DNA from: Candidatus Omnitrophota bacterium
GTDB taxonomy: Bacteria > Omnitrophota > Gorgyraeia > JAFGGP01
Assembly: GCA_016930485.1 (NCBI GenBank)
Contig: JAFGGP010000035.1
Coordinates: forward strand, 16,625-80,624
DNA: 64,000 bases
Direction of reading: 5' to 3'
The position numbers and the translations under genes were made by a program. The notes below the pieces were generated by a model. It made no database searches, had not been told where the DNA came from, and saw only the letters and a program-made list of their open reading frames with translations. Positions 1-64,000 of the stretch are shown here, in pieces (position 1 is the first letter of the stretch; each line of letters begins with the position of its first letter).

Positions 1-1762
1 GGGAGACACCTTCACCGCCGAGCGAAATAGTGATAATCCGTGCGCCGTTATTCGCCGCGTAGCGGAGCGCCCTGAAGACAGCAAGGCTATCCGGCAGATT
101 TTTCGCATCACCTGCCTTGAGCGGCATAATAACAGCGCCGGGATTTATCCCGGCCATACCGATGCCGTTGTTGGTCTTTGCCGCAACGATGCCCGCGACA
201 AACGTCCCATGCCCCTTGGTGTCGGTCAGATCGTTATTTTCATCGAGAAAGTTCCAGCCGTGGATATCATCGATATAGCCGTTTCCGTCGTCGTCGATGC
301 CGTTATCCGGGATTTCACCGGGGTTGGTCCAGACATGCGCCGGTCCGTCGGGATGCGTCATATCAAGCCCGGAATCAATTAACGCGACAACAACGTTTTT
401 CTCCGAGCCGTCTTCTATGTTCCAGGCCGAATCCGCATTGATGCGGGGGGTAAAACCGATTCTCCTGAGCGCCCACTGGTCGTGAACCTCGGCAGGACCG
501 CCCGAACTCTTGCCGATACTAAAGCCTCCAAACCCGATCGCAAGCCCCTTGCCCCCGGAAGATCTGTTGCCGCCTCTCAGATATAGGGGGTCATCGGGAT
601 CGACCGAAGGGTCCTGATATTCCCTGCAGTAGACCTCCTCAAGAAAATACACCCCGCCTAACGCCAGCCCGATCTTAAACCAGTTTTTATCTATTTTTCC
701 CGATGCGAGATCACTGGCGAGCTGCCGGGTTACCTCATCGAATTCTTTCTGAGTCAAGCCGAGCCTGAGCATTATGACTGTCTGCGGACGCCATCCAGCA
801 GGAATCTGTGCCCGCTCTCTGGTCCTGCCGTCACCGGCGATGTCATAACTAAAGCTCACGCGGGGGGCAATCTCTGAAAAGTTGCCGGCAGACGGCACCG
901 TAGCAGAGGCCTCCTCTGACCCGTAAGCCGCATCCTGCGGCGCAACGTTGATAAATGTGCCACCCGAATGAACCCCTGCAGTATGTTCGGCGCCCGAAGC
1001 CTGTTCTGCGAATCTCTGAAATTGATCCGGCTGGGAAGTTTGGGGGGGCGTCTCTTTTGAGGTATCCGGCAGAGACGCATCCTCTGTATCCTGAGCCGCT
1101 GCAGTCTGCGGCGTCTCTACCGCATCCTGCTCCACCTTTATCAAATCAACCGGCCTGTCGGTAGGAACCACGATATCACTCCCAGAGCTGTCAAGCGCAT
1201 AGCCGGAATTAACCGTTACCCCTCCGGGGGTGCCCGGCGTCTCCTTTAGGTCGAGTCCGCAGATAATGCCGCTCCCCTGTGGCTGGAATCGTCTCAGCCG
1301 GTTCTTGTCTACTACATAGCCAACGAGCATGGTCAGATCGTCTTCGGTCAGGAGTTGACCCTTAAAAAAGCGCGGTAACTCGGTATTGAGCGAATCCCGG
1401 CAGGCCGTCCCGAGTGTCTGCTGGGCCGAGTCAGGGTCTGTTTTGGCATCTTTTTTCGTGACCACGCCGGTAACCGTGCCACACTGGTCATAGACAACGA
1501 GCGCCTCGCTGCTGCCCCTGCCGCCATAGGCGATGACCGGGCCGCACAGGCCGATCTTTTCGCCCGGGTGTTCACGGTCGGTCGGCGCGGGTTTGGGGGG
1601 CTTAGCTACCGGGTCGATGTCATCCCAGTTAACGCTGTCCTTGGGGTTTTTATGGGTCAGGTCCATGCCAGACCAGTTCGGGTCTTCCGCATACGCCAAA
1701 AGAAAACTCAGCCCGACTCCCGCAAAAACACAAACAGCTACTCTATGCGCCTGTCTTTTCAT
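1..1762 (-). CDS. Subtilisin-like (S8) serine peptidase, N-terminal ~587 codons; the 3' end lies beyond the window edge
   Basis: Absent from the ORF track because it runs off the edge. My translation from ATG at 1762 gives MKRQAHRVAVCVFAGVGLSFLLAYAED (signal peptide). It continues to VVVALIDSGLD (Asp box) and DTKGHGTFVAGIVAA (His box) and stays open to position 1. Confidence 0.8.
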   Translation of the reverse strand, partial: MKRQAHRVAVCVFAGVGLSFLLAYAEDPNWSGMDLTHKNPKDSVNWDDIDPVAKPPKPAPTDREHPGEKIGLCGPVIAYGGRGSSEALVVYDQCGTVTGVVTKKDAKTDPDSAQQTLGTACRDSLNTELPRFFKGQLLTEDDLTMLVGYVVDKNRLRRFQPQGSGIICGLDLKETPGTPGGVTVNSGYALDSSGSDIVVPTDRPVDLIKVEQDAVETPQTAAAQDTEDASLPDTSKETPPQTSQPDQFQRFAEQASGAEHTAGVHSGGTFINVAPQDAAYGSEEASATVPSAGNFSEIAPRVSFSYDIAGDGRTRERAQIPAGWRPQTVIMLRLGLTQKEFDEVTRQLASDLASGKIDKNWFKIGLALGGVYFLEEVYCREYQDPSVDPDDPLYLRGGNRSSGGKGLAIGFGGFSIGKSSGGPAEVHDQWALRRIGFTPRINADSAWNIEDGSEKNVVVALIDSGLDMTHPDGPAHVWTNPGEIPDNGIDDDGNGYIDDIHGWNFLDENNDLTDTKGHGTFVAGIVAAKTNNGIGMAGINPGAVIMPLKAGDAKNLPDSLAVFRALRYAANNGARIITISLGGEGVS

Positions 1763-1849
1763 GATACCCCCTGCTTTTTAAAGATCTAACACAATAAAAA
1801 CCTGTTTTTTTATGGTACGGGATGTGCGGTATACGATGTGTATATTTCT

Positions 1850-2404
1850 TTATTTCACGGATGCCTTAATAATCTTCTGCTCGAGAAGGGGGCGATTGGA
1901 TGAATCGGTCTCTGCACAGTCGATCTTCTGGACTATCTCATATCCTGAGATGACCTCGCCGAAAATAGTATGTCGCATATTAAGCCATGGCGCCTTGGCC
2001 ACGGTAATAAAAAACTGACTGCCGTTGGTGTTGGGGCCTGCGTTTGCCATGGCAAGCAGACCGGGCCTGTTAAAAGTAATGTCGGGACGCACCTCATCTT
2101 CGAATGGCCGGCCCCAGAGAGACGCACCTCCCCTGCCGGTTCCGGTGGGGTCACCCCCCTGAATCATAAAATTGTTGATGACCCGGTGAAAGATAATACC
2201 GTCATAATACCCCTGCTTGATAAGACCGATAAAATTCTCGCATGCCCTGGGCGCCACCTGTGGCATCAGCCTGATCTTTATAACGCCCTGATTCGTCTCA
2301 AGGACCACTACAGGACCGGCCGCTGACCGGATTTCATCGGCATGCACCAGAATAACAGAAGACAGACACAAAAATACCGCACAGAGCACGATTATACGTT
2401 TCAT
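1850..2404 (-). CDS. Cyclophilin-type peptidyl-prolyl cis-trans isomerase, secreted
   Basis: Track ORF 1850..2587 has the cyclophilin core FHRVINNFMIQGGDPTGTGRGG...GSQFFIT. I start it at the internal ATG 2404 (MKRIIVLCAVFLCLSSVILVHA signal peptide, AAGGGGG SD just upstream). The longer form would overlap the upstream gene. Confidence 0.9.
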   Translation of the reverse strand: MKRIIVLCAVFLCLSSVILVHADEIRSAAGPVVVLETNQGVIKIRLMPQVAPRACENFIGLIKQGYYDGIIFHRVINNFMIQGGDPTGTGRGGASLWGRPFEDEVRPDITFNRPGLLAMANAGPNTNGSQFFITVAKAPWLNMRHTIFGEVISGYEIVQKIDCAETDSSNRPLLEQKIIKASVK

Positions 2405-2432
2405 GGCACCCCCTTCTAAAGGAGTCAGAGCA

Positions 2433-3923
2433 TCAGACGCTGCGTGTGCGCGTTTTTGCCCAGGCCCGTAATGATTCGACGGCCTCTTTTCGAAGAACGG
2501 CCAATGGCTTTGTTTCGTGGATCTGCCTGAGAATGTGGCGGGAGGCGAGTTTTTCCCTGCTGCCTGTAGACCGGTAGAGCGCGGCAATAATAGCCTGCTC
2601 TATCTCGGCACCGCTAAAATCAACCGCCTCATCTGCAAGCCGGTCATACTCAAGGTCTGCGGGATTGAGTCCTCGCTTTTTGAGATGTATGAAAAAAAGT
2701 TCCTTGCGCGTCTCCGGATCCGGAAGATCGACAAAAAAGACCTCGTCAAAACGCCCCTTTCGTAAAAATTCAGGGGGCAGACGATGGACATCGTTGGCGG
2801 TTGCCGCTAAAAAACAGCCGGCCTTTCTCTCCTGCATCCATGTTAAAAACAGCCCGAAGACCCGCTGGGAGACTCCTCCGTCGGCACGTGAATCCATGCC
2901 GGAAAAGGCCTTTTCTATCTCATCAATCCATAAACACAGAGGCGACAGCTTCTCAACGATATTCAGCGCCCTTCTTAAATTCTGCTCTGTCTCCCCGATA
3001 TAAGAACTGTATAGTTTTCCGATGTCGAGACGGTAAAGAGGGATCTTAAGTTCGCGGGCAATAACCTTGACGGCAAGACTCTTGCCGCAGCCCTGTACCC
3101 CCATCAGCAAAACCCCTTTCGGTGCCGGCAGGGCCGAAGAATCAACCGATTCAAAACTCGTACTGCGTTCGGCGATCCATTGTTTCAAATTGGGAAACCC
3201 GGCGATACTTCCCTTGTCCTCCGTAGTGCAGAACTCGAGCAGCCCCTCCTGATCGAACAGCTTTCTCTTGTAGTTCTCAATCGCCTCCATATCGTTTATA
3301 TTCAGGACGCCGTCGTCAATAACGCTGCGGGTAATAACATTTCTGATCTGTTGCCGCGACAATCCCTTGAGTATCCGGAATAACTTGTGGGTCTCCTCAG
3401 TATCCAGTGAAACACATATCTTCCTGTTATGGCGTGAGATATCCCGCATCGTTTCGGCAATAACCTGTTTTATCTCCTCCTCGGAAGGATAACCTCCCTG
3501 GATATGTGCCGTATCCGTCTCGATGTCTTGAGGAATGGTGTAGCGCGGCGCCAGAATGACGACGGTATCCCGTCTGTTGCGTACGCAGTTAAGGACATCC
3601 TTAAAAAGACGGAGGGTCACGGGTTCTTCCAGATATTTTTCAAAGTCCTTTAGCACATACAGCCCGGGGGGCACATCCTTTGACTCAACAAGTGCCACGA
3701 CCATCTTGAGCGCCTTGTGCGGTTCCGCAGTCTGATAATACGGGCCTTCGCTGTCCTGTTTTCGAAGTCCTTCAGTGACCGACCACCAATAATATATCAG
3801 TCCCCCGCTGCGGGCGATCTCCCGGAGCTCTGTCAACGCATACTCTTCATCGATCGATTCATAAAAAATCAGCGGATATCTTGATTTGATTAAGAGGGCT
3901 ATCTCTTCGCCTACCGACGACAT
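2433..3923 (-). CDS. Ycf46-like AAA+ ATPase
   Basis: Walker A GVQGCGKS, Walker B LWIDEIEKAF, and an N-terminus MSSVGEEIALLIKSRYPLIFYES typical of Ycf46-type proteins. The start at ATG 3923 avoids overlap with rsmA. Confidence 0.8.
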   Translation of the reverse strand: MSSVGEEIALLIKSRYPLIFYESIDEEYALTELREIARSGGLIYYWWSVTEGLRKQDSEGPYYQTAEPHKALKMVVALVESKDVPPGLYVLKDFEKYLEEPVTLRLFKDVLNCVRNRRDTVVILAPRYTIPQDIETDTAHIQGGYPSEEEIKQVIAETMRDISRHNRKICVSLDTEETHKLFRILKGLSRQQIRNVITRSVIDDGVLNINDMEAIENYKRKLFDQEGLLEFCTTEDKGSIAGFPNLKQWIAERSTSFESVDSSALPAPKGVLLMGVQGCGKSLAVKVIARELKIPLYRLDIGKLYSSYIGETEQNLRRALNIVEKLSPLCLWIDEIEKAFSGMDSRADGGVSQRVFGLFLTWMQERKAGCFLAATANDVHRLPPEFLRKGRFDEVFFVDLPDPETRKELFFIHLKKRGLNPADLEYDRLADEAVDFSGAEIEQAIIAALYRSTGSREKLASRHILRQIHETKPLAVLRKEAVESLRAWAKTRTRSV

Positions 3924-3939
3924 AGCTAACCTTTTTCGA

Positions 3940-4818
3940 TTACTGCCTTCTCCGGTTGTGTTTTGTGAAAAAATAATCCGCGAGCCGGGCAAGCTCCTCT
4001 ATGCTGAAGCTTTCGGCACGGCGCGTTGGGTCCAGTCCGCAGCGCTCGAAGACGGTCCTCAGCATATCCCTGTCAAGGCCGAGAAACGGTTTTGTCGAGA
4101 GGGCATTCAGTATGTTCTTTCGCCTTGCCGAAAAAGCACACTTCACCAGTTCAAAAAAGAGCGCCTCATCCTTTACGCAAACCGGCAGCTCCTCATGGAA
4201 GAGTATCTCGATAAAGGCAGAGCGGACATCAGGGGCCGGATAGAATGCCTCTGGCGGGATCGTCGCCAGGAGCGTAAGCTCGGCATAAAACTGAAGAAAA
4301 ACGCTCAGGCGACCATACAGGCGAGACCCCTCTGCCGTACTCAATCGCTTCGCTACCTCGTGCTGCAACGTCAGATATGCCGATTTTATGATATTCCGGT
4401 GATCAACCAGATGTTCCAAGATAGGGGTGGTAATGTAATACGGCAGGTTTCCGAACACAATAATTTTATCTCTGACGATATTATGTTTGTTTAGGAAGCT
4501 CCTAATGTCAAACGATAAAATATCGGTATTAAGAATATGCAGGTTGGTGTAATGGGCAAACTGCTGCTGGAGAATTTTGCAGAACTGGATATCCTTCTCA
4601 ACCGCGATAAGCGTCCCGGCCCGCTCAAGGAGAGACTCGGTAAGATTTCCTAAACCAGGACCGATCTCAAGAAGGACGTCCTCGCGGGTCGCCGGTATGC
4701 ACTGCAAAATTTTATCCTGGTAGTGTGGATCGACGAGAAAATTCTGCCCAAGCCCTTTTTTGGGAAAGAGGTTGTGCTGGGAAAGCACGTCTTTGACCTG
4801 TTTCTTGCTCGGTGCCAT
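3940..4818 (-). CDS. rsmA: 16S rRNA (adenine1518/1519-N6)-dimethyltransferase
   Basis: GQNFLVD motif and SAM-binding EIGPGLGNLT. The track start at 4824 is GTG. ATG at 4818 has an AAGGTGA SD 5 nt upstream. Confidence 0.93.
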   Translation of the reverse strand: MAPSKKQVKDVLSQHNLFPKKGLGQNFLVDPHYQDKILQCIPATREDVLLEIGPGLGNLTESLLERAGTLIAVEKDIQFCKILQQQFAHYTNLHILNTDILSFDIRSFLNKHNIVRDKIIVFGNLPYYITTPILEHLVDHRNIIKSAYLTLQHEVAKRLSTAEGSRLYGRLSVFLQFYAELTLLATIPPEAFYPAPDVRSAFIEILFHEELPVCVKDEALFFELVKCAFSARRKNILNALSTKPFLGLDRDMLRTVFERCGLDPTRRAESFSIEELARLADYFFTKHNRRRQ

Positions 4819-4918
4819 ACTCACCTTAAGGGTATCAGTTACACAAGCCGACAGAACGAAAACTTGGCATACAACAGGCAGGGTTGTTTTATTTTACCAG
4901 AGGGAGATTGAAAAATCA

Positions 4919-5947
4919 CTATCCTTTTTCGGAAGAGAGCACCATTCTTCGAGCAAGCATAATGGCCGCCTTCATCGATCCTGCACGCGCCCTGTTTGTT
5001 CCCGCAATGTCAAAGGCCGTACCGTGATCCGGCGAAGTACGCACAAAAGGCAGGCCAAGCGTAACATTTACGCCCGTATCCCGCGCCACCATCTTAAACG
5101 GTGTGAGCCCCTGATCGTGATACATCGCGATAACGGCGTCGCAGCCGCCGTGGTAGGCTCGGTAAAACGCGGATTCGGAAGGAAGCGGTCCCGTTATCAA
5201 GGCACGCGGATAGCGCCGCGACACCCTCTCGATGGCAGGAATAATCCTTGTTGCCTCCTCGCCTCCGAAAAGCGCCCCCTCGCCGGCATGGGGATTCAGA
5301 CCGCATACACACACCTGCGGCCTCGATATACCAAAGTATTGTTCAAGACCGTCGAGTGTCTGCTCGAGCGTCCGGGCAATGCGGCCGACTGTGAGGGCTC
5401 CGGGAACCCGCTGTAAGGCGAGGTGCCTTGTTACCAGCGCAAGCCTCATCCTCCGGGAGATAAACATCATGCTCACAAACCGGGCCTGTGCGAGAGCGGC
5501 CAGATACTCGGTGTGTCCCTCCATGGGGACACCTGCCTTATGCATCGCCTCTTTCGATATCGGCCCGGTCACCAATGCATCACAGATGCCATCCAGGCAC
5601 AGGCGCGCCCCACAGTCAATATATCTCTTTGCTGCACGGGCAGCCGTCGTCTGAACCCCTGTATACGTAACGGCTTCTACCGAGGGAGACGGGACATCAA
5701 GCAGAAACAGGCCCTCCCGGACCGAGGCAATCTGGCGGCGGTCTCTCAGCAGTCTTGCCGGATACAACAGGCCAATCCGCCTCCCGAGACGCCTCAGATG
5801 TCGGGCACTGCCGATAATAATAAAGGCCGTCCTTCTGTTTCGTCTGACCCCCGCCAACGCCTTCAGGGTAACCTCGGGGCCGATTCCGGCGGGGTCACCC
5901 ATGGTCACGACAATCTTACAGTTCTCTCTTGATTTCGATATAGGCAT
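4919..5947 (-). CDS. pdxA: 4-hydroxythreonine-4-phosphate dehydrogenase
   Basis: VTMGDPAGIGPE N-terminal motif, HTEYLA, and SPDHGTAFDIAG near the C-terminus. Confidence 0.93.
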   Translation of the reverse strand: MPISKSRENCKIVVTMGDPAGIGPEVTLKALAGVRRNRRTAFIIIGSARHLRRLGRRIGLLYPARLLRDRRQIASVREGLFLLDVPSPSVEAVTYTGVQTTAARAAKRYIDCGARLCLDGICDALVTGPISKEAMHKAGVPMEGHTEYLAALAQARFVSMMFISRRMRLALVTRHLALQRVPGALTVGRIARTLEQTLDGLEQYFGISRPQVCVCGLNPHAGEGALFGGEEATRIIPAIERVSRRYPRALITGPLPSESAFYRAYHGGCDAVIAMYHDQGLTPFKMVARDTGVNVTLGLPFVRTSPDHGTAFDIAGTNRARAGSMKAAIMLARRMVLSSEKG

Positions 5948-6881
5948 CTTTTTTGAGTTCGTCTATCCATTCACGATAGCGTTTTTCATACCGTTGCTTA
6001 TATAACATCCTTTGTATTACTGGCTCAACATCCTTGAATTCCGCGGGTTCGGGCCTGGTCACTTCCACAAGCTGTATCAGATGACAGCCCAGGTCTGTAT
6101 CAATAACCCCCGAGACCTCACCGGGGTTAAGCGTTGCAAGGACATCGCTGAGTTCCTTTTTGAGGCTCCCTGCCTTTAGATTCCTCACCAGACCGCCGTT
6201 CTCCTTATTTGCCCCGTCCGAATACTCCATGGCCATTTCTTCAAAACTGACTCCCGCAACACAAGAGGCAAGAATGTCTTCACAAACGGCCCGCGCCTCC
6301 TGACGGGTTCTGTTCTCCGCCACCTTGACGACAATATGCCGGATAGTATACTCGGCATCTTTCTTTGTCATCGTGTCTTTATGTTTCTGGTAATAGTCAA
6401 AGATATCGGTGTGAGTCACCGACACGCGCGCGTTGACCGCCGCCTGCACCAGGCGCTCTATCATCATCCGCTCCTTATAGCGCTGTTCAAGCTGCTTAAG
6501 CGAAAGCCCCTCTTCCTGCAACCTCTCTTTAAAGACCTTCTCGGAAGGAAACTTATCCCGTACCGACTGCATCTTTTCGGAGAGCTCCATATCACCGATG
6601 GGCACATCGAGTTTCTTGGCCTTTTCTAAAATCAGCTGATTTTCGATCAAGACCTCGAGTGAGCGCCTTCGCGCCTCGGCAAGTTTCTTTTCTAACTCAT
6701 CGCCCGTGTAAATCCGGCTCAACCTCTCCTTTTGCGGGGCAAAGGTCTGTTCAAGTTCGCGAAACGTAATGACCTCGTCATTCACAATGGCCACCACCTC
6801 ATCGGCTGTCTCTGCCGTACTGGCGGAGACGAACAGAAAGAGCATACAACACCACAACAGAATGAGGGCCGTCTTTTTCAT
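5916..6881 (-). CDS. surA: SurA-like periplasmic chaperone / parvulin PPIase
   Basis: Signal peptide, SurA_N-like helical region, and one PpiC/parvulin domain (IRHIVV...GGLVRNLKAGSL). The surA-pdxA-rsmA order matches the classical E. coli operon. Confidence 0.7.
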   Translation of the reverse strand: MKKTALILLWCCMLFLFVSASTAETADEVVAIVNDEVITFRELEQTFAPQKERLSRIYTGDELEKKLAEARRRSLEVLIENQLILEKAKKLDVPIGDMELSEKMQSVRDKFPSEKVFKERLQEEGLSLKQLEQRYKERMMIERLVQAAVNARVSVTHTDIFDYYQKHKDTMTKKDAEYTIRHIVVKVAENRTRQEARAVCEDILASCVAGVSFEEMAMEYSDGANKENGGLVRNLKAGSLKKELSDVLATLNPGEVSGVIDTDLGCHLIQLVEVTRPEPAEFKDVEPVIQRMLYKQRYEKRYREWIDELKKDAYIEIKREL

Positions 6882-8800
6882 AGTTTACTCTCCGCAATCG
6901 GTTGTTTCTTTTCCCGCCTCAAATGATGTATCGCCTCCCGCAACAGCCGGCAATACAAATCAAAGCCGACCGAGCTGATAAAGCCGTGTTGCTGGGGCCC
7001 CAGGAGGTTCCCCGCGCCTCGTATCTGAAGATCTTCCATGGCAATTTTAAACCCGGCCCCCAACTCTGTGTGTCTCTGAATAGCGTCCAGACGCCTCTGG
7101 GAGTCCCCTGTCAATGCGGAACCGGGGGAAAGCAAAAAATAGGCGTATGCCTTTCTGGTAAACCGGCCGACACGCCCTCTCAACTGATATAAATCGGCCA
7201 ATCCGAACTGATCGGCAGGATACACAATCAGGGTATTCGCGTTAGGGATATCGATGCCCGACTGAACGATCTGGGTCGACAAAAGAACGCGTATCTCCCC
7301 GGCGATAAATCCGAGCATAACCTCTTCAAGCGCCCGCGAGGGCATCTGTCCGTGAGCCACGGCAATACGCACCCCGGGAATAAGACGCTCGAGAAGGCGC
7401 GCCAGTTTGCCCAGTGACCTCACCCGGTTATGCACAAAAAATATTTGACCGCCCCGCCGCAGCTCACGTTTGATAGCCTGCTGTATAAGCAGCTCGTTAA
7501 AATCGGCGATACGCGTGGCAACCGGCATGCGGGCCTCGGGCGGGGTGTTGATAATCGACATATCCTTAACGCCAGAGAGTGACATATAGAGCGTCCGGGG
7601 GATCGGTGTGGCACTCAAGGTCAGCACATCCACCACCAGCCGCATCCTCTTGAGTGTTTCCTTGTCCTTGACCCCGAAACGCTGCTCCTCATCAATAATC
7701 ACCAGCCCGAGATCCTTAAACGAGACATCACCGCTTAAGAGACGATGGGTGCCGATAATAATATCGACCCTTCCCTCCTTCAGGTCGCGCAGAATATTCG
7801 TCTGGGCCACCGGCGTCTTAAACCGCGAGAGCATCTCAACCCTGACGGGAAAATGCTCAACGCGTCTTTCGAACGTTGCGTAATGCTGTTCGGCGAGAAT
7901 CGTCGTCGGAACCAGAATGGCTACCTGTTTTCCACTTATGACCGCCTTAAAGGCCGCCCGCATAGCCACCTCGGTTTTGCCATACCCCACATCTCCCAAT
8001 AAAAGGCGGTCCATCGGCCGCACCGACTCCATATCTTTTTTAACCTCGTACATCGCCTGTCGCTGGCCGAGTGTCTCGGTAAACGGAAATTCACTCTCAA
8101 AGGCACGCTGCCATTCAGTGTCCTTGGCAAAAGAAAAACCTTTCATTACCCCCCGCGTCGCCTCAAGCTCCAAGATATCGTGGGCATACCTATAGACCCC
8201 TTCTTTGGCGCGGGACTTCACCCGCTGCCAGAGTTTGGAGCCCAGTTTGTAGAGTTTTGGCCTGCTGCCCTCAAAGGCAATGTACTTCTGGATAAGATGC
8301 AGCTGATCCGAAGGAACGTACAGCGTATCATTGCCTTCGTACTGAATAACCATGTGGGATTTTTTTTCTCCGTCGGTACCCAACCTCCTCATCCCTAGAT
8401 ACCTGCCGATTCCATGCCTCACGTGAACCACATAATCGCCCTTCCTGAGATCGACAAAGGTATCTATCGGCACCTCTTCGGCGGCACCACCCATCGGCAG
8501 ATCAAACCGCCTTTTTCGCACCGATCTGACCGGCAGTAAAATAATGCCTTCGTGCGTCTCAAACATATCGCCGGTCACCGGATTAAAACTCCTGATGGAC
8601 TCTACAACATCGCCATCGAGCTCTATACGCACCGGAGACTGAAAGTCGGGCGGATACACATCGATAAGGCTTCCCCGGTGGGCATAGTCACCCTGCTCGC
8701 CAACCTGATCGGCATGACGATACCCAAGGTCCTCCAGCATGCTACATGTTTCTTTAGGGGAAAGGTGCTGTCGCTTGAGAATCTGAAGCGTTTTGAACAT
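6878..8800 (-). CDS. mfd: Transcription-repair coupling factor, short form (about 640 aa)
   Basis: CarD-like RNAP-interaction domain GDYVVHVRHGIGRYLG, SF2 helicase motifs LLGDVGYGKTEVAMRAAF, DEEQRFG, TATPIPRT, and QLRGRVGR. ATG 8800 directly follows the argS stop (8803). The stop overlaps the surA start as ATGA. Confidence 0.88.
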   Translation of the reverse strand: MFKTLQILKRQHLSPKETCSMLEDLGYRHADQVGEQGDYAHRGSLIDVYPPDFQSPVRIELDGDVVESIRSFNPVTGDMFETHEGIILLPVRSVRKRRFDLPMGGAAEEVPIDTFVDLRKGDYVVHVRHGIGRYLGMRRLGTDGEKKSHMVIQYEGNDTLYVPSDQLHLIQKYIAFEGSRPKLYKLGSKLWQRVKSRAKEGVYRYAHDILELEATRGVMKGFSFAKDTEWQRAFESEFPFTETLGQRQAMYEVKKDMESVRPMDRLLLGDVGYGKTEVAMRAAFKAVISGKQVAILVPTTILAEQHYATFERRVEHFPVRVEMLSRFKTPVAQTNILRDLKEGRVDIIIGTHRLLSGDVSFKDLGLVIIDEEQRFGVKDKETLKRMRLVVDVLTLSATPIPRTLYMSLSGVKDMSIINTPPEARMPVATRIADFNELLIQQAIKRELRRGGQIFFVHNRVRSLGKLARLLERLIPGVRIAVAHGQMPSRALEEVMLGFIAGEIRVLLSTQIVQSGIDIPNANTLIVYPADQFGLADLYQLRGRVGRFTRKAYAYFLLSPGSALTGDSQRRLDAIQRHTELGAGFKIAMEDLQIRGAGNLLGPQQHGFISSVGFDLYCRLLREAIHHLRREKKQPIAESKL

Positions 8801-8802
8801 AA

Positions 8803-10491
8803 CTACATTTTTGCAGGTGCGGTAATGCCCAAAAGCCTCAACCCATTGGCAAGAACGGTCTTTACGCAATGGATTAAAAAGAGGCGGCCTGCCGTCACCC
8901 TTTCATCCTCGCCTACGACCTTGTGTTTGGTGTAAAAGAAGTGGAACGCCTTTGCCAGCTCGAGCAAATACGTGGTAATAGCGCAGGGGTCCAGTTGCCG
9001 TGCGGCGGTCCTGACCGATTCGACAAACTGGTGAATTTTTCTCATAAGTTCGACTTCCTCTGAGGATGTCAATAGCATAAGGGCGTCGTCCGGACAGATT
9101 ACGGACCAGTCGGCGCCTGTCTCGTTTGCCTGATATTCAAAAATACTGCAGATCCTCGCATGGGCATACTGAATGTAATAGACAGGGTTTTCCAGAGAGT
9201 GTTTTTTTGCCAGTTCAAGGTCAAAGTCGAGATGGCTTTCCCTGCGTCTCATCATAAAGAAATAGCGGGCGGTGTCCACTCCGACCTCTTCAAACACCTC
9301 CCGCAAGGTAATAAATTTTCCTTCCCTGGTCGACATGGGAATCATCTCTTTCCCCTTGAAAAGCTTGGCAAGCTGAATAATGAGAATATGAATCTGGTCC
9401 TCCGAGTGCCCCAGCGCACGGACCGCCGCCTTCATGCGATTGATATATCCGTGGTGATCGGGCCCCCAGATGTTGACGATAATATCAAATCCTCTCCTGA
9501 ATTTATCGCGGTGGTATGCAATATCAGAGGCAAGATAGGTATACTCACCGTCCGATTTTCGAACAACCCTATCCTTATCGTCGCCGAAGCGGCTTGAGGC
9601 AAACCACATCGCCCCCTCTGCCTCATACACAAACTGCCGTCCTTTAAGCTGCTCGAGCACCTCTTCGATCTGGCCGCTCGCTATAAGGGCTGCCTGACTG
9701 CTGTAGATATCGAACTCGACGTCAAACTCCTTCAGGTCCTGCTTAATAGTATCAAGAATCTCCTCGCAACCAAACGCAATAAAAGGTTTCAGGCTGTCTG
9801 AGTCCTTGAGCGTATCGCCCTTTTGTTCGATTAACTTCCTAGCAATATCATAGATGTACTCCCCCTTATAGCCGTCTTCGGGAAATGCAGCCTGGCAACC
9901 GGTAAGTTCGCAATAGCGCGCCCTGATAGAGGCGCCTAAAAGCTCCATCTGCCGGCCTTCGTCGTTCAGATAATACTCCCGCGTCACCTTAAACCCCGTA
10001 AAAGCGAGGATGCGTGCCAGGGCATCACCGACAGCGGCTTGCCTTCCGTGGGCAACGGTCAGGGGGCCCGTAGGATTGGCGCTGACAAATTCAATTTGGA
10101 CCTTTTTGCCGCGCCCAACATCCACCCTGCCAAAATCCGCCCCCTCGCGATGAACCTCCCGCAGGATGGCGCATAAAACTTTCCTGCTGAGGCGAAAATT
10201 CAGAAAACCGGGACGGGCAACCTCAACGGCATCAAAGGCACCCGACAATACCTCATCTGAGGCGCTCTTCTCAATAAAAAACGCCCTTATTTTTTCGGCA
10301 ATCTCCATGGGGGGTTTTTTTACTGTGCCCGAAAGCTGCAACGCCATGTTCGTCGCAATATCACCGTGTTGAAAATCTTTGGGAATGTCTAGACAGACGG
10401 GAAACTGGCGGGTGTCGCTGATGGAAAAAAGTCCTTCCAGCGACCGTTTAAGTACTGTAACCATTCTTTCTTCAAGCAACACAACAGACAT
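8803..10491 (-). CDS. argS: Arginine--tRNA ligase
   Basis: Class I aaRS with ANPTGPLTVAHGR (HIGH region) and MSTREGK (KMSKS-like). Full-length at 562 aa. Confidence 0.95.
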   Translation of the reverse strand: MSVVLLEERMVTVLKRSLEGLFSISDTRQFPVCLDIPKDFQHGDIATNMALQLSGTVKKPPMEIAEKIRAFFIEKSASDEVLSGAFDAVEVARPGFLNFRLSRKVLCAILREVHREGADFGRVDVGRGKKVQIEFVSANPTGPLTVAHGRQAAVGDALARILAFTGFKVTREYYLNDEGRQMELLGASIRARYCELTGCQAAFPEDGYKGEYIYDIARKLIEQKGDTLKDSDSLKPFIAFGCEEILDTIKQDLKEFDVEFDIYSSQAALIASGQIEEVLEQLKGRQFVYEAEGAMWFASSRFGDDKDRVVRKSDGEYTYLASDIAYHRDKFRRGFDIIVNIWGPDHHGYINRMKAAVRALGHSEDQIHILIIQLAKLFKGKEMIPMSTREGKFITLREVFEEVGVDTARYFFMMRRRESHLDFDLELAKKHSLENPVYYIQYAHARICSIFEYQANETGADWSVICPDDALMLLTSSEEVELMRKIHQFVESVRTAARQLDPCAITTYLLELAKAFHFFYTKHKVVGEDERVTAGRLFLIHCVKTVLANGLRLLGITAPAKM

Positions 10492-10523
10492 GACAGCTCC
10501 ATGGTGACCCCTTTACAGAGAGA

Positions 10524-10883
10524 TTATTGTACAGGTTGGAAGGCTTCTTTGGGGGCATCCCCCCACAGACGCTCTAAGTCGTAAAATGTCCTTGTCTGTG
10601 GGTAAAAAATATGGGCGATGACATCACCATAATCTAACAATATCCATAAGGCTTCACTATAGCCTTCTACGTGCAAAACGCGGCATGCGCTCTTTTTCAT
10701 CCCCTCACGGATTCCATCGGCTATTGCCTGCACATTTCGCGTTGAGGAGCCATGACAGATAACAAAATAATCCGTAAAATCAACGATGCCCTGTAATTTT
10801 AAAAATGTGATATCCTGGGCTTTTTTATCGTGGGCAAACCGGGCTATTAAATATGCCTTATCTTTTGAGGTTGTAGTTCCCAA
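10524..10883 (-). CDS. rsfS: Ribosome silencing factor
   Basis: DITFLKLQGIVDFTDYFVICHGSSTRNVQAIADGI is typical of the RsfS/iojap family. The start codon at 10883 is TTG and there is no nearby ATG. Confidence 0.88.
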   Translation of the reverse strand: MGTTTSKDKAYLIARFAHDKKAQDITFLKLQGIVDFTDYFVICHGSSTRNVQAIADGIREGMKKSACRVLHVEGYSEALWILLDYGDVIAHIFYPQTRTFYDLERLWGDAPKEAFQPVQ

Positions 10884-10904
10884 AATGTCTTTGCCTTACG
10901 GTCC

Positions 10905-11045
10905 CTACTTCTTCATAATCCGGAACATCGACGTTCCGCAATCCGGGCACTTGCCCTTCATCGCGGTACGGCCATTCTTCATAGTCACTTCTTTGGCGCT
11001 GGCCATCTGTTTTTTGCCTTTACATTTAACGCAATAGGCCTCCAT
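10905..11045 (-). CDS. 46-aa zinc-ribbon protein (DUF5679-like)
   Basis: Below the track size cut-off and found by hand: GGAGGTAGGG-ATG, MEAYCVKCKGKKQMASAKEVTMKNGRTAMKGKCPDCGTSMFRIMKK-TAG. It has two CxxC pairs. From memory the pattern matches the DUF5679 small-protein family. Confidence 0.7.
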   Translation of the reverse strand: MEAYCVKCKGKKQMASAKEVTMKNGRTAMKGKCPDCGTSMFRIMKK

Positions 11046-11099
11046 CCCTACCTCCTTTTCCGTTTCTCCCGTTAAACACTTAAGTTAAAACGTGAATGC

Positions 11100-11129
11100 A
11101 GTGTACCATAGACTATTTTTTAGTGTCAA
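11100..11129 (-). promoter_or_regulatory. Sigma70-like promoter, TTGACA-N18-TACACT, upstream of the 46-aa zinc-ribbon gene
   Basis: On the minus strand the -35 is at 11129-11124 and the -10 at 11105-11100. Confidence 0.35.
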
Positions 11130-11147
11130 GAATAAAACAAGTCAGGT

Positions 11148-12131
11148 TCACTCGCTGATTTCCCCGACCAGTTCTTCGAGAAGATCCTCTATGGTAATTA
11201 ATCCAACGGTGTTCCTGTCTTTCTCGAGGAGGATGGCAATTTGCTGATGTCGGGAGCGCAGAAGGGGCAGAAGGTTATCGATGAATATGTCCTGAGAAAC
11301 AAACAAGATAGGACGCATATACTCGAGGACTTCCCGACGAGGGTCGTCCTCAAACAGGATATCAAGGGCCGCAATAAACCCGACAATCTCGCGAGGGTTA
11401 TCGGCATATACCGGGATACGGGAAAAGCCGCTTGTCGTAAGTAAGCCTCTCAGGTCAGAAAGAGGGCGGTGCATCTCGATGGAACGCACATCCTTAAAGG
11501 GCACCATAATATCCTGTGCCCTTTTGCGGCTAAATTCAAAGATGCTCGTGATCATAAAACGCTCGTATTTTCCAATGACGCCTTTCGGTCCGCTCTCCAA
11601 TAACAGGCGTTTCAGCTCTTCTTTGGTAACAAAAATATTCTTCCTGGTCGGGATATTCCTATCGAGAAACATCATGAAGAAATTGCTCACCCGCGTTAGC
11701 AACAGAACAACGGGGCGAAGCAGCATGCAGAAGATATGCAGGGGGTAAATCGTGACAAATATAATCTGGTTTGCCCATTGCCTAAAACATGCCTTGGGGA
11801 TAAGCTCTCCGAATAAGAGCACAAGGATAGTAAGCATACAGGTCCCTACCCATGCATAGCGGGGCCCTGCAATGCGTATAACCAGGTCTGTCGTAAGGGC
11901 GGCGGCGCTGACGGCGCAGATGTTGGTGCCTACAAGAATAGTCCCGAGAAAATGGTCGGGATTCTTGAGCACCGAAAGCACTAAACGGGCCACCGGGATG
12001 TGTTCCTCATCGGCCAAAAATTTCATCTTTACCTTATCCAGAGAAATAAGCCCGATCTCGCTCCCGGCAAAAAAACCCTCCAGCAGGATACACCCGACAA
12101 TTGCCGTGCATTCCAGAAGATACTGTACCAT
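11148..12131 (-). CDS. CNNM/DUF21 + CBS-pair membrane protein (no CorC_HlyC domain)
   Basis: N-terminal four-TM DUF21 (GSEIGLISLD...GELIPK) followed by a CBS pair. It is a tandem paralogue of the next gene. Confidence 0.8.
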   Translation of the reverse strand: MVQYLLECTAIVGCILLEGFFAGSEIGLISLDKVKMKFLADEEHIPVARLVLSVLKNPDHFLGTILVGTNICAVSAAALTTDLVIRIAGPRYAWVGTCMLTILVLLFGELIPKACFRQWANQIIFVTIYPLHIFCMLLRPVVLLLTRVSNFFMMFLDRNIPTRKNIFVTKEELKRLLLESGPKGVIGKYERFMITSIFEFSRKRAQDIMVPFKDVRSIEMHRPLSDLRGLLTTSGFSRIPVYADNPREIVGFIAALDILFEDDPRREVLEYMRPILFVSQDIFIDNLLPLLRSRHQQIAILLEKDRNTVGLITIEDLLEELVGEISE

Positions 12132-12134
12132 TTC

Positions 12135-13385
12135 CTACCGACCCCCTGTACCGTGGTCCTGCTTTTCTATTAATACCTTCTTAATACGGTTGCTCCCCAC
12201 CTCTTCGATCTCAAAGATATGCCCTCCGGCGCGCACCCTCTCACCCTTTGTCGGAAACCTTTCTAGTATGGATAAAAGATATCCTCCGAGCGTCTCGACT
12301 TCCTCCGATTCAAGGCGAATGCCGGTCTTTCTCTCTAGATCAGCCAAGGATATGTCGCCTTCCACCCTCATCGTATGTCCGTCTATCTTTTCCACCAACG
12401 GGCCTTCAACATCATACTCATCGTGTATCTCTCCCACCACCTCTTCCAGTATGTCCTCAATGGTTATTAAACCGGCGGTTCCTCCGTACTCGTCGATAAC
12501 AATAGCCATTGGTATCTGTTTTCTCTGCAGCGTCTTAAGAAGATCGTCTATTTTCTGCGCCTCCGGAATAAAGACCACCTCACGCAGCAACGTCCTAACC
12601 TCCTGATTTCTGTTTAACATATAATCCTTCGTATATATGAAGCCCAGGATTTTGTCGACACTCTCTTCAAAGATTGGGATTTTCGTGTGTCTGTTTTTCT
12701 TCATGACTCTGACAATCTCTTCGGGTTCCTCATGCACATCGCAGGCAATAATATCAACCCTCGGTGTCATAATTTCATTGCACGAGCGCTCACCAAATTC
12801 AAAAATTGCGTTGAGCATTTCACGTTCATCCTTATCGATGGCGCCGCTCTCCTCGCCTAAGGCCACCAAGGCCTTAAGTTCCTCTTCCGCCTCCTCCCTC
12901 TTCTCTCCCGCCGCAGCAATGCCGGCAAAACGAAGGATGGCGCTCACTAATGGCCTGATAATAAAACGGAAAGGAAAAAAAAGCAAGGCGAACAATTCAA
13001 GAGGCAAGGCAAAGGCGGCTGCAAGGGTTTCGGAACTCCGAATAGCTATGCGTTTCGGGGTGATCTCCCCAAACAGAAGAAGACAGAAGGTCGTCACCCC
13101 GATGCTGATGCCGATGCCTCTTGCGCCAAACCACCGAATCGCCAGCGCAGTCGCAAGAGTCGCTGCCGACAGATTGACCAGCATGTTACCGATCAGCACG
13201 GTGGTCAGCGTGCGGCGGGGTGAGCGTATAAGATTTTCTATGTGTCTCCTGAGAAAGGGGTGCCTGTGCTGGATTCGTCGCACCTGAAATTTGTTCAGGG
13301 AAAACAGGGCGGTTTCAGCGGAAGAAAAAAATGCGGAAAGCCCAAGGAGTGCGGCAAGGACAAATAGTAAGATAAGGGCATTCAT
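12135..13385 (-). CDS. Hemolysin/CorC family protein (DUF21 + CBS pair + CorC_HlyC)
   Basis: SAETALFSLN...GEITPKRIA, a CBS pair, and a C-terminal transporter-associated domain (GHTMRVEGDISLADLE...GGYLL). Confidence 0.85.
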   Translation of the reverse strand: MNALILLFVLAALLGLSAFFSSAETALFSLNKFQVRRIQHRHPFLRRHIENLIRSPRRTLTTVLIGNMLVNLSAATLATALAIRWFGARGIGISIGVTTFCLLLFGEITPKRIAIRSSETLAAAFALPLELFALLFFPFRFIIRPLVSAILRFAGIAAAGEKREEAEEELKALVALGEESGAIDKDEREMLNAIFEFGERSCNEIMTPRVDIIACDVHEEPEEIVRVMKKNRHTKIPIFEESVDKILGFIYTKDYMLNRNQEVRTLLREVVFIPEAQKIDDLLKTLQRKQIPMAIVIDEYGGTAGLITIEDILEEVVGEIHDEYDVEGPLVEKIDGHTMRVEGDISLADLERKTGIRLESEEVETLGGYLLSILERFPTKGERVRAGGHIFEIEEVGSNRIKKVLIEKQDHGTGGR

Positions 13386-13954
13386 AAATACAGCTTGTGT
13401 TCCTTAATGTATTGCTCGACCGACGCAGGCACAAGTCCGGTTATTGAAAGTCTCTTTCGAATCCGATCTCTGATATCCCGGGCAGAAATCGGTATCGGTT
13501 CTATGGCAACAGACACAAAAGAGCCCGGTTCTCTCTCATGGATCTCGCACCCAGGTCGTTCGACAACTATAATCTGTGCAAGTCGAATAATCTCATTGGG
13601 ATTTTTCCAGTCCCAAAAATCAGCAAGGTTATCAGACCCGATAATAAAAAAAAGCGCGTCGTCCTCACCGCACTGTTTACGCAGACCTCGCAGCGTATCC
13701 ACGGTATAAGAAAAACCCTTCCTGTCGATTTCCGCAGATGAGGCCTCAAGACCTTCAATATCCTCTATAGCTGCCCGCACCATCGCAAGACGATCGCGGC
13801 AATCGGCAATGTTACCGTGCGATTTATGGGGCGGTATATAGGCGGGTATAAAAATGACCTTATCCAGGGCGAGCGCCTCCTTTGCCTGGCGGGCGATTCC
13901 CATATGGCCATTATGAATCGGATTGAACGTCCCTCCCAAAATCCCTATCTTCAT
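13382..13954 (-). CDS. nadD: Nicotinate-nucleotide adenylyltransferase
   Basis: MKIGILGGTFNPIHNGH. The track start at 14002 is TTG and would overlap proA. ATG 13954 follows the proA stop (13971). Confidence 0.92.
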   Translation of the reverse strand: MKIGILGGTFNPIHNGHMGIARQAKEALALDKVIFIPAYIPPHKSHGNIADCRDRLAMVRAAIEDIEGLEASSAEIDRKGFSYTVDTLRGLRKQCGEDDALFFIIGSDNLADFWDWKNPNEIIRLAQIIVVERPGCEIHEREPGSFVSVAIEPIPISARDIRDRIRKRLSITGLVPASVEQYIKEHKLYL

Positions 13955-13970
13955 TATAGATACACAATAT

Positions 13971-15236
13971 TTAGGTCCTGATTTGCCCACTGCCAAAGAC
14001 AATGTATTTATAGGTCGTCAATTCATCAACCCCCACCGGTCCCCGCGCATGCAGTTTATCGGTGCTAATCCCTATCTCGGCACCGAGCCCAAACTGACCC
14101 CCGTCAGTAAAACGGGTGGAGGCATTGACATATACGGCCGCAGAATCCACCTCTTGAAGAAAACGCATTGCCTCATGGATATTCTCGGTGACAATCGCAT
14201 CGGAATGGTGAGAACCATACCTATTGATATGAGTAATAGCCGCCTCTGATGAATTTACCACCCTGACCGATAAAATGAGATCAAGATACTCGGTAAACCA
14301 GTCCTCTTCCGTTGCTTTTTTTACGCCCTTAGACACGATGGCACGGGTCTTTTCACATCCGCGGATTTCAACTTTTTTTCTTTTGAGTGCATGGATCACA
14401 CGCGGCAGAAATATGCTGGCTTTATCCTTATGTACCAAGAGCGTCTCGATGGCGTTACAGACTCCCGGCCGCTCTACCTTGGCGTTGATGCAGATCTTCT
14501 CTGCCATATCGCAATCGGCAAAGCGGTCCACGTAGAGATGACAAACACCCTTGTAATGCTTTATGACCGGGATGCGGGACTGCTCGGCAACCGCCTTGAT
14601 TAGGCCTTCGCCGCCCCGCGGAATGACCGCATCGATAAACTCGTCCAGCGTCAACAGATACCCTACGGCCTCCCGGTCTGCAGTATCGATAAAATTGACG
14701 GTACCCTCCGGCAGTTCGCCAGCCCGCTTGAGACCCTTCTTCATGGCCGTATATAGTGCACTGTTTGAATAGAGTGCCTCGCTTCCGCCGCGCAGGATTA
14801 CCGCATTCGATGACTTCAAGGTCAGTGCGGCGCAATCACTGGTCACGTTCGGGCGTGACTCATAAATAATACAGATAACGCCTATCGGCACAGTGATTTT
14901 TCCGATCTGCAACCCGTTTGGTCTCTTCCACATTCGTTTGACCTCCCCGATCGGATCGCGCGCGCCGGCCACGTCACGCACCGCCTGCACCATAGCGCCT
15001 ATCCTCTCTTCATTGAGTCGCAGCCGGTCTACAAAGGCCTGGCTTATATTTTTCCTTTTCCGCAACAGGGCTATGTCTCTTTTATTTGCCTTAAGAATGG
15101 TTGAGGCGTGCTGTTTGATTGAAGAGGCCATCTCAAGAAGGGAACGGTCCTTGATATCGGACGACACCTTCATCAGCTGGTATGAGGCTGCTTTTGCCTG
15201 CCTAGCCATCGCACATAGCTCCTTCTTCGCTATCAT
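13971..15236 (-). CDS. proA: Glutamate-5-semialdehyde dehydrogenase
   Basis: Full-length ProA-like aldehyde dehydrogenase fold (NAVILRGGSEA, CNAIETLLVH), sited next to proB. Confidence 0.94.
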   Translation of the reverse strand: MIAKKELCAMARQAKAASYQLMKVSSDIKDRSLLEMASSIKQHASTILKANKRDIALLRKRKNISQAFVDRLRLNEERIGAMVQAVRDVAGARDPIGEVKRMWKRPNGLQIGKITVPIGVICIIYESRPNVTSDCAALTLKSSNAVILRGGSEALYSNSALYTAMKKGLKRAGELPEGTVNFIDTADREAVGYLLTLDEFIDAVIPRGGEGLIKAVAEQSRIPVIKHYKGVCHLYVDRFADCDMAEKICINAKVERPGVCNAIETLLVHKDKASIFLPRVIHALKRKKVEIRGCEKTRAIVSKGVKKATEEDWFTEYLDLILSVRVVNSSEAAITHINRYGSHHSDAIVTENIHEAMRFLQEVDSAAVYVNASTRFTDGGQFGLGAEIGISTDKLHARGPVGVDELTTYKYIVFGSGQIRT

Positions 15237-15277
15237 CGCTGCACCCCTTTTTGATTCCAGATACCGTTCAAGATCCG

Positions 15278-16399
15278 TTATAGCAGAACAAGATTGTTCC
15301 TGTGGATAACCTCGTCAAAATAGTTCTGGCCCAAGACCGATTCTATCTGGGAGCTTTTCAGCCCCTTTATCTTAAGCACCTCGGTGCTTGAATAATTGGA
15401 GAGACCCTTGGCAAACTCCTCCCCCTGCCTATCAACGAGACTCACACAGTCCCCGGCCCGAAAAGAGCCGTTTGTGCCGGTTATTCCACTGGCCAGGAGG
15501 CTCCGCCCCTGACGCATCAACACCTCTTTTGCCCCCTCGTCCACCGTTATCGTGCCCTTCGAAGATAACCCAAAAGCCAGCCATCGCTTCTTTGCATCAA
15601 GCCTCTTGACCCTTTTCAAAAAAAAGGTCCCTACCTCTTTCCCTTCCACAATATCCTCGATAACCCGGCCGCGTCTGCCGCTCGCAATAACAGCATGCGT
15701 GCCAGAGGCGGTTGCCATTTTTATTGCCTCAAGTTTCGTAATCATACCCCCTACGGAGGTCTCGCTCGTGGCCCCGCGGGCATGTCCGCACAGCTCCCGG
15801 GATATCTCCTCTACGTACGTCTGGAGACACTCCCTGCCCTGGCAATCGCGGACAAAAAAACCTTCGATATCGCTTAAAATAATCAAAAGGTCAGCCTCCA
15901 CCAGACCCGCAACCAGCGCGCTCAATGTGTCGTTATCTCCGAATTTAATCTCTTCGACAGCAACCGTATCATTCTCGTTGATAATCGGTATGACCCCGCA
16001 CCTGAGAAGGGCATAGAGCGTATTGCGGGCATTTAAGTACCGGGTCCGGTGCATCAGATCGTCCCTTGTCAAAAGTACCTGTGCAGTATGGAACTGTTGT
16101 TTTGAAAAATACAACTCGTACGCATCAACCAGCTTCCCCTGGCCAATCGCCGCACAGGCCTGCAGTTCCGGCAGGAGCGTCGGTCTCTTTCTGTACCCAA
16201 GCACACTCATGCCTAAACCGATCGCCCCCGAACTGACCAAAATAACCTCTTTACCTTTTTTGCGCAGCCGGGAGACCTCTTCGACCATCTGCTTCAAAAA
16301 ACGTCTATTCAGGGCATAATCCCCTGAAATAAGCAGGCTTGTTCCGATCTTAATAACGATCTTTTTGGGTGAGCCAATGTGTTTTTTTCTCATATGCAT
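15278..16399 (-). CDS. proB: Glutamate 5-kinase with C-terminal PUA domain
   Basis: IVIKIGTSLL, NENDTVA, FGDNDTLSA, and a PUA-like tail. The alternative ATG at 16393 has better SD spacing. Confidence 0.94.
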   Translation of the reverse strand: MHMRKKHIGSPKKIVIKIGTSLLISGDYALNRRFLKQMVEEVSRLRKKGKEVILVSSGAIGLGMSVLGYRKRPTLLPELQACAAIGQGKLVDAYELYFSKQQFHTAQVLLTRDDLMHRTRYLNARNTLYALLRCGVIPIINENDTVAVEEIKFGDNDTLSALVAGLVEADLLIILSDIEGFFVRDCQGRECLQTYVEEISRELCGHARGATSETSVGGMITKLEAIKMATASGTHAVIASGRRGRVIEDIVEGKEVGTFFLKRVKRLDAKKRWLAFGLSSKGTITVDEGAKEVLMRQGRSLLASGITGTNGSFRAGDCVSLVDRQGEEFAKGLSNYSSTEVLKIKGLKSSQIESVLGQNYFDEVIHRNNLVLL

Positions 16400-16442
16400 G
16401 CCTCAATACCGTATGCTGGTAGCCCCTATCAATGCCTGAATG

Positions 16443-17438
16443 TCACCGTGATTCCATCCCCTGCCGACGCAGACAGACAACGGTATCCTTAAGAAGTGCA
16501 TCAATCCCTTCTCCCGTAACCGTCGATACCGGGTATACCTTCTCCTGTGATAAGGCCTTTTCCAATACTATAAGGGCCTGCCGGCCTCCTTTACATTCTA
16601 TCTTATTGGCAACGAGCACGCGTTCTTTTTTGAGAAGTCCGCCGTCGATCATAGCCATCTCCCTGCAGAGGGCATGAAAATCTTCTACCGGATCAGGGGC
16701 CTCATCGGAGGCAACGCTCATAACAACATAGAGGAGACGGCATCGGCTCAGGTGATGTACATATTCCACGCCCGCACCTCTTCCGTCGTGGGAACCGGGT
16801 GTTAAGGCTGGAATGTCAAGGCACACAAATCGGAAATCGACAGTATCAACCGAACCAAGGGAAGGAATGCGTGTAGAGAAAGGGTACGGGGCTACGGTAG
16901 GTTTGGCGTTGGATATCCTTGAAATAAGCGAAGACTTGCCGCTATTCGGCAACCCGACCAAACCAACATCGCAATCAAGCAATAACTCAAGAAGTAGTTC
17001 CCGTTCTTCACCTTTTTCCCCTTTGTCGGCAATGCCGGTTGTTATATTGCCTCTGCCGCCTCTTCCCCCTTTGGCAATGACCACCTGCGCACAGGAGCTT
17101 GCCAGATCTTTATAGACAAGCCCTCCCTGGGCATCCTTAATAATGGTTCCAATGGGAACTTTGATTATGCAGTCTCGGCCATTGGCCCCGTGTTTTTTAT
17201 TGCTGCTACCGTGTTTGCCGTTGACTGCCGAGAAAATTTTATTATAGCGAAATCGTCCGAGGGTTTGAAGATTCGGGTCAGCCTCAATGATGACATTGCC
17301 TCCATTGCCGCCGTGACCGCCGGTCGGTTTGCCCACCAGGACACCGGCCTTCTTTTGATGACTATCACAACCATTGCCGCCGTCCCCCGCCTTCACGACA
17401 ATGCGGGCCCGGTCTTCAAAATTGTGGGATCGCAACAT
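16443..17438 (-). CDS. obg: GTPase Obg/CgtA
   Basis: Glycine-rich Obg fold VKAGDGGNGC...GGHGGNGGN and G1 motif GLPNSGKSS. The track start at 17459 is TTG, and ATG 17438 is the first ATG. Confidence 0.92.
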   Translation of the reverse strand: MLRSHNFEDRARIVVKAGDGGNGCDSHQKKAGVLVGKPTGGHGGNGGNVIIEADPNLQTLGRFRYNKIFSAVNGKHGSSNKKHGANGRDCIIKVPIGTIIKDAQGGLVYKDLASSCAQVVIAKGGRGGRGNITTGIADKGEKGEERELLLELLLDCDVGLVGLPNSGKSSLISRISNAKPTVAPYPFSTRIPSLGSVDTVDFRFVCLDIPALTPGSHDGRGAGVEYVHHLSRCRLLYVVMSVASDEAPDPVEDFHALCREMAMIDGGLLKKERVLVANKIECKGGRQALIVLEKALSQEKVYPVSTVTGEGIDALLKDTVVCLRRQGMESR

Positions 17439-17455
17439 CTGGCAGTTTCCAGCAA

Positions 17456-17701
17456 TCAATGAGATGCAACTACGCTGACAATGCCCTGTTTGGGAAAGTG
17501 TACAACGCCTGCGGCCTTGGCGTAAAGGGTGCGATCTCTGCCTTCTCCTACATTCGCTCCGGGCTTAAAGGCAGAACCCTTCTGACGCACCAAGATAGAT
17601 CCAGCAGATACAAACTGTCCTCCAAAGCGCTTAACCCCCAAGCGCTTTGCATTGCTATCGCGGCCATTCCTGCTTGAACCCATTCCTTTTTTATGAGCCA
17701 T
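17456..17701 (-). CDS. rpmA: 50S ribosomal protein L27
   Basis: [28 protein letters not shown]. Confidence 0.97.
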
Positions 17702-17740
17702 TACACTGCCTCCCCATGCTTGCTAAAATGCGCAACTTTT

Positions 17741-18097
17741 TTATTCATCTGGTGTTATAGAATTTTTCGCCGTTGATGATTTCTTTGCGCTATGTATTGC
17801 CTTAATAGCCACTTTAAGGTATTTCTGTCTGTGACCGGTCTTTTTCTTGTGGCTCTTTCTTTTTTTAAACTTATAAATAATAACCTTTTCCCCTTTGGTC
17901 TCACCCTTGACCGCGCAGACCACCGTTGCCCCGGCTACATACGGGGTGCCAACCTCAACCTTCTTACCATCAGAAATCAGAAGCACCCTGTCCAGTGTTA
18001 TTTCTTTATCTCCTTTATTATCAAAAAGTTCAAACAATACTTCATCTCCTTTTCTGACGATTTGCTGTTTTCCCCCGACATCAATAACGGCGTACAT
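17741..18097 (-). CDS. rplU: 50S ribosomal protein L21
   Basis: MYAVIDVGGKQQIVRKGDEV, followed by a lysine-rich tail. Confidence 0.96.
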   Translation of the reverse strand: MYAVIDVGGKQQIVRKGDEVLFELFDNKGDKEITLDRVLLISDGKKVEVGTPYVAGATVVCAVKGETKGEKVIIYKFKKRKSHKKKTGHRQKYLKVAIKAIHSAKKSSTAKNSITPDE

Positions 18098-18151
18098 GCA
18101 TCCTCCTTAATAAAGGCATATTTTGAAATAAAGACTGGTTAATAAGCTAAT

Positions 18152-18181
18152 AGGATATCATATGAGATTCGGCTGTGTCAA
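18152..18181 (-). promoter_or_regulatory. Sigma70-like promoter, TTGACA-N18-TATCCT, upstream of rplU-rpmA
   Basis: On the minus strand the -35 is at 18181-18176 and the -10 at 18157-18152. It shares CTTGACACAGC with the promoter at 50184. Confidence 0.35.
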
Positions 18182-18232
18182 GTTGCGGGCAAAAAATCCT
18201 TGGTGCCCCCTCCTAGGCGGAAGGAACACGCA

Positions 18233-19765
18233 TTATTTGGTGAGCATTAATTTCGTATCCTCAAAATGCATATCGTCTTTCGGGACAAAAATAAGCTTTG
18301 CGCGAAATGCGCGCTCAATCCGCGATATCGTTATGGCATCGTGGCGCACAATATAGTCACACAACTTCGGGTTAACAGAAATCTCCAGAATATATCTCTT
18401 GCCGAATCTTCCTTTTGCAACCTTGGTCTTCAGAAACTTGTGTATCTGTTTAAAAACCTCGATGCTCATTGTCGCTACTGATTTGATCAACCCGCGCCCC
18501 TTGCAGTAAGGGCACTCTGTATAGTAAACGGTGCCAACATCTTTTCTGATCCGCTGGCGCGTCATCTGTACAACGCCGATTTCGGAAATCCGCAAGATAT
18601 TCTTTTTTGCACGGTCGCTTGCCAGTTCTCTTTCAAAAAGTTCAAAAACGCGGCGGCGATGATCACGTGAAGACATATCGATAAAATCGATAATAATAAT
18701 GCCTCCGAGATCGCGTAAACGAATTTGCCTGGCTATCTCCGATGCCGCCTCCATGTTAACTTTAAATACGGTTTCCTCGAGGTTCCTTCTTCCGGTGAAG
18801 CGTCCGCTGTTGACGTCGATTGCCGTAAGGCCTTCGGTCGGTTCAATAACAATATGCCCCCCGCAATGCAGCGGGACCTTCCGTTCATACAACATAGCAA
18901 TCTGAGATTCAATATTGCATTTTTCAAAAAGCGGGGTTTTATCCCTGTCTTTATAGAAAAATACTTTTTTCTTATATTCGGGGACAATGACACTCACATA
19001 TTTAAGCAGCAGATTAAATTCGTCTCTGCTGTCTATGATCACTTTGTTAACCTCAGCAGAAAAATAGTCGCGAACGATTCGAAATAGTAGTTCGTCTTCT
19101 CTGTGTAATAATGCCGGGGCATTTTTCTTTGATGAAACAACCTTAATCTGTCGCCATTGCTTCATGAGATAACTCAGATCCTTCATGAGATCCTGTTTGC
19201 TTTTTCCCTGGGAGACGGTCCGGGCAATAAGCCCCATCTCCTTGGGCAGTTGCACAGAGGCCAACACCTCTTTAAGGCGTCGCCTCTCCTTCTCGTCTCT
19301 GATCTTTTTCGATACACCAAAGTGACCGGCATAGGGCATTAGTACCAGATACCTACCGGGAAGGCTGATCTGTGTAGTCAGTCGCGGCCCCTTTCGGCCA
19401 ATCGGCTCCTTCACCACCTGAACAATCACCTCCTGATCCTTACGCAGGATCTCCTCTATTTTCTGTGATGATTTTGCCCGCGAAGAGGCCGAAGACGACA
19501 ATTCACCGTTTTCGAGAATATCCTTAAGCTCTGACGGAAGGGCGATGATATCGGAAACAAAGAGAAAGCCATTTCGTTTAAATCCGATGTTAATAAAAGC
19601 GGCCCCCATGCCCTTAACAATAGAACTCACCTTCCCCTTGTAGATATTGCTCACTACCTTCTCTTCCTGCAGTCTATCGATAAAAAAATCCTCGATGCGT
19701 CCTTTTTCAACGACCGCAGCACGCACTTCCTTTACATCAACATTAATTAAGATTTCTTTTGACAT
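18233..19765 (-). CDS. rng: Rne/Rng family ribonuclease (RNase G-sized)
   Basis: N-terminal S1 domain (NIYKGKVSSIVKGMGAAFINIG), catalytic core ALTAIDVNSG and GGIIIIDFIDM, and a Zn-link CPYCKGRG. Confidence 0.9.
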   Translation of the reverse strand: MSKEILINVDVKEVRAAVVEKGRIEDFFIDRLQEEKVVSNIYKGKVSSIVKGMGAAFINIGFKRNGFLFVSDIIALPSELKDILENGELSSSASSRAKSSQKIEEILRKDQEVIVQVVKEPIGRKGPRLTTQISLPGRYLVLMPYAGHFGVSKKIRDEKERRRLKEVLASVQLPKEMGLIARTVSQGKSKQDLMKDLSYLMKQWRQIKVVSSKKNAPALLHREDELLFRIVRDYFSAEVNKVIIDSRDEFNLLLKYVSVIVPEYKKKVFFYKDRDKTPLFEKCNIESQIAMLYERKVPLHCGGHIVIEPTEGLTAIDVNSGRFTGRRNLEETVFKVNMEAASEIARQIRLRDLGGIIIIDFIDMSSRDHRRRVFELFERELASDRAKKNILRISEIGVVQMTRQRIRKDVGTVYYTECPYCKGRGLIKSVATMSIEVFKQIHKFLKTKVAKGRFGKRYILEISVNPKLCDYIVRHDAITISRIERAFRAKLIFVPKDDMHFEDTKLMLTK

Positions 19766-19787
19766 AGCATATTCTTTCCATGGTAAT

Positions 19788-19830
19788 AAACCCTGTTAGC
19801 CTCTGGTAACATCGGGTCTCCTCTAACGGG
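19788..19830 (-). repeat. Related box pair between pilP-like gene and rng
   Basis: AAACCCTGTTAG (19788-19799) has one mismatch to the 13-mer family. It faces an inverted CTCTAACGGG (19821-19830). On the minus strand the hairpin is followed by TTTATT. Confidence 0.4.
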
Positions 19831-19856
19831 AAAAAGTGCTGTTCAATAGGTGTTCA

Positions 19857-20228
19857 TTATTTGTCTTCTTGGAGAAAGCAGGTAAATAATTCACCGTCGA
19901 TCTCAACCTGAACACCCTCCTTTGTAATTTTTACAATGGTAATATTTCCTATTTTATCCCCTTCCTTGACCAGATTGCCATTTATAATAGCAATGCCCTC
20001 GCCGCCAGAATCCCACGCGATGCCCTCCAGATTTAATTCCTCAATCGACCCCGGCCCATAAACATCGGCGTTCGGGGTACCGTCTGGTTTGAGCAGGGGT
20101 ACGAAAGGGTCTCTCTGTTTCTTGGCATCGTACAAAAAGGGCCCTTCGGAGAAGGCGCAATGAGATAGTGCATGCAACAAAAACGCGGTAGCCACAGCAA
20201 TATAAACACCTCTTAAGCAAGAGTTCAT
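19857..20228 (-). CDS. PilP-like small secreted pilus-assembly protein
   Basis: Signal peptide, an RDPFVPL motif and a C-terminal beta domain (GIAIINGNLVKEGDKIGNITIVKI). It sits directly downstream of pilO. Confidence 0.55.
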   Translation of the reverse strand: MNSCLRGVYIAVATAFLLHALSHCAFSEGPFLYDAKKQRDPFVPLLKPDGTPNADVYGPGSIEELNLEGIAWDSGGEGIAIINGNLVKEGDKIGNITIVKITKEGVQVEIDGELFTCFLQEDK

Positions 20229-20240
20229 TTGGAATGATCC

Positions 20241-20780
20241 CTACAGCTCATTGATAATAAACATGGTAACCAGTATCTCAATGTGATGCAAAAATATGTC
20301 TTTTTGGTCGGGGCTGATCCGCAACTCTTGAACGAGGGTAAAGCGCGGCCCCAGTTCAAGCTGATTGATAAAATGGCCCAGCTGATGATACGAACCTTTC
20401 GCACTAATCAGAATGGGGACCTCGACAACATTGTATTCCTCGATCTCCTTTTCGGCAAGAGGGGTCATTTGGGTAACCTGAATCGCGGTATCAGCGGCTA
20501 CGGTAGACAGGTATTCAAGAAATGGAGAAAGTTCGTTATCATCTGTAAAACGCTCCTGTAATGTGCGTAATCGTTCCTTAAGAAAAACATTGCGTGCCGA
20601 GGTTCTTTTCTGCTCCTCCAATTCCCTGTCGATCTCCCCGAATTTCTTTGCTAAAACGGCCTTCTGTTTTCGCAAGGCACTCACTGCGTGCACCCCTGGA
20701 ACGCAATATAGAGAAACATATGCAATAATCAGCAGCGCTGCGCATCCGACAATAATAAGAAAGCGTCGATTGGTGGTCAT
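20241..20780 (-). CDS. pilO: Type IV pilus assembly protein PilO
   Basis: One TM helix, a coiled coil, then VEVPILISAKGSYHQLGHFINQLE, which is typical of PilO. Confidence 0.8.
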   Translation of the reverse strand: MTTNRRFLIIVGCAALLIIAYVSLYCVPGVHAVSALRKQKAVLAKKFGEIDRELEEQKRTSARNVFLKERLRTLQERFTDDNELSPFLEYLSTVAADTAIQVTQMTPLAEKEIEEYNVVEVPILISAKGSYHQLGHFINQLELGPRFTLVQELRISPDQKDIFLHHIEILVTMFIINEL

Positions 20781-20784
20781 GCGG

Positions 20785-21375
20785 TTAATTCCCTTCCTGT
20801 CTTCTGGAACGAGGGCACAACATCATAAAATCGACAACCTCGGCTTTCCCCATCCTTTTGCGTTTGGTGTAAGAAAGCTTTATATCCTCAAATCCCTCGA
20901 AAAATACTTTATTATTCTTTAGGGCATGTATCAGATCCCATATTTGCACTTCCCGCTGGCCTTTCATAATTTCAGTGCCCGATAATCTAAGTGCATCGCT
21001 TTGAAGATCGATGTTAATAAGCCAGACATATTTGGGTAAAAGATCACTTAGCACATTCAGTTTTTGTGCCAATAAAAAATCCCCTTTTGTGATCTTTTCG
21101 AACCGTTCAACCTCCGCCTCTAAAACCTTGTTTTCCTCCTTTTGATTATTCACCGCTATCGTATCTACCCCCTTCAGGGCTAGTTGATCTTCGATCTTTT
21201 TAATCTCTCTTTTTTCAAGCTCGATTATCGTAGAAAGCGCAAGGTGCACAATCAAGACAACCAAAAGTGTACCTAGCATGATGCGACTTGCTGAAATTTC
21301 CGGAAGTTGTATCTGGAAGTTCTTCTTGATGAGCAGCTTGAAATTCTTGTCAGGAAAAAGATTAATCTCGATCAC
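20785..21375 (-). CDS. pilN: Type IV pilus assembly protein PilN
   Basis: (M/V)IEINLFP N-terminus, a TM helix and a coiled coil. The GTG start has a GGAG SD 10 nt upstream. Confidence 0.75.
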   Translation of the reverse strand: MIEINLFPDKNFKLLIKKNFQIQLPEISASRIMLGTLLVVLIVHLALSTIIELEKREIKKIEDQLALKGVDTIAVNNQKEENKVLEAEVERFEKITKGDFLLAQKLNVLSDLLPKYVWLINIDLQSDALRLSGTEIMKGQREVQIWDLIHALKNNKVFFEGFEDIKLSYTKRKRMGKAEVVDFMMLCPRSRRQEGN

Positions 21376-21380
21376 AGTAG

Positions 21381-22535
21381 TTATCTCCGCAACCCCAATC
21401 CGATACTCGTTGCCAACAGGTGCTCAAGTCCGTGTATGCCCTTACTCGATAATCCGTAGTCAATGCCGATATGTTCAAGCGGATCCCATGTTATAATATC
21501 AATCGGAAATGCTGTCTGCAGATACGAAAGAAAGATCTTCAACCTGCTCGCACCTCCTGTCACAATAATTTTCTGTAAAGGGTGCATTGACTGATTGCCG
21601 AAGTAATCAAAACATCGTTGCAATTCCTCGCAGAAATCTTCGAAGACCGGATTGAGGGCCTGCCTGACATCATCATCTCGGCTTCGCATTGCATCGCATT
21701 TCAATGCCTCGGCCTCATCAAATGAGATATCCAAGGCATTGACTAAGGCGGATGTCATATCGTTGCCACCTACCATCATATCTCTGACAAAATAAGGGAT
21801 ATCGCCGACGATAATATTGAGATTGCTGGAGGCAGCCCCAACATCTATCAGGGCAATCGTCTCATGTTTGCGGTCTACCTGATGAGTAAGCAAAAAGGTG
21901 TTTGTCGCCGCAATCCCGTTTATATCTATGAGGGCACATTCATAACCGGCCTCCCGGATAATCCGTAACTGCCGATCGATCAGTGCTTTTTTCGCAGCCA
22001 CAAGAAGTACATGCATTCTTCCTTCTGCTGGCGGCTCAGGTAAAATCGAAAAATCTAAAACAACCTCCTCTATGGGAAAAGGGATATATTTATACGCCTC
22101 GAATTTAACCGCCTTGTGCAACTCTTCTTTTGTCATCTGGGGTATATAAATATTTCTTGCCACAACCCCTTCGCCGCCAACGGCGATATTGAGAAAATGC
22201 GTTCTGATACCGGCCTGCGCAAGTACTTCTTTTACCGCCTCCACAGTATCCTCAAAAGAGGCATCCCGGCCGAGGGGCGCAACAGCCGCTTTTAGCAACT
22301 TCGCCTTAGATTCACCCTCTTGTTTTTTGTCTTTGTCATAGTAGACCTCGGCACATTTAATTGCACAGGCACCCAGATCAACCCCTACATTATTCTTTTT
22401 CAGGGCAATATTGGCTGTAGCCTCTCTCGCCTTTTCGGTTAAGGAAATCAGTTGCCTTCGTACTCTACCGTCTATCTGCTCGATAAAGTCCTTGTACCGC
22501 ACTATACCCTCTTTAGTAACTGTTTTGTAAAACAA
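21381..22535 (-). CDS. pilM: Type IV pilus assembly ATPase-fold protein PilM
   Basis: Actin-like fold (VGVDLGACAIKCAEV, IDVGAASSNLNI, GGAS). The only in-frame start candidate at the 5' end is TTG at 22535, which gives about 48 aa ahead of the first phosphate motif. Confidence 0.85.
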   Translation of the reverse strand: MFYKTVTKEGIVRYKDFIEQIDGRVRRQLISLTEKAREATANIALKKNNVGVDLGACAIKCAEVYYDKDKKQEGESKAKLLKAAVAPLGRDASFEDTVEAVKEVLAQAGIRTHFLNIAVGGEGVVARNIYIPQMTKEELHKAVKFEAYKYIPFPIEEVVLDFSILPEPPAEGRMHVLLVAAKKALIDRQLRIIREAGYECALIDINGIAATNTFLLTHQVDRKHETIALIDVGAASSNLNIIVGDIPYFVRDMMVGGNDMTSALVNALDISFDEAEALKCDAMRSRDDDVRQALNPVFEDFCEELQRCFDYFGNQSMHPLQKIIVTGGASRLKIFLSYLQTAFPIDIITWDPLEHIGIDYGLSSKGIHGLEHLLATSIGLGLRR

Positions 22536-22558
22536 TACTTAACTGGCGTCGTTATTTT

Positions 22559-22587
22559 AATTTACAATATTATACTTAAAAAGTCAA
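22559..22587 (-). promoter_or_regulatory. Sigma70-like promoter, TTGACT-N17-TAAATT, for pilM (divergent from glgC)
   Basis: On the minus strand the -35 is at 22587-22582 and the -10 at 22564-22559. Confidence 0.3.
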
Positions 22588-22589
22588 GC

Positions 22590-22618
22590 TTGATCATTTC
22601 ATAATTCTATGATATTAT
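22590..22618 (+). promoter_or_regulatory. Sigma70-like promoter, TTGATC-N17-TATTAT, immediately upstream of glgC
   Basis: -35 at 22590-22595 and -10 at 22613-22618. The -10 ends 7 nt before ATG 22626 and no SD is visible. Confidence 0.35.
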
Positions 22619-22625
22619 TAACATT

Positions 22626-23909
22626 ATGATAAGAGAAAATATTGCGATTATTCTCGGCGGCGGCGAGGGGAGGCGCCTCTTTCCCCTTACAAAAGAACGA
22701 TCAAAACCGGCTGTTCCGGTAGGCGGTAAGTACCGATTGATTGATATTCCGGTCAGTCACTGCATTAATTCAGGAATTCGCCATATATATGTCCTCACCC
22801 AGTTTAACTCTGCCTCATTAAACAACCACATTTATCAGACATATCGATTCGATAACTTTACCGGCGCTTTCATAGAAGTGCTGGCTGCCGAACAGACCTT
22901 TGAGCGCTCTAGCTGGTTCGGCGGTACCGCAGACGCGGTCCGGCAAAACATTAATCATTTTAATATCAAAGGCAACGAAGACGTGCTCATTCTTTCGAGC
23001 GACCATCTCTACCATATGGACTATCGGCTTCCTCTGGTGTTCCACAGAGAGAGCAAAGCCGACCTGACCGTCTGTGCCATCGGTATACCAATCGCAAAAA
23101 GTAAGGACTTCGGTCTTTTGAAAATGAATAATAAAAGACGGATTGTCAACTTCCTCGAAAAACCGCAAACACTCTCCGAGGTAAAGGATTTTATCCTGCC
23201 CAGACATAGCGCCGTCAATGGCGCAAAGGGATATACCGGCGAGAAATGCTGCCTCATCTCAATGGGTATCTATATTTTTAAGGCTAAAAAACTCCTTAAG
23301 GCATTGGAATCAAATGAATTAGATTTTGGAAAAGAGATCATCCCCCATGCGATAAGAACGATGAAGGCATATGCCTATCCCTTTACCGGTTACTGGAACG
23401 ATATCGGTACGATAAAGGCGTATTACCGGGCCAATATCGATTTAACCAATCCACACCCTCAGTTCCGATTTCAGCACAAAAATCATGGTATATATACCCA
23501 CGCCCGTTTCTTACCGCCTGCGCAGATTATACACTCCTCTATCGCCAATGCCCTGATCGCCGAAGGCTCCCACATATCGAATGCCGTTATTGAACGTTCG
23601 GTAGTCGGTCTGCGGTCGATTATAGGAAAAAATGTTGTCCTGAGGGATTCAATCGTTATCGGGGCAGATTACTGCGAAGAAGACCTGCCTGCGCCGAAAA
23701 AAAGGGGTGTTCCGGCAATCGGCATTGGAGAACATTCAAGCATTGAAAAAGCCATCATTGATAAAAATGTCAGAATCGGGAAAAAGGTGTCAATCCATCT
23801 GCATGGCAGAAAAAAAAGTTATGACAGCACCCTCTACTATATCCGGGACGGTATTGTTGTCATCCCCAAAAATACGGTAGTTCCTGATAATACAAAAATT
23901 CCTTCGTAG
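22626..23909 (+). CDS. glgC: Glucose-1-phosphate adenylyltransferase
   Basis: IILGGGEGRRLFPLTKERSKPAVPVGGKYRLIDIPVSHCINSGI plus a C-terminal left-handed beta-helix region. Confidence 0.94.
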   Translation: MIRENIAIILGGGEGRRLFPLTKERSKPAVPVGGKYRLIDIPVSHCINSGIRHIYVLTQFNSASLNNHIYQTYRFDNFTGAFIEVLAAEQTFERSSWFGGTADAVRQNINHFNIKGNEDVLILSSDHLYHMDYRLPLVFHRESKADLTVCAIGIPIAKSKDFGLLKMNNKRRIVNFLEKPQTLSEVKDFILPRHSAVNGAKGYTGEKCCLISMGIYIFKAKKLLKALESNELDFGKEIIPHAIRTMKAYAYPFTGYWNDIGTIKAYYRANIDLTNPHPQFRFQHKNHGIYTHARFLPPAQIIHSSIANALIAEGSHISNAVIERSVVGLRSIIGKNVVLRDSIVIGADYCEEDLPAPKKRGVPAIGIGEHSSIEKAIIDKNVRIGKKVSIHLHGRKKSYDSTLYYIRDGIVVIPKNTVVPDNTKIPS

Positions 23910-23919
23910 AGACCACCGC

Positions 23920-25128
23920 CTACCGTTTGTCAGTCATGCGCACAATCTTGTAGGTATCTTTCGCGATCATCAGTTCTTCGTTAGTGGGGATTGTTAAAAT
24001 TTTTACAGGTGAGTGTGTCCGTGAAATAACCGCCTCGCCGCAGGCGTGTGTATTCTTTTTTTCATCCAGCGTCATGCCGATACACGCCAGATGTTTGCAG
24101 ATCGCAGTCCTCGTCGGGCCGTGATTTTCGCCTATGCCACCGGTAAAAATGAGGCCATCAAGACCATCTAATATGACCGCATACGCACCTATACATTTCT
24201 GTATCTGATACACAAACATCTCAAATGCGATGCGCGCCCGCGAATTTCCTCTGGAAAGCGCGTTATACACATCGCGCATATCGCTGCTGACGCCGGAGAC
24301 CCCCAGAAGACCGCTTTTTTTATTTAACATCTCATGCACCTTCTCCGGTGACATTCCGCAGTTTTCTATGAGGTAGATAACGATAGCGGGATCCACGCTT
24401 CCGCATCTTGTCCCCATCATAACACCTTCCAGAGGGGTAAACCCCATGCTGGTTTCGATCGCCTTTCCGTATTTTGTCGCGGTAACACTGCACCCATTCC
24501 CTAAATGACAGGAAATAAGCCTGAGTTTCCGGGGGGGCGCCTTCATGAGCCGGGCAGCCCTGAGTGTTACATAACGGTGTGACGTTCCGTGAAATCCGTA
24601 CCTGCGGATTCCTTCTTTTTCGTAGAGGGAAAGCGGCAAACCGTATAGATACGCCGGACGAGGAATAGAGTGATAAAATGAGGTGTCAAAAACGGCCACC
24701 TGCGGGACTCCCCGCAGTATCTTTTGGCAGGCCACGATCCCCCTCAGATTGGGGGGATTATGCAAGGGAGCGAGCTGTGAATACTTTTTGATCGCCCGGA
24801 TAACCGCACCGTCGATCAGCACTGACGAAGAAAACGCCTCTGCCCCATGGACAACACGATGCCCGACTGCATCGATATCGCCTTTCTTCTTCAGCACACC
24901 GTGCTCTTTATGTATCAGGGTATCAAGCGCCATTCGAATCGCGGTTGCGTGATCATGAACGTCCTGTTGAATCGTTATCTTCTTTTTGTGGAGCGGAAAA
25001 AACTGGAGTCTCGATTTCTGTAAACCTATCCTCTCGACAATCCCCCTGCCCAGCACAGTTTCTCTTTTCATGTCAAAGAGTTGGTACTTTACCGACGAAC
25101 TCCCCGAATTGATAACAACGATATTCAT
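23920..25128 (-). CDS. ackA: Acetate kinase
   Basis: MNIVVINSGSSSVKYQLF, HRVVHGA, FHGTSH. ATG 25128 lies 1 nt after the pta stop. Confidence 0.95.
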   Translation of the reverse strand: MNIVVINSGSSSVKYQLFDMKRETVLGRGIVERIGLQKSRLQFFPLHKKKITIQQDVHDHATAIRMALDTLIHKEHGVLKKKGDIDAVGHRVVHGAEAFSSSVLIDGAVIRAIKKYSQLAPLHNPPNLRGIVACQKILRGVPQVAVFDTSFYHSIPRPAYLYGLPLSLYEKEGIRRYGFHGTSHRYVTLRAARLMKAPPRKLRLISCHLGNGCSVTATKYGKAIETSMGFTPLEGVMMGTRCGSVDPAIVIYLIENCGMSPEKVHEMLNKKSGLLGVSGVSSDMRDVYNALSRGNSRARIAFEMFVYQIQKCIGAYAVILDGLDGLIFTGGIGENHGPTRTAICKHLACIGMTLDEKKNTHACGEAVISRTHSPVKILTIPTNEELMIAKDTYKIVRMTDKR

Positions 25129-25129
25129 C

Positions 25130-26149
25130 TTACTCCTTACCGTCCCGATCCTTGCGCTGTGCCTCAAGAGCAACGATAGCGGCTATATTGACAATATCGC
25201 TGCTCTTACATCCCCGCGAGAGATCGCTCGCCGGTCGAGCCAGCCCCTGAAACAGCGGTCCATAGGCCTCTGCCTTGGCAAGGCGCTCGGTAATTTTATA
25301 TGAAATATTTCCTGAATTAAGGTCTGGAAAGATGAGGACGTTTGCCCGTCCGGCAACTGGACTTCCCGGCGCCTTGATCGCCGCAACCTGAGGGATAAGG
25401 GCCGCGTCTAACTGCAATTCTCCGTCAACCACCAGCTGTGGGTCGCGCTCCCTGACCAGCTCTGTTGCCCGCACGATCTTCTCGGCAAACGGATGTTTCG
25501 CGCTGCCCTTGGTGGAAAAGGAAAGCATCGCGACGCACGGCTGGCAGCCAATAAGTTTATGCGCTGTCTCGGCGGAGGCAAGGGCTATATCGGCAAGCTG
25601 TTCCTCGGTCGGATCGGGTATCATCCCACCGTCGGCATAAATCAACGCACCGTTGTGGCCAAATGAGGCATCGGGGAGAATCATAAGAAAGTAGCTGGAG
25701 ACGGTCGAAAATCCCTTCCGCGGCCCGATCATACGTAATACTGCCCTGATAACCGCCGCTGAGGTATATACGGCACCGCCCACAAGGCCGTCAACGTTAC
25801 CCAACCGCACCATAAGCGAACCGCACATCAGCGGATCAGCAATGTGCTTTCTTGCCTCATCAGGGGCTACCGCAGCATGCTTGGGAATAGCAAGAAATTC
25901 GTCTAGGTACACATCCGATTCCGCAAGCAGGGTTAACGGATCGATCACCTCTATGTGCGATAATGAGACGCTATAGGCATCTGCTACACGCCGTACCTCA
26001 TCCTGATTGCCAAGTACAACAGGGACACAGAAACCCTCTTTCACAATCTCCTGAGAGGCCGTTAAAACGCGGGGGTCGTTTCCTTCAGGAAAAACAATTC
26101 TTTTCGGTGAAGACCTTGCCTGTTCTTTAATAGCCTGAATAAGCCCCAT
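25130..26149 (-). CDS. pta: Phosphate acetyltransferase (short form)
   Basis: [13 protein letters not shown] and [17 protein letters not shown]. The start overlaps the hypA stop by 1 nt. Confidence 0.94.
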
Positions 26150-26511
26150 TATCCGCCTCCTTCTGAAAGGCGTTCGTATTCTATATGCTCCACGGCTATC
26201 TCGGACGTTAGTATAATCTCAATGTCATCGGTATTGCACCGGGGACAGATAGCCTCGTAAGCCTGAATAATAAATGAGGCGCCGCACCGTCTGCACTTGG
26301 CCGATGGATCACGTTCAGTAAAAATGAGCTCAGCCCCTTCGAGCAATGAGTCCTGTGCAATATGCTCGAAGGAATGTGAAAAGTGTTCGGGGCGTATGCT
26401 GGAGAACCTCCCGATGGAAACCGTGATAGACTTGACGGCTCTTGCGGCATCGGACTGGAGCGATTCTAAAACTTCCCGAAAAACCTGTTTTGCAGAGACA
26501 AGATCATGCAT
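26149..26511 (-). CDS. hypA: Hydrogenase nickel-insertion protein HypA
   Basis: MHD N-terminus (an MHE-type Ni site) and a zinc site CRRCG...CPRC. Confidence 0.88.
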
Positions 26512-26518
26512 TGAGTGG

Positions 26519-26553
26519 AAACCCCGTTAGATGCCGGGTTAAACGCCGGGGTT
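26519..26553 (-). repeat. Hairpin carrying the AAACCCCGTTAGA box between the maturation protease gene and hypA
   Basis: The 13-mer at 26519-26531 is identical to 38992-39004. A 7-bp stem pairs AACCCCG (26520-26526) with CGGGGTT (26547-26553). Confidence 0.5.
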
Positions 26554-26588
26554 CTTCTTTCTTGTTCCAATGTAACAGTGCATTGCAT

Positions 26589-27110
26589 TCATTGAGCACT
26601 CGGAAAAGCGGGGTTTTCTGGGTCTAAGGGGGTAAACAACGCTTTTATTTCCCGTTCGAGTATCTCAAGGGAGGCCGCCACCTCTTTCTGAATGGGTTCG
26701 TTCAGAAAGAGAGACTTTGGCTGTACCCCGATAAAAAAAATATCCGGATTCGCACACGCTCTCAAAAACTGAGCAAAAAGCCGCAGCGACATACCATGCG
26801 TTGAGATGCCCCCTTCGGTCAGCTCTTCTGTGTTAAAGACGGCTAGCTCACCAGGGGCCCCGCCAAAGTCGAGTGTATCAATAATAAAAATAACGTCCGG
26901 GCGGCACGCCGCAATTTTTGTCAGATAATTCTCAGGCGCCACCCCGCAATCAAAGCAGTCTATCGGAACGTTCGCTTTGAGCAGCCGCTCTATCAGCATC
27001 GGGCCAAAGGCATCGTCGCCTTTCAGGGTATTGCCAACCCCTACGACAACAAGGTGTTTACGAGTAAGCTGCCATCTGAATCTGCGTAGCGAAAAAGTCT
27101 CGTTGGGCAT
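26589..27110 (-). CDS. Hydrogenase maturation endopeptidase (HycI/HybD family)
   Basis: VVVGVGNTLKGDDAFGPMLIERL and IFIIDTLDFGGAPGE. Confidence 0.85.
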   Translation of the reverse strand: MPNETFSLRRFRWQLTRKHLVVVGVGNTLKGDDAFGPMLIERLLKANVPIDCFDCGVAPENYLTKIAACRPDVIFIIDTLDFGGAPGELAVFNTEELTEGGISTHGMSLRLFAQFLRACANPDIFFIGVQPKSLFLNEPIQKEVAASLEILEREIKALFTPLDPENPAFPSAQ

Positions 27111-27114
27111 TCTG

Positions 27115-27726
27115 CTAGCGTTCCAGGGTCGTTATCCGACGGCACCGTGCACACAAAATCCTGATCCGGTCCGATCGCGCAGCTTCCCCGTCACCGGTAT
27201 CGGAAGGCGAAGAAACATGCCGCTCTCCTGTGGGATTGCGTAACATGGTAAGCATGAGAGTCGGATTGGAAAATAAGGCGGGCCCTATGCGTCTGGCAAT
27301 CCATCGAATGTGATCAAGCGGACCGATAACAGCACCGCACATCTCACACAGCAGCAGCTCTTTTTCTACCTCGCTAAAGGGTTCCTTCAGACTAATATTC
27401 GATAACTCATACTGATCCGTCAGTTTGATGCCTTCGGAGGTAATGCAGTTTCTTTCGCATTGACCGCAGAAAATACAGTTATCGGAAGCAACAACCAATC
27501 GTCTTACCGGAACCTCTCCCGATGTATCCTCTTCAATAGTAATATTGCCCCCCGGGCATACGATAGAACATGTCCCGCATCCCACGCACCCTGACTCATT
27601 GTATTCGGGCTTGCCTCGATATCCCTCGGGAACAGCGGGTATCGTCTTGGGGAAATCTATAGTGCACGGCCCCTTAATAAGTGCGCGTATAGCCTCTTTG
27701 AGTTCGCGCAGTTTCGGTTTTCTCAT
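27115..27726 (-). CDS. NuoI/MbhN/HycF-like 2x[4Fe-4S] ferredoxin subunit with a Cys-rich C-terminal extension
   Basis: CVGCGTCSIVCP and CIFCGQCERNC, plus an extra CEMCG...CARCRR in the last ~80 aa. Confidence 0.8.
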   Translation of the reverse strand: MRKPKLRELKEAIRALIKGPCTIDFPKTIPAVPEGYRGKPEYNESGCVGCGTCSIVCPGGNITIEEDTSGEVPVRRLVVASDNCIFCGQCERNCITSEGIKLTDQYELSNISLKEPFSEVEKELLLCEMCGAVIGPLDHIRWIARRIGPALFSNPTLMLTMLRNPTGERHVSSPSDTGDGEAARSDRIRILCARCRRITTLER

Positions 27727-28061
27727 CGCTCCTCTTCCTTTACGTGAGCCTTATACTGATCCACAACACTTCCCTCCCACAACTCAACCCCTGAAAGATA
27801 CGCCCCCTTTGAAATGGCATGGGCGGCAGTAGGGGATGTTACCAGAATAAAAATCATACAGAGAATCGCCTTCATGCTGATAGAACAAAAACCGTTCATA
27901 AAAACCACACCCATGAGAACCAGACTGGTCCCTAAGGTAACACACTTTGTCGATGCCTGAAGCCGATTGTAGATATCGGGAAGGCGCACCAATCCAACAC
28001 AACCAAAAAAGTTAAAAAGTATCCCGAGTGTAATCATAGAGAGGCCCACCGCGTTACTCAT
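27723..28061 (-). CDS. MrpG/MnhG-like antiporter subunit
   Basis: GLVRLPDIYNRLQASTKCVTLG. ATG 28061 is used because the track start at 28064 is TTG. Confidence 0.85.
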   Translation of the reverse strand: MSNAVGLSMITLGILFNFFGCVGLVRLPDIYNRLQASTKCVTLGTSLVLMGVVFMNGFCSISMKAILCMIFILVTSPTAAHAISKGAYLSGVELWEGSVVDQYKAHVKEEER

Positions 28062-28317
28062 CAAACCTCCTCCCCTGAAGATGCTTGGCCAAGGCGATCG
28101 TGCCGATAAAGCTCAACAGACTCCAGGCCAGCGCAATATTTAAATAAAAATCCTTTTTTGTCATTACCGAAAGAAGCGCGCAAAAACCGACCACGACGAT
28201 CCCGAGAATGTCAACCGCGACGGTCCTGTCGGGCGCCGAAGGGCCGCGGCCGATCCGGTAAAGACACATGAACGAACTGGCAAGCAGCATAAGAAAGAAA
28301 AAATAAAAAATGCCCAT
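28054..28317 (-). CDS. MrpF/MnhF-like antiporter subunit
   Basis: RIGRGPSAPDRTVAVDILG in an 87-aa three-TM protein. Confidence 0.85.
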   Translation of the reverse strand: MGIFYFFFLMLLASSFMCLYRIGRGPSAPDRTVAVDILGIVVVGFCALLSVMTKKDFYLNIALAWSLLSFIGTIALAKHLQGRRFDE

Positions 28318-28826
28318 TATTCGAAAATCCTCCTCAGTAAGGCCTCGAATTTTTTTACGATAATTTCGCTCGCTCGCTCTACATCCTCAGACTCTACATT
28401 AATCCAATGGATATACAGATAGCCGTTCTCCGTGATATCGACGGTAAGGGTCCCCGGAGTTAGTGTAATGGAATTTGCGAGGGCGGTCAAGGCAGAGTCG
28501 CTCTTTAGGGTCGTCTTGACCTTGACGATGCCGGGCCTGATCGGCATCTTTGGATGAAGAACCCGATAGACCACATCGATATTCGCCTTGATACAGTAAA
28601 AGGCAAAGACAGGGAGGTAGCATAGTATCCAAAAATACCTCTTAATATCATACCATTTATGGGGATGCGTAATAAGGATTTCGTGAAAAAGCCATGTTAC
28701 CAGCGCGCTGGCCAGTACCCCAAAGATAATAATCTGCATATCCAGTGTGCCTGAGGCGCCGTTGTACGGCCACACCAGCAAACACCACGTAACAAATGAA
28801 AAAATGAAAAGTGTTATAATTCTCAT
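28317..28826 (-). CDS. MrpE/MnhE-like antiporter subunit
   Basis: SITLTPGTLTVDI...LYIHWINV. Confidence 0.85.
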   Translation of the reverse strand: MRIITLFIFSFVTWCLLVWPYNGASGTLDMQIIIFGVLASALVTWLFHEILITHPHKWYDIKRYFWILCYLPVFAFYCIKANIDVVYRVLHPKMPIRPGIVKVKTTLKSDSALTALANSITLTPGTLTVDITENGYLYIHWINVESEDVERASEIIVKKFEALLRRIFE

Positions 28827-28829
28827 CGA

Positions 28830-30299
28830 TTATCCCTTTGATAGTATCCAGGCAGCATACTCTGTCCCGCGAAGCAGCGATGCCACGGCAGGATCGAGCA
28901 ACTGGGCCCTAACAGACGGCACCAGTAACAGTCCCATGCCGACGCACAAAAGTGCCAGTATCATCATGGAAAGACACATGCCTACCGGCACCTCGCGCAC
29001 ACCCTTATTGTGTTCCTTTAATTCGCCAAAGAAAGCAAACTTCTGGACCTTCAGAAATGAAGCAAGGGTCATCAGGCTGACAAATGCGGCCCACAGACCG
29101 AATATATAGTGCCCTGACTGCACACAGGCTATAATGATAATTAATTTGCTCCAGAATCCGTTTAAAGGCGGTATGCCGGCGATGGACATCGAGGCAACCA
29201 GGCTGGTAAAGCCGGTAACGGGCATTCTCTCTCTGAGCCCCCCCATTTCTTCAAGCTGTCTGGTATGGATATTGTACTCGACGGAGCCAGCGGTTAAAAA
29301 GAGAAGACCCTTAAAAACCGCGTGATTCATCAGATGGAATATGGCCCCCAGGATGCCCAATGGCGTCGCCAGTCCAAAACCGAGCATGACATAACCGATC
29401 TGACTGATGCTGTGATAGGCAAACAGCCGTTTCATGTCCCACTGGCCGATTGCCAGAAAAACGCCGATTACCATCGACGCCGTTCCAAAAAACAGCAGGA
29501 TATGCGACAGGACGGGCGTAAGGCCAAAGATATTAAATATAAGCCGGATGAGTGCATAGACTCCGATCGCCTTGATTAATACACCGGAGAGCATCGCGGA
29601 GATAGGCGCCGGCGCCGAAGGGTGCGCATCGGGAAGCCACGCGTGAAACGGTACAAGGGCCGCTTTAAGGCCGAACCCCAGGATAAAACAGGACGCCATA
29701 AAAATAAAGGTGCTTGAGTCGTGAGGCAGCCTGGCAGAGATATCGGCCATATTTAACGTACCCGTGAGGCTGTAGCCAACGGCCACCCCCAGGAGAATAA
29801 ACGTCGAGGCAACACTCCCCAATACCAGATACTTAAAGGAGGCCTCCAATTCGTCATGCTGACAGCCGAACCCAACCAGCGCGTAGGAGGCGATCGAGGC
29901 GATCTCCAAAAAGACATACAGATTAAAGAGGTCGCCGGAAAGGACCACGCCGTTCATTCCCGCAACCATCAGGAGAAACAGGCTGTAGTATCTCAACTTC
30001 GAGGTGTACTGCTCCATGTACTTTATGGAGAAAACCGTGGCACAGAAACTGATGCTATTGACCGTCACCAGCAAAAGAACGCTCCAGCCGTCAAGGGCCA
30101 TAGCGATGCCGACCGGCGGCTTCCACAGTCCCACCGTATATACAGCATTCCTTCCGATGACCCCCAGTGACATCACGCAGAGGATGAACGTCGTTACGTT
30201 TGCGAAGATATCAGAAAACACCCTGATTCTCTTTGAAAACATCGGTATCAAAAAGGCAGAGGCCAACGGAATGGCAACGAAAAGCGGAATAATACTCAC
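28830..30299 (-). CDS. MrpD/NuoN-like antiporter-type proton/sodium-translocating subunit
   Basis: A 489-aa polytopic protein with the Proton_antipo_M core (FHAWLPDAH, HSISQIGYV). The GTG start overlaps the upstream stop as GTGA. Confidence 0.88.
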   Translation of the reverse strand: MSIIPLFVAIPLASAFLIPMFSKRIRVFSDIFANVTTFILCVMSLGVIGRNAVYTVGLWKPPVGIAMALDGWSVLLLVTVNSISFCATVFSIKYMEQYTSKLRYYSLFLLMVAGMNGVVLSGDLFNLYVFLEIASIASYALVGFGCQHDELEASFKYLVLGSVASTFILLGVAVGYSLTGTLNMADISARLPHDSSTFIFMASCFILGFGLKAALVPFHAWLPDAHPSAPAPISAMLSGVLIKAIGVYALIRLIFNIFGLTPVLSHILLFFGTASMVIGVFLAIGQWDMKRLFAYHSISQIGYVMLGFGLATPLGILGAIFHLMNHAVFKGLLFLTAGSVEYNIHTRQLEEMGGLRERMPVTGFTSLVASMSIAGIPPLNGFWSKLIIIIACVQSGHYIFGLWAAFVSLMTLASFLKVQKFAFFGELKEHNKGVREVPVGMCLSMMILALLCVGMGLLLVPSVRAQLLDPAVASLLRGTEYAAWILSKG

Positions 30300-30643
30300 C
30301 CTCTCAACCTCCTTATCTGTGTTATATCAAAGGTCCCGTAACGCTCATAGAGCCTGATGCAGAGGGCCACCATAAGCGTCAGCACACCGAGTCCGATAAC
30401 AATAGAGGTCAATACCAGCGCCTGCGGGAGTGGGTCAACCGATGCGGCCGCAAAGGTCTTGGCATCGGTAGCCCCGTCGATAATCGGCGCGATACCGTCT
30501 TTTCTGTAGCCGATCAAGATCAGGAATAAATTAACGGCATACTCCATGATAGCCAAACCCAGTACAATCTTGACCAGGTTCTTCTTTACAACAACGCAGT
30601 AGAGACCAACCATGAATAAAACAAAACATAACGCGTAGATCAT
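30296..30643 (-). CDS. MrpC/NuoK-like subunit
   Basis: MIYALCFVLFMVGLYCVVVKKNLVKIVLGLAIMEYAVNLFL. The longer track ORF (to 30766) reads through a hairpin element and is rejected. Confidence 0.82.
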   Translation of the reverse strand: MIYALCFVLFMVGLYCVVVKKNLVKIVLGLAIMEYAVNLFLILIGYRKDGIAPIIDGATDAKTFAAASVDPLPQALVLTSIVIGLGVLTLMVALCIRLYERYGTFDITQIRRLRG

Positions 30644-30778
30644 TCCACTTTCCCTTGTCATCCCGGACCTGATCCGGGATCCATTTTTTCTTAGATTTCT
30701 AGATCCCGCGTCAAACGCGGGATAACATCCAGCCAACAGATGTATAAGCGCTCTTGCTTCATACATCTGGGCTTCATG
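30644..30778 (-). repeat. Intra-operon spacer carrying three stem-loops
   Basis: There are two 8-bp stems, 30660-30667/30673-30680 and 30703-30710/30716-30723. On the transcribed strand they read ATCCCGGA-TCAGG-TCCGGGAT and ATCCCGCG-TTTGA-CGCGGGAT. A third, 9-bp stem pairs 30737-30745 with 30761-30769. Confidence 0.7.
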
Positions 30779-31249
30779 TCATTTGTGCCGTATCATCTTC
30801 ATGGCATCGTCTTTCAGCACTACCTTGATGGCAGAGATGATAACAAATACCATAAAGAGCGACGCCCCCACCTTAATACCGATGGCGATATTATAAAGCA
30901 TGATATTGCCCGCACTGAGCAACCGGAAGGCCTCACCCGGATGAGACCGGTGCAGGAAATTCACAAAAAAGGCGCCGCCGCAGCACATACCTAAGAGCGC
31001 AATAGTCAGGAACATGAGGGCGCCTATACTGTCAAGCTCACTCGCCATATTTTTGCTCAACTTGCTTAAGGCCACCTCTTTCCCGAAGGCGAGCGTCAGC
31101 AGAATAAACGATGACGCAAGAATAACCCCTCCGGCAAATCCGCCCCCCGGACTGAGATGACCGGTGAGTACAATATAAATACCGAAAAGAAAAATGAACC
31201 CTTTAATCCACCGGGTTACAGTTTTAACAATCAGCGACATCCCCTTCAT
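30779..31249 (-). CDS. MnhB/MrpB-domain subunit
   Basis: LTGHLSPGGGFAGGVILASSFIL. Confidence 0.85.
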   Translation of the reverse strand: MKGMSLIVKTVTRWIKGFIFLFGIYIVLTGHLSPGGGFAGGVILASSFILLTLAFGKEVALSKLSKNMASELDSIGALMFLTIALLGMCCGGAFFVNFLHRSHPGEAFRLLSAGNIMLYNIAIGIKVGASLFMVFVIISAIKVVLKDDAMKMIRHK

Positions 31250-31253
31250 GGCT

Positions 31254-31799
31254 TTAATCCCTTACTTTTTTTCTGGACCTGATCCTGAGAATCGCCATCG
31301 CCCCCAGTATCGACGTAAAAAGGACTGTTGCCTCACCCAGGGTATCGTAGGCACGAAAATCCAGCAGGATGGCAGTGACGATATTGGCCGCACCGGTCTT
31401 GGCAAGTCCCTCTGTCAGATACACATTCGTGACCGCCCCCGGTGCCTTGGTAAAAAGAGGTGCCCCGAACTGCGGCAGCTCTCTCAGTACCTCCAGACCA
31501 AAGAGAAAGGCAACAAACAGTAACACCACCGTTGCAATCATCCCGAAAAATTCCCTGTCACCCGAGATAGTAGTCAGGTCACGGCTGATCGTGGCGCGTA
31601 TCAGAACCACCAAGCAGAGAATTTCAACCACGATCTGCGTAATGGCGATATCGGGCGCCTTGAGTAGCAGGAATATGATGCTCAAACCAAAACCCACCGC
31701 GCCCAGGGCAATAATCGCAGAAAGCAGGTCTCTCGTCTCAACAGCGACAAGGGCGCCGATAATACAGAAAATAAGGAGTAAAAAAATCAGTTCAAACAT
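31254..31799 (-). CDS. MbhD/MbhE-like subunit (MrpA C-terminal region, DUF4040-like)
   Basis: VETRDLLSAIIALGAVGFGLSIIFLLLKAPDIAITQIVVE. Confidence 0.75.
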   Translation of the reverse strand: MFELIFLLLIFCIIGALVAVETRDLLSAIIALGAVGFGLSIIFLLLKAPDIAITQIVVEILCLVVLIRATISRDLTTISGDREFFGMIATVVLLFVAFLFGLEVLRELPQFGAPLFTKAPGAVTNVYLTEGLAKTGAANIVTAILLDFRAYDTLGEATVLFTSILGAMAILRIRSRKKVRD

Positions 31800-31805
31800 G
31801 GTATA

Positions 31806-33623
31806 TCACCAAGTGTTTTTTCCCAAAATCCACAAAAGAAGTATCAGGCCAAAAACAACCCACGAGAGATATGTCGGCAGTACCCCCGTATGCATCTGAC
31901 GTAACAGCTCCGTCATATACGAAAAGGTGCGTTTTGCCTGCTCGTAGAGATCAAAGTACTTTTTTTCGGCACCGCGATATATTTTCTGTATCACGCCGAT
32001 CTCTTTGATCGTGTTATAAAAATCCGTCCCTGAGATAAATGAGGATTCCGGCAGTCTCTCTCCACCAATATACGTTCTATCGGTCCTGAAGAAACCCTTT
32101 TTGAGTGAAAGCGCCCCGTAGAGAAACATGCCCAATAAAAGACCTGTCCCGATATACAATCCTGCCTGAGAAGGCTCCCAGATACCAAGGTAGATATCGC
32201 TTCCGCCCAGAATGGGGTTAATCAGAAATCTGAGCGGGAGCTGTTTGGCGAAGATCCCGAATACGATGCACAGCGCCGCCAGAACCCCCATCGCCAAGAC
32301 CATGGCGCAATGCTCTCTCTGAGGGGCTTCGGCATATTCCGTTGTGCGTGCGCAATAGGCCGCATGTAACAACTTAATAAAACTTGCCAGGGTAAGCGCA
32401 CTGCCGAACATAGCGGCCATAAGCCAGAGCACCCACAGACGTCCGCCCCGCTGCCCCATCTCGACAATGCCCTGATACACCATCCACTTTGATACAAAAC
32501 CGTTAAAAGGAGGGATCCCGCTGATCGAAAGAGAACTGATAAGCGCGCAGACAAAGGTAGCGGGAATAATCTGGATAAGGCCTCCAAGGTGATCGAGGTC
32601 GGTGGTACCGGTCTTCTTTTCTACCGAACCGGCACTGAGAAATAATGTACACTTATAGATGGCATGGTTCAGCATATGAAACAGCCCGCCGGCGATGCCG
32701 ACCGGATTGCCCGTGCCGATCCCCAGGACCATGTAGCCGACCTGGCTGACCGCGTGATAACTCAGCAGTTTTTTCATATCATGCTGCATAAGCGCCATCA
32801 TGACCGCTGCAATAATCGTCACTGCGCCGGTAATGAGAAGCACAAGATGCGCAGCCTCGTTTAAAATAAAGACATCGAGACAACAACGTGCCAGAAGATA
32901 GATTCCCAGTAGTTTATCTAACGCGGCAGGGAGATAGGCCGTTACCGCAATCGGCGCAGATGCGGCACAGTCGGGTATCCAGGTATGAAGCGGCATGGCA
33001 CCTGCCTTGGCAAAGGCAGCCAGGACAAAAAAGATAAATGCCCAGAAGGTAAGCCCGCTGGTTATGGGGAGTTTAACTCCCAAAAGATCCCAGCTCCCTG
33101 CGGCCTGCCACACAATGGCCATTCCAAAAAGCAGGAAGGCGTCAGAGCCGCCGATAATAATAAAGGTTTTCTTGGCGGCTGCCGCAGCCCCGGACCCGCC
33201 ACCAATATGTATAAGGAGATAGAGGGTAAGCCCCAAAAACCCCCAGAAGAGCGCCAGTACGATCATGTGATTCGCCGCAAGAGCCCCGATAGAGGCAGCC
33301 AGCGTCCAGAGCACATAGACATAAAAACTCCGGTGATACACATGGTCTCTCATAAAACCGATTGAATACAGAATGATAATAAGGGTAAAAAACGTGACCC
33401 CTAATAACGCCAGACCGCTCAGGCCATCGATCACAAATGAAATACCGTACGCAAAGGTGCTCTCGATGGGGCGGACAAGAAAGAGTCTCACCGACCCCAG
33501 ACACGCCACCAGAGCGGTCACCCCGCTAACAGTCTCAATCAGCCCCCTTGCCCTCTTGGGAATAAGAAAGAGAAGGGTTCCAATAATAAACGGAAATGCC
33601 GTCAGTAGTGCTATATTATTCAT
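31806..33623 (-). CDS. MrpA/NuoL-like antiporter-type subunit
   Basis: A 605-aa polytopic protein with LHTWIPDCA, SYHAVSQVGYMV and FHMLNHAIYK. Confidence 0.88.
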   Translation of the reverse strand: MNNIALLTAFPFIIGTLLFLIPKRARGLIETVSGVTALVACLGSVRLFLVRPIESTFAYGISFVIDGLSGLALLGVTFFTLIIILYSIGFMRDHVYHRSFYVYVLWTLAASIGALAANHMIVLALFWGFLGLTLYLLIHIGGGSGAAAAAKKTFIIIGGSDAFLLFGMAIVWQAAGSWDLLGVKLPITSGLTFWAFIFFVLAAFAKAGAMPLHTWIPDCAASAPIAVTAYLPAALDKLLGIYLLARCCLDVFILNEAAHLVLLITGAVTIIAAVMMALMQHDMKKLLSYHAVSQVGYMVLGIGTGNPVGIAGGLFHMLNHAIYKCTLFLSAGSVEKKTGTTDLDHLGGLIQIIPATFVCALISSLSISGIPPFNGFVSKWMVYQGIVEMGQRGGRLWVLWLMAAMFGSALTLASFIKLLHAAYCARTTEYAEAPQREHCAMVLAMGVLAALCIVFGIFAKQLPLRFLINPILGGSDIYLGIWEPSQAGLYIGTGLLLGMFLYGALSLKKGFFRTDRTYIGGERLPESSFISGTDFYNTIKEIGVIQKIYRGAEKKYFDLYEQAKRTFSYMTELLRQMHTGVLPTYLSWVVFGLILLLWILGKNTW

Positions 33624-33634
33624 CGTCTAACACC

Positions 33635-34813
33635 CTAGAATTTCTTCTTCAGCTGCTGTGTCTTCTCCTGAGAAAGACGCACCAGATCAGACCAGTTATA
33701 GACCTTTTTTCTCGTCTTATAGTCCACCGCCTGCATCCTCTCGGTACAGCAGTAGCACGGGTCAACCGCGGCAAGGGTCAGCGTTGCGTCTGCAATGCTC
33801 TGCCCAACCGCCGATACCGCGTTCGTAGCGACGTTCATAAAACTCGGTGCCCGCACCTTGTAGCGCGCCGGGGTATTTGACCCGTCACTCCGCAGATAAT
33901 GATACACCTCGCCGCGCGGGGCCTCCGCCCTTCCGACCCCCTCGCCCGGCGGCATATCCTTAAGGGGCGTATCGTATGGTCCGTCGGGCATCCCGGTAAG
34001 CCCCTGCTTGATAATCCGTACTGATTCAAACATCTCAAGCACTCGGACAATTACCTTATCAAAGACATCGCCGTTCTCGGTAACAATCATATCAAAATCG
34101 ACCTTGTCATAGGCAAAATAAGGGTCGTCCTTCCGCACATCAATAGCAACGCCTGAGGCGCGTGCGGTCGGCCCCACGGCGGAAAAAGTGATAACATCCT
34201 CCCGGGTCAGGATACCCACACCCTTAAGCCGCGCATGGAGCACCGGGTCATCCAGGACAGCGCCGCGAAACATCTCCAGGCTTCGCTCAAGTTCACCGAG
34301 TTCGTTTATGATCTTAGGCACTTCCTCTTTCTTGATATCCCGCCGGATACCGCCCGGTTTAAACATCGCGTAACTCTGCCTGTTGCCGGTAATGCGCTCG
34401 AAGATGTCCAAAACGATCTCCCGGTACTTCCAGGCCCACATAAATACCGTATTATATCCGATGAAGTGCCCCGCAAGACCAAGCCACAGCATATGTGAAT
34501 GAATCCTCTCAAGCTCTGCGATGATCATCCTGATATACTGCGCCCGCAGGGGTGCGGTGACGCGCGCGCAGTCCTCGATGCAGTTCACGCTCGCCGACGG
34601 ATGCGAAATCGAACAGATGCCGCAGATGCGCTCCACAACAAAGACCACCTGGTCAAACGTCCTCATTTCGCAGAGCTTCTCTATACCCCGGTGGTTATAG
34701 CCGATAATGATATCGATGTCCACGACACGCTCACCGTCGACATGCAGCTGAAAAAATTCAGGCTCTTCCTGAAGCGGATGGTATGGTCCTACCGGTATGA
34801 TCTTCTTACTCAT
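33635..34813 (-). CDS. [NiFe]-hydrogenase large subunit, group 4 (MbhL/EchE/NuoD family)
   Basis: GPYHP, GYNHRGIEK, and the N-terminal Ni-Fe ligands RICGICSISH. The C-terminal ligands are DPCYCCTER, followed by a 33-aa tail. ATG 34813 has a GGAGG SD. Confidence 0.9.
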   Translation of the reverse strand: MSKKIIPVGPYHPLQEEPEFFQLHVDGERVVDIDIIIGYNHRGIEKLCEMRTFDQVVFVVERICGICSISHPSASVNCIEDCARVTAPLRAQYIRMIIAELERIHSHMLWLGLAGHFIGYNTVFMWAWKYREIVLDIFERITGNRQSYAMFKPGGIRRDIKKEEVPKIINELGELERSLEMFRGAVLDDPVLHARLKGVGILTREDVITFSAVGPTARASGVAIDVRKDDPYFAYDKVDFDMIVTENGDVFDKVIVRVLEMFESVRIIKQGLTGMPDGPYDTPLKDMPPGEGVGRAEAPRGEVYHYLRSDGSNTPARYKVRAPSFMNVATNAVSAVGQSIADATLTLAAVDPCYCCTERMQAVDYKTRKKVYNWSDLVRLSQEKTQQLKKKF

Positions 34814-35255
34814 TCGGATACCTCCGTAACGGGTAGTCTCCTTCAGGCCAGTCGTCGTCAAGCAAAAGATGTTTCAGATTCGGATGATGCAAAAAAGTGA
34901 TCCCTAAAAGTTCGTGTATCTCGCGCTCTACCCACTCGGCGGCACGGAAAAGCTGCGCCAAAGACTCCACCTCCAGGGCTGGCTTGGCGATCTGTACCTT
35001 CATGGACAGAACGCAGCCGATGCCGTCGAAGGAAAAGTGATACACAATCTCCATGGCATCTCGCATATCTACCCCTGATGCGGTGCAAAAACGCGCCCCC
35101 TTTTCGAAAAAAAGATACCGTGCCACTTCAAGGAGATCGCCCTTCTCTATCCGGATATATACCCGGCGCCCAGAAATCTGATCCCACTGGGTAACTTTCG
35201 CCGAAAGGCGTTCACGCACCTCGGTCAGTATATCCTGAGAAGCTGTATTGCTCAT
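34806..35255 (-). CDS. NuoC/MbhK-like subunit
   Basis: AEWVEREIHELLGITFLHHPNLKHLLL. Confidence 0.85.
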   Translation of the reverse strand: MSNTASQDILTEVRERLSAKVTQWDQISGRRVYIRIEKGDLLEVARYLFFEKGARFCTASGVDMRDAMEIVYHFSFDGIGCVLSMKVQIAKPALEVESLAQLFRAAEWVEREIHELLGITFLHHPNLKHLLLDDDWPEGDYPLRRYPNE

Positions 35256-35686
35256 CGATTCTTCCTCTTTTCATCAAGTTTGCCGAGTGCCTTGACAATA
35301 CCCGCGATTAAGGCCTCGGGTTTTGGCGGACAACCGGGGATATAGACATCAACCGGGATGGTCTTGCTGACCGGTGTATCGGTATTATATGAGTCCCTGA
35401 AGAAATGACCGCCGCACGAACAGGTGCCGCACGCCACGACAGCACAGGGCCGGGGCGCCTGTTCATAGAGCACCTTTACCCGCTTCACAGACTTTTTATT
35501 CATAGAGCCGGTAATTAAGATAATGTCCGCATGCCGGATACTCCCTACCAGCATCACCCCAAACCGTTCGACGTCAAACCGGGGCGTGAGGCAGTCGATG
35601 ATCTCGATATCACAGTTATTGCATGAACCCGTTGATAGGTGAAAAACCCACGGTGATTTTGTGAGCGCCTTCTTCAGGAATGACAT
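35252..35686 (-). CDS. NuoB/MbhJ-like hydrogenase small subunit
   Basis: GSCNNCDIE...GTCSCGG...IPGCPPKPE, the ligands of the proximal [4Fe-4S] cluster. Confidence 0.9.
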   Translation of the reverse strand: MSFLKKALTKSPWVFHLSTGSCNNCDIEIIDCLTPRFDVERFGVMLVGSIRHADIILITGSMNKKSVKRVKVLYEQAPRPCAVVACGTCSCGGHFFRDSYNTDTPVSKTIPVDVYIPGCPPKPEALIAGIVKALGKLDEKRKNR

Positions 35687-35687
35687 A

Positions 35688-36617
35688 TCACAACCCCGCC
35701 AATGTCAAAAGAATTGAGATAACCGCCAATACAGTAACCGGCCCCCAGAAAAACCGGAGTGCCTGGTCGATCCGGAGTCGCGGATTGGTATTTTTGATAA
35801 GGACAGCGACCAGTAAAATAACCAGTAATTTACCCAGGCCTACCGCCGCACCGAGGGCCCCCGGAGCAATCCCCCCCCAGAAGACCGTGATTAGAAAGAC
35901 CGGCATGGCAAAAAGCATCATTAGCTTTGAGAGTCTGAAAAAACCCAGCGGCGCCCCCGAGTATTCGACCAACGGCCCCCCCATAATCTCGGTTTCGGCC
36001 TCGGCGATATCAAAGGGAACCAGACCGAGCTTTGCCTGCATGCACAACAGGGCAACGATAAAGGCGATAAAACCGGACGGTGAGCCAATAATCGCCCCAT
36101 GGGCCGCCTGATGCTGCACCATCTCGTAGAGTCTAATGGTATATCCGTTTTTGATGATAACCGTTGCAATGCTGACGATAAAAGGAAGTTCATAGGCAAG
36201 CATTAGCTTCATCTCCCGGGATGCGCCGAGCGAGGCAAGCGGATTGCGGCTTGCCATCCCCCCGATAATCAAGGCGAGTGCCGGAATCATCGAAAGGTAG
36301 ATAGCGACAATGAGGTCGCCTAAAAAGCCGGAATCTGTCCGGAGATTCGGCTGCCAGAGCACCACCGAAAGCAATGTCGCCCCGATAACGGCGGTAACCG
36401 GCGCAAAGAGAAACAGTCCCCTCATGGAATCAGCAGGCACGATAATCTCTTTTCCGAGAAGCTTTAAGAAATCAACAAAATTCTGATACCACGGAGGACC
36501 AACCCGCCAGTGGATACGGGCCGTCAGTTTTCTGTCAAACCAGCCACTCAGGCACCCCATGGCAGCGGTAAAGAGAAATCCCGGAAAAATAAGAAAGTAA
36601 AAAATGCCTTTTATCAT
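35688..36617 (-). CDS. NuoH/MbhM/HycD-like membrane subunit
   Basis: RKLTARIHWRVGPPWYQNFVDFLKLLGKE, and AEAETEIMGGPLVEYSG. Confidence 0.9.
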   Translation of the reverse strand: MIKGIFYFLIFPGFLFTAAMGCLSGWFDRKLTARIHWRVGPPWYQNFVDFLKLLGKEIIVPADSMRGLFLFAPVTAVIGATLLSVVLWQPNLRTDSGFLGDLIVAIYLSMIPALALIIGGMASRNPLASLGASREMKLMLAYELPFIVSIATVIIKNGYTIRLYEMVQHQAAHGAIIGSPSGFIAFIVALLCMQAKLGLVPFDIAEAETEIMGGPLVEYSGAPLGFFRLSKLMMLFAMPVFLITVFWGGIAPGALGAAVGLGKLLVILLVAVLIKNTNPRLRIDQALRFFWGPVTVLAVISILLTLAGL

Positions 36618-36629
36618 AATGACGTCTGG

Positions 36630-37124
36630 TTACTTTTTTGCCTCATTACGTTCCCAGTGCAGTGTCGAGCGAATGACCAGGTGCTCGCCAATGCCGTAGA
36701 AGGCCTTTTCTTCATTTGGTTCGATTTCACAAAACTGAATAGCGCCGTACGGACACGTCCTCACGCACAGCGGGTCTTTGTCCTGACACCGGTCGACGCA
36801 AAAATCACATGTTGAAACAGTGAACGGCAACAGCTCCGGCAGAATAGTCCCGAACGGACAGGCAAGTGAGCACGACTTGCAGCTCACGCAGCGCATGCTG
36901 TACCTCCTGAGAACACCATCCTGACCTCTCTCAAGGGCCTCGACCGGACACGCCTGAACACAGCTGCCCACCTCGCACCGTCTGCACACCACCAGATACC
37001 CGGCCAGTTCCCGCAACCGGCAGACACCGTCATTGAAGGGATGATAGTAATAACTGCACTTTACCGGGCACGCATCCGGGCACCTGTCGCATTTATCAAG
37101 GTCTATAAAAAGACGCTTCATCAC
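36630..37124 (-). CDS. Multi-cluster 4Fe-4S ferredoxin (164 aa)
   Basis: Several CxxCxxCxxxCP-type motifs (CRRCEVGSCVQACP, CVSCKSCSLACP, CDFCVDRCQDKDPLCVRTCP). Confidence 0.8.
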   Translation of the reverse strand: MMKRLFIDLDKCDRCPDACPVKCSYYYHPFNDGVCRLRELAGYLVVCRRCEVGSCVQACPVEALERGQDGVLRRYSMRCVSCKSCSLACPFGTILPELLPFTVSTCDFCVDRCQDKDPLCVRTCPYGAIQFCEIEPNEEKAFYGIGEHLVIRSTLHWERNEAKK

Positions 37125-37945
37125 TCCCAGACCCCCCTGAAATCCTTTATCATGTCATAGCGCATAACCGGGCCGTCCTCACATACGTAATACGTGCCTA
37201 ACCGGCAATGGCCGCATTTGCCAAGACCGCAGCTCATGTTTTTTTCCATAGAAAGGTAGATATCGGCCGGGGTATAACCGATCTCAAGCAGCTTGAGCGT
37301 TGTAAACTTCATCATGATGGGAGGACCGCAGACAACCGCCTTACTGTTTTTTAAATCCAGCCTGAGTGCGTCCAGCAGCTTCGTCACCAGCCCCACATTC
37401 CCCTTCCAGGACTCATTGCCCTTATCGACCGTCAGCACATAATCAACCTTTTCTTTCTTCTGCCACTCATCGATGTGATACTTGTATACAATGTCCTCGG
37501 GGGTACGCGCCCCGTAGCGTAAAATAATTTTTTTATACTGCTCTATCTCAGCGAATAACGTCAATAACAGCGACCGTAAGGGGGCAAGACCAACGCCGCC
37601 TCCTACGATCAGGACTTCCCTTCCCTTTAATTCATCCACCGCATACGCCGTCCCGTACGGGCCCCGCACGCCCACCTCATCGCCTTCGACCATGGCATGC
37701 AGCCGTTTCGTCGCACATCCCACCGCCATTATCGTAATCTCCATGGTCTCTGAAATGCTGGGTGAGGAGGAAGGGGTAAAAGGTGCCTCTCCGGCACCGG
37801 GGACGGTCAGCTCGACAAACTGACCTGTTTTAAAGGTGATAGGTGTTTCGGGCCTCACTACAAATGTCTTAATAGTAGGCGTTTCGGTGATAATCTTTTC
37901 TATCTTTGCCCTTATGGGATAATAGGGGTTATTTATTGAGCTCAT
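37121..37945 (-). CDS. Sulfhydrogenase gamma / AsrB-like FAD-NAD(P)-binding 2Fe-2S oxidoreductase
   Basis: GQFVELTVPGAGEAPFTPSS, VGGGVGLAPLRSL, CGPPIMMKF, and a C-terminal CGLGKCGHCRLG. Confidence 0.82.
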   Translation of the reverse strand: MSSINNPYYPIRAKIEKIITETPTIKTFVVRPETPITFKTGQFVELTVPGAGEAPFTPSSSPSISETMEITIMAVGCATKRLHAMVEGDEVGVRGPYGTAYAVDELKGREVLIVGGGVGLAPLRSLLLTLFAEIEQYKKIILRYGARTPEDIVYKYHIDEWQKKEKVDYVLTVDKGNESWKGNVGLVTKLLDALRLDLKNSKAVVCGPPIMMKFTTLKLLEIGYTPADIYLSMEKNMSCGLGKCGHCRLGTYYVCEDGPVMRYDMIKDFRGVWE

Positions 37946-38963
37946 TGGCGACCTTCCGGATATCGATGCCTCCTATGCACGCCTCGACACACCTGCCGCA
38001 TCCGGTGCAGGCATATACATCTAAAATATCCTTATAAAAATTAAACTTGCAGATATAGCGGTGCCGCAGCCGCTCGGCAAGCATCTGGCGGGCATTGCCG
38101 CCTCCGGCTACCCTGGCATACCGTTTATACTGGCAGGAATCCCAGTTTTTTTCGCGCGTCCATACCTTCTGCTTGTCGTCCGAAAAAAAGAAACAGTGGC
38201 AGGAAGGGCAGGTAAAATTACACGCACCGCACTCGACACATCTTTCGGCCTCTCTTTCCCATATCTCAGAATCAAAATTATCGCGAATAACCCGTTCGTG
38301 ATCGAGGCCCGGGGTAAAACCCTGTTCTCTCATTTGCTTATTAAGACCCTCGATTGTCTTTTTTCTATTCGCCTCCCGCTGGTCCAGCTGCGCCTGTGTT
38401 GGTTCGGCCAGAAATTTCTTAACCTTGCCGATCAGCTCCTGACCCTTGTCGGTGGCCGTCTCAAACAGATAACCACCGGATATTGGGGAGATATTAACAT
38501 CAAAACCCTCTTCCGGAAAAGGGTTCAACCCAACCCACGTGCAAAAGCAAACATCCTTATAACCGCTGCAGTCACTGCTGACAAAAACTGTTGCTTCCCG
38601 AAAGGCCTTATAAAACGGGTCCTCGCAGACACCTGAAAGAAATACATGGTCCAACACCTTGATTGACCGCAGGTCACACGCTTTAACCCCAATAATAACA
38701 GTCTTTTTCTGATTTTCTTTTGAAGCCGGCTGCTCTCCTTCTTCTTCCCCGCAGACAACCTCCTTCACAGGAAATAAAAACATCTTTGCCGGTTCGATGG
38801 CTCGGTAGGCATTAAAGATAAGGGACTCAAAATCGGTCTTTTTATCCACCGGGCTCATGGAATAATCGTCGCCTGAACATACAGGATGCAAAAGACGACA
38901 CTCCTCGGAAAGGCGCTCCCAGAGCTGCGGATAATCAGGCTGTGTAACGAAGTGCATAGTCAT
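37929..38963 (-). CDS. Sulfhydrogenase beta / AsrA-like 4Fe-4S protein
   Basis: CVECGACNFTCPSCHCFF and CTGCGRCVEACIGGIDI. Confidence 0.8.
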   Translation of the reverse strand: MTMHFVTQPDYPQLWERLSEECRLLHPVCSGDDYSMSPVDKKTDFESLIFNAYRAIEPAKMFLFPVKEVVCGEEEGEQPASKENQKKTVIIGVKACDLRSIKVLDHVFLSGVCEDPFYKAFREATVFVSSDCSGYKDVCFCTWVGLNPFPEEGFDVNISPISGGYLFETATDKGQELIGKVKKFLAEPTQAQLDQREANRKKTIEGLNKQMREQGFTPGLDHERVIRDNFDSEIWEREAERCVECGACNFTCPSCHCFFFSDDKQKVWTREKNWDSCQYKRYARVAGGGNARQMLAERLRHRYICKFNFYKDILDVYACTGCGRCVEACIGGIDIRKVANELNK

Positions 38964-39159
38964 ATGACCGGGGTTATATACGCACTACTGCAAACCCCGT
39001 TAGAGGACGTTCGTTTCTAAGGACATGCGCCGACGGCGATGTGACGCCGCCGGTATTTTTAATCGGTAATACCCGCCGATCAAAAATTAGGGTTGTTTCT
39101 CTAACGGGGCAAAGGGGCACTATATATGGTATTCCAAAAAAGAAAGAAGAATTTCAGGT
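38964..39159 (-). promoter_or_regulatory. Predicted structured 5' leader of the hydrogenase operon
   Basis: 11-bp perfect inverted repeat, CCCCGTTAGAG at 38995-39005 paired with CTCTAACGGGG at 39099-39109. It encloses GC-rich inner hairpins, for example the transcribed-strand CGGCGGCG-TCACAT-CGCCGTCG. Confidence 0.45.
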
Positions 39160-39188
39160 ATTATATGTAAAGGACAAAAAATAATCAA
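39160..39188 (-). promoter_or_regulatory. Sigma70-like promoter, TTGATT-N17-TATAAT
   Basis: On the minus strand the -35 is at 39188-39183 and a perfect TATAAT is at 39165-39160. The element begins 8 nt after the hypE stop. Confidence 0.45.
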
Positions 39189-39195
39189 CTATTTT

Positions 39196-40218
39196 TTAAC
39201 ATATTCTCGGAAGCTGGTCCTCTGTCAGCTCTTCCAGTTGCCGGTGCGCACCTGAGAATGTCTCTAAAAAGACCTTGTGCCCTTTTCCTTCAAGTACGCT
39301 GCCGATAACCTGTGCCTCTTTCCCGTATGGGTGCTTTCTCAGGATGGCAATCGCCTTCTGGGCATCTTCGGGGTCGATTACGAAAAGGGCCTTCCCTTCG
39401 TTGGCAATATAGAGTGGATCAAACCCGAGTATTTCGCAACACGCGGCAACCTCTTCGGATACCGGGATATGCTCCTGGCGGATAAGGAGGTCAACCCCTT
39501 TCTCCTCGGCCAACTCATTCAGTGCGGTTGCCACACCCCCCCTGGTAGGGTCCCGCATACATCTCACTTCACAACCGCCTTCAAGCACCGCCCGGATCAT
39601 GCCGTTTAACGGGGCCACATCACTGGTAATGGCATGTGCAAGCGCTATCGCCTCCCTTTCGATAAATATGCTCATGCCATGTTCGCCGACCGTACCGGAG
39701 ATAATAATCGTGTCTCCCGGAGTAACCGGACGGGCGGATAGCCCCTTTGCCGTATCAAGGCGCCCGATCCCTGAGGTCGTAATAAATAACTCATCGATAT
39801 CCTGACTGCGTACAACCTTGGTGTCGCCGGTAACAATGGCAACACCCGCCTCATCGGCCGCGGCACGCATCGATTGGGCAATAGCCTCGAGTTTTCGTAA
39901 AGAGAACCCCTCCCCGATAATAAATCCGGCAGCGATAAAGAGAGGTTCGGCCCCCATTACCGCCAGATCGTTCACTGTGCCGCAGACCGACAGCCGCCCG
40001 ATATCGCCCCCCTTGAAAAAGAGAGGGCTTATCACGAAGGAGTCTGTCGTAAAGGCCATCCTGTGCGCGTCGATGTCGAGTAATGCAGCATCGCCTAAGC
40101 GGGAAAGTACCTGATTGTTAAACTGGTTGAGAAAGATATCCCGCACCAGCTTACCTGTCAGTACGCCGCCGGCACCATGCCCCAGTGTTATCACCTCTTC
40201 TTCGTTGTCTATAGTCAT
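39196..40218 (-). CDS. hypE: Hydrogenase maturation protein HypE
   Basis: AIR-synthase-like fold and the diagnostic C-terminal PRIC. Confidence 0.94.
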   Translation of the reverse strand: MTIDNEEEVITLGHGAGGVLTGKLVRDIFLNQFNNQVLSRLGDAALLDIDAHRMAFTTDSFVISPLFFKGGDIGRLSVCGTVNDLAVMGAEPLFIAAGFIIGEGFSLRKLEAIAQSMRAAADEAGVAIVTGDTKVVRSQDIDELFITTSGIGRLDTAKGLSARPVTPGDTIIISGTVGEHGMSIFIEREAIALAHAITSDVAPLNGMIRAVLEGGCEVRCMRDPTRGGVATALNELAEEKGVDLLIRQEHIPVSEEVAACCEILGFDPLYIANEGKALFVIDPEDAQKAIAILRKHPYGKEAQVIGSVLEGKGHKVFLETFSGAHRQLEELTEDQLPRIC

Positions 40219-40389
40219 ATTTACCTTAACATGGTTTACGGGTTCTTCGGGTTCGAAAGTAGTTCATTGGTTCTTCGAGTTACTCGGGTTCGCGAGTTCA
40301 AAAAAAAGAACCCGTGAACTCGCTAACCATTTTCAACTCGAGTAACTCGTGAACTTATCTTCTAACCGCCAGTCGCTATATGCTCATCG
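40219..40389 (-). repeat. Repeat-dense 171-nt spacer between hypD and hypE
   Basis: CGGGTTC occurs three times directly. GGTTCTTCG...AGTTCA units are duplicated. Three inverted pairs are present: GCGAGTTC (40292-99) with GAACTCGC (40316-23), CGGGTTC (40285-91) with GAACCCG (40308-14), and CGAGTTACTCG (40276-86) with CGAGTAACTCG (40339-49). They are centred on an A8/T8 tract (40300-40307). Confidence 0.7.
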
Positions 40390-41478
40390 CTATGTGTTAT
40401 ACCTGTGCCAGGCCCTGCACGCCCCCTCCGAAGAAACCATGCAGGCCCCGAGAGGATGCTCGGGTGTGCATGAGTCGCCGAAACAGGGGCAGTCAACCGG
40501 CTCCCGTTTTCCCTTCAGGATCTCACCGCATATGCAGCCGCTTATATCCTCTGTCTCGACAACCTCAAGCTGGATATGTCTGTCAATATCAAAGTGAGTA
40601 AACTCCGCCCTCAATCTGAGACCGCTCTGTGGCACAGAACCAATACCCCGCCACAAGGCTTCGCACGGTTCAAAAACCTTCCGCATAACCTCCATGGCCT
40701 TCGTATTCCCGCCGGCGGTAACAACACGGCTATAGGCATTCACCACCTTTGCCTCACCGTTCCTTTTCAGGCTGAGCAATTCGTAAATGCCACCCAGCAT
40801 GTCAAGCGGCTCGAATCCGCTGATAACACAGGGAATCCCCGCAGCATGCGCAATCTCATTATAGGCACGCGCACCGATTGCCGCGCTGACATGACCGGGG
40901 CACAGGAACCCGTCAAGGGCGAGGTCTTTATCCTGAATGAGTGCCTTAAGAACCGGGGGCACCAGTTTATTGGCGCAGATGACAAAAAGATTATTAACCC
41001 TTTCATCGCAGGCGCTCAAAAGCGTATAGGCAATCATCGGCGTAGTCGTCTCAAAACCAACGCTGACCAGCACTACCCTCTTTTCCGGCTCTGAGCGCGC
41101 AATGGCAAGGGCCTGCATGGGAGAGGTAATAACGCGGATATCCCTGCCAGAGGCAAGTTCCTTCTGCAGGCTGCTCCTGTTCCCGGGAACCCGTATCATA
41201 TCGCCGAATGTCGCAATGATGACATCCTGCCGGGCGGCCAGTAAACAGCATTTATCGATGAGCGAAAGGGGCGTTACGCACACGGGGCACCCCGGACCGG
41301 AGATCAGGCGGACAGCCCCCTCCAGGGCCTGTTTTATCCCAAAACGAAAAAGCGCGACCGTATGTGTCCCGCATACCTCCATAATCGACGCACCGCCGGT
41401 CTGGCCGGCACATTCCCGTATGCGGTCTACAAGGTTTCGTGCAAGCGCAGGGTCCCGGTACTCTGTAATATGCTTCAT
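40390..41478 (-). CDS. hypD: Hydrogenase maturation protein HypD
   Basis: MKHITEYRDPALA, CGTHT, GPGCPVCV, FETT. Confidence 0.94.
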   Translation of the reverse strand: MKHITEYRDPALARNLVDRIRECAGQTGGASIMEVCGTHTVALFRFGIKQALEGAVRLISGPGCPVCVTPLSLIDKCCLLAARQDVIIATFGDMIRVPGNRSSLQKELASGRDIRVITSPMQALAIARSEPEKRVVLVSVGFETTTPMIAYTLLSACDERVNNLFVICANKLVPPVLKALIQDKDLALDGFLCPGHVSAAIGARAYNEIAHAAGIPCVISGFEPLDMLGGIYELLSLKRNGEAKVVNAYSRVVTAGGNTKAMEVMRKVFEPCEALWRGIGSVPQSGLRLRAEFTHFDIDRHIQLEVVETEDISGCICGEILKGKREPVDCPCFGDSCTPEHPLGACMVSSEGACRAWHRYNT

Positions 41479-41693
41479 GGGATAGTCCCCATCTCCCGGA
41501 ACAGGTCAAGTGTTTCCTTGGCCTCTTTGGGGTCGATTTTTTGCAACGCAAAACCCACATGTACGATAACAAAATCCCCCTCTGCAACATCCTCAAGAAT
41601 ACCCAGATGCACCGTATTGGTAACGCCGCCTACCTCGCAGACGGCCTGACGTCCCTCAATTGTGACAACCTTCATGGGTATGGCTAAGCACAT
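41475..41693 (-). CDS. hypC: Hydrogenase maturation chaperone HypC
   Basis: Starts with the invariant MCLAIPMKV. ATG 41693 overlaps the hypF 3' end by 10 nt. Confidence 0.92.
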   Translation of the reverse strand: MCLAIPMKVVTIEGRQAVCEVGGVTNTVHLGILEDVAEGDFVIVHVGFALQKIDPKEAKETLDLFREMGTIP

Positions 41694-44080
41694 TTTTTTA
41701 TTTCCTCGTGCGCAAGAATGCATTGACCCAGCGAGATAGAGGCGTCATTGGCAGGTAAGAGGCGGTGGACAAACACCGCAAAGCCACATTCCTCCAGTAA
41801 CGCGGTTAACCTTTCAAGAAGAAGCATATTCTGAAATACGCCCCCTGAGAGCACTACCTTGCCTATCCCGCGCATCCGGCGTATCCGTTGGCATAGATTG
41901 CAGGAGGCCTCGGCAAGGGTCGCATGAAACTTCCCTGCCAAGAAGGCAGTCCCACTTTTTTTTCGTTCTTCTATCACGCCTCGAACAGCAGGCCTCAGAT
42001 CCAACTCCAACATACCGGCATTATCCTCGGAAAGAGAAAACGGAAATGACTCACGCACATCAGGATCGGCACACATCTCAAGCTCCACCGCCGCCTGGCC
42101 TTCATAGGTGACAGTATGCCGCAGGCCAAGAATCGACGAAAAGGCGTCAAAAAGTCTGCCGCAGCTTGAGGTAAGCGGTGAGTTAATATCCTTTGCGATC
42201 ATATCCCGGAGAACCCCTGCCTGTGCGCAGTGCCTGTGCGGTAAATTGGGCAGCGTCATCGTCCATGCCTCCCGGCCAAAGGTATCGTTAAGATATGCAT
42301 AGGCCATTTTCCACGGCGCGCGGATAGCCGACTCGCCTCCCACAAGCGGCACATAACGCAGATGTCCTGCCCGTTCAAGAGAACCAACGCCTCCCGCAAA
42401 AAATTCCCCGCCCCACAACCGGCCGTCGTCGCCGAAACCGGTCCCGTCAAACGCTATCCCGATAACTTTCTCGTCCCCCAGTCCATGTTCCGCGATGCAG
42501 CTGGCGATATGGGCGCGGTGGTGCTGTATCCTGAAAAAGCGCCTTCTGCGGTCAGCACCCTCTTTCTGCAGGGTATGTGCATACTGCGTGAGAACATACC
42601 GGGGATGAAGATCGTAGGCAATAACATCCGGCTCAAGCGCAAAGAGCCGTCTAACATCATCCAGTCCTTCTGTATAGGAACGAAACGTCTCTGCATAATC
42701 AAGGTCTCCGATGTGGTGAGAGAGAAATGCCTGGTTTTCCTTTACGATGCAAAAGGTATTCTTTGCCTGAGCCCCGAGTCCGAGAATCGGCCGCGGGATA
42801 GACTCTGATAAGAGGAGCGGCGCCGGGGCGTATCCCCGTGAACGTCTGATAAAAAATGTTTTCCCCTGTACCACACGCACCACCGAATCATCACACCGTC
42901 TGGCGATAGGCCGGTCATGGGTAAGAAAATAGGGGGTTATCCTTGCGAGGCGCCGGAAGACATCATCATCCCGATACGCGATCGGCTCCTCGCTGATATT
43001 GCCGCTCGTCATCACGAGAAGCGGCGGGCCCTGCTGGAGCAAAAGGTGGTGAAGCGGGGTATACGGCAGCATGCACCCGAATGTTGTGTAGCCTGGCGCG
43101 ACCGAAGGGGCAACGCCGTTCGGCTCCCTCTTCCTGAGAAGCACAATAGGACGGGCTCCCGAGAGGAGTAACGCCTCCTCTGCCGGGCCAACTTCACAGC
43201 AGCGATGAATTTCTTTCAGATCCCGCCCCATCAGGGCAAAGGGCCTATCCTCACGGAATTTATTTTTCCTCAGTTTGCGCACCGCCTCTTCGGCGGCAGC
43301 GTCGCAGCTCATATGATATCCCCCTAACCCCTTAATCGCGACGATCTCGCCCTGGTGAAGCAGTTGAACGGTCAGGGCAAGGGCCTCTCGCCGGGTAGCG
43401 AGCGGTCCACCATACTGACTGGCGGGACCGTGGCCTGCCGGCACTACGGCCCTGGCCGTACCGGTCAGATCATAGAGTTCGATATGCGGGCCGCACCGGT
43501 CACAGGCGTTCGGCTGGGCATGAAATCTCCGCTGCGACGGTGAGGTATATTCTGCCTCGCACTCAGGACACATAACAAACGGGGCCATGGTGGTGTTATC
43601 CCGGTCATAGGGGGCGGTCCTGACGATGGTAAACCTGGGTCCGCAGTTCGTGCAGTTTATAAAGGGGTAGGCGTAGCGGCGGTTGCGCGCATCAAAAAGC
43701 TCCTTGAGGCACTCGTCACAGGTGGCAATGTCCGGTGAGATAAGTGTATCCATCGAGCCCGAGGTAACGCTCGGGACGATGAAAAAATCCTTATAGCCAA
43801 CCGGCTCCAGGCGTGTTGCTGTCAGGTCCTGAATCACTGCATTGGCAGGACAGCATGTTTTTGCCGCCTCCATAAACTGCATAAGATCGGCCTCGGCCCC
43901 TTCAGCATCGACCAAGACGCCACGTCCATCATTCCTGACCAGGCCGGTAATGCGATAGCGCCTGGCCAGTCTGAAGATAAAGGGTCTGAAACCAACACCC
44001 TGCACAATGCCGCCGAAGCGGATCTGCATTCGTATGCACACATATGTGTTATTGAGTGCTGACAGATTCACCGATATCAT
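41684..44080 (-). CDS. hypF: Carbamoyltransferase HypF
   Basis: Acylphosphatase domain VQGVGFRPFIFRLA, two Zn fingers (CDECLKE...CTNCGPRF, CPECEAEY...CDRCGP), and YrdC and Kae1-like domains. The alternative start at ATG 44029 gives MQIRFGG. Confidence 0.94.
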   Translation of the reverse strand: MISVNLSALNNTYVCIRMQIRFGGIVQGVGFRPFIFRLARRYRITGLVRNDGRGVLVDAEGAEADLMQFMEAAKTCCPANAVIQDLTATRLEPVGYKDFFIVPSVTSGSMDTLISPDIATCDECLKELFDARNRRYAYPFINCTNCGPRFTIVRTAPYDRDNTTMAPFVMCPECEAEYTSPSQRRFHAQPNACDRCGPHIELYDLTGTARAVVPAGHGPASQYGGPLATRREALALTVQLLHQGEIVAIKGLGGYHMSCDAAAEEAVRKLRKNKFREDRPFALMGRDLKEIHRCCEVGPAEEALLLSGARPIVLLRKREPNGVAPSVAPGYTTFGCMLPYTPLHHLLLQQGPPLLVMTSGNISEEPIAYRDDDVFRRLARITPYFLTHDRPIARRCDDSVVRVVQGKTFFIRRSRGYAPAPLLLSESIPRPILGLGAQAKNTFCIVKENQAFLSHHIGDLDYAETFRSYTEGLDDVRRLFALEPDVIAYDLHPRYVLTQYAHTLQKEGADRRRRFFRIQHHRAHIASCIAEHGLGDEKVIGIAFDGTGFGDDGRLWGGEFFAGGVGSLERAGHLRYVPLVGGESAIRAPWKMAYAYLNDTFGREAWTMTLPNLPHRHCAQAGVLRDMIAKDINSPLTSSCGRLFDAFSSILGLRHTVTYEGQAAVELEMCADPDVRESFPFSLSEDNAGMLELDLRPAVRGVIEERKKSGTAFLAGKFHATLAEASCNLCQRIRRMRGIGKVVLSGGVFQNMLLLERLTALLEECGFAVFVHRLLPANDASISLGQCILAHEEIKKCA

Positions 44081-44097
44081 CCAAACGTTAGTAACGG

Positions 44098-44544
44098 TTA
44101 TCGATTCTGGCGCGCTGTATCAAGACTTTTTCTTCGTCCCTCGATGCGCGCGATCTCTTCCAGCGTATTTCTGCGTAACAGTTCGTAAAAACTGGTTACA
44201 ACGGCATGCCACTCCTCCTTAAATCTGCAGGAGTGGTCGATGGAGCACGAATCGCTTCTCAGAATACAGTCGTCTTTTTGAAAGGTCCCGTCAATAGCCT
44301 CGATAATTTCGAAGAGCGAAACGTTCTTTGGTTCCTTAAGGAGGTAAAATCCGCCGTTTATCCCCCGCTTCGAGGCAACGATCCCGGCCCTGGCAAGCTG
44401 TTGAAACACCTTAGCCATGAGATCGGAGGGCATCTGCCAGTACTCGGCGATCTCGCTGATTGTGCACAAGGCCCCTCCCTTTTTCCAGGAGAGATAGACA
44501 AGACCATATACAGCGTATACGGCCGAGCGGCTTATCTTCATCAT
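44098..44544 (-). CDS. Rrf2-family transcriptional regulator with a three-Cys motif
   Basis: N-terminal wHTH (SRSAVYAVYGLVYLS...ISEIAEYWQMPSDLMAKVFQQLARAGIV) and C-x6-C-x5-C (DDCILRSDSCSIDHSC). Confidence 0.88.
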   Translation of the reverse strand: MMKISRSAVYAVYGLVYLSWKKGGALCTISEIAEYWQMPSDLMAKVFQQLARAGIVASKRGINGGFYLLKEPKNVSLFEIIEAIDGTFQKDDCILRSDSCSIDHSCRFKEEWHAVVTSFYELLRRNTLEEIARIEGRRKSLDTARQNR

Positions 44545-44678
44545 GCCTCCTCTCTTAAGAGCTTTTTTTAGAAGGAGTTAGGTGCTCTGTCCGGAGATAG
44601 CCTGTTATATTCAAAGGGCAGGAAATATGTATGCAATGAGGGCTTCTCTGCGAAAAAGAGGACAAAATTTTCCTATTT

Positions 44679-44707
44679 AATATAGACGTTCAAGACTGGA
44701 TTGTCAA
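44679..44707 (-). promoter_or_regulatory. Sigma70-like promoter, TTGACA-N17-TATATT, upstream of rrf2
   Basis: On the minus strand the -35 is at 44707-44702 and the -10 at 44684-44679. This predicts a leader of about 130 nt. Confidence 0.45.
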
Positions 44708-44767
44708 TCTTTTCGTTTGAAGTGCTTCCTCAGGCTACCCAACAGGATGCGAACCGTCGCGAGGTCG

Positions 44768-45055
44768 TCAACGGGTGAATGATCCGCCAAAATCCTCGAT
44801 CGAGATAGCCGATAATGTCTCGGCCCTGAAGTTTCCCTGTGCAGCAATCAGGGCGCTGATCTTAGCGGCGCTGGAGTCGCTGGGCGCATCGATGACAAGT
44901 ACTAAGTCGTACCGTCCGAGCGTGGCATATGCATCAATAAGACGCGCTCCATTCTGAACAATAATCTGTGCGGCGCTGGAAAGAAGAACGGGAAATTCGT
45001 CTATCTTCTTCACCCCTGTTTCGGTAAGATTGGCAAGCTGGATAAATCTTGGCAT
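44768..45055 (-). CDS. GYD-domain protein
   Basis: MPRFIQLANLTETGVKKI...GRYDLVLVIDAP...ETL in a 95-aa protein. Confidence 0.75.
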   Translation of the reverse strand: MPRFIQLANLTETGVKKIDEFPVLLSSAAQIIVQNGARLIDAYATLGRYDLVLVIDAPSDSSAAKISALIAAQGNFRAETLSAISIEDFGGSFTR

Positions 45056-45195
45056 GCTTCACCTCCTTTTTTTAATGGGCGCGTGAATAAATAAGCATTC
45101 TCTATGAGAGAATCGCGCTGCTCATTCCGGGCAGGGGGCGATACTCGCATGGCATGCTAGAAACTCTTTTCTCTTCTGCGGTCGTCTCCGGCATC

Positions 45196-45408
45196 TCACC
45201 ACCACGCGCCTCTTTCATTGTAGGTCGCGATAAACCTCTCGATAGAGCGATCGTACGTCTTCTCCACATCCGGAGGAAAAAGACATGCGGGGAATTCTCC
45301 GCTTTTAAAATGATATAACAGGCAATCGCAACACATCCCCTTCCTGCTGCAGGGTTCGTAGGAACAGTTGCATTTTTTTATGTTTCGCCCAACCTTACAC
45401 TCTGCCAT
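45196..45408 (-). CDS. Small cysteine-rich protein (DUF6485-like)
   Basis: [44 protein letters not shown]. The start at ATG 45408 is chosen for its GGAGG SD spacing. The family name is from memory. Confidence 0.6.
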
Positions 45409-45509
45409 ATACATCCTCCCTCCTAACAGAGAGACCCCTGACATCACAGATGTCAAGGGTCTCTATTCTCCGCTACCCATTACCTACGTGGTCTGTCGCG
45501 TATCGAATA

Positions 45510-47825
45510 TCAATCAACTTCTATAATGCAGTCTTCCCCGCCAAACTCGTTCGGCTCTCTGCTGGTACAGTCGGGGTCGGTTATCCAGCGGCCATCCGCA
45601 AAAAACTTGTATCGGTAGACGCCGGATAAAAGTAATAGATGTACCTGCCACCAACCATCCCCAGCCCTTTTAAGAGGATGCGACATTGTATTCCAGTTAT
45701 TAAAATTACCTGCGAGAAAAACCTGGTTTGCATGCGGCATAAACAACCGGAATTTGACGATTTTGGCACCGTAGTCTTCTTCCACGTCCATAACGGAATT
45801 GTAACCGCCGAAGTTGTTCGGCATCTTTGTCGGGCATTCAGGATCGCTTTCCCAGACCCCGTCTATCGAAAAGCCGTATTCATACTTCCCGGGCTCAAGC
45901 TCGATCTTCGTCTCCCACCAGCCCTCATCGTTCTTCTCAAGGGAAAACGGGGCAACCCAGCCGTTAGATGAACAGAGCAGTGCGACAGCTGCTGCCTCGG
46001 GGGCAAAAACACGAAACAGAACCGGCCGCTTTTTTGTCTCTATTTCCCGCTGCAGTTCCTGCGGAGGCTCCAGAACGGCACTCATCGTAGAAACGGAGAC
46101 TCCTCCCTGGCTGGTACTTGTTTCTTCCTCGATATACTGGGCAATGGCAATCTGGTCATTATCGGATATGTCCTCAAAATATAACCCGTAGGCCCGCCTG
46201 CCGCCTCCGGATTCCCCGGGGTCCTTGTTGTCCTTATTCCAGATGGTCTTTGCCGAAAGCCTTATAGGATCTGTTTCGGTTCCCAGCAGCAGTTCCCCTG
46301 AAAAGGTCTGAGGAATAACGGCATCTCTGCTTATTTCAAAGGAACAGCCCCTCTGGCTCAGATTGTTGATTCTGGATTCGAAAGAGGTGTTCTGCCCCTC
46401 ATCCCAACCGCGAAACGTCACACCGTACTGCGTATCAGCGCCATCCGGAATATCTATCCGGGGCCAACGCCTTCGTTCAGGCCCCGCATAGTTCTGTTCC
46501 CTGCTCAGGGCAGTGCTGTCCAGGGCATAGCGCGTTTCGGTAAAGCCCGCTGCTGTCTTTTCCTTAGAGGGCTGCGTATTCAGCAGTTCGCTCAACTCTT
46601 TATCCCTGACATGCAATTCTTCTTCGATACGATTGATTGCCTCGGCAAGTTTTTTCTCCCGTTTTGTGCGCCGGGCAATCTCCTCTTCCATCTCTTTGCG
46701 TCTCTGCTGTTCCCTGTCTAATGCCAGATTCCGCTCGGCAAGCTCCCCCTCAAGCCGCAGCCGCCTCAGGATCTCTTCTTCAAGTTGTGACGTCTTTGCC
46801 TTATGCTGCCTCTGTATGCGCTCAATCTCCCCGGTCAACTCCTCAATCCGGGCAATGCCCAATTCAATATAGCGTTTTCTCCAATGCCACAGATAGGCCC
46901 CGACGACAAACCCGAGGATAAGCGCACAAAATGAGATAAACCACCTCACAAATATCCGGGAATGCGGCACTGCGGTCAACCATCCAATAGAAGGAATGGT
47001 AGTTGCCTGCTCCGGGAACCATCGCGTCATTGGGGGTGGCGTGTAAACAGTCTGCCGGGTACCTTCTGCAGACGTCTTTGCCTCTGCAGCGGCAGAGGGG
47101 TCGCTCGGAGAAGACACGGGTGAAAAACCGGCATCTGCCGCAGCAAGGGGCTGTTGAACATCCTGGGCATCTCTTGTTGTCTGCATCACCCGGGCAATCC
47201 TGGTCTTCAAAACGTCGGAACCCACGTCAACCCCTGCTATCTTTAACTCCTCAGCCTCTAAGGTCTCCAAAAGGGCCTTGTCCTTCTGGGTCAGGGCAAC
47301 AAACTGCTGGTCCGGTTCAGGCGGGGCAATTTCCATAGCACCTATCGGCAATCCCATACCCGCTGCAACCGTCGGGTTTTCAATGATAATCAGTACGGCA
47401 TTGCCTTCCGTAATGACCTGGTAAGGGGTGAGCTCTACTAAATCGAATATAAGGGACTTCAGCGCGCGGCCTCCTGTGTTCAAAACCTCGGTATCTTTAC
47501 CATCGGCATAGTACTCGGCCCGTATTTCTTTAATGACACCCCGATTGACAATGCTGCGCACAGGAATATTCGTAACCACATTTTTCGAGAAAAAATCAAC
47601 GATTAACCGAGGAGGATTGCTGACCTGTCTGTGTTTTAAATCAGTAGCACCCGCACCCGAAGTAGTAATTAAAATCTTGGTGCTCTTTGGCACCCCTTCC
47701 GGAGACTGGTTCATACCGTCATCTACCTTTGCCTCACACAGCATGAGGTGCCCTCCAACCATGCAAAGGATAAAAAGTAAAAAAACGGGATGCGGAAGAT
47801 ATCTACGTCTTTTAACGCGCAACAT
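45510..47825 (-). CDS. Multidomain membrane protein: signal/TM - AMIN - TM - coiled coil - PilZ - 2x CBM48/E-set
   Basis: Domains are listed in the separate entries below. The second TM helix is IFVRWFISFCALILGFVVGAYLW. Charged heptad-rich residues span about 320-415. Confidence 0.75.
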   Translation of the reverse strand: MLRVKRRRYLPHPVFLLFILCMVGGHLMLCEAKVDDGMNQSPEGVPKSTKILITTSGAGATDLKHRQVSNPPRLIVDFFSKNVVTNIPVRSIVNRGVIKEIRAEYYADGKDTEVLNTGGRALKSLIFDLVELTPYQVITEGNAVLIIIENPTVAAGMGLPIGAMEIAPPEPDQQFVALTQKDKALLETLEAEELKIAGVDVGSDVLKTRIARVMQTTRDAQDVQQPLAAADAGFSPVSSPSDPSAAAEAKTSAEGTRQTVYTPPPMTRWFPEQATTIPSIGWLTAVPHSRIFVRWFISFCALILGFVVGAYLWHWRKRYIELGIARIEELTGEIERIQRQHKAKTSQLEEEILRRLRLEGELAERNLALDREQQRRKEMEEEIARRTKREKKLAEAINRIEEELHVRDKELSELLNTQPSKEKTAAGFTETRYALDSTALSREQNYAGPERRRWPRIDIPDGADTQYGVTFRGWDEGQNTSFESRINNLSQRGCSFEISRDAVIPQTFSGELLLGTETDPIRLSAKTIWNKDNKDPGESGGGRRAYGLYFEDISDNDQIAIAQYIEEETSTSQGGVSVSTMSAVLEPPQELQREIETKKRPVLFRVFAPEAAAVALLCSSNGWVAPFSLEKNDEGWWETKIELEPGKYEYGFSIDGVWESDPECPTKMPNNFGGYNSVMDVEEDYGAKIVKFRLFMPHANQVFLAGNFNNWNTMSHPLKRAGDGWWQVHLLLLSGVYRYKFFADGRWITDPDCTSREPNEFGGEDCIIEVD
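45513..46031 (-). other. Two tandem CBM48 / AMPK-beta-type glycogen-binding-like modules
   Basis: The first module is VLFRVFAPEAAAVALLCSSNGW...GWWETKIELEPGKYEYGFSIDGVWESDP. The second is VKFRLFMPHANQVFLAGNFNNWN...GWWQVHLLLLSGVYRYKFFADGRWITDP. Confidence 0.6.
46128..46481 (-). other. PilZ domain (about aa 449-566)
   Basis: RRWPR (RxxxR) followed about 30 aa later by NLSQRG ((D/N)xSxxG). Confidence 0.6.
47373..47684 (-). other. AMIN-like domain (about aa 48-151)
   Basis: ILITTSG...PPRLIVDFFSKNV...VIKEIRAEYY...LKSLIFDLVELTPYQVITEGNAVLIIIENP follows the AMIN pattern of PilQ/AmiC N-termini. Confidence 0.55.
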
Positions 47826-47845
47826 GAAGGTGCCCCCCTCTTTTT

Positions 47846-48634
47846 TTATAATTCTTCAACCACATCGTTAATCTTAATCTGAGAGTTTGCCCACCCGGGA
47901 AGTACTGTTGCAGCAGAAATCTGATCTCTTACCTCTTCAATCTGTACCTTGCCGATAAGGTCTTCTTGCCGGTATACGGAAAATATCGTCCCGACATCCA
48001 GAGCATCCTGTCTGCCGAGATCAATAACAACAAAACCAAAGTCTTCGTTTACCGAAATAATTTTTCCTGAAAGACGGGGCATCGATTTAACCACGATCTT
48101 TGCCAACTCAACGGTGTCGCTCGCCTCTGACTTAAGCTCCCCTATCTTCTTTTCTAAAATCTTGTTACGGTCGACCGCCAGACCAAAGCGTGTTTTAATA
48201 TCGGTTAGCTCGTCAGAAAGTTGCCCGATAGCAAGCCGCTCCTGTCCTAACTGAGAGGAGAGCTCCCGGATCTTAAGCTCCATTTCGCGTAACGTTGTCG
48301 TCGACAATTCAAGCTGTTCTTCCCGCTGGATAAGCGTATTTTTCAATGTGTCGGCAATATCATCCTTTTCCCTGAGTTTTGCCAGAAGGTCTCTTTTGAT
48401 GCTAACGGCCTCTCCCAGTTTCTGCTCGAGCTTCCTCTGCAACTCTTTTGCCCGGTTAAGATTGTGAACGAGAATCATCTCGGTTTTGTGAAAAGAGGCA
48501 AGGCTTCGTTCCACGCTTATGCGTTTGTGATACTCGACCTCCTTCAGGGCATAGAGATATGTCGAGACCGAAACAGAAACAACAGCACAGATAACCAATA
48601 GAGGAACTGTCATTCTTTGCCATTCTAATTTCAT
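47846..48634 (-). CDS. TM-anchored coiled-coil protein with a C-terminal beta-rich module
   Basis: MKLEWQRMTVPLLVICAVVSVSVSTYLY, then about 150 aa of heptad-like sequence, then the GKIISVNEDFGFVVIDLG...VYRQEDLIG module. ATG 48634 has an AGGGGG SD. The track start at 48661 is TTG inside a terminator. Confidence 0.6.
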   Translation of the reverse strand: MKLEWQRMTVPLLVICAVVSVSVSTYLYALKEVEYHKRISVERSLASFHKTEMILVHNLNRAKELQRKLEQKLGEAVSIKRDLLAKLREKDDIADTLKNTLIQREEQLELSTTTLREMELKIRELSSQLGQERLAIGQLSDELTDIKTRFGLAVDRNKILEKKIGELKSEASDTVELAKIVVKSMPRLSGKIISVNEDFGFVVIDLGRQDALDVGTIFSVYRQEDLIGKVQIEEVRDQISAATVLPGWANSQIKINDVVEEL

Positions 48635-48654
48635 GCCGTTACCCCCTGTGGTAT

Positions 48655-48693
48655 ACAACAAAAAATCCCCAAAGAGGAACTGCCTCCTTGGGG
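48655..48693 (-). terminator. Rho-independent terminator after the DUF1570-like gene
   Basis: The minus strand reads CCCCAAGGAGG-CAGTT-CCTCTTTGGGG (10-bp stem with one mismatch, 48667-48693), followed by ATTTTTTGTTGT. Confidence 0.6.
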
Positions 48694-48784
48694 AGTATGG
48701 TTATTTCTTATAGCGCGGTTAGTCATATGTTCTCTCGTTTAAAATAAAGTATAACAAGTAATTAAAAAGAAGGCAAGAAAAAAT

Positions 48785-50122
48785 TCATAGTGCAGCCACA
48801 AAATAAAGCCATTCTGTCTCCAGCTCCTCCGAACTCGTCCCGAGGGTCTTTGCCAAAAGAGCGCGGTGGGGCTCTTCCCAGAAAAAATCCCATGGCCATG
48901 CACGCTGGTTAATCCGGCGGATGAACTGAAAAAAGGCCTCCTTGTGGGCGTTCATTAAAAAATAGGCAAAGGACCAGCTCTGGGCATAAAAAAGCTCTAT
49001 GCCGCCTTCGCCGAGACTCAGCACATCTCTTTCGTTCCTCACGTCGTCCAGGAGTACGGCAAGCGGTATAGTCTGACCGTCCTCGATGGCCCGTTGGACC
49101 ACCTCTAACCGCCTCCTGTTTATCCCTCCAGTCGCGGGGGTCTCGCAGAAACACGCCAACCCCTCTAAGAACCAGGGCCGTTTCGCCAAGGAGGTCTGGT
49201 GCAGGCCGCTCGCATGAAAGAGCTGGTGGGCCCCCTCATGACGTATCAACTGAATAGTGCGCCCCCTCATCTGGAGTGAGGTCCTCACCGACAATGCCTT
49301 CGTTTGCCGCCTGGCGCCCTGAATTTTCTTCTGCATCCGTTTTTTATACAGGGTGTTGAGTTTGTCCGACTTCTTAAGCCGGGTCTCGAGTCTGTCGAGC
49401 TCGCCTTCCTGCTTTCTGACCTCTTCCTGAAACCCGGCATAGTCCTCGCCGCCGAACTGATTAAAAAGAACCAGCCGGGAGCGTTGAAAATCATAGTGGC
49501 CGGACGAATATTCGAGTGCCGGGGCATAGCGTCTGACATATTCCCTGTAGACGTCCCGACTGCTCAACACAACCACGTAACATCTCACGCCCGTACGTCC
49601 GTTATCCGTAAAGAAGGCATCGAACTCTTCGCATACGCCATTTGCAAGCTCTTCTAATGCATAGACGACCCGTTCGATGAAAAAAAAGTCCTCGGAGGTA
49701 AAAAAGGTGTAGCGTTCCCGTTTCATAATATGGAAATCGGGGAATTCACGTTTTATGGCTATCTCTTCGGCGGTCACGGTATAGTCTATCGGTCGCGCAA
49801 AGGTTATATCGGCGATTTCGTCTCGATGAAAGGAGGTAGACAGATACCCCGAATGACCGAACTGCTCCTTCACGCTCACCGTTTCCCCGTCAACATCCAC
49901 CTCCCCCTGAAAGATCCTGCCGTCAAGAAGCAACACCCTGTCAAGATTTTCCTGTTTTTTTAACTCTTCAATGAGCTGGTCACGTATATCATCGTCGCTG
50001 CCGTAAGCAGAGTGGTTGCCAAACAGGCAGCAGCACAGAGCGCTTAGGAGGAATAATAAGAAAAAAAGCGCGCGACACAGGTATGGCTGCGTTCGTGAGA
50101 ACAACGGTGTTGTTTTTTTCAT
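48785..50122 (-). CDS. DUF1570-like secreted protein with an HExxH-type motif
   Basis: Signal peptide from MKKTTPLF... and IRHEGAHQLFHASGL...PWFLEGLACFCE. The start at ATG 50122 is preferred because the longer form would cover the divergent promoter. Confidence 0.6.
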   Translation of the reverse strand: MKKTTPLFSRTQPYLCRALFFLLFLLSALCCCLFGNHSAYGSDDDIRDQLIEELKKQENLDRVLLLDGRIFQGEVDVDGETVSVKEQFGHSGYLSTSFHRDEIADITFARPIDYTVTAEEIAIKREFPDFHIMKRERYTFFTSEDFFFIERVVYALEELANGVCEEFDAFFTDNGRTGVRCYVVVLSSRDVYREYVRRYAPALEYSSGHYDFQRSRLVLFNQFGGEDYAGFQEEVRKQEGELDRLETRLKKSDKLNTLYKKRMQKKIQGARRQTKALSVRTSLQMRGRTIQLIRHEGAHQLFHASGLHQTSLAKRPWFLEGLACFCETPATGGINRRRLEVVQRAIEDGQTIPLAVLLDDVRNERDVLSLGEGGIELFYAQSWSFAYFLMNAHKEAFFQFIRRINQRAWPWDFFWEEPHRALLAKTLGTSSEELETEWLYFVAAL

Positions 50123-50184
50123 AATACCTTGAGAAAGCTGGGCAAAGAAACAGCGGACCCCACAATAAACCAAGGCCTCTCTTC

Positions 50185-50213
50185 TTGACACAGCAGTAGT
50201 GATATGTTATTGT
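50185..50213 (+). promoter_or_regulatory. Sigma70-like promoter, TTGACA-N17-TATTGT, for the cNMP-binding gene
   Basis: -35 at 50185-50190 and -10 at 50208-50213. A GGAGGAG SD lies ahead of ATG 50282. Confidence 0.4.
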
Positions 50214-50281
50214 TTATGTGTATTTTAAAACACATTTTACTCTTTTGAAATAAAATTCATGTTTAACAACGGAGGAGATAC

Positions 50282-50722
50282 ATGGACCGCGCCGCCTTAT
50301 TAAAAAACCTCTTTATGTTTTCCCGTCTCGAAGCGGACGAGATAGAACTGGTATGCGGTAAAATGCATGAAAAGGTGTACGCCACGCAAACGGCCATCTG
50401 CCAGCAGGGCACGCAGGGTTCCAGCATGTATGTGATCGTCTCGGGCTCGTGCGAAGTGGCAAAAATGAGCGGCGGCGTTGAAACGCCCCTCGCCTCCCTC
50501 GGAGCAGGAGATTTTTTCGGGGAAATCTCCCTGTTTGATTTCTCACCGCGCTCCGCAACGGTGCGGGCCATGGAAGACACCTCGGTACTGGAAATTACCA
50601 AAGAGGACTTTGACTCGATTGTCCTGGAACATCCGGTTATTTCGTCGAAGATACTCTATTCGATGATGGAGGAAATGGCGCAGAGATTGCGCAAAAAGAC
50701 AGAGGATGCATTTCTCTTATAG
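50282..50722 (+). CDS. Stand-alone cyclic-nucleotide-binding domain protein
   Basis: GDFFGEISLFDFSPRSATVRA. No HTH or other output domain. Confidence 0.85.
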   Translation: MDRAALLKNLFMFSRLEADEIELVCGKMHEKVYATQTAICQQGTQGSSMYVIVSGSCEVAKMSGGVETPLASLGAGDFFGEISLFDFSPRSATVRAMEDTSVLEITKEDFDSIVLEHPVISSKILYSMMEEMAQRLRKKTEDAFLL

Positions 50723-50793
50723 GTTGTCCGGCCAGCCGGGGCCTTTGCTTTCCTGATGTTTATTGTATGGGCAGGAATGGTTCATGATGCGTC

Positions 50794-53490
50794 TTAACAG
50801 GGCTGGGGTTCTTTCTTGAGGTCGATGACTTCGTAAATCACAACAGGCTTATTTTTTCCCTTCACCTTCACGCTGTCCAGTTCCTTTACCACTACCCTGT
50901 CCTTAACATACCCATAGGTAAATTCCGTAATGATGATGTAACATCTGTAGTCGCGTGTCAGGGCCTCGACGCGCGCACCCAGATTGACCGCGTCACCGAT
51001 AACGGTATAATCCATACGTTCATACGACCCCATATTACCAACGACCATCTCGCCGGTATTAATGCCTACGCCGATATCGAGCGGCTCCCTCCCCTCGCTG
51101 ACCCACTTTTCCCGAAGTACCGCCAGCCGTTCTATCATTTCCTTGGCCGTCTTAACCGCGAGATAGGCATGCGTGGCATCGTCCATCCGGCCCGGCGCAC
51201 CAAAGACAGCCATAATTTCGTCGCCGACATACTTATCGAGCGTGCCGTTATTATTAAATATAATTTTGGTCATCTCATCGAGATACTCGTTCAGTATCGA
51301 AACAACCTCTTCCGGTTTTCGTTTCTCGGAATACGTGGTAAAGCTCCTGATATCGCTAAAGAGCACCGTAAGGATCCTCCGGTCTCCCCCCAGCCTGAGT
51401 CCGTCAGGATTGCGGAGAATGTCCTCCATGACGTTTTTAGACACATAGTGGCCGAAGGCGGACTTAATCCATCTCTTTTCCTTTTCTTCGGAGATAAAGT
51501 TGTACAGGGTGATACCGGAAAATGTCAGGAAAATGGTCGAGACGGGCTCGATGACATTAAGCCAGATATTCTTCGAGAAAAAAAGATCAAAGGCAACATA
51601 GAGATATGTCGCACCAAGGGCCACGCTAAAAACAAGACCTTTTACAGCAGAGACCCGGGGAACGACAAAACCGAAAAAGAGCGCTATGATAAAAAGGAGC
51701 GCTATCTGTATCGACCGGTCCACCGGAATGATGTAATCATGCTTGAGGATGGTATTGAGGATATTGGCATGCGTACCTACCATAGGGTATGCCGCCTCGA
51801 GCGGTACCGGGTTATAGTCGTGGGTGCCGGGGGCGGTCAGACCAATAATGCAGATGTTGTCCTTGACGAGCGGCTCTATTTTCGCAGAGAGGCTCGAGAG
51901 ACGGTCCATATCCTCCTTGAGGCGCCCCTCTAGGCCGGCATCTTCAAGCTCTTTCTCACTGAGTGTCCTATTCTTATTGATATTACCCCTGAGCTGCCAC
52001 AGGCGATATATATCGGCGCACGAAATATGTGTGAAGGAGTCCCGCCAAGGGCCTGCCCAATTCACGAACAGCTGCCCGTTCTCATCGACAGGGATAACTA
52101 TCTCACGGTTTCCCTCCCCCTCTCCAGAGGCCCTGCCCGCCTTTAAAATAATGGCCTTTCCCGGAATAAAAAGGATATCCTCGCTGGATACCTCAAGCAT
52201 TTCAAGCAGCAACGAAAAGGCAATCTGGGGAAATGCGACATCGTTATAGCGTACCAGAAGAGGGACCCTCCGCACCACGCCGTCTACGTCAGGAATCGCA
52301 TTCAGGAACCCAGTACCCTTCATTGTCTCTTCAAACAGCCTGATCGGAGGAGACATCTCCAGCGCCGGGTAAAGACGGTCAATAGGGCCGGATATCCTCA
52401 GGCCAAAATCGCTGCACATTTTCTCTGTAAGCGCAATCGTGTCAAATCGCTTCCTGAAAAGGGCGATGAGATCGGGATCGACGATCTCCTCATCCCAGAT
52501 GAGAGAGGTAAAATCAGCCTCCCGGTCCTTCTTGAGAAAGCGCCTTATTTTCTCGTCAATGACACCATAGAGGCTGTCATAATACACGGCGCGCATCTCA
52601 GGCAGAGAGGCGACCGAAAGCCGTTTGCCAACCTCATCGAGCGTCAGGCCGAGATTGTCCTCCAGAAGTACCGTTATGCGCGCCCTTTCGATAAACTCGG
52701 CAAGCTCTTTATCGGAAAACAACCCCGCCTCTTTGGCATAGTCTCCTTTGAGCTGCGAAACCTCGATCCTGCCCTCCTCTCTCAGGTGTTTCCTGATATG
52801 CGCAAAGAGCAAATCAAAGACGCGAAAACGTTCTCTATCGGCGGCGAGATATAAAACCTCGAGCATATGGCCGAGATAGACATTGCCAGCTTCTTCCAGC
52901 GAAAGCGCGAGGAGCCGGTCGTTATCCAGAAGCGTCCCCTCCAGATTTGCCGAGACAATCCCCTCGATATCGCCTACACCCGACTTGATCTGATGTAAAT
53001 ATCCGGGAACCTGATCGGTCTCTATCGCGCCGCTCGCAAGCGCCTCGGAAACCTGATCAATAAAATGCAGGAGCGTCTGATTGCCCTCTCTCAACCCCAG
53101 CAAACCGCCTATTTTTTCCTTTTCAACAACGATCTGCTGCGGGGCAGTAAAGAGCACGTCAAAGAGAATGTACCGGGCACCCTGCCGTTTGAGCTCGGAG
53201 ATAATACCGGCGAACTTTTCCCGCGGCCACGGCCAGCGCCCCAGCTCATCGATGGCATGCTGGTCCATCTCCACAAAGACAATATTCTGCAGCTGCGGCC
53301 GGCTCGGACGCAGGCGGAACCGGATATCAAGCATCTTCAGCCGGAACACCTCCAAGAAAGAGGGCGAGAAAAACATAAGGAGTGCAAATAACGAGGCAAT
53401 ACACAGGGCGATAGAAAAACCGATCAGCTGTTTTTTGATGAGTGTTACATTAAGGAATGATTGAGAGAAGAATTCGGTGATTTTTTTCAT
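50794..53490 (-). CDS. CHASE2-domain class III adenylate cyclase
   Basis: N-terminal TM, a long periplasmic CHASE2-like region and three TM helices. The cyclase core is VLFSDIRSFTTYSE...LDKYVGDEIMAVFGAP...MDYTVIGDAVNLGAR. The Lys/Asp pair suggests ATP as substrate. Confidence 0.85.
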   Translation of the reverse strand: MKKITEFFSQSFLNVTLIKKQLIGFSIALCIASLFALLMFFSPSFLEVFRLKMLDIRFRLRPSRPQLQNIVFVEMDQHAIDELGRWPWPREKFAGIISELKRQGARYILFDVLFTAPQQIVVEKEKIGGLLGLREGNQTLLHFIDQVSEALASGAIETDQVPGYLHQIKSGVGDIEGIVSANLEGTLLDNDRLLALSLEEAGNVYLGHMLEVLYLAADRERFRVFDLLFAHIRKHLREEGRIEVSQLKGDYAKEAGLFSDKELAEFIERARITVLLEDNLGLTLDEVGKRLSVASLPEMRAVYYDSLYGVIDEKIRRFLKKDREADFTSLIWDEEIVDPDLIALFRKRFDTIALTEKMCSDFGLRISGPIDRLYPALEMSPPIRLFEETMKGTGFLNAIPDVDGVVRRVPLLVRYNDVAFPQIAFSLLLEMLEVSSEDILFIPGKAIILKAGRASGEGEGNREIVIPVDENGQLFVNWAGPWRDSFTHISCADIYRLWQLRGNINKNRTLSEKELEDAGLEGRLKEDMDRLSSLSAKIEPLVKDNICIIGLTAPGTHDYNPVPLEAAYPMVGTHANILNTILKHDYIIPVDRSIQIALLFIIALFFGFVVPRVSAVKGLVFSVALGATYLYVAFDLFFSKNIWLNVIEPVSTIFLTFSGITLYNFISEEKEKRWIKSAFGHYVSKNVMEDILRNPDGLRLGGDRRILTVLFSDIRSFTTYSEKRKPEEVVSILNEYLDEMTKIIFNNNGTLDKYVGDEIMAVFGAPGRMDDATHAYLAVKTAKEMIERLAVLREKWVSEGREPLDIGVGINTGEMVVGNMGSYERMDYTVIGDAVNLGARVEALTRDYRCYIIITEFTYGYVKDRVVVKELDSVKVKGKNKPVVIYEVIDLKKEPQPC

Positions 53491-53500
53491 GCACGGTTAC

Positions 53501-54769
53501 TTACAGAGGGAGCGTAATGATAAATTCGGTCCCGTGTTGTCCCTTTTCGCATGCCGGGCTCTTTACCGTAATAGTGCCTCCGTGATCCTCGATAATTTTT
53601 TTTGCGATGGCAAGACCAAGCCCGGTTCCATGTTTTTTGCCGTGTGTCACAAAGGCCTCAAAGAGGCTATCGCGGATCTCGGCAGGGATGCCGGGTCCGG
53701 TATCACGCACACTGATAGTGACGGCATGGTCTTTCTTGGTTGCCGAAAGAAAAATGCTGCCGCCCTGCTGCATGGCATCCCTGGCGTTTCCGAGGAGATT
53801 GAAGATAACCCGGGACATCTTCTGTTCATCGAACGCGCATTCCCCGGCATACTCAAACTGCCCCACCAGCCTGATTGCCTGCGTTTCAAAGTCCTTGCTG
53901 ACGAAGGAAATAATGTTTTCTAAAAACGTCTTGACATTCGCCCTCTGAATCGTAACGGTACTTTTACCTCTGACAAACTCCAGGAGATCCCGTGTCATGC
54001 CGACAAAACGGTCTATCTCTTTCATAATCTGCTCTGAAAAAGTATTGATCTCCCCCTGGTCAAGCATCCCCCTGTTCAGCATTTCGCAGAAGGAGCGTAT
54101 CGCGGCCATCGGCGTTTTGAAATCGTGTATAATAGCGCTCGCCATCTTGCCAACGGCCGAGAGCCGCTCAGACTGGATCAGCTGATCCTGGGCCTCCAGA
54201 AGCTGCCGGTGTGTCCTGAGCAGTTGTCCATGTTTGGTTGTCAGCCCGAGAAGGAGGTGCGCGTTTTCTATGGCAACGGCGGCCTGACTGGCAACGATTT
54301 CGAGCAACCGCTGATCTTCGCCGCTAAAGGAGGCGCTTTGCCCTTTTTTATTCAAGACCTCCAGAACGCCGATAATGTGCTCATGGCGTCTTATAGGAAC
54401 CGCTAAAATAGACCGGGTCGTGAAATGCGTCTTTTGATCGACCGATTGATCGAACTGACTCTCTGCCTGCGCATTCGGCACATTCAGGGCAATTCCGGTC
54501 TGGGCCACCTGTCCTATAATGCCTACCCCCTTCTTAATCCGCAGTTTTTCGATCTCTTCCTTTTTCTCCCCGAGCGCAACCTCAAAATAAAGTTCCTCTG
54601 TATCCGGGTCACACAGCGCCACCGAGGCCGCCTCAGCATCAACCGCCTTCGAGCTCTCCTCCATAATAGAAATGATAAGCTGTTTAATATCACCTATCTG
54701 GGACATAAACCGATTAACAGTATAAAGCGTCTCAAGCTGGCGTCTGAGCATATCGGACTGATCCTGCAT
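53501..54769 (-). CDS. GAF-domain sensor histidine kinase
   Basis: GAF domain, then HisKA (ASAIIHDFKTPM) and HATPase_c (NLLGNARDA, DTGPGIP, GTGLGLAIAKKI). Confidence 0.88.
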   Translation of the reverse strand: MQDQSDMLRRQLETLYTVNRFMSQIGDIKQLIISIMEESSKAVDAEAASVALCDPDTEELYFEVALGEKKEEIEKLRIKKGVGIIGQVAQTGIALNVPNAQAESQFDQSVDQKTHFTTRSILAVPIRRHEHIIGVLEVLNKKGQSASFSGEDQRLLEIVASQAAVAIENAHLLLGLTTKHGQLLRTHRQLLEAQDQLIQSERLSAVGKMASAIIHDFKTPMAAIRSFCEMLNRGMLDQGEINTFSEQIMKEIDRFVGMTRDLLEFVRGKSTVTIQRANVKTFLENIISFVSKDFETQAIRLVGQFEYAGECAFDEQKMSRVIFNLLGNARDAMQQGGSIFLSATKKDHAVTISVRDTGPGIPAEIRDSLFEAFVTHGKKHGTGLGLAIAKKIIEDHGGTITVKSPACEKGQHGTEFIITLPL

Positions 54770-54982
54770 GCAGCCCCCTTTCCCGCACTAAAAGATACTA
54801 TATCGGAAATTTTTATTTATTGTATAGCACGCGGGCGGGTTCATCAAGCAATTTCACTCCGAGATCCCCTTCTCCTGGAACAACCACTACGGTATGCGGC
54901 CTGTCCTGATAATAAAATCATACGCATAGCAAGGCAGGCGATACGAACGGACGCTATAAGAAACACTTAAGAAGAAAAGTAT

Positions 54983-55011
54983 TTGAAGAGGTCTGTCCTG
55001 TTTGTTACAAT
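54983..55011 (+). promoter_or_regulatory. Sigma70-like promoter, TTGAAG-N17-TACAAT, for pilT
   Basis: -35 at 54983-54988 and -10 at 55006-55011. Confidence 0.45.
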
Positions 55012-55064
55012 ATCAGCAGTGTGCCGTTGTCATCCTTCCGTTTACCGCATTCTCAAAAAGGGGT

Positions 55065-56093
55065 ATGGCTATGGAGATAATCGAGGTCTTAAAAGAAGGG
55101 ATCGAAAAGGGCTGTTCCGATATCCATATAGCCGTCGGCAGACCTCCCATGTTCCGGGTAGCGGGCAAACTCACTGCCCGCGAGGGGGAGTCTCTCACGC
55201 CGGCCGACACCAAAAAACTTATCTATGCGATGCTCACCGAAACCCAGACCCAGGCCTTTGAGACAAACATGGAACTGGACTGTTCCTATACCCTTGAAGG
55301 CGGAGGGCGGTTCCGGGTTAATGTGTATATCGACCGCCTCGGCATAAGCGCGGCACTGCGACTTATCCCCTCGAAGATACCGACACCCCAGGACATCGAC
55401 CTGCCCCCTGTCGCGATGAGTTTTACCGAGATGAGGAACGGTCTTGTGCTGGTGACCGGGCCCACAGGCAGCGGCAAATCAACCACGCTTGCCGCCATGC
55501 TCAACACCATCAATACCAAGAGAAACTGCCATATTATGACCGTCGAGGACCCTATCGAATTTATCTACAATCATGAGATGTCGCTCGTCAATCAGCGGGA
55601 GGTCGAGGCCCAGACAAAAACCTTTGCCGCCGCCCTCAAGCACTTCCTGAGACAGGACCCCGACGTAATCCTTATCGGGGAAATGAGGGATCTGGAGACT
55701 ATCTCGGCCGCTATTACCATGGCAGAAACCGGACATCTTGTGTTTGCGACACTGCACACCCTGGACGCCCCGCAGACGGTCGACCGAATTATCGATGTCT
55801 TTCCGCCTTACCAACAGCAGCAGATCAGGACAATGCTCTCGACCGCGCTCAGGGGGGTCGTCTGTCAGCAGCTCATCCCCAAAAAAGACGGAAGAGGCCG
55901 TGTGGCAGCCCGGGAAATTATGCTCGTGACGCCGGCCATTTCAAATAATATTAAGGAGGGAAAAACACATCAGATTTACAATGCGATGCAGACGGGCGGC
56001 GCGCTCGGTATGGTCACGATGGAGGCCTCGGTAAAGGTGCTTCTGGCCAAAGGACTCATATCCCAGGAGGCTGCAAAGGCGGCCCTCTCGTAA
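55065..56093 (+). CDS. pilT: Type IV pilus retraction ATPase PilT
   Basis: SDIHI, Walker A GPTGSGKSTT, DVILIGEMRD, HLVFATLHT, and the AIRNLIREGK-like ISNNIKEGKTHQI. Confidence 0.92.
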   Translation: MAMEIIEVLKEGIEKGCSDIHIAVGRPPMFRVAGKLTAREGESLTPADTKKLIYAMLTETQTQAFETNMELDCSYTLEGGGRFRVNVYIDRLGISAALRLIPSKIPTPQDIDLPPVAMSFTEMRNGLVLVTGPTGSGKSTTLAAMLNTINTKRNCHIMTVEDPIEFIYNHEMSLVNQREVEAQTKTFAAALKHFLRQDPDVILIGEMRDLETISAAITMAETGHLVFATLHTLDAPQTVDRIIDVFPPYQQQQIRTMLSTALRGVVCQQLIPKKDGRGRVAAREIMLVTPAISNNIKEGKTHQIYNAMQTGGALGMVTMEASVKVLLAKGLISQEAAKAALS

Positions 56094-56107
56094 CAAGGGA
56101 CAATCCC

Positions 56108-57070
56108 ATGAAACAGGATAACATAAGTACGATACCGATTTTCTCGGAGCTCACTCAGGATGAGCGCATTCAGATACTCGGGATTGCCACTGAGAAAAAA
56201 TACAGCCAGGGCGAAACCATCTTTCAGGAGGGCGACCATCCGGATTTCCTGTATGTTGTACTGGAGGGTCTGGTCACCATCGAGAAAAAACCCCTACTTG
56301 AAGAGGAATGCCTCACTATTCTGACTCTTACCAAAGGCGCCTTTTTCGGCGAGATGGCCCTTTTTGACGACGGTCCGCGTTCAGCCGGTGCCAGGGCTTC
56401 TGAGGCATGCCGGCTCCTTTTGATCGAAAAAGAGACATTCCTCAATCTCCTCAGGGAAGCGCCGGCCATCGCAACAAAAATACTGCTACCCCTCTTTAGA
56501 AGACTTGCCCCCCGCATCAGGCAGGTCAATACACAGCTTGCCGCCTTTTTTGAGGCAGGAAGGCTGCTCAGTGCCGCCACGGATGCCCCATCGGTCCTAC
56601 CGGATATGCTCAGACTTATCGTCGCGGCCACCCAGGCAAGAAAGGGCATACTCTATCTCATTAATCGCACCACCGAACAGCTCGAGACGCTCTCTACAGA
56701 AGGTATCACCGACACCTCAAGGCTCAGGGCCATCCCGATAAAAAACCCCGAGGGACCTGTGCGGGATGTCCTGCAAAATGAAGAGGCCCTCCTTGTCTCA
56801 GAACCGCGGCAAACAGGTGAGGTCCAGTCTCGTTACGGCTTTGAGACAATCCCCATGTTGCTGATCCCCCTCAAAGGGAAACAGGGGTTATTGGGCATGC
56901 TCGTCCTCTCTGAAAAAAACGAGCAGGAGGCGAACCGGGGGTTCAGTTACGCAGAGTTATCACTCGCCAGCTGCATAGCCACCCAGCTTTCGTATCTTCT
57001 GGAAAATCATCAATTTATCCAGGAAGAGGAAAACAGGCAACGGCTTAAAAAACGCTATTATAGATTTTAG
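56108..57070 (+). CDS. cNMP-binding domain + GAF domain protein
   Basis: FFGEMALFDDGPRSAGARA, followed by a GAF-like C-terminal half. No recognisable output domain. Confidence 0.8.
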   Translation: MKQDNISTIPIFSELTQDERIQILGIATEKKYSQGETIFQEGDHPDFLYVVLEGLVTIEKKPLLEEECLTILTLTKGAFFGEMALFDDGPRSAGARASEACRLLLIEKETFLNLLREAPAIATKILLPLFRRLAPRIRQVNTQLAAFFEAGRLLSAATDAPSVLPDMLRLIVAATQARKGILYLINRTTEQLETLSTEGITDTSRLRAIPIKNPEGPVRDVLQNEEALLVSEPRQTGEVQSRYGFETIPMLLIPLKGKQGLLGMLVLSEKNEQEANRGFSYAELSLASCIATQLSYLLENHQFIQEEENRQRLKKRYYRF

Positions 57071-57078
57071 ACGTGGGG

Positions 57079-58800
57079 TTATGGAAGGGTGATACTGAGG
57101 TGATCACTTTCTACACTCTCGTTGCCTAACCGGTCAACCGCTCTGATATAGAGTTCAATAACACCTCCTACTGCCTCTGCCCGCAGCATCTCGATATCGG
57201 TCGCGTCAATAGTATAGTCATTATCCTTGATAATCCTTTTATTGATCTGATTGCGCTCGCTTGCGCCCGGTTTCGTGTAATAGAGGTCATAACCCCAGAT
57301 ATCGGACTCCCGGTTTTCCCGCCATTCCACAACAATAAAATCGGCGGTGATATCACGGGCCGTGATATTTCTCGGCTGATCGGGAACATCGGTATCCTTG
57401 AATTCAAAGGTAGAGACGTTGCCGGCAGGATCGCGCGCAGCAACCTCAAAACGCAGCTCCTGACTCACCGGACGCCTCACTTTCATAAAACGGTCCTTAA
57501 ACCTCCCCTCGGGATCAAGCGTTATTGTTTTCTGATTAACGGTAAGCAATGCGCCGGGCTCTGTCTGTCCCTCTATGACTACATAATCGCTATCATCGAG
57601 ATACGCATCAAAGTCATTGATCTGCGGGGGTTGGTTATCGAAGACAATTTTTTGTGTGATCTCACTGGTGGCCCCTTCAGCCCCTTTCGCCTCAATCACT
57701 ATAAAATTCTCACCCACAAGCAGGGCAATGTCCTTTTGAAATACCCCCTCAGCCAGCGGCACCTCCTCGCCGTCCACAAAAACAGTGGTCTGAGGAAGCG
57801 CAAACCCCTTGACGGTAATGCTCGGTTGATTGGTGTGCTCAGGGATGCTCTGGGGTAAAAGAGAGATCAGTCTGACTTCGCTGCCCGTCGCAGAAAACTC
57901 AGGCACCTGCTGTTCCCGCAGAAAAGCCTCTGCCTCCAGCGATAGCCTGTGTTGAGGGAACTCTTTGAGAAAACGTCTGTAATAGATAACGGCCTCTTCG
58001 ATCTGTCCGAGCTGGCGGTGGGCAGAGGCAAGGTTATAAAGAAGCTCGGGTGAAATAACCTCGGCTGCGTCTGATTGGAGTGCCTTGGTGTAGTCGGCGA
58101 TTGCCTCGGTTGGTTTGCCCCCTTCAAAACAGAGATTGCCTAGGGCGCTGTATATTCGGGATTCAAGCCGTAGCGAAGGGTTCTGTTTGAGTATATTTTC
58201 GTAGTCAGTGAGTACCTCTTCGGGTTTTCTTTCGGAGGAGGTAATCAGAATAGTATAAAATTCGGCCTCCAGCGCACTGCTGGAGCGCGGAAAATCCTTA
58301 ATAAACTGTGCCAGGAGCGGCTGGGCCTCTTTGTGCCTTCCCAATGCAATAAGGCTCATCACCTCGTTCCAACGGGCCGAGGCAATCCACGACGCGTCGG
58401 CATGCGACTTGACTATTTTTGAAAAAAGCTTATACGCCTCTTCATTGGCGCCGAGTCTCAGGTAGCACGTTGCCTGAATATACTGCACCCAGCCTGTCAG
58501 GTTTGCATCCTTGCCTTGAATGTCACCCAGGCTCTCGAGGGCCTTATTGTAATCACCGAGGAGATAATAGCACCAGCCGATCGACGCCCGGGCCCCGTCC
58601 ACGCGTTCGTCATCCGGATTTTTCTCTACAAACGTCTTGTACTGCTCTATGGCCTCGGTGTAGCGCCCATCGTCAAAGAGCACATTTGCCCGCTGATAGG
58701 AATCAGACAGGGTGAGGCACCCGGAAAGACACACGATGATAAACGCCAGGACCGTCCGGTGAAGAAATGGTATACACCTAAGGCTACTCATGAATTTCAT
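57079..58800 (-). CDS. TPR-repeat lipoprotein with C-terminal Ig-like and fibronectin-III-like domains
   Basis: Lipobox LSGC, about 8 TPR-like repeats, and an FN3-like end PRNITARDITADFIVVEWRENRESDIWGYDLYY. Confidence 0.7.
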   Translation of the reverse strand: MKFMSSLRCIPFLHRTVLAFIIVCLSGCLTLSDSYQRANVLFDDGRYTEAIEQYKTFVEKNPDDERVDGARASIGWCYYLLGDYNKALESLGDIQGKDANLTGWVQYIQATCYLRLGANEEAYKLFSKIVKSHADASWIASARWNEVMSLIALGRHKEAQPLLAQFIKDFPRSSSALEAEFYTILITSSERKPEEVLTDYENILKQNPSLRLESRIYSALGNLCFEGGKPTEAIADYTKALQSDAAEVISPELLYNLASAHRQLGQIEEAVIYYRRFLKEFPQHRLSLEAEAFLREQQVPEFSATGSEVRLISLLPQSIPEHTNQPSITVKGFALPQTTVFVDGEEVPLAEGVFQKDIALLVGENFIVIEAKGAEGATSEITQKIVFDNQPPQINDFDAYLDDSDYVVIEGQTEPGALLTVNQKTITLDPEGRFKDRFMKVRRPVSQELRFEVAARDPAGNVSTFEFKDTDVPDQPRNITARDITADFIVVEWRENRESDIWGYDLYYTKPGASERNQINKRIIKDNDYTIDATDIEMLRAEAVGGVIELYIRAVDRLGNESVESDHLSITLP

Positions 58801-59174
58801 TTCAGGCTATCTGCGATTTTCTTTAAAAGCGCTTCGTTGTCGAACGGCTTTGTTATATATCCGGTAGCCCCCTCGAACTCAAACAGTCGTTTCATCTCCG
58901 TACCCCGCCCCGTAATAATCACGACCGGGATCGTTCTTAAAAATAGGTGGTCGGGATGCGATTCGCGACGCATCTTTCGTAACGTCATATATCCGTCCTG
59001 TTTCGGCATGCCGATATCAAGGAGGATCAAATCCGGTTTGGTCTCCCGCGCCTTTTCCAGACCAGCCGCCCCGTCATCGGCGGTAATGACTTCGTAACCC
59101 TCGAGTTCCAGGCACATTGTCAGTGTCTTTAAGATATCGACCTCGTCATCGATAATTAAGATCTTTTTCGCCAC
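58797..59174 (-). CDS. Single-domain response regulator (CheY-like)
   Basis: MAKKILIIDDE...DLILLDIGMP...KP. The stop overlaps the downstream start as ATGA. Confidence 0.9.
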   Translation of the reverse strand: MAKKILIIDDEVDILKTLTMCLELEGYEVITADDGAAGLEKARETKPDLILLDIGMPKQDGYMTLRKMRRESHPDHLFLRTIPVVIITGRGTEMKRLFEFEGATGYITKPFDNEALLKKIADSLK

Positions 59175-59207
59175 ACCATCCTCCTTTTTCAGTGTCTTGT
59201 ATGCACG

Positions 59208-59576
59208 TTAAGAACCGATTATATTTTTCACCTTGGTTAAAAGTGTCTCTTTATCAAAGGGCTTCTGAAGAGAGTCGTTCACCCCGATTTCGCGGACCCG
59301 CTGTTCTAAATCCTTTATCTTGCCTGCGGTAAATAAAATAATCGGCAGGTCCTTTAGGGCCGGATGAGAGCGTATCTGCCTGGCGAGGGTGCATCCGTCG
59401 ACGTCGGGCAATACCACATCGAGCAACAGCAGATCAAACGGCTCTGACATTAATTTCTCAAGACCTGTCTCGGCGGTATACGCGTATTTTACCTGGTAAC
59501 CTTCCAGTTCAAGACGAACTCTGGTAATTGTAGTAACGTTTATCTCGTCATCGATGATCAGGATTTTTTTTGCCAT
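59208..59576 (-). CDS. Single-domain response regulator (CheY-like)
   Basis: MAKKILIIDDE...DLLLLDVVLPDVDG...KP. A tandem paralogue of the previous gene. Confidence 0.9.
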   Translation of the reverse strand: MAKKILIIDDEINVTTITRVRLELEGYQVKYAYTAETGLEKLMSEPFDLLLLDVVLPDVDGCTLARQIRSHPALKDLPIILFTAGKIKDLEQRVREIGVNDSLQKPFDKETLLTKVKNIIGS

Positions 59577-59586
59577 GTCTCGTGTT

Positions 59587-60486
59587 TTACCTCCTAGCCG
59601 AATCCGGAACCGTCAGCTCTGTGCCCTCAGCGGCAAAAGAAACGATAAATGGATTCCCGCGCCCGGCAACATAGTCACGGGCAAACGCGTCCATCTCATC
59701 GATAAAACCATCGGTGTGATTCGGGTCATGATGAAATATGATAAGGCGCTTTACCTGAGCCAGTTCGGCAAGCGCAAGCGTATACGGAAGCGGGCTGTGC
59801 CCCCAGCCGATCCGTGCCAGATATTCACTCATAATGTACTGCCCGTCGGCTATCCAGATATCGGCATGACGTACAAACTCTATCAATTTTTTCTCCTCAC
59901 CGGAAAGGCCGGGGGCAATATCTTTTTTTTCCTTAAGAAAACCGACCGTGGCCGGATGCGGCTCAAAGTCGGAACAGTAGACAAACGCCCCCTCCCGGGA
60001 CTCTATGCGGTAACCGACCGCTGAGCCCGGATGATGCAGACGTACTGTTTTTACCGTCACTCCATCGAAGTCAAGCACCTCTTCGCCGACATCCCTGAAT
60101 TCAAGCTCTGAGCCCACATCACTGAGTGAAACCGGAAAATAGTCCCAGCTCATCTGTCCGTCGAGTTTCTCATGAAGACTCTTCGAGGTCCCGCTGGGGC
60201 CGTATATCGTAAAACGATTCCCTTTCATATAGAGAGGGACAAAAAAGGGAAAACCCTGAATATGATCCCAGTGGGTATGGCCGATCAGCACCGCCGCATT
60301 GAGCAGCTCCTGCTGGCAACGCTCCTTAAGCACGTTACCTAAAGGACGGATGCCTGTGCCTGCATCGATAATAAATAATTGACCGCCCGTCTCAACCTCG
60401 ACACACGATGTGTTTCCGCCGTACCGCGCCGTCTCGGGTCCCGGGGCAGCAACGGAACCGCGTACCCCCCACAACTTGACTCTCAT
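59587..60486 (-). CDS. MBL-fold metallo-hydrolase
   Basis: GNTSCVEV...IIDAGTG...IGHTHWDHIQGFPFF. Confidence 0.8.
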   Translation of the reverse strand: MRVKLWGVRGSVAAPGPETARYGGNTSCVEVETGGQLFIIDAGTGIRPLGNVLKERCQQELLNAAVLIGHTHWDHIQGFPFFVPLYMKGNRFTIYGPSGTSKSLHEKLDGQMSWDYFPVSLSDVGSELEFRDVGEEVLDFDGVTVKTVRLHHPGSAVGYRIESREGAFVYCSDFEPHPATVGFLKEKKDIAPGLSGEEKKLIEFVRHADIWIADGQYIMSEYLARIGWGHSPLPYTLALAELAQVKRLIIFHHDPNHTDGFIDEMDAFARDYVAGRGNPFIVSFAAEGTELTVPDSARR

Positions 60487-60567
60487 GGCAATACCTCTCG
60501 GTTATTGTCCTATTGTAAAAAATACCGCATGGATTATCAACTCTTTTGTGTTTTCGGGAAAAATAAC

Positions 60568-63500
60568 TCAGAAATCCATCGTCCACTCAATCTCAAAATA
60601 GTCCCGGTTATACGCACTTGAGATATTCGGCTCGTACGGATTATTCTTGTGTTCATAGGTTAAATCCACCGAGTTATTGCCGCTGGCCGATTCATATGAC
60701 GCCGTCAGTTTGAGCGTCTCCAGCTGATAGTTATCCGATGTGGTGTTCAGCCGGTCTTTCCAGCTGTATTCAAAACCGATGTCCCATCGTTCGGTCAGCT
60801 CATAATCAACATCACATGAATACTCCTTCTCGGTGTATGCCCGGGTAGATGAACCAACGTATGTCTTATGTTCCTTGCTCACGCTGAAATCAAAAGAGAG
60901 TTTGTCCCAGTAATCGTTCTCGATGGTAAAACTAACATCCTCTTTCTTTTCATCCGTAGCACTCAACGCAGAATCGTCCTTTCGTTCAAAGGTATACGAT
61001 GGCTTAAAGGTGGTCTTCGTCCTTTCCCATTCCCAGTCGAGATCGGTCTGCAACGTCTTTGTCTTATACAACGTTGACAGCGATGTCCACTCTTCGGTAT
61101 AGACCTTATAATCAAAACTCAACTCCGCGTCATTGAGTATAGTAAAGGCAATCTGGGGATTGATTGTCCGGTAGCGTTTTCTGGTCGATTGATCCTTGTT
61201 GAGATTTGTCTTTGCCCACTCTAACTTAAGATCAAACGAATCAAGCGTCCACCGCTTTGCCGAACTCCTCGCATAACCAAAAGTGAAGGTATCGGTCACC
61301 TTATCCTGTGTCTGACTGCCGCCGTCCAGCTTGTAATTTTTCCCGATGCGCTTACGGGTATACCCCAAATCAATCTCATCGGTTACCTCAAAATCGGCAT
61401 CAAAAAGACTGCCGACATCGCTGTACTGGTCATCCTCGGTCAGCTGATCAGGATCATACTGGGTCCAGCCGACCTCCCAGGTCGCCTCAAGCTTTTCATC
61501 AAAAAACTCAAGGGTCAGATCCAATCCAACCGCATCGTTATTTATCGGATCTGTGGATGAGCTGGTTGTCGCTGAACTGATGTCGTCCTTAACCTTCACA
61601 TAGCTGATACCCAGTGCGCTGTTATCGGTCGGCTCGCTCATGATACGCACCGCGTAGACGTCCCGCCGGAACTGGCCGGTCGACCAGTAGGTATCGTTAT
61701 TCTCCTCCTTCTTCTCTCCGACATTAAAGGATTCTTTCGAGTTTCCGGCCACCATGGTCAGTTCGGTCTTTTTAAAAAGTCGCCTGTCCACAAACTCTTC
61801 TTCAAACATCCGCCCGATATTCGGGGCAACCGCCTCCCCCTCCTCAAAGGCGGCGATGCTATGGATAAAACGGTCCGCCTCGGGCTCCTTTGCCGAACGT
61901 GCGTATTCAGACCAGTAGCGAAAGCCGTATTTTATCTCTCCGTGCTTGATGAGATCGGCAAAGTGTGAGACAGAAAATTCCCCGATATCCACCTCGTCAT
62001 CGTCGTCTTCGATATTAATCTTGTAGTAATCAAGGGTATAGCCATCCCACTTGTTGCGGAACCCCTGCATCTCGAGACTCACATCCCGTTTCAACATCTC
62101 CTGTTCCAGTTCAATCTTTTCTGTAACATGAGTCCCTGAAATAGGATATGAGGTCGATGGATCACGGTTGTAGTGTTCAAATGTGGTGGTCAGTGCACCC
62201 GAGAAGCCGCACGGTTTTCCAAGGTCGATCTTCGGCTTTGGGGGTGGCGGCTGGAATTTTTCGCGCGCGAGGAGTACCTCCCGTGCATGACGCATAACGA
62301 CGGGGCTCTGCTCATATTCGGAAAGTCTGGCCCGGGAGAAATAGTCACTAACAGCATACCGGAGGGCGTACCTTGCGCAATCCTTCAGATATGCATTCAG
62401 CCGTTCCATCTCCCCCTCCAGCAGATCTCGCCACTGTGCGCATTCCGGAGAGAGTGCTATGGCCTCATTGATATACTGCTGGGCCTTTACGTTGTTTCCT
62501 AAACGCTGGTGACAGACAGCGGTCATGCACAGTGCATAGGACAAAAGGGTGGCATCCGGTATTTCCTTTTCCCCGGGGTCAAGAATGGCATACTCGAGTG
62601 CCCGCGCAACATTTCCTTCTTTCAAAAAGCCTGCCTGTAGGGCCAGCAGATTCGGCACATATTCCGGTTCGAGGTTATAGACTATCATGTACTCGCTCAG
62701 CGCATCTCCGATATCTTCTCCCAGAAAATACAGCAGTCCTGAGAGATAATGCAGTTCCGTTTCCTGGAAATGGGCCTCAAGAACCTTCGCGATCAGTGCC
62801 TGGGCCTCTGGCGGGTCTACCGCCGAATAGACATGCGCCAGATCTTTCTGAACAAAAAGACTGTATGGATTTAAGAGTGCCGCCTCCTCAAGCGCCAGGG
62901 CGCTCTGGCCGTATTTGCCGGCTAAGGCAGATGCAATACCGATATTCCGAAATGAGGGGTCGTGAGTAGGCCTATACGCGCAGACAATGCCGAAGTTTTT
63001 GACGGCCGCTTCATAGTTCCTGTCATCAAAGGCGTTTACCGCCTCGATAAAGTGGCCGAAGGCAAAATCGACTTCAACGTCGTCGTCCACCGTCAGCTTC
63101 GTTAACGTCCTCTCATCAAGAACAATGCGGGCCTGCGCACCCTTGATGTCACTGGCAATAGCAAAACCGGCGATGAGCGTCCCCTGCCGATAGACGTTGC
63201 ACCACTGCCCCTTCTGCAGCCGCTCCTTGACACCAATACTGAGAACAATCTCCCGTGTATCAGAGAGTATCTCAAGAATCTTTCCCTTAAGTTCGTTCTT
63301 CCTGAAATCCTTGGGAATCCCGATAGACTCACGCAATGCCAACCGGGTTCTGGAAAGTTCCTCAAAATACTTTGCCTCCCGCGGATTGAATTCGAGGGCC
63401 GCCTCAAATTCCTGGGATGCCTGAACATAAAGCGCCTTTTCATAAAAGGCGAGACCGGCCTTGTAGTGCTTTTTGGCAATCCGCTTTTTTTCTTTATCGG

Positions 63501-63681
63501 TGAGGTCTTCGGAAGAGGTCCGGGCAGCTGTAAGAATTGGGCCGTCCTGCTTCTGCGACCCTTCCTCTGCCCGGATGCAAGAAACAGAAAGGAAAAACAT
63601 CGAAATGAACGCCATAAGACACACTATACGCCGGCATATGCTGAGGCGGGTATAGTGCTGATCATTCTTAAGATTCTGCAT
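60568..63681 (-). CDS. Large secreted protein: N-terminal TPR region + C-terminal predicted outer-membrane beta-barrel
   Basis: Signal-like LMAFISMFFLSVSCIRA and TPR-like helices over about aa 70-470. The C-terminal ~550 aa have alternating-polarity strands rich in Y/T/D/E and end in YFEIEWTMDF (terminal Phe). The first ATG is at 63681, and the track start at 63690 is GTG. Confidence 0.6.
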   Translation of the reverse strand: MQNLKNDQHYTRLSICRRIVCLMAFISMFFLSVSCIRAEEGSQKQDGPILTAARTSSEDLTDKEKKRIAKKHYKAGLAFYEKALYVQASQEFEAALEFNPREAKYFEELSRTRLALRESIGIPKDFRKNELKGKILEILSDTREIVLSIGVKERLQKGQWCNVYRQGTLIAGFAIASDIKGAQARIVLDERTLTKLTVDDDVEVDFAFGHFIEAVNAFDDRNYEAAVKNFGIVCAYRPTHDPSFRNIGIASALAGKYGQSALALEEAALLNPYSLFVQKDLAHVYSAVDPPEAQALIAKVLEAHFQETELHYLSGLLYFLGEDIGDALSEYMIVYNLEPEYVPNLLALQAGFLKEGNVARALEYAILDPGEKEIPDATLLSYALCMTAVCHQRLGNNVKAQQYINEAIALSPECAQWRDLLEGEMERLNAYLKDCARYALRYAVSDYFSRARLSEYEQSPVVMRHAREVLLAREKFQPPPPKPKIDLGKPCGFSGALTTTFEHYNRDPSTSYPISGTHVTEKIELEQEMLKRDVSLEMQGFRNKWDGYTLDYYKINIEDDDDEVDIGEFSVSHFADLIKHGEIKYGFRYWSEYARSAKEPEADRFIHSIAAFEEGEAVAPNIGRMFEEEFVDRRLFKKTELTMVAGNSKESFNVGEKKEENNDTYWSTGQFRRDVYAVRIMSEPTDNSALGISYVKVKDDISSATTSSSTDPINNDAVGLDLTLEFFDEKLEATWEVGWTQYDPDQLTEDDQYSDVGSLFDADFEVTDEIDLGYTRKRIGKNYKLDGGSQTQDKVTDTFTFGYARSSAKRWTLDSFDLKLEWAKTNLNKDQSTRKRYRTINPQIAFTILNDAELSFDYKVYTEEWTSLSTLYKTKTLQTDLDWEWERTKTTFKPSYTFERKDDSALSATDEKKEDVSFTIENDYWDKLSFDFSVSKEHKTYVGSSTRAYTEKEYSCDVDYELTERWDIGFEYSWKDRLNTTSDNYQLETLKLTASYESASGNNSVDLTYEHKNNPYEPNISSAYNRDYFEIEWTMDF
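63064..63291 (-). other. Beta-rich module shared with the coiled-coil protein (47849..48076)
   Basis: By-eye alignment of two segments. The first is LKGKILEILSDTREIVLSIGVKERLQKGQWCNVYRQGTLIAG...RIVL...VDDDVE. The second is LSGKIISVNEDFGFVVIDLGRQDALDVGTIFSVYRQEDLIGK...ATVL...INDVVE. Confidence 0.45.
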
Positions 63682-63926
63682 AGCAGTCACATAACTCTGT
63701 GAGTGTTATCAGATAGAAAGAGTACATCCCTCCTTTTCTGCCCTATTACCCATCTCCGTAGGCTATAAGGACATATGGGAGCCAATGGCCTCTAAATAAC
63801 CCCTTGGTATCATTATAAAGTTAGATTTAACCTAACATAAGGTGTGCAATAAGTCAATAATTTTTTATATTCTGCTATAAGAAGTGAAATAAAGAATAGG
63901 GATGGATGGTGGTGAAAAAAGACGTA

Positions 63927-64000
63927 TTATTGAGGTGCGGAAGCGCTGCGTTCTTTGAACACAGGATACCCTTTTTCCTTCCAGAGCTCGAGCCCTCCCT
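63927..64000 (-). CDS. 3' end of a gene entering from beyond the window (possibly a rhodanese-like C-terminus)
   Basis: The minus-strand frame reads ...GGLELWKEKGYPVFKERSASAPQ-TAA. Only 24 codons are visible, so the call is weak. Confidence 0.3.
   Translation of the reverse strand, partial: GGLELWKEKGYPVFKERSASAPQ

What the first reader, a model, noticed from the sequence alone, without database searches (positions are those of the whole stretch)
27115..38963. Hybrid operon: a sulfhydrogenase-type beta/gamma NAD(P)H module and polyferredoxin joined to an Mrp-Mbh (group 4) [NiFe]-hydrogenase
Seen: 16 co-directional minus-strand genes run from 38963 down to 27115. They are joined by overlaps or gaps of at most 12 nt (17-nt overlap at 37929-37945, ATGA overlap at 37121-37124, 12-nt gap at 36618-36629, 1-nt gap at 35687). 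The one exception is a 135-nt hairpin spacer.

The first three genes are:
- a HydB/AsrA-like Fe-S protein (CVECGACNFTCPSCHC, CTGCGRCVEAC)
- a HydG/AsrB-like flavoprotein (FAD/NAD(P) fold, C-terminal CGLGKCGHCRLG)
- a 164-aa multi-cluster ferredoxin

These run straight into NuoH-, NuoB- and NuoC-like genes and a NuoD-family large subunit. That subunit keeps both Ni-Fe ligand pairs (RICGICSISH; DPCYCCTER plus a 33-aa tail), so it is a protease-processed true hydrogenase rather than Mbx/Mbs or complex I. A full Mrp set with two antiporter-like pumps (605 and 489 aa) follows.

Established: in Pyrococcus the beta/gamma pair is the NAD(P)H-oxidoreductase half of the soluble group 3b sulfhydrogenase. 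Mbh-type group 4 enzymes instead take electrons from ferredoxin.

Inference: this cluster could encode a membrane-bound, ion-translocating NAD(P)H:H+ (or H2:NAD(P)+) oxidoreductase. I am not aware of a characterised enzyme with this subunit set, but I cannot search databases here.
Basis: partly seen in the sequence, partly recalled or inferred. Interest (0 to 1): 0.8.

Follow-up and report, generated by a model that had tools for sequence, protein, structure and literature searches.

The report
Hun-type membrane hydrogenase operon (known kind)
This is a real 16-gene operon for a membrane-bound, ion-pumping nickel-iron hydrogenase with an extra NAD(P)H-type flavoprotein module, but the same operon was already named "Hun" in 2021 and occurs in many uncultured anaerobes; what feeds it electrons has never been measured.

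Summary
Sixteen tightly packed minus-strand genes (38963 to 27115) encode, in order:
- SHI-beta/AsrA-like and SHI-gamma/AsrB-like proteins;
- a HycB/CooF-like four-cluster ferredoxin;
- NuoH, NuoB and NuoC homologues, and a NuoD-type [NiFe] large subunit with both ligand pairs and a 33-aa tail;
- a full Mrp set;
- a NuoI/HycF-like subunit.

The operon is flanked by hypFCDE upstream and hycI-hypA-pta-ackA downstream.

The arrangement is not a one-off hybrid. All 80 best relatives among species-representative genomes share the gene order wherever the contig extends far enough (NuoD-type gene 46/46). They come from Omnitrophota, Planctomycetota, Auribacterota, Latescibacterota, Atribacterota and other phyla.

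It matches the 16-subunit "Hun" complex (HunA-P) of Glass et al. 2021, including the HunG signature CGIC...CYCC. Related "Mbh-Mrp-oxidoreductase" clusters were noted in 2019, 2020 and 2026. None has been characterised biochemically. Published readings differ: ferredoxin-fed, or NADPH-linked.

The flavoprotein's FAD, NAD(P) and [2Fe-2S] motifs are essentially invariant in 76 relatives. I therefore favour a reversible NAD(P)H-linked, ion-coupled hydrogenase, at moderate confidence.

Verdict: a new member of a known, uncharacterised kind, of moderate interest.

The parts
37929..38963 (-). hunA: SHI-beta/ShyB/AsrA-like Fe-S protein (344 aa; public gene aa)
   Evidence: Pfam Fer4_22 E = 1.7e-25. 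NCBIfam ShyB 177.9, HydB 151.2 and AsrA 136.4 bits, all below the cut-offs. PDB 9nez_B E = 2e-42. 15 Cys are invariant in 22 relatives.
37121..37945 (-). hunB: SHI-gamma/AsrB-like flavoprotein with FAD, NAD(P) and [2Fe-2S] sites (274 aa)
   Evidence: Pfam FAD_binding_6, NAD_binding_1 and DHODB_Fe-S_bind. PDB 9nez_C E = 2e-51. The motifs GEAPFTPSS and GGGxGxxPxR, the 4 cluster Cys, and R/K147 are kept in 73-76 of 76 relatives.
36630..37124 (-). hunC: HycB/CooF/DmsB-type polyferredoxin with 16 Cys in four cluster motifs (163-164 aa)
   Evidence: Pfam Fer4_11. NCBIfam DmsB, HydN and HybA-like. PDB matches AorA 8c0z_C, FdnH 1kqf_B, HycB4 7qv7_B and HycB 7z0s_B.
35688..36617 (-). hunD: NuoH/MbhM-like membrane anchor (309 aa)
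   Evidence: Pfam NADHdh E = 7e-65.
35252..35686 (-). hunE: NuoB/MbhJ-like hydrogenase small subunit (144 aa)
   Evidence: Pfam Oxidored_q6 E = 1.5e-28.
34806..35255 (-). hunF: NuoC/MbhK-like subunit (149 aa)
   Evidence: Pfam Complex1_30kDa E = 5e-24.
33635..34813 (-). hunG: group 4 [NiFe] large subunit (392 aa); L1 motif RICGICSISH, L2 motif DPCYCCTER, 33-aa C-terminal tail
   Evidence: Pfam Complex1_49kDa and NiFeSe_Hases. PDB MbhL 6cfw_L E = 1e-86 and HycE 7z0s_E E = 4e-79. The L2 motif DPCYCCTER is found in 54 of 55 relatives. The same CGIC...CYCC signature is reported for HunG.
31806..33623 (-). hunH: antiporter-like subunit of MrpA-N/NuoL/MbhH type (605 aa)
   Evidence: Pfam Proton_antipo_M E = 2e-55. 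NCBIfam PRK08668 match over the full length.
31254..31799 (-). hunI: MbhD+MbhE fusion, corresponding to the C-terminal part of MrpA (181 aa)
   Evidence: Pfam MbhD and MbhE.
30779..31249 (-). hunJ: MnhB/MrpB-like subunit (156 aa)
   Evidence: Pfam MnhB E = 1.4e-25.
30644..30778 (-). Structured 135-nt intra-operon spacer with two look-alike 8-bp hairpins (30660-30680 and 30703-30723)
   Evidence: RNA fold MFE -56.3 kcal/mol, z = -6.2. The hairpin pattern occurs 2 times against 0.01 expected. No Rfam match. Absent at this junction in relatives.
30296..30643 (-). hunK: MrpC/NuoK-like subunit (115 aa counted from Met42 of the longest ORF)
   Evidence: Pfam Oxidored_q2 match starts at residue 42. 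Homologues are 112-115 aa.
28830..30299 (-). hunL: MrpD-like antiporter subunit (489 aa)
   Evidence: Pfam Proton_antipo_M E = 1e-71. NCBIfam MrpD families.
28317..28826 (-). hunM: MrpE/MnhE-like subunit (169 aa)
   Evidence: Pfam MNHE E = 1.3e-41.
28054..28317 (-). hunN: MrpF-like subunit (87 aa)
   Evidence: Pfam MrpF_PhaF.
27723..28064 (-). hunO: MrpG-like subunit (113 aa)
   Evidence: Pfam PhaG_MnhG_YufB.
27115..27726 (-). hunP: NuoI/HycF/MbhN-like 2x[4Fe-4S] subunit with a Cys-bearing C-terminal extension (203 aa)
   Evidence: NCBIfam formate hydrogenlyase Fe-S subunit E = 7e-25. PDB HycF 7z0s_F E = 2e-17 and MbhN 6cfw_N. The CxxC...CxxC pair is conserved in relatives.
26589..27110 (-). 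hycI-type maturation endopeptidase, 4 nt after hunP
   Evidence: Pfam HycI E = 4e-10. The same position is occupied in relatives L001, L002 and L067.
26149..26511 (-). hypA nickel metallochaperone
   Evidence: Pfam HypA E = 1e-23.
23920..26149 (-). pta (25130-26149) and ackA (23920-25173), coupled to hypA by a 1-nt overlap
   Evidence: Pfam PTA_PTB E = 8e-112 and Acetate_kinase E = 2.5e-151. Coordinates.
39160..39188 (-). Best sigma-70-like match in the region (TTGATT-17-TATAAT), lying in the 232-nt hypE-hunA gap
   Evidence: This is a consensus match only. The total number of promoter-like sites in the region does not exceed that in shuffled controls.
39196..44544 (-). Upstream genes: rrf2-family regulator (44098-44544), hypF (41684-44080), hypC (41475-41723), hypD (40390-41478), hypE (39196-40218)
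   Evidence: Pfam Rrf2, HypF domains, HupF_HypC, HypD and AIRS/AIRS_C.

Best explanation
The region is a hun operon (hunA-P) of an uncultured Omnitrophota bacterium. It encodes a Hun-type complex.

Architecture, inferred from homology:
- A group 4 [NiFe] hydrogenase core (HunD, E, F, G and P, equivalent to NuoH, B, C, D and I) sits on a complete Mrp-type ion-translocation module (HunH-O) that has two antiporter-like subunits.
- The cytoplasmic arm is lengthened by a three-protein electron module. HunP (HycF-like) contacts HunC (a HycB/CooF-like four-cluster ferredoxin). HunC contacts HunA (SHI-beta-like, several [4Fe-4S] clusters). HunA contacts HunB (SHI-gamma-like, [2Fe-2S] plus FAD plus an NAD(P) site).
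- This is the plug-in logic of formate hydrogenlyase and of the CO-dependent Mbh. A SHI-type NAD(P)H oxidoreductase takes the place of FdhF or CooS.

Most likely working, inferred and not shown:
- Electrons pass reversibly between NAD(P)H at HunB and H+/H2 at HunG. The reaction is coupled to H+/Na+ movement through the Mrp module.
- NAD(P)H -> H2 is uphill by about 18 kJ/mol under standard conditions (E0' -320 versus -414 mV). The ion module would therefore either be driven by the reaction or drive it. The first applies at low H2 with a reduced NADPH pool, or in the H2-uptake direction. The second applies when the ion gradient pulls H2 evolution.
- The co-directional hycI-hypA-pta-ackA tail points to a fermentative, H2-evolving, acetate-forming setting in this organism.

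Identification as a Hun family member is near certain (about 0.95). NAD(P)H as a physiological partner I put at about 0.5-0.6.
For: - Gene identities come from Pfam, NCBIfam and PDB searches.
- Hydrogenase competence: both CxxC pairs, a 33-aa tail, hycI and hypABCDEF-type genes are present.
- Linkage is conserved. Among the 80 best relatives in species-representative genomes, hunB follows hunA in 68/68 loci with enough DNA. The figures for later genes are hunC 61/61, NuoH 58/58, NuoD 46/46 and MrpD 38/40. Six further metagenome contigs show the same order.
- The operon matches the published 16-subunit Hun operon and its CGIC...CYCC signature.
- HunB cofactor and nucleotide motifs are under strict selection. 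GEAPFTPSS, GGGxGxxPxR and the four [2Fe-2S] Cys are present in 73-76 of 76 relatives. A basic residue (R55/K21) follows beta-strand 2 in all 76, as in the aligned TARYGK of NADPH-using SHI gamma.
- An independent 2026 in-silico study reads SHI-beta/gamma homologues in group 4b clusters as an NADP(H) site.
- No FdhF, CooS or other catalytic donor gene lies in the 64-kb window.
Against: - There is no biochemical, transcript or structural data for any Hun complex in the searched literature.
- Glass et al. interpret HunABC as accepting electrons from ferredoxin.
- HydDB places HunG-type subunits in group 4g, which is nominally ferredoxin-coupled.
- HunA and HunB score well below the NCBIfam cut-offs for SHI, SHII and Asr subunits, so they are not equivalogs and could have diverged in function.
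- NAD(P)H-driven H2 evolution is thermodynamically unfavourable unless H2 is kept very low or the ion gradient is spent.
- Physical association of HunABC with the membrane core is inferred only from conserved gene order and analogy with FHL. No multimer model was possible with these tools.
- NADPH-versus-NADH preference rests on a single conserved basic position.
Confidence: 0.55

Rival explanations
1. Ferredoxin-only Mbh (the published Hun reading). Reduced ferredoxin from pyruvate or 2-oxoacid oxidation donates to HunABC or HunP. Protons are reduced at HunG and ions are pumped. HunB's nucleotide site is vestigial or regulatory.
For: - This is the interpretation of Glass et al..
- HydDB group 4g is predicted to be ferredoxin-coupled.
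- The closest solved enzyme, P. furiosus MBH (6cfw), is ferredoxin-dependent.
- Fd -> H2 is exergonic and fits an ion-pumping module.
- pta-ackA lie next door, which implies an acetyl-CoA/PFOR-type metabolism.
Against: - MBH needs only MbhN to accept ferredoxin. Three extra conserved subunits, including a complete FNR-type FAD/NAD(P) fold, would be superfluous.
- HunB's FAD, NAD(P) and [2Fe-2S] motifs are essentially invariant across 76 relatives from many phyla, which argues against a vestigial site.
- Its nearest solved homologue is the NADPH-binding subunit of SHI.
Confidence: 0.2
2. Dual-partner machine. The iron-sulfur chain branches, so that reduced ferredoxin (entering at HunC/HunP) and NAD(P)(H) (at HunB) both connect to the [NiFe] site. 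The complex then works either as a confurcation-like Fd + NAD(P)H -> H2 enzyme or as a switch between Fd:H+ and Fd:NAD(P)+ oxidoreductase activities. The ion module balances the energetics.
For: - A 2026 AlphaFold3-based analysis of related group 4b clusters with SHI-beta/gamma homologues proposed a branched chain and bifurcation/confurcation.
- HunC is a four-cluster connector of the HycB/CooF type. In HDCR and FHL this type links several partners.
- This reading solves the thermodynamic problem of NAD(P)H -> H2.
- Some relatives insert a molybdopterin-like protein between hunB and hunC (L080).
Against: - No recognisable bifurcating flavin is present. HunB belongs to the PyrK/NfnA/SHI-gamma class, whose FAD is not the bifurcating one in Nfn (established knowledge, not tested here).
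- The window's operon lacks the third (Fdh-like) branch seen in those group 4b clusters.
- Nothing in the sequence marks a ferredoxin docking site.
Confidence: 0.2
3. HunAB is a reductase for a different acceptor (sulfur/polysulfide, sulfite-like or another small molecule). H2 or ferredoxin electrons would then be passed outward to that acceptor rather than to or from NAD(P).
For: - Homology to sulfhydrogenase beta/gamma and to AsrA/AsrB.
- SHI has in-vitro sulfur reductase activity (cited).
- HunA keeps more invariant Cys than three cubane clusters need.
Against: - There is no AsrC-like siroheme subunit or other catalytic acceptor subunit in the operon.
- Scores are below the Asr and Shy cut-offs.
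- The NAD(P) domain is conserved.
Confidence: 0.04
4. hunABC and the Mbh-Mrp genes are merely neighbours. They encode a separate soluble NAD(P)H:ferredoxin-type oxidoreductase and an ordinary Mbh.
For: Physical association has not been shown. Occasional insertions occur between hunB and hunC in relatives: a TPR protein, a 23S-IVP gene and a molybdopterin-like gene.
Against: - Junctions in the window are overlaps or gaps of at most 12 nt.
- Gene order is invariant across more than 10 phyla, 58/58 through NuoH and 46/46 through NuoD.
- Short Mrp-less forms still keep hunABC fused to the core (L001, L002, L067).
Confidence: 0.02

Closest known systems
Hun complex (HunA-P), the 'Ni-Fe hydrogenase-Na+/H+ antiporter supercomplex' of Atribacteria and other deep-biosphere bacteria (Glass et al., bioRxiv 10.1101/536078)
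   Same: - 16 genes in the same order.
- HunAB are AsrA/B-like and HunC is a ferredoxin.
- HunD is NuoH-like; HunE, F, G and P correspond to NuoB, C, D and I; HunH-O are Mrp-like.
- HunG has the CGIC...CYCC ligand signature.
- The complex was reported in Omnitrophica MAGs. The window itself comes from an Omnitrophica MAG.
   Different: - The window's proteins are only about 35-47% (HunA) and 58-76% (HunG) identical to the other members sampled.
- The L1 motif reads SISH instead of the usual STSH.
- A structured 135-nt spacer interrupts hunJ-hunK.
- pta-ackA are appended downstream.
- My functional reading (NAD(P)H) differs from the published one (ferredoxin).
Pyrococcus furiosus membrane-bound hydrogenase MBH (PDB 6CFW), HydDB group 4d
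   Same: - It is the best solved match for the large subunit (E = 1e-86), and MbhN is homologous to HunP.
- It has the same core plus an Mrp-derived Na+/H+ module.
- It undergoes protease-processed [NiFe] maturation.
   Different: - MBH has 14 subunits, one antiporter-like subunit and no SHI-beta/gamma-like or HycB-like subunits.
- It takes electrons directly from ferredoxin.
- It comes from an archaeal hyperthermophile.
Pyrococcus furiosus soluble hydrogenase I (SHI, group 3b; PDB 9NEZ), beta and gamma subunits
   Same: - HunA and HunB are clear homologues (E = 2e-42 and 2e-51) over nearly their full length.
- They share the Cys motifs, the FAD/NAD(P) fold and the C-terminal [2Fe-2S] motif.
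   Different: - No group 3 alpha or delta subunits are present.
- Scores are far below the NCBIfam equivalog cut-offs (178 versus 690 bits; 181 versus 600 bits).
- Here the pair is attached to a membrane-bound group 4 enzyme through an extra polyferredoxin.
Formate hydrogenlyase (E. coli FHL-1, PDB 7Z0S) and the Thermococcus onnurineus formate- and CO-dependent Mrp-Mbh complexes (groups 4a/4b/4c)
   Same: - They share the modular logic: a soluble donor module is wired through a HycB/CooF-type polyferredoxin to HycF/NuoI-like, HycG/NuoB-like and HycE/NuoD-like subunits.
- HycE is the second-best solved match for the large subunit, and HycF is the best match for HunP.
   Different: The donor module here is a flavoprotein/Fe-S pair instead of a molybdopterin formate dehydrogenase or a CODH. 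No such catalytic gene is in the window.
'Mbh-Mrp-oxidoreductase' clusters of Saganbacteria/Elusimicrobia and group 4b clusters with SHI-beta/gamma plus Cys-less Fdh-like proteins (PMC6349859; 10.1101/765248; PMC13582414)
   Same: AsrA/B-like (SHI-beta/gamma-like) genes and a CooF-like gene lie next to a group 4 hydrogenase with Mrp subunits. The function is stated to be unknown or is speculated to involve NADP(H).
   Different: Those clusters also carry a molybdopterin-oxidoreductase-like protein, which the window lacks. A truncated one is present in relative L080. They are classed as 4b rather than 4g.

Membership tests
Hun complex (Glass et al. 2021) | 16 co-directional genes in the order AsrA-like, AsrB-like, ferredoxin, NuoH, NuoB, NuoC, NuoD, eight Mrp-type genes, NuoI | tested here: met
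   Searches give exactly this order. The subunit roles described map one-to-one: HunEFGP hold the Ni-Fe site, HunD/H/I/L/K form the P-module and HunI-O form the Na-module.
Hun complex (Glass et al. 2021) | HunG metal-site signature CGIC (L1) and CYCC (L2), unlike CxxC elsewhere in group 4 | tested here: met
   The window has RICGICSISH and DPCYCCTER. 54 of 55 relatives have DPCYCCTER.
Hun complex (Glass et al. 2021) | Orthology with loci from the taxa in which Hun was defined (Atribacteria, Omnitrophica and others) | tested here: met
   Atribacterota locus L035 and many Omnitrophota loci have the same order, with HunG 62-67% identical.
Hun complex (Glass et al. 2021) | HunG is classified by HydDB as group 4g but forms its own clade | not testable with these tools
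   HydDB and its reference set are not available here. Indirect evidence: the Ca. Tritonobacter lacicola MAG carries a hun locus (L018; HunG 65% identical to the window's). The only Mbh-Mrp cluster the Ace Lake paper describes for that species is called group 4g, though I did not confirm it is the same locus.
Group 4 energy-converting [NiFe] hydrogenase (Mrp-Mbh type) | NuoD-type large subunit that retains both CxxC Ni-Fe ligand pairs | tested here: met
Group 4 energy-converting [NiFe] hydrogenase (Mrp-Mbh type) | C-terminal extension, a dedicated endopeptidase and Hyp maturation genes | tested here: met
   A 33-aa tail follows DPCYCCTER. hycI and hypA lie downstream and hypFCDE upstream. Cleavage itself was not tested.
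Group 4 energy-converting [NiFe] hydrogenase (Mrp-Mbh type) | NuoB, NuoC, NuoH and NuoI homologues plus Mrp-derived membrane subunits | tested here: met
Group 4 energy-converting [NiFe] hydrogenase (Mrp-Mbh type) | Ferredoxin as electron donor and ion translocation | not testable with these tools
   This needs enzyme and vesicle assays.
Group 3b sulfhydrogenase (SHI/SHII) | Beta and gamma subunits that are equivalogs of HydB/ShyB and HydG/ShyC | tested here: not met
   They are homologous (9nez E = 2e-42 and 2e-51). NCBIfam scores of 151-178 and 178-181 bits fall far below the cut-offs of 600-750.
Group 3b sulfhydrogenase (SHI/SHII) | Group 3 alpha (large) and delta (small) hydrogenase subunits in the same operon | tested here: not met
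   The only hydrogenase subunits in the operon are NuoD-type and NuoB-type.
Anaerobic sulfite reductase AsrABC | AsrC siroheme catalytic subunit, with AsrA and AsrB scoring above their cut-offs | tested here: not met
   No AsrC-like gene is in the operon. AsrA scores 136 versus a cut-off of 323 bits, and AsrB 229 versus 288.6 bits.
Formate hydrogenlyase / CO-dependent Mbh (groups 4a-c) | Catalytic FdhF-type or CooS-type donor subunit encoded with the hydrogenase | tested here: not met
   There are no molybdopterin or CODH genes in the operon, nor among the 30 larger flanking ORFs scanned on either side of it (11148-25173 and 39196-54769).
Formate hydrogenlyase / CO-dependent Mbh (groups 4a-c) | HycB/CooF-type polyferredoxin connector and a HycF-type subunit | tested here: met
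   HunC matches HycB4, HycB3 and HycB. HunP's best solved match is HycF.
Complex I / Mbx / Mbs / Ehr (non-hydrogenase relatives) | Loss of the Ni-Fe cysteine ligands in the NuoD-type subunit | tested here: not met
   All four ligand cysteines are present, so the complex is not one of these.

The most novel reading that the evidence does not exclude
Hun is a previously uncharacterised bioenergetic coupling site: a Na+/H+-translocating NAD(P)H:H+ oxidoreductase (an H2:NAD(P)+ oxidoreductase in reverse), possibly with ferredoxin as a second partner. It would link the pyridine-nucleotide pool directly to H2 through the membrane potential in Omnitrophota, Planctomycetota, Atribacterota and many other uncultured anaerobes. 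This would be an alternative to electron-confurcating [FeFe] hydrogenases for disposing of NAD(P)H as H2.
Probability: 0.45. Interest if true: 0.7.

Novelty: new member of a known kind. Interest (0 to 1): 0.35.

Why it matters
If Hun really couples NAD(P)H (alone or with ferredoxin) to H2 through an ion gradient, it would be a new way for fermenters and syntrophs to re-oxidise pyridine nucleotides. It would also be a new entry in the modular family of complex I relatives.

The family is widespread. At least 246 species-representative genomes encode a HunA relative, and the best 80 all share the Hun gene order as far as their contigs reach. They span more than 10 mostly uncultured phyla from sediments, lakes, groundwater and digesters. 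Its donor specificity therefore affects how H2 budgets and energy yields are inferred from metagenomes. Such hydrogenases are currently entered as 'ferredoxin-dependent group 4g Mbh'.

For this particular window the finding adds one more divergent member. It also shows an unusually explicit link to pta-ackA. It does not add a new kind of system.

Tried and rejected
- An exact-sequence look-up of the 344-aa HunA found nothing, because public gene calls start 2 residues later. The 342-aa form sits on a 7.5-kb Logan contig (SRR13394437) with identical gene calls.
- Formate- or CO-linked Mbh was considered and rejected. No FdhF, CooS or molybdopterin gene lies in the operon or in the flanks scanned.
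- Mbx/Mbs/Ehr/complex I was considered and rejected on the Ni-Fe ligands, hycI and the hyp genes.
- A displaced group 3b sulfhydrogenase or an Asr operon was considered and rejected. There are no alpha/delta or AsrC subunits, and scores are below the cut-offs.
- The spacer 30644-30778 gave no Rfam match at E <= 1. Its hairpin motif occurs nowhere else in the window, and relatives lack it. Its role is unexplained.
- Literature searches for expression or biochemical data on Kosmotoga hun genes found nothing useful.
- A search for later uses of the name Hun found only the original paper.
- The SHI structure paper (PubMed 40570843) is not held. NADPH-contact residues could therefore not be mapped, and I used only the general FNR-family rule about a basic residue after beta-strand 2.
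- The JBC review on complex I-like complexes does not mention an NAD(P)H-linked Mbh.
- No multimer modelling tool was available, so the HunB-A-C-P wiring was not modelled. HydDB classification could not be run.

Full report
**Observation**

The ORF map shows 16 co-directional minus-strand genes from 38963 down to 27115.
- A 17-nt overlap lies at 37929-37945, a 12-nt gap at 36618-36629 and a 1-nt gap at 35687.
- The 'ATGA' junction at 37121-37124 actually reads GTGATGA. The ferredoxin gene therefore starts either at GTG 37124 or at ATG 37121. A public gene call on an identical contig uses the ATG.
- The '135-nt hairpin spacer' is 30644-30778. It exists if the MrpC-like gene starts at Met42 of the longest ORF. 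The Pfam match begins there, and homologues are 112-115 aa.
- The spacer folds at -56.3 kcal/mol against -33.3 ± 3.7 for shuffled sequences, z = -6.2. It holds two look-alike 8-bp hairpins and has no Rfam match.

**Gene identities**

- Gene 1 is a Fer4_22 protein homologous to P. furiosus SHI beta (9nez_B, E = 2e-42).
- Gene 2 has FAD_binding_6, NAD_binding_1 and the PyrK-type [2Fe-2S] domain. It matches SHI gamma (9nez_C, E = 2e-51).
- Both score far below the NCBIfam cut-offs for ShyB/HydB/AsrA and ShyC/HydG/AsrB. They are relatives, not equivalogs.
- Gene 3 is a 16-Cys HycB/CooF/DmsB-type polyferredoxin.
- Genes 4-7 are NuoH, NuoB, NuoC and NuoD homologues.
- The large subunit's best solved matches are MbhL (6cfw_L, E = 1e-86) and HycE (7z0s_E, E = 4e-79). 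It carries RICGICSISH and DPCYCCTER followed by a 33-residue tail.
- Genes 8-15 are a complete split Mrp set: a 605-aa MrpA-N/NuoL-like protein, an MbhD+MbhE fusion, MrpB, MrpC, a 489-aa MrpD, MrpE, MrpF and MrpG.
- Gene 16 is a NuoI/HycF-like two-cluster protein.

**Surroundings**

- Downstream on the same strand lie hycI (4-nt gap), hypA, and then pta and ackA. The pta start overlaps the hypA stop by one base.
- Upstream lie hypE, hypD, hypC, hypF and an Rrf2-family regulator.
- The 232-nt hypE-hunA gap holds the best sigma-70-like match of the region. This is a consensus match only.
- No formate dehydrogenase, CODH or other catalytic donor gene occurs in the operon or among the larger flanking ORFs I scanned.
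- The window's Obg protein is 100% identical to one from an NCBI 'Candidatus Omnitrophica bacterium' MAG on a 92-kb contig. The next-best Obg is 48% identical.

**Conservation**

The HunA-like protein has one identical and one 78%-identical relative in public data. All other relatives are at most 47% identical.
- Six relatives on long contigs all show the same neighbourhood.
- A scan of one genome per GTDB species found at least 246 loci encoding a relative. The best 80 were kept, and all are MAGs or SAGs.
- They come from Omnitrophota, Planctomycetota/Brocadiia, Auribacterota, Latescibacterota, Fermentibacteria, Hydrogenedentota, Kiritimatiellia, Caldisericota, Atribacterota and other groups.
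- I ran tblastn with the window's proteins against these loci. Wherever enough downstream DNA exists, the same order holds: hunB 68/68, hunC 61/61, NuoH 58/58, NuoD 46/46, MrpD 38/40.
- A few loci are short forms without the Mrp block, with hunG followed directly by hunP and hycI. These are L001, L002/L007 and L067.
- Some loci insert a gene between hunB and hunC: a TPR/zinc-ribbon protein in Auribacterota, a truncated molybdopterin-oxidoreductase-like protein in L080, or a 23S-IVP gene in L074.
- The L2 motif DPCYCCTER is present in 54 of 55 complete large subunits, with tails of 31-50 residues.

**What is already known**

- This is the Hun operon. Glass et al. (bioRxiv 10.1101/536078) described a 16-subunit 'Hun' Ni-Fe hydrogenase-Na+/H+ antiporter supercomplex.
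- They found it in Atribacteria and Firmicutes MAGs, in Omnitrophica, Elusimicrobia and Bacteroidetes MAGs, and in cultured Kosmotoga.
- Their subunit scheme is HunAB = AsrA/B-like, HunC = ferredoxin, HunEFGP = the Ni-Fe module and HunH-O = Mrp-like.
- They also reported a distinctive HunG CGIC...CYCC signature, a HydDB call of group 4g, and an occasional molybdopterin-domain gene between hunB and hunC. The window matches each sequence feature.
- They assumed that ferredoxin feeds HunABC.
- Matheus Carnevali et al. (PMC6349859) called a Saganbacteria cluster with asrA, asrB, cooF and a molybdopterin protein 'enigmatic'.
- Méheust et al. (10.1101/765248) speak of an 'Mbh-Mrp-oxidoreductase type' of unknown function.
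- A 2026 study (PMC13582414) notes SHI-beta/gamma homologues in group 4b clusters and suggests NADP(H)-linked bifurcation or confurcation from AlphaFold3 models.
- Ace Lake and Omnitrophota surveys list group 4g, Mrp-linked hydrogenases in these phyla as ferredoxin-dependent or redox-balancing Mbh. One of the MAGs concerned is the Ca. Tritonobacter lacicola MAG that carries hun locus L018.
- I found no biochemical characterisation.

**Mechanism**

What is shown is gene content, homology and very strong synteny. What is inferred is the wiring and the substrate.
- By analogy with FHL (7Z0S) and the formate- and CO-dependent Mrp-Mbh complexes, HunC should bridge HunP to a donor module. That module here is HunA-HunB, the same pair that forms the NADPH-oxidising end of SHI.
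- HunB's FAD motif (GEAPFTPSS), nucleotide motif (GGGxGxxPxR), four [2Fe-2S] cysteines and a basic residue after beta-strand 2 (R in 55, K in 21 of 76) are essentially invariant. This argues for a working pyridine-nucleotide site, perhaps one that prefers NADPH.
- NAD(P)H -> H2 costs about +18 kJ/mol under standard conditions (established redox potentials). The Mrp module would then be the energetic buffer. It would pump ions when H2 is low or when running H2 -> NAD(P)+. It would consume the gradient to push H2 out.
- The pta-ackA tail suggests a fermentative, H2-evolving role here.
- I put about 0.95 on 'member of the Hun family' and about 0.5-0.6 on NAD(P)H as a physiological partner.
- Ferredoxin-only and dual-partner (Fd + NAD(P)H) readings each get about 0.2.

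**Verdict**

The arrangement is an already named, widespread but biochemically uncharacterised kind, and the window holds a divergent new member. The NAD(P)H hypothesis is reasonable and worth testing. It is neither new to the field (2026 paper) nor settled. Interest is moderate at 0.35.

Noticed in passing
window 30644-30778 (minus strand): A strongly structured 135-nt spacer lies inside the operon between the MrpB-like and MrpC-like genes. It holds two look-alike hairpins of the form ATCCCGSR..YSCGGGAT. It has no Rfam match, does not recur elsewhere in the window, and is absent at this junction in relatives. It could be an RNA processing or stability element, or a small inserted repeat.
   Followed up: partly
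window 23920-26511: pta and ackA follow hycI-hypA on the same strand, and the pta start overlaps the hypA stop at 26149. Acetate-forming substrate-level phosphorylation genes therefore appear to be co-transcribed with the hydrogenase. The relatives inspected do not show this tail.
   Followed up: partly
window 27115-27726 (HunP residues 127-130 and 192-195): The NuoI/HycF-like subunit has a C-terminal extension of about 60 aa with CxxC...CxxC. The motif is conserved in the 5 relatives that reach this gene. It may be an extra metal site or a docking element for HunC.
   Followed up: partly
L001 12020-12781; L002 12276-13031; L003 11966-12721: The Auribacterota-type hun loci L001 and L002, and the closely similar locus L003 (taxon not stated), carry a 251-253-aa gene between hunB and hunC. 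The L001 and L003 copies were scanned and are zinc-ribbon plus TPR proteins. Such a gene is odd inside a redox operon.
   Followed up: partly
L080 4850-6301: A Latescibacterota hun locus has a 483-aa truncated molybdopterin-oxidoreductase-like gene (Molybdop_Fe4S4 plus a weak Molybdopterin match) between hunB and hunC. This links Hun to the Fdh-like 'Mbh-Mrp-oxidoreductase' clusters.
   Followed up: partly
L005 13265-14279: CbiM and PDGLE (Ni/Co uptake) genes are inserted inside a hun operon between the NuoH-like and NuoB-like genes.
   Followed up: no
L001, L002/L007, L067: These are short Hun variants that lack the whole Mrp block. The large-subunit gene is followed directly by the NuoI-like gene and hycI, yet hunABC is retained. 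L030, L037 and L058 have an extra MrpD-like gene after the large subunit.
   Followed up: partly
window 33635-34813 (HunG L1 motif): The window's L1 motif is RICGICSISH. Of 60 relatives, 47 have STSH, 9 have SSSH and 1 has SNSH. An Ile at this position was seen only here.
   Followed up: no
window 16443-17459: Obg is 100% identical to a protein of an NCBI 'Candidatus Omnitrophica bacterium' MAG on a 92-kb contig, and the next-best Obg is only 48% identical. The host is therefore a deep-branching lineage.
   Followed up: partly
window 44098-44544: An Rrf2-family (Fe-S or redox-sensing) regulator lies immediately upstream of hypF on the same strand. It is a candidate regulator of the hyp-hun region.
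   Followed up: no
window 45510-47825 and 50794-53490: One gene encodes a 771-aa protein that combines a PilZ domain with two CBM48/AMPK glycogen-binding modules. Another encodes an 898-aa CHASE2-adenylate/guanylate cyclase. Together with glgC at 22626-23909 (plus strand), these hint at glycogen-linked signalling.
   Followed up: no
window 18001-24000: GC content drops to 0.44-0.45 here, against about 0.50-0.55 elsewhere. The stretch holds RNase E/G and the pilM/pilO genes.
   Followed up: no
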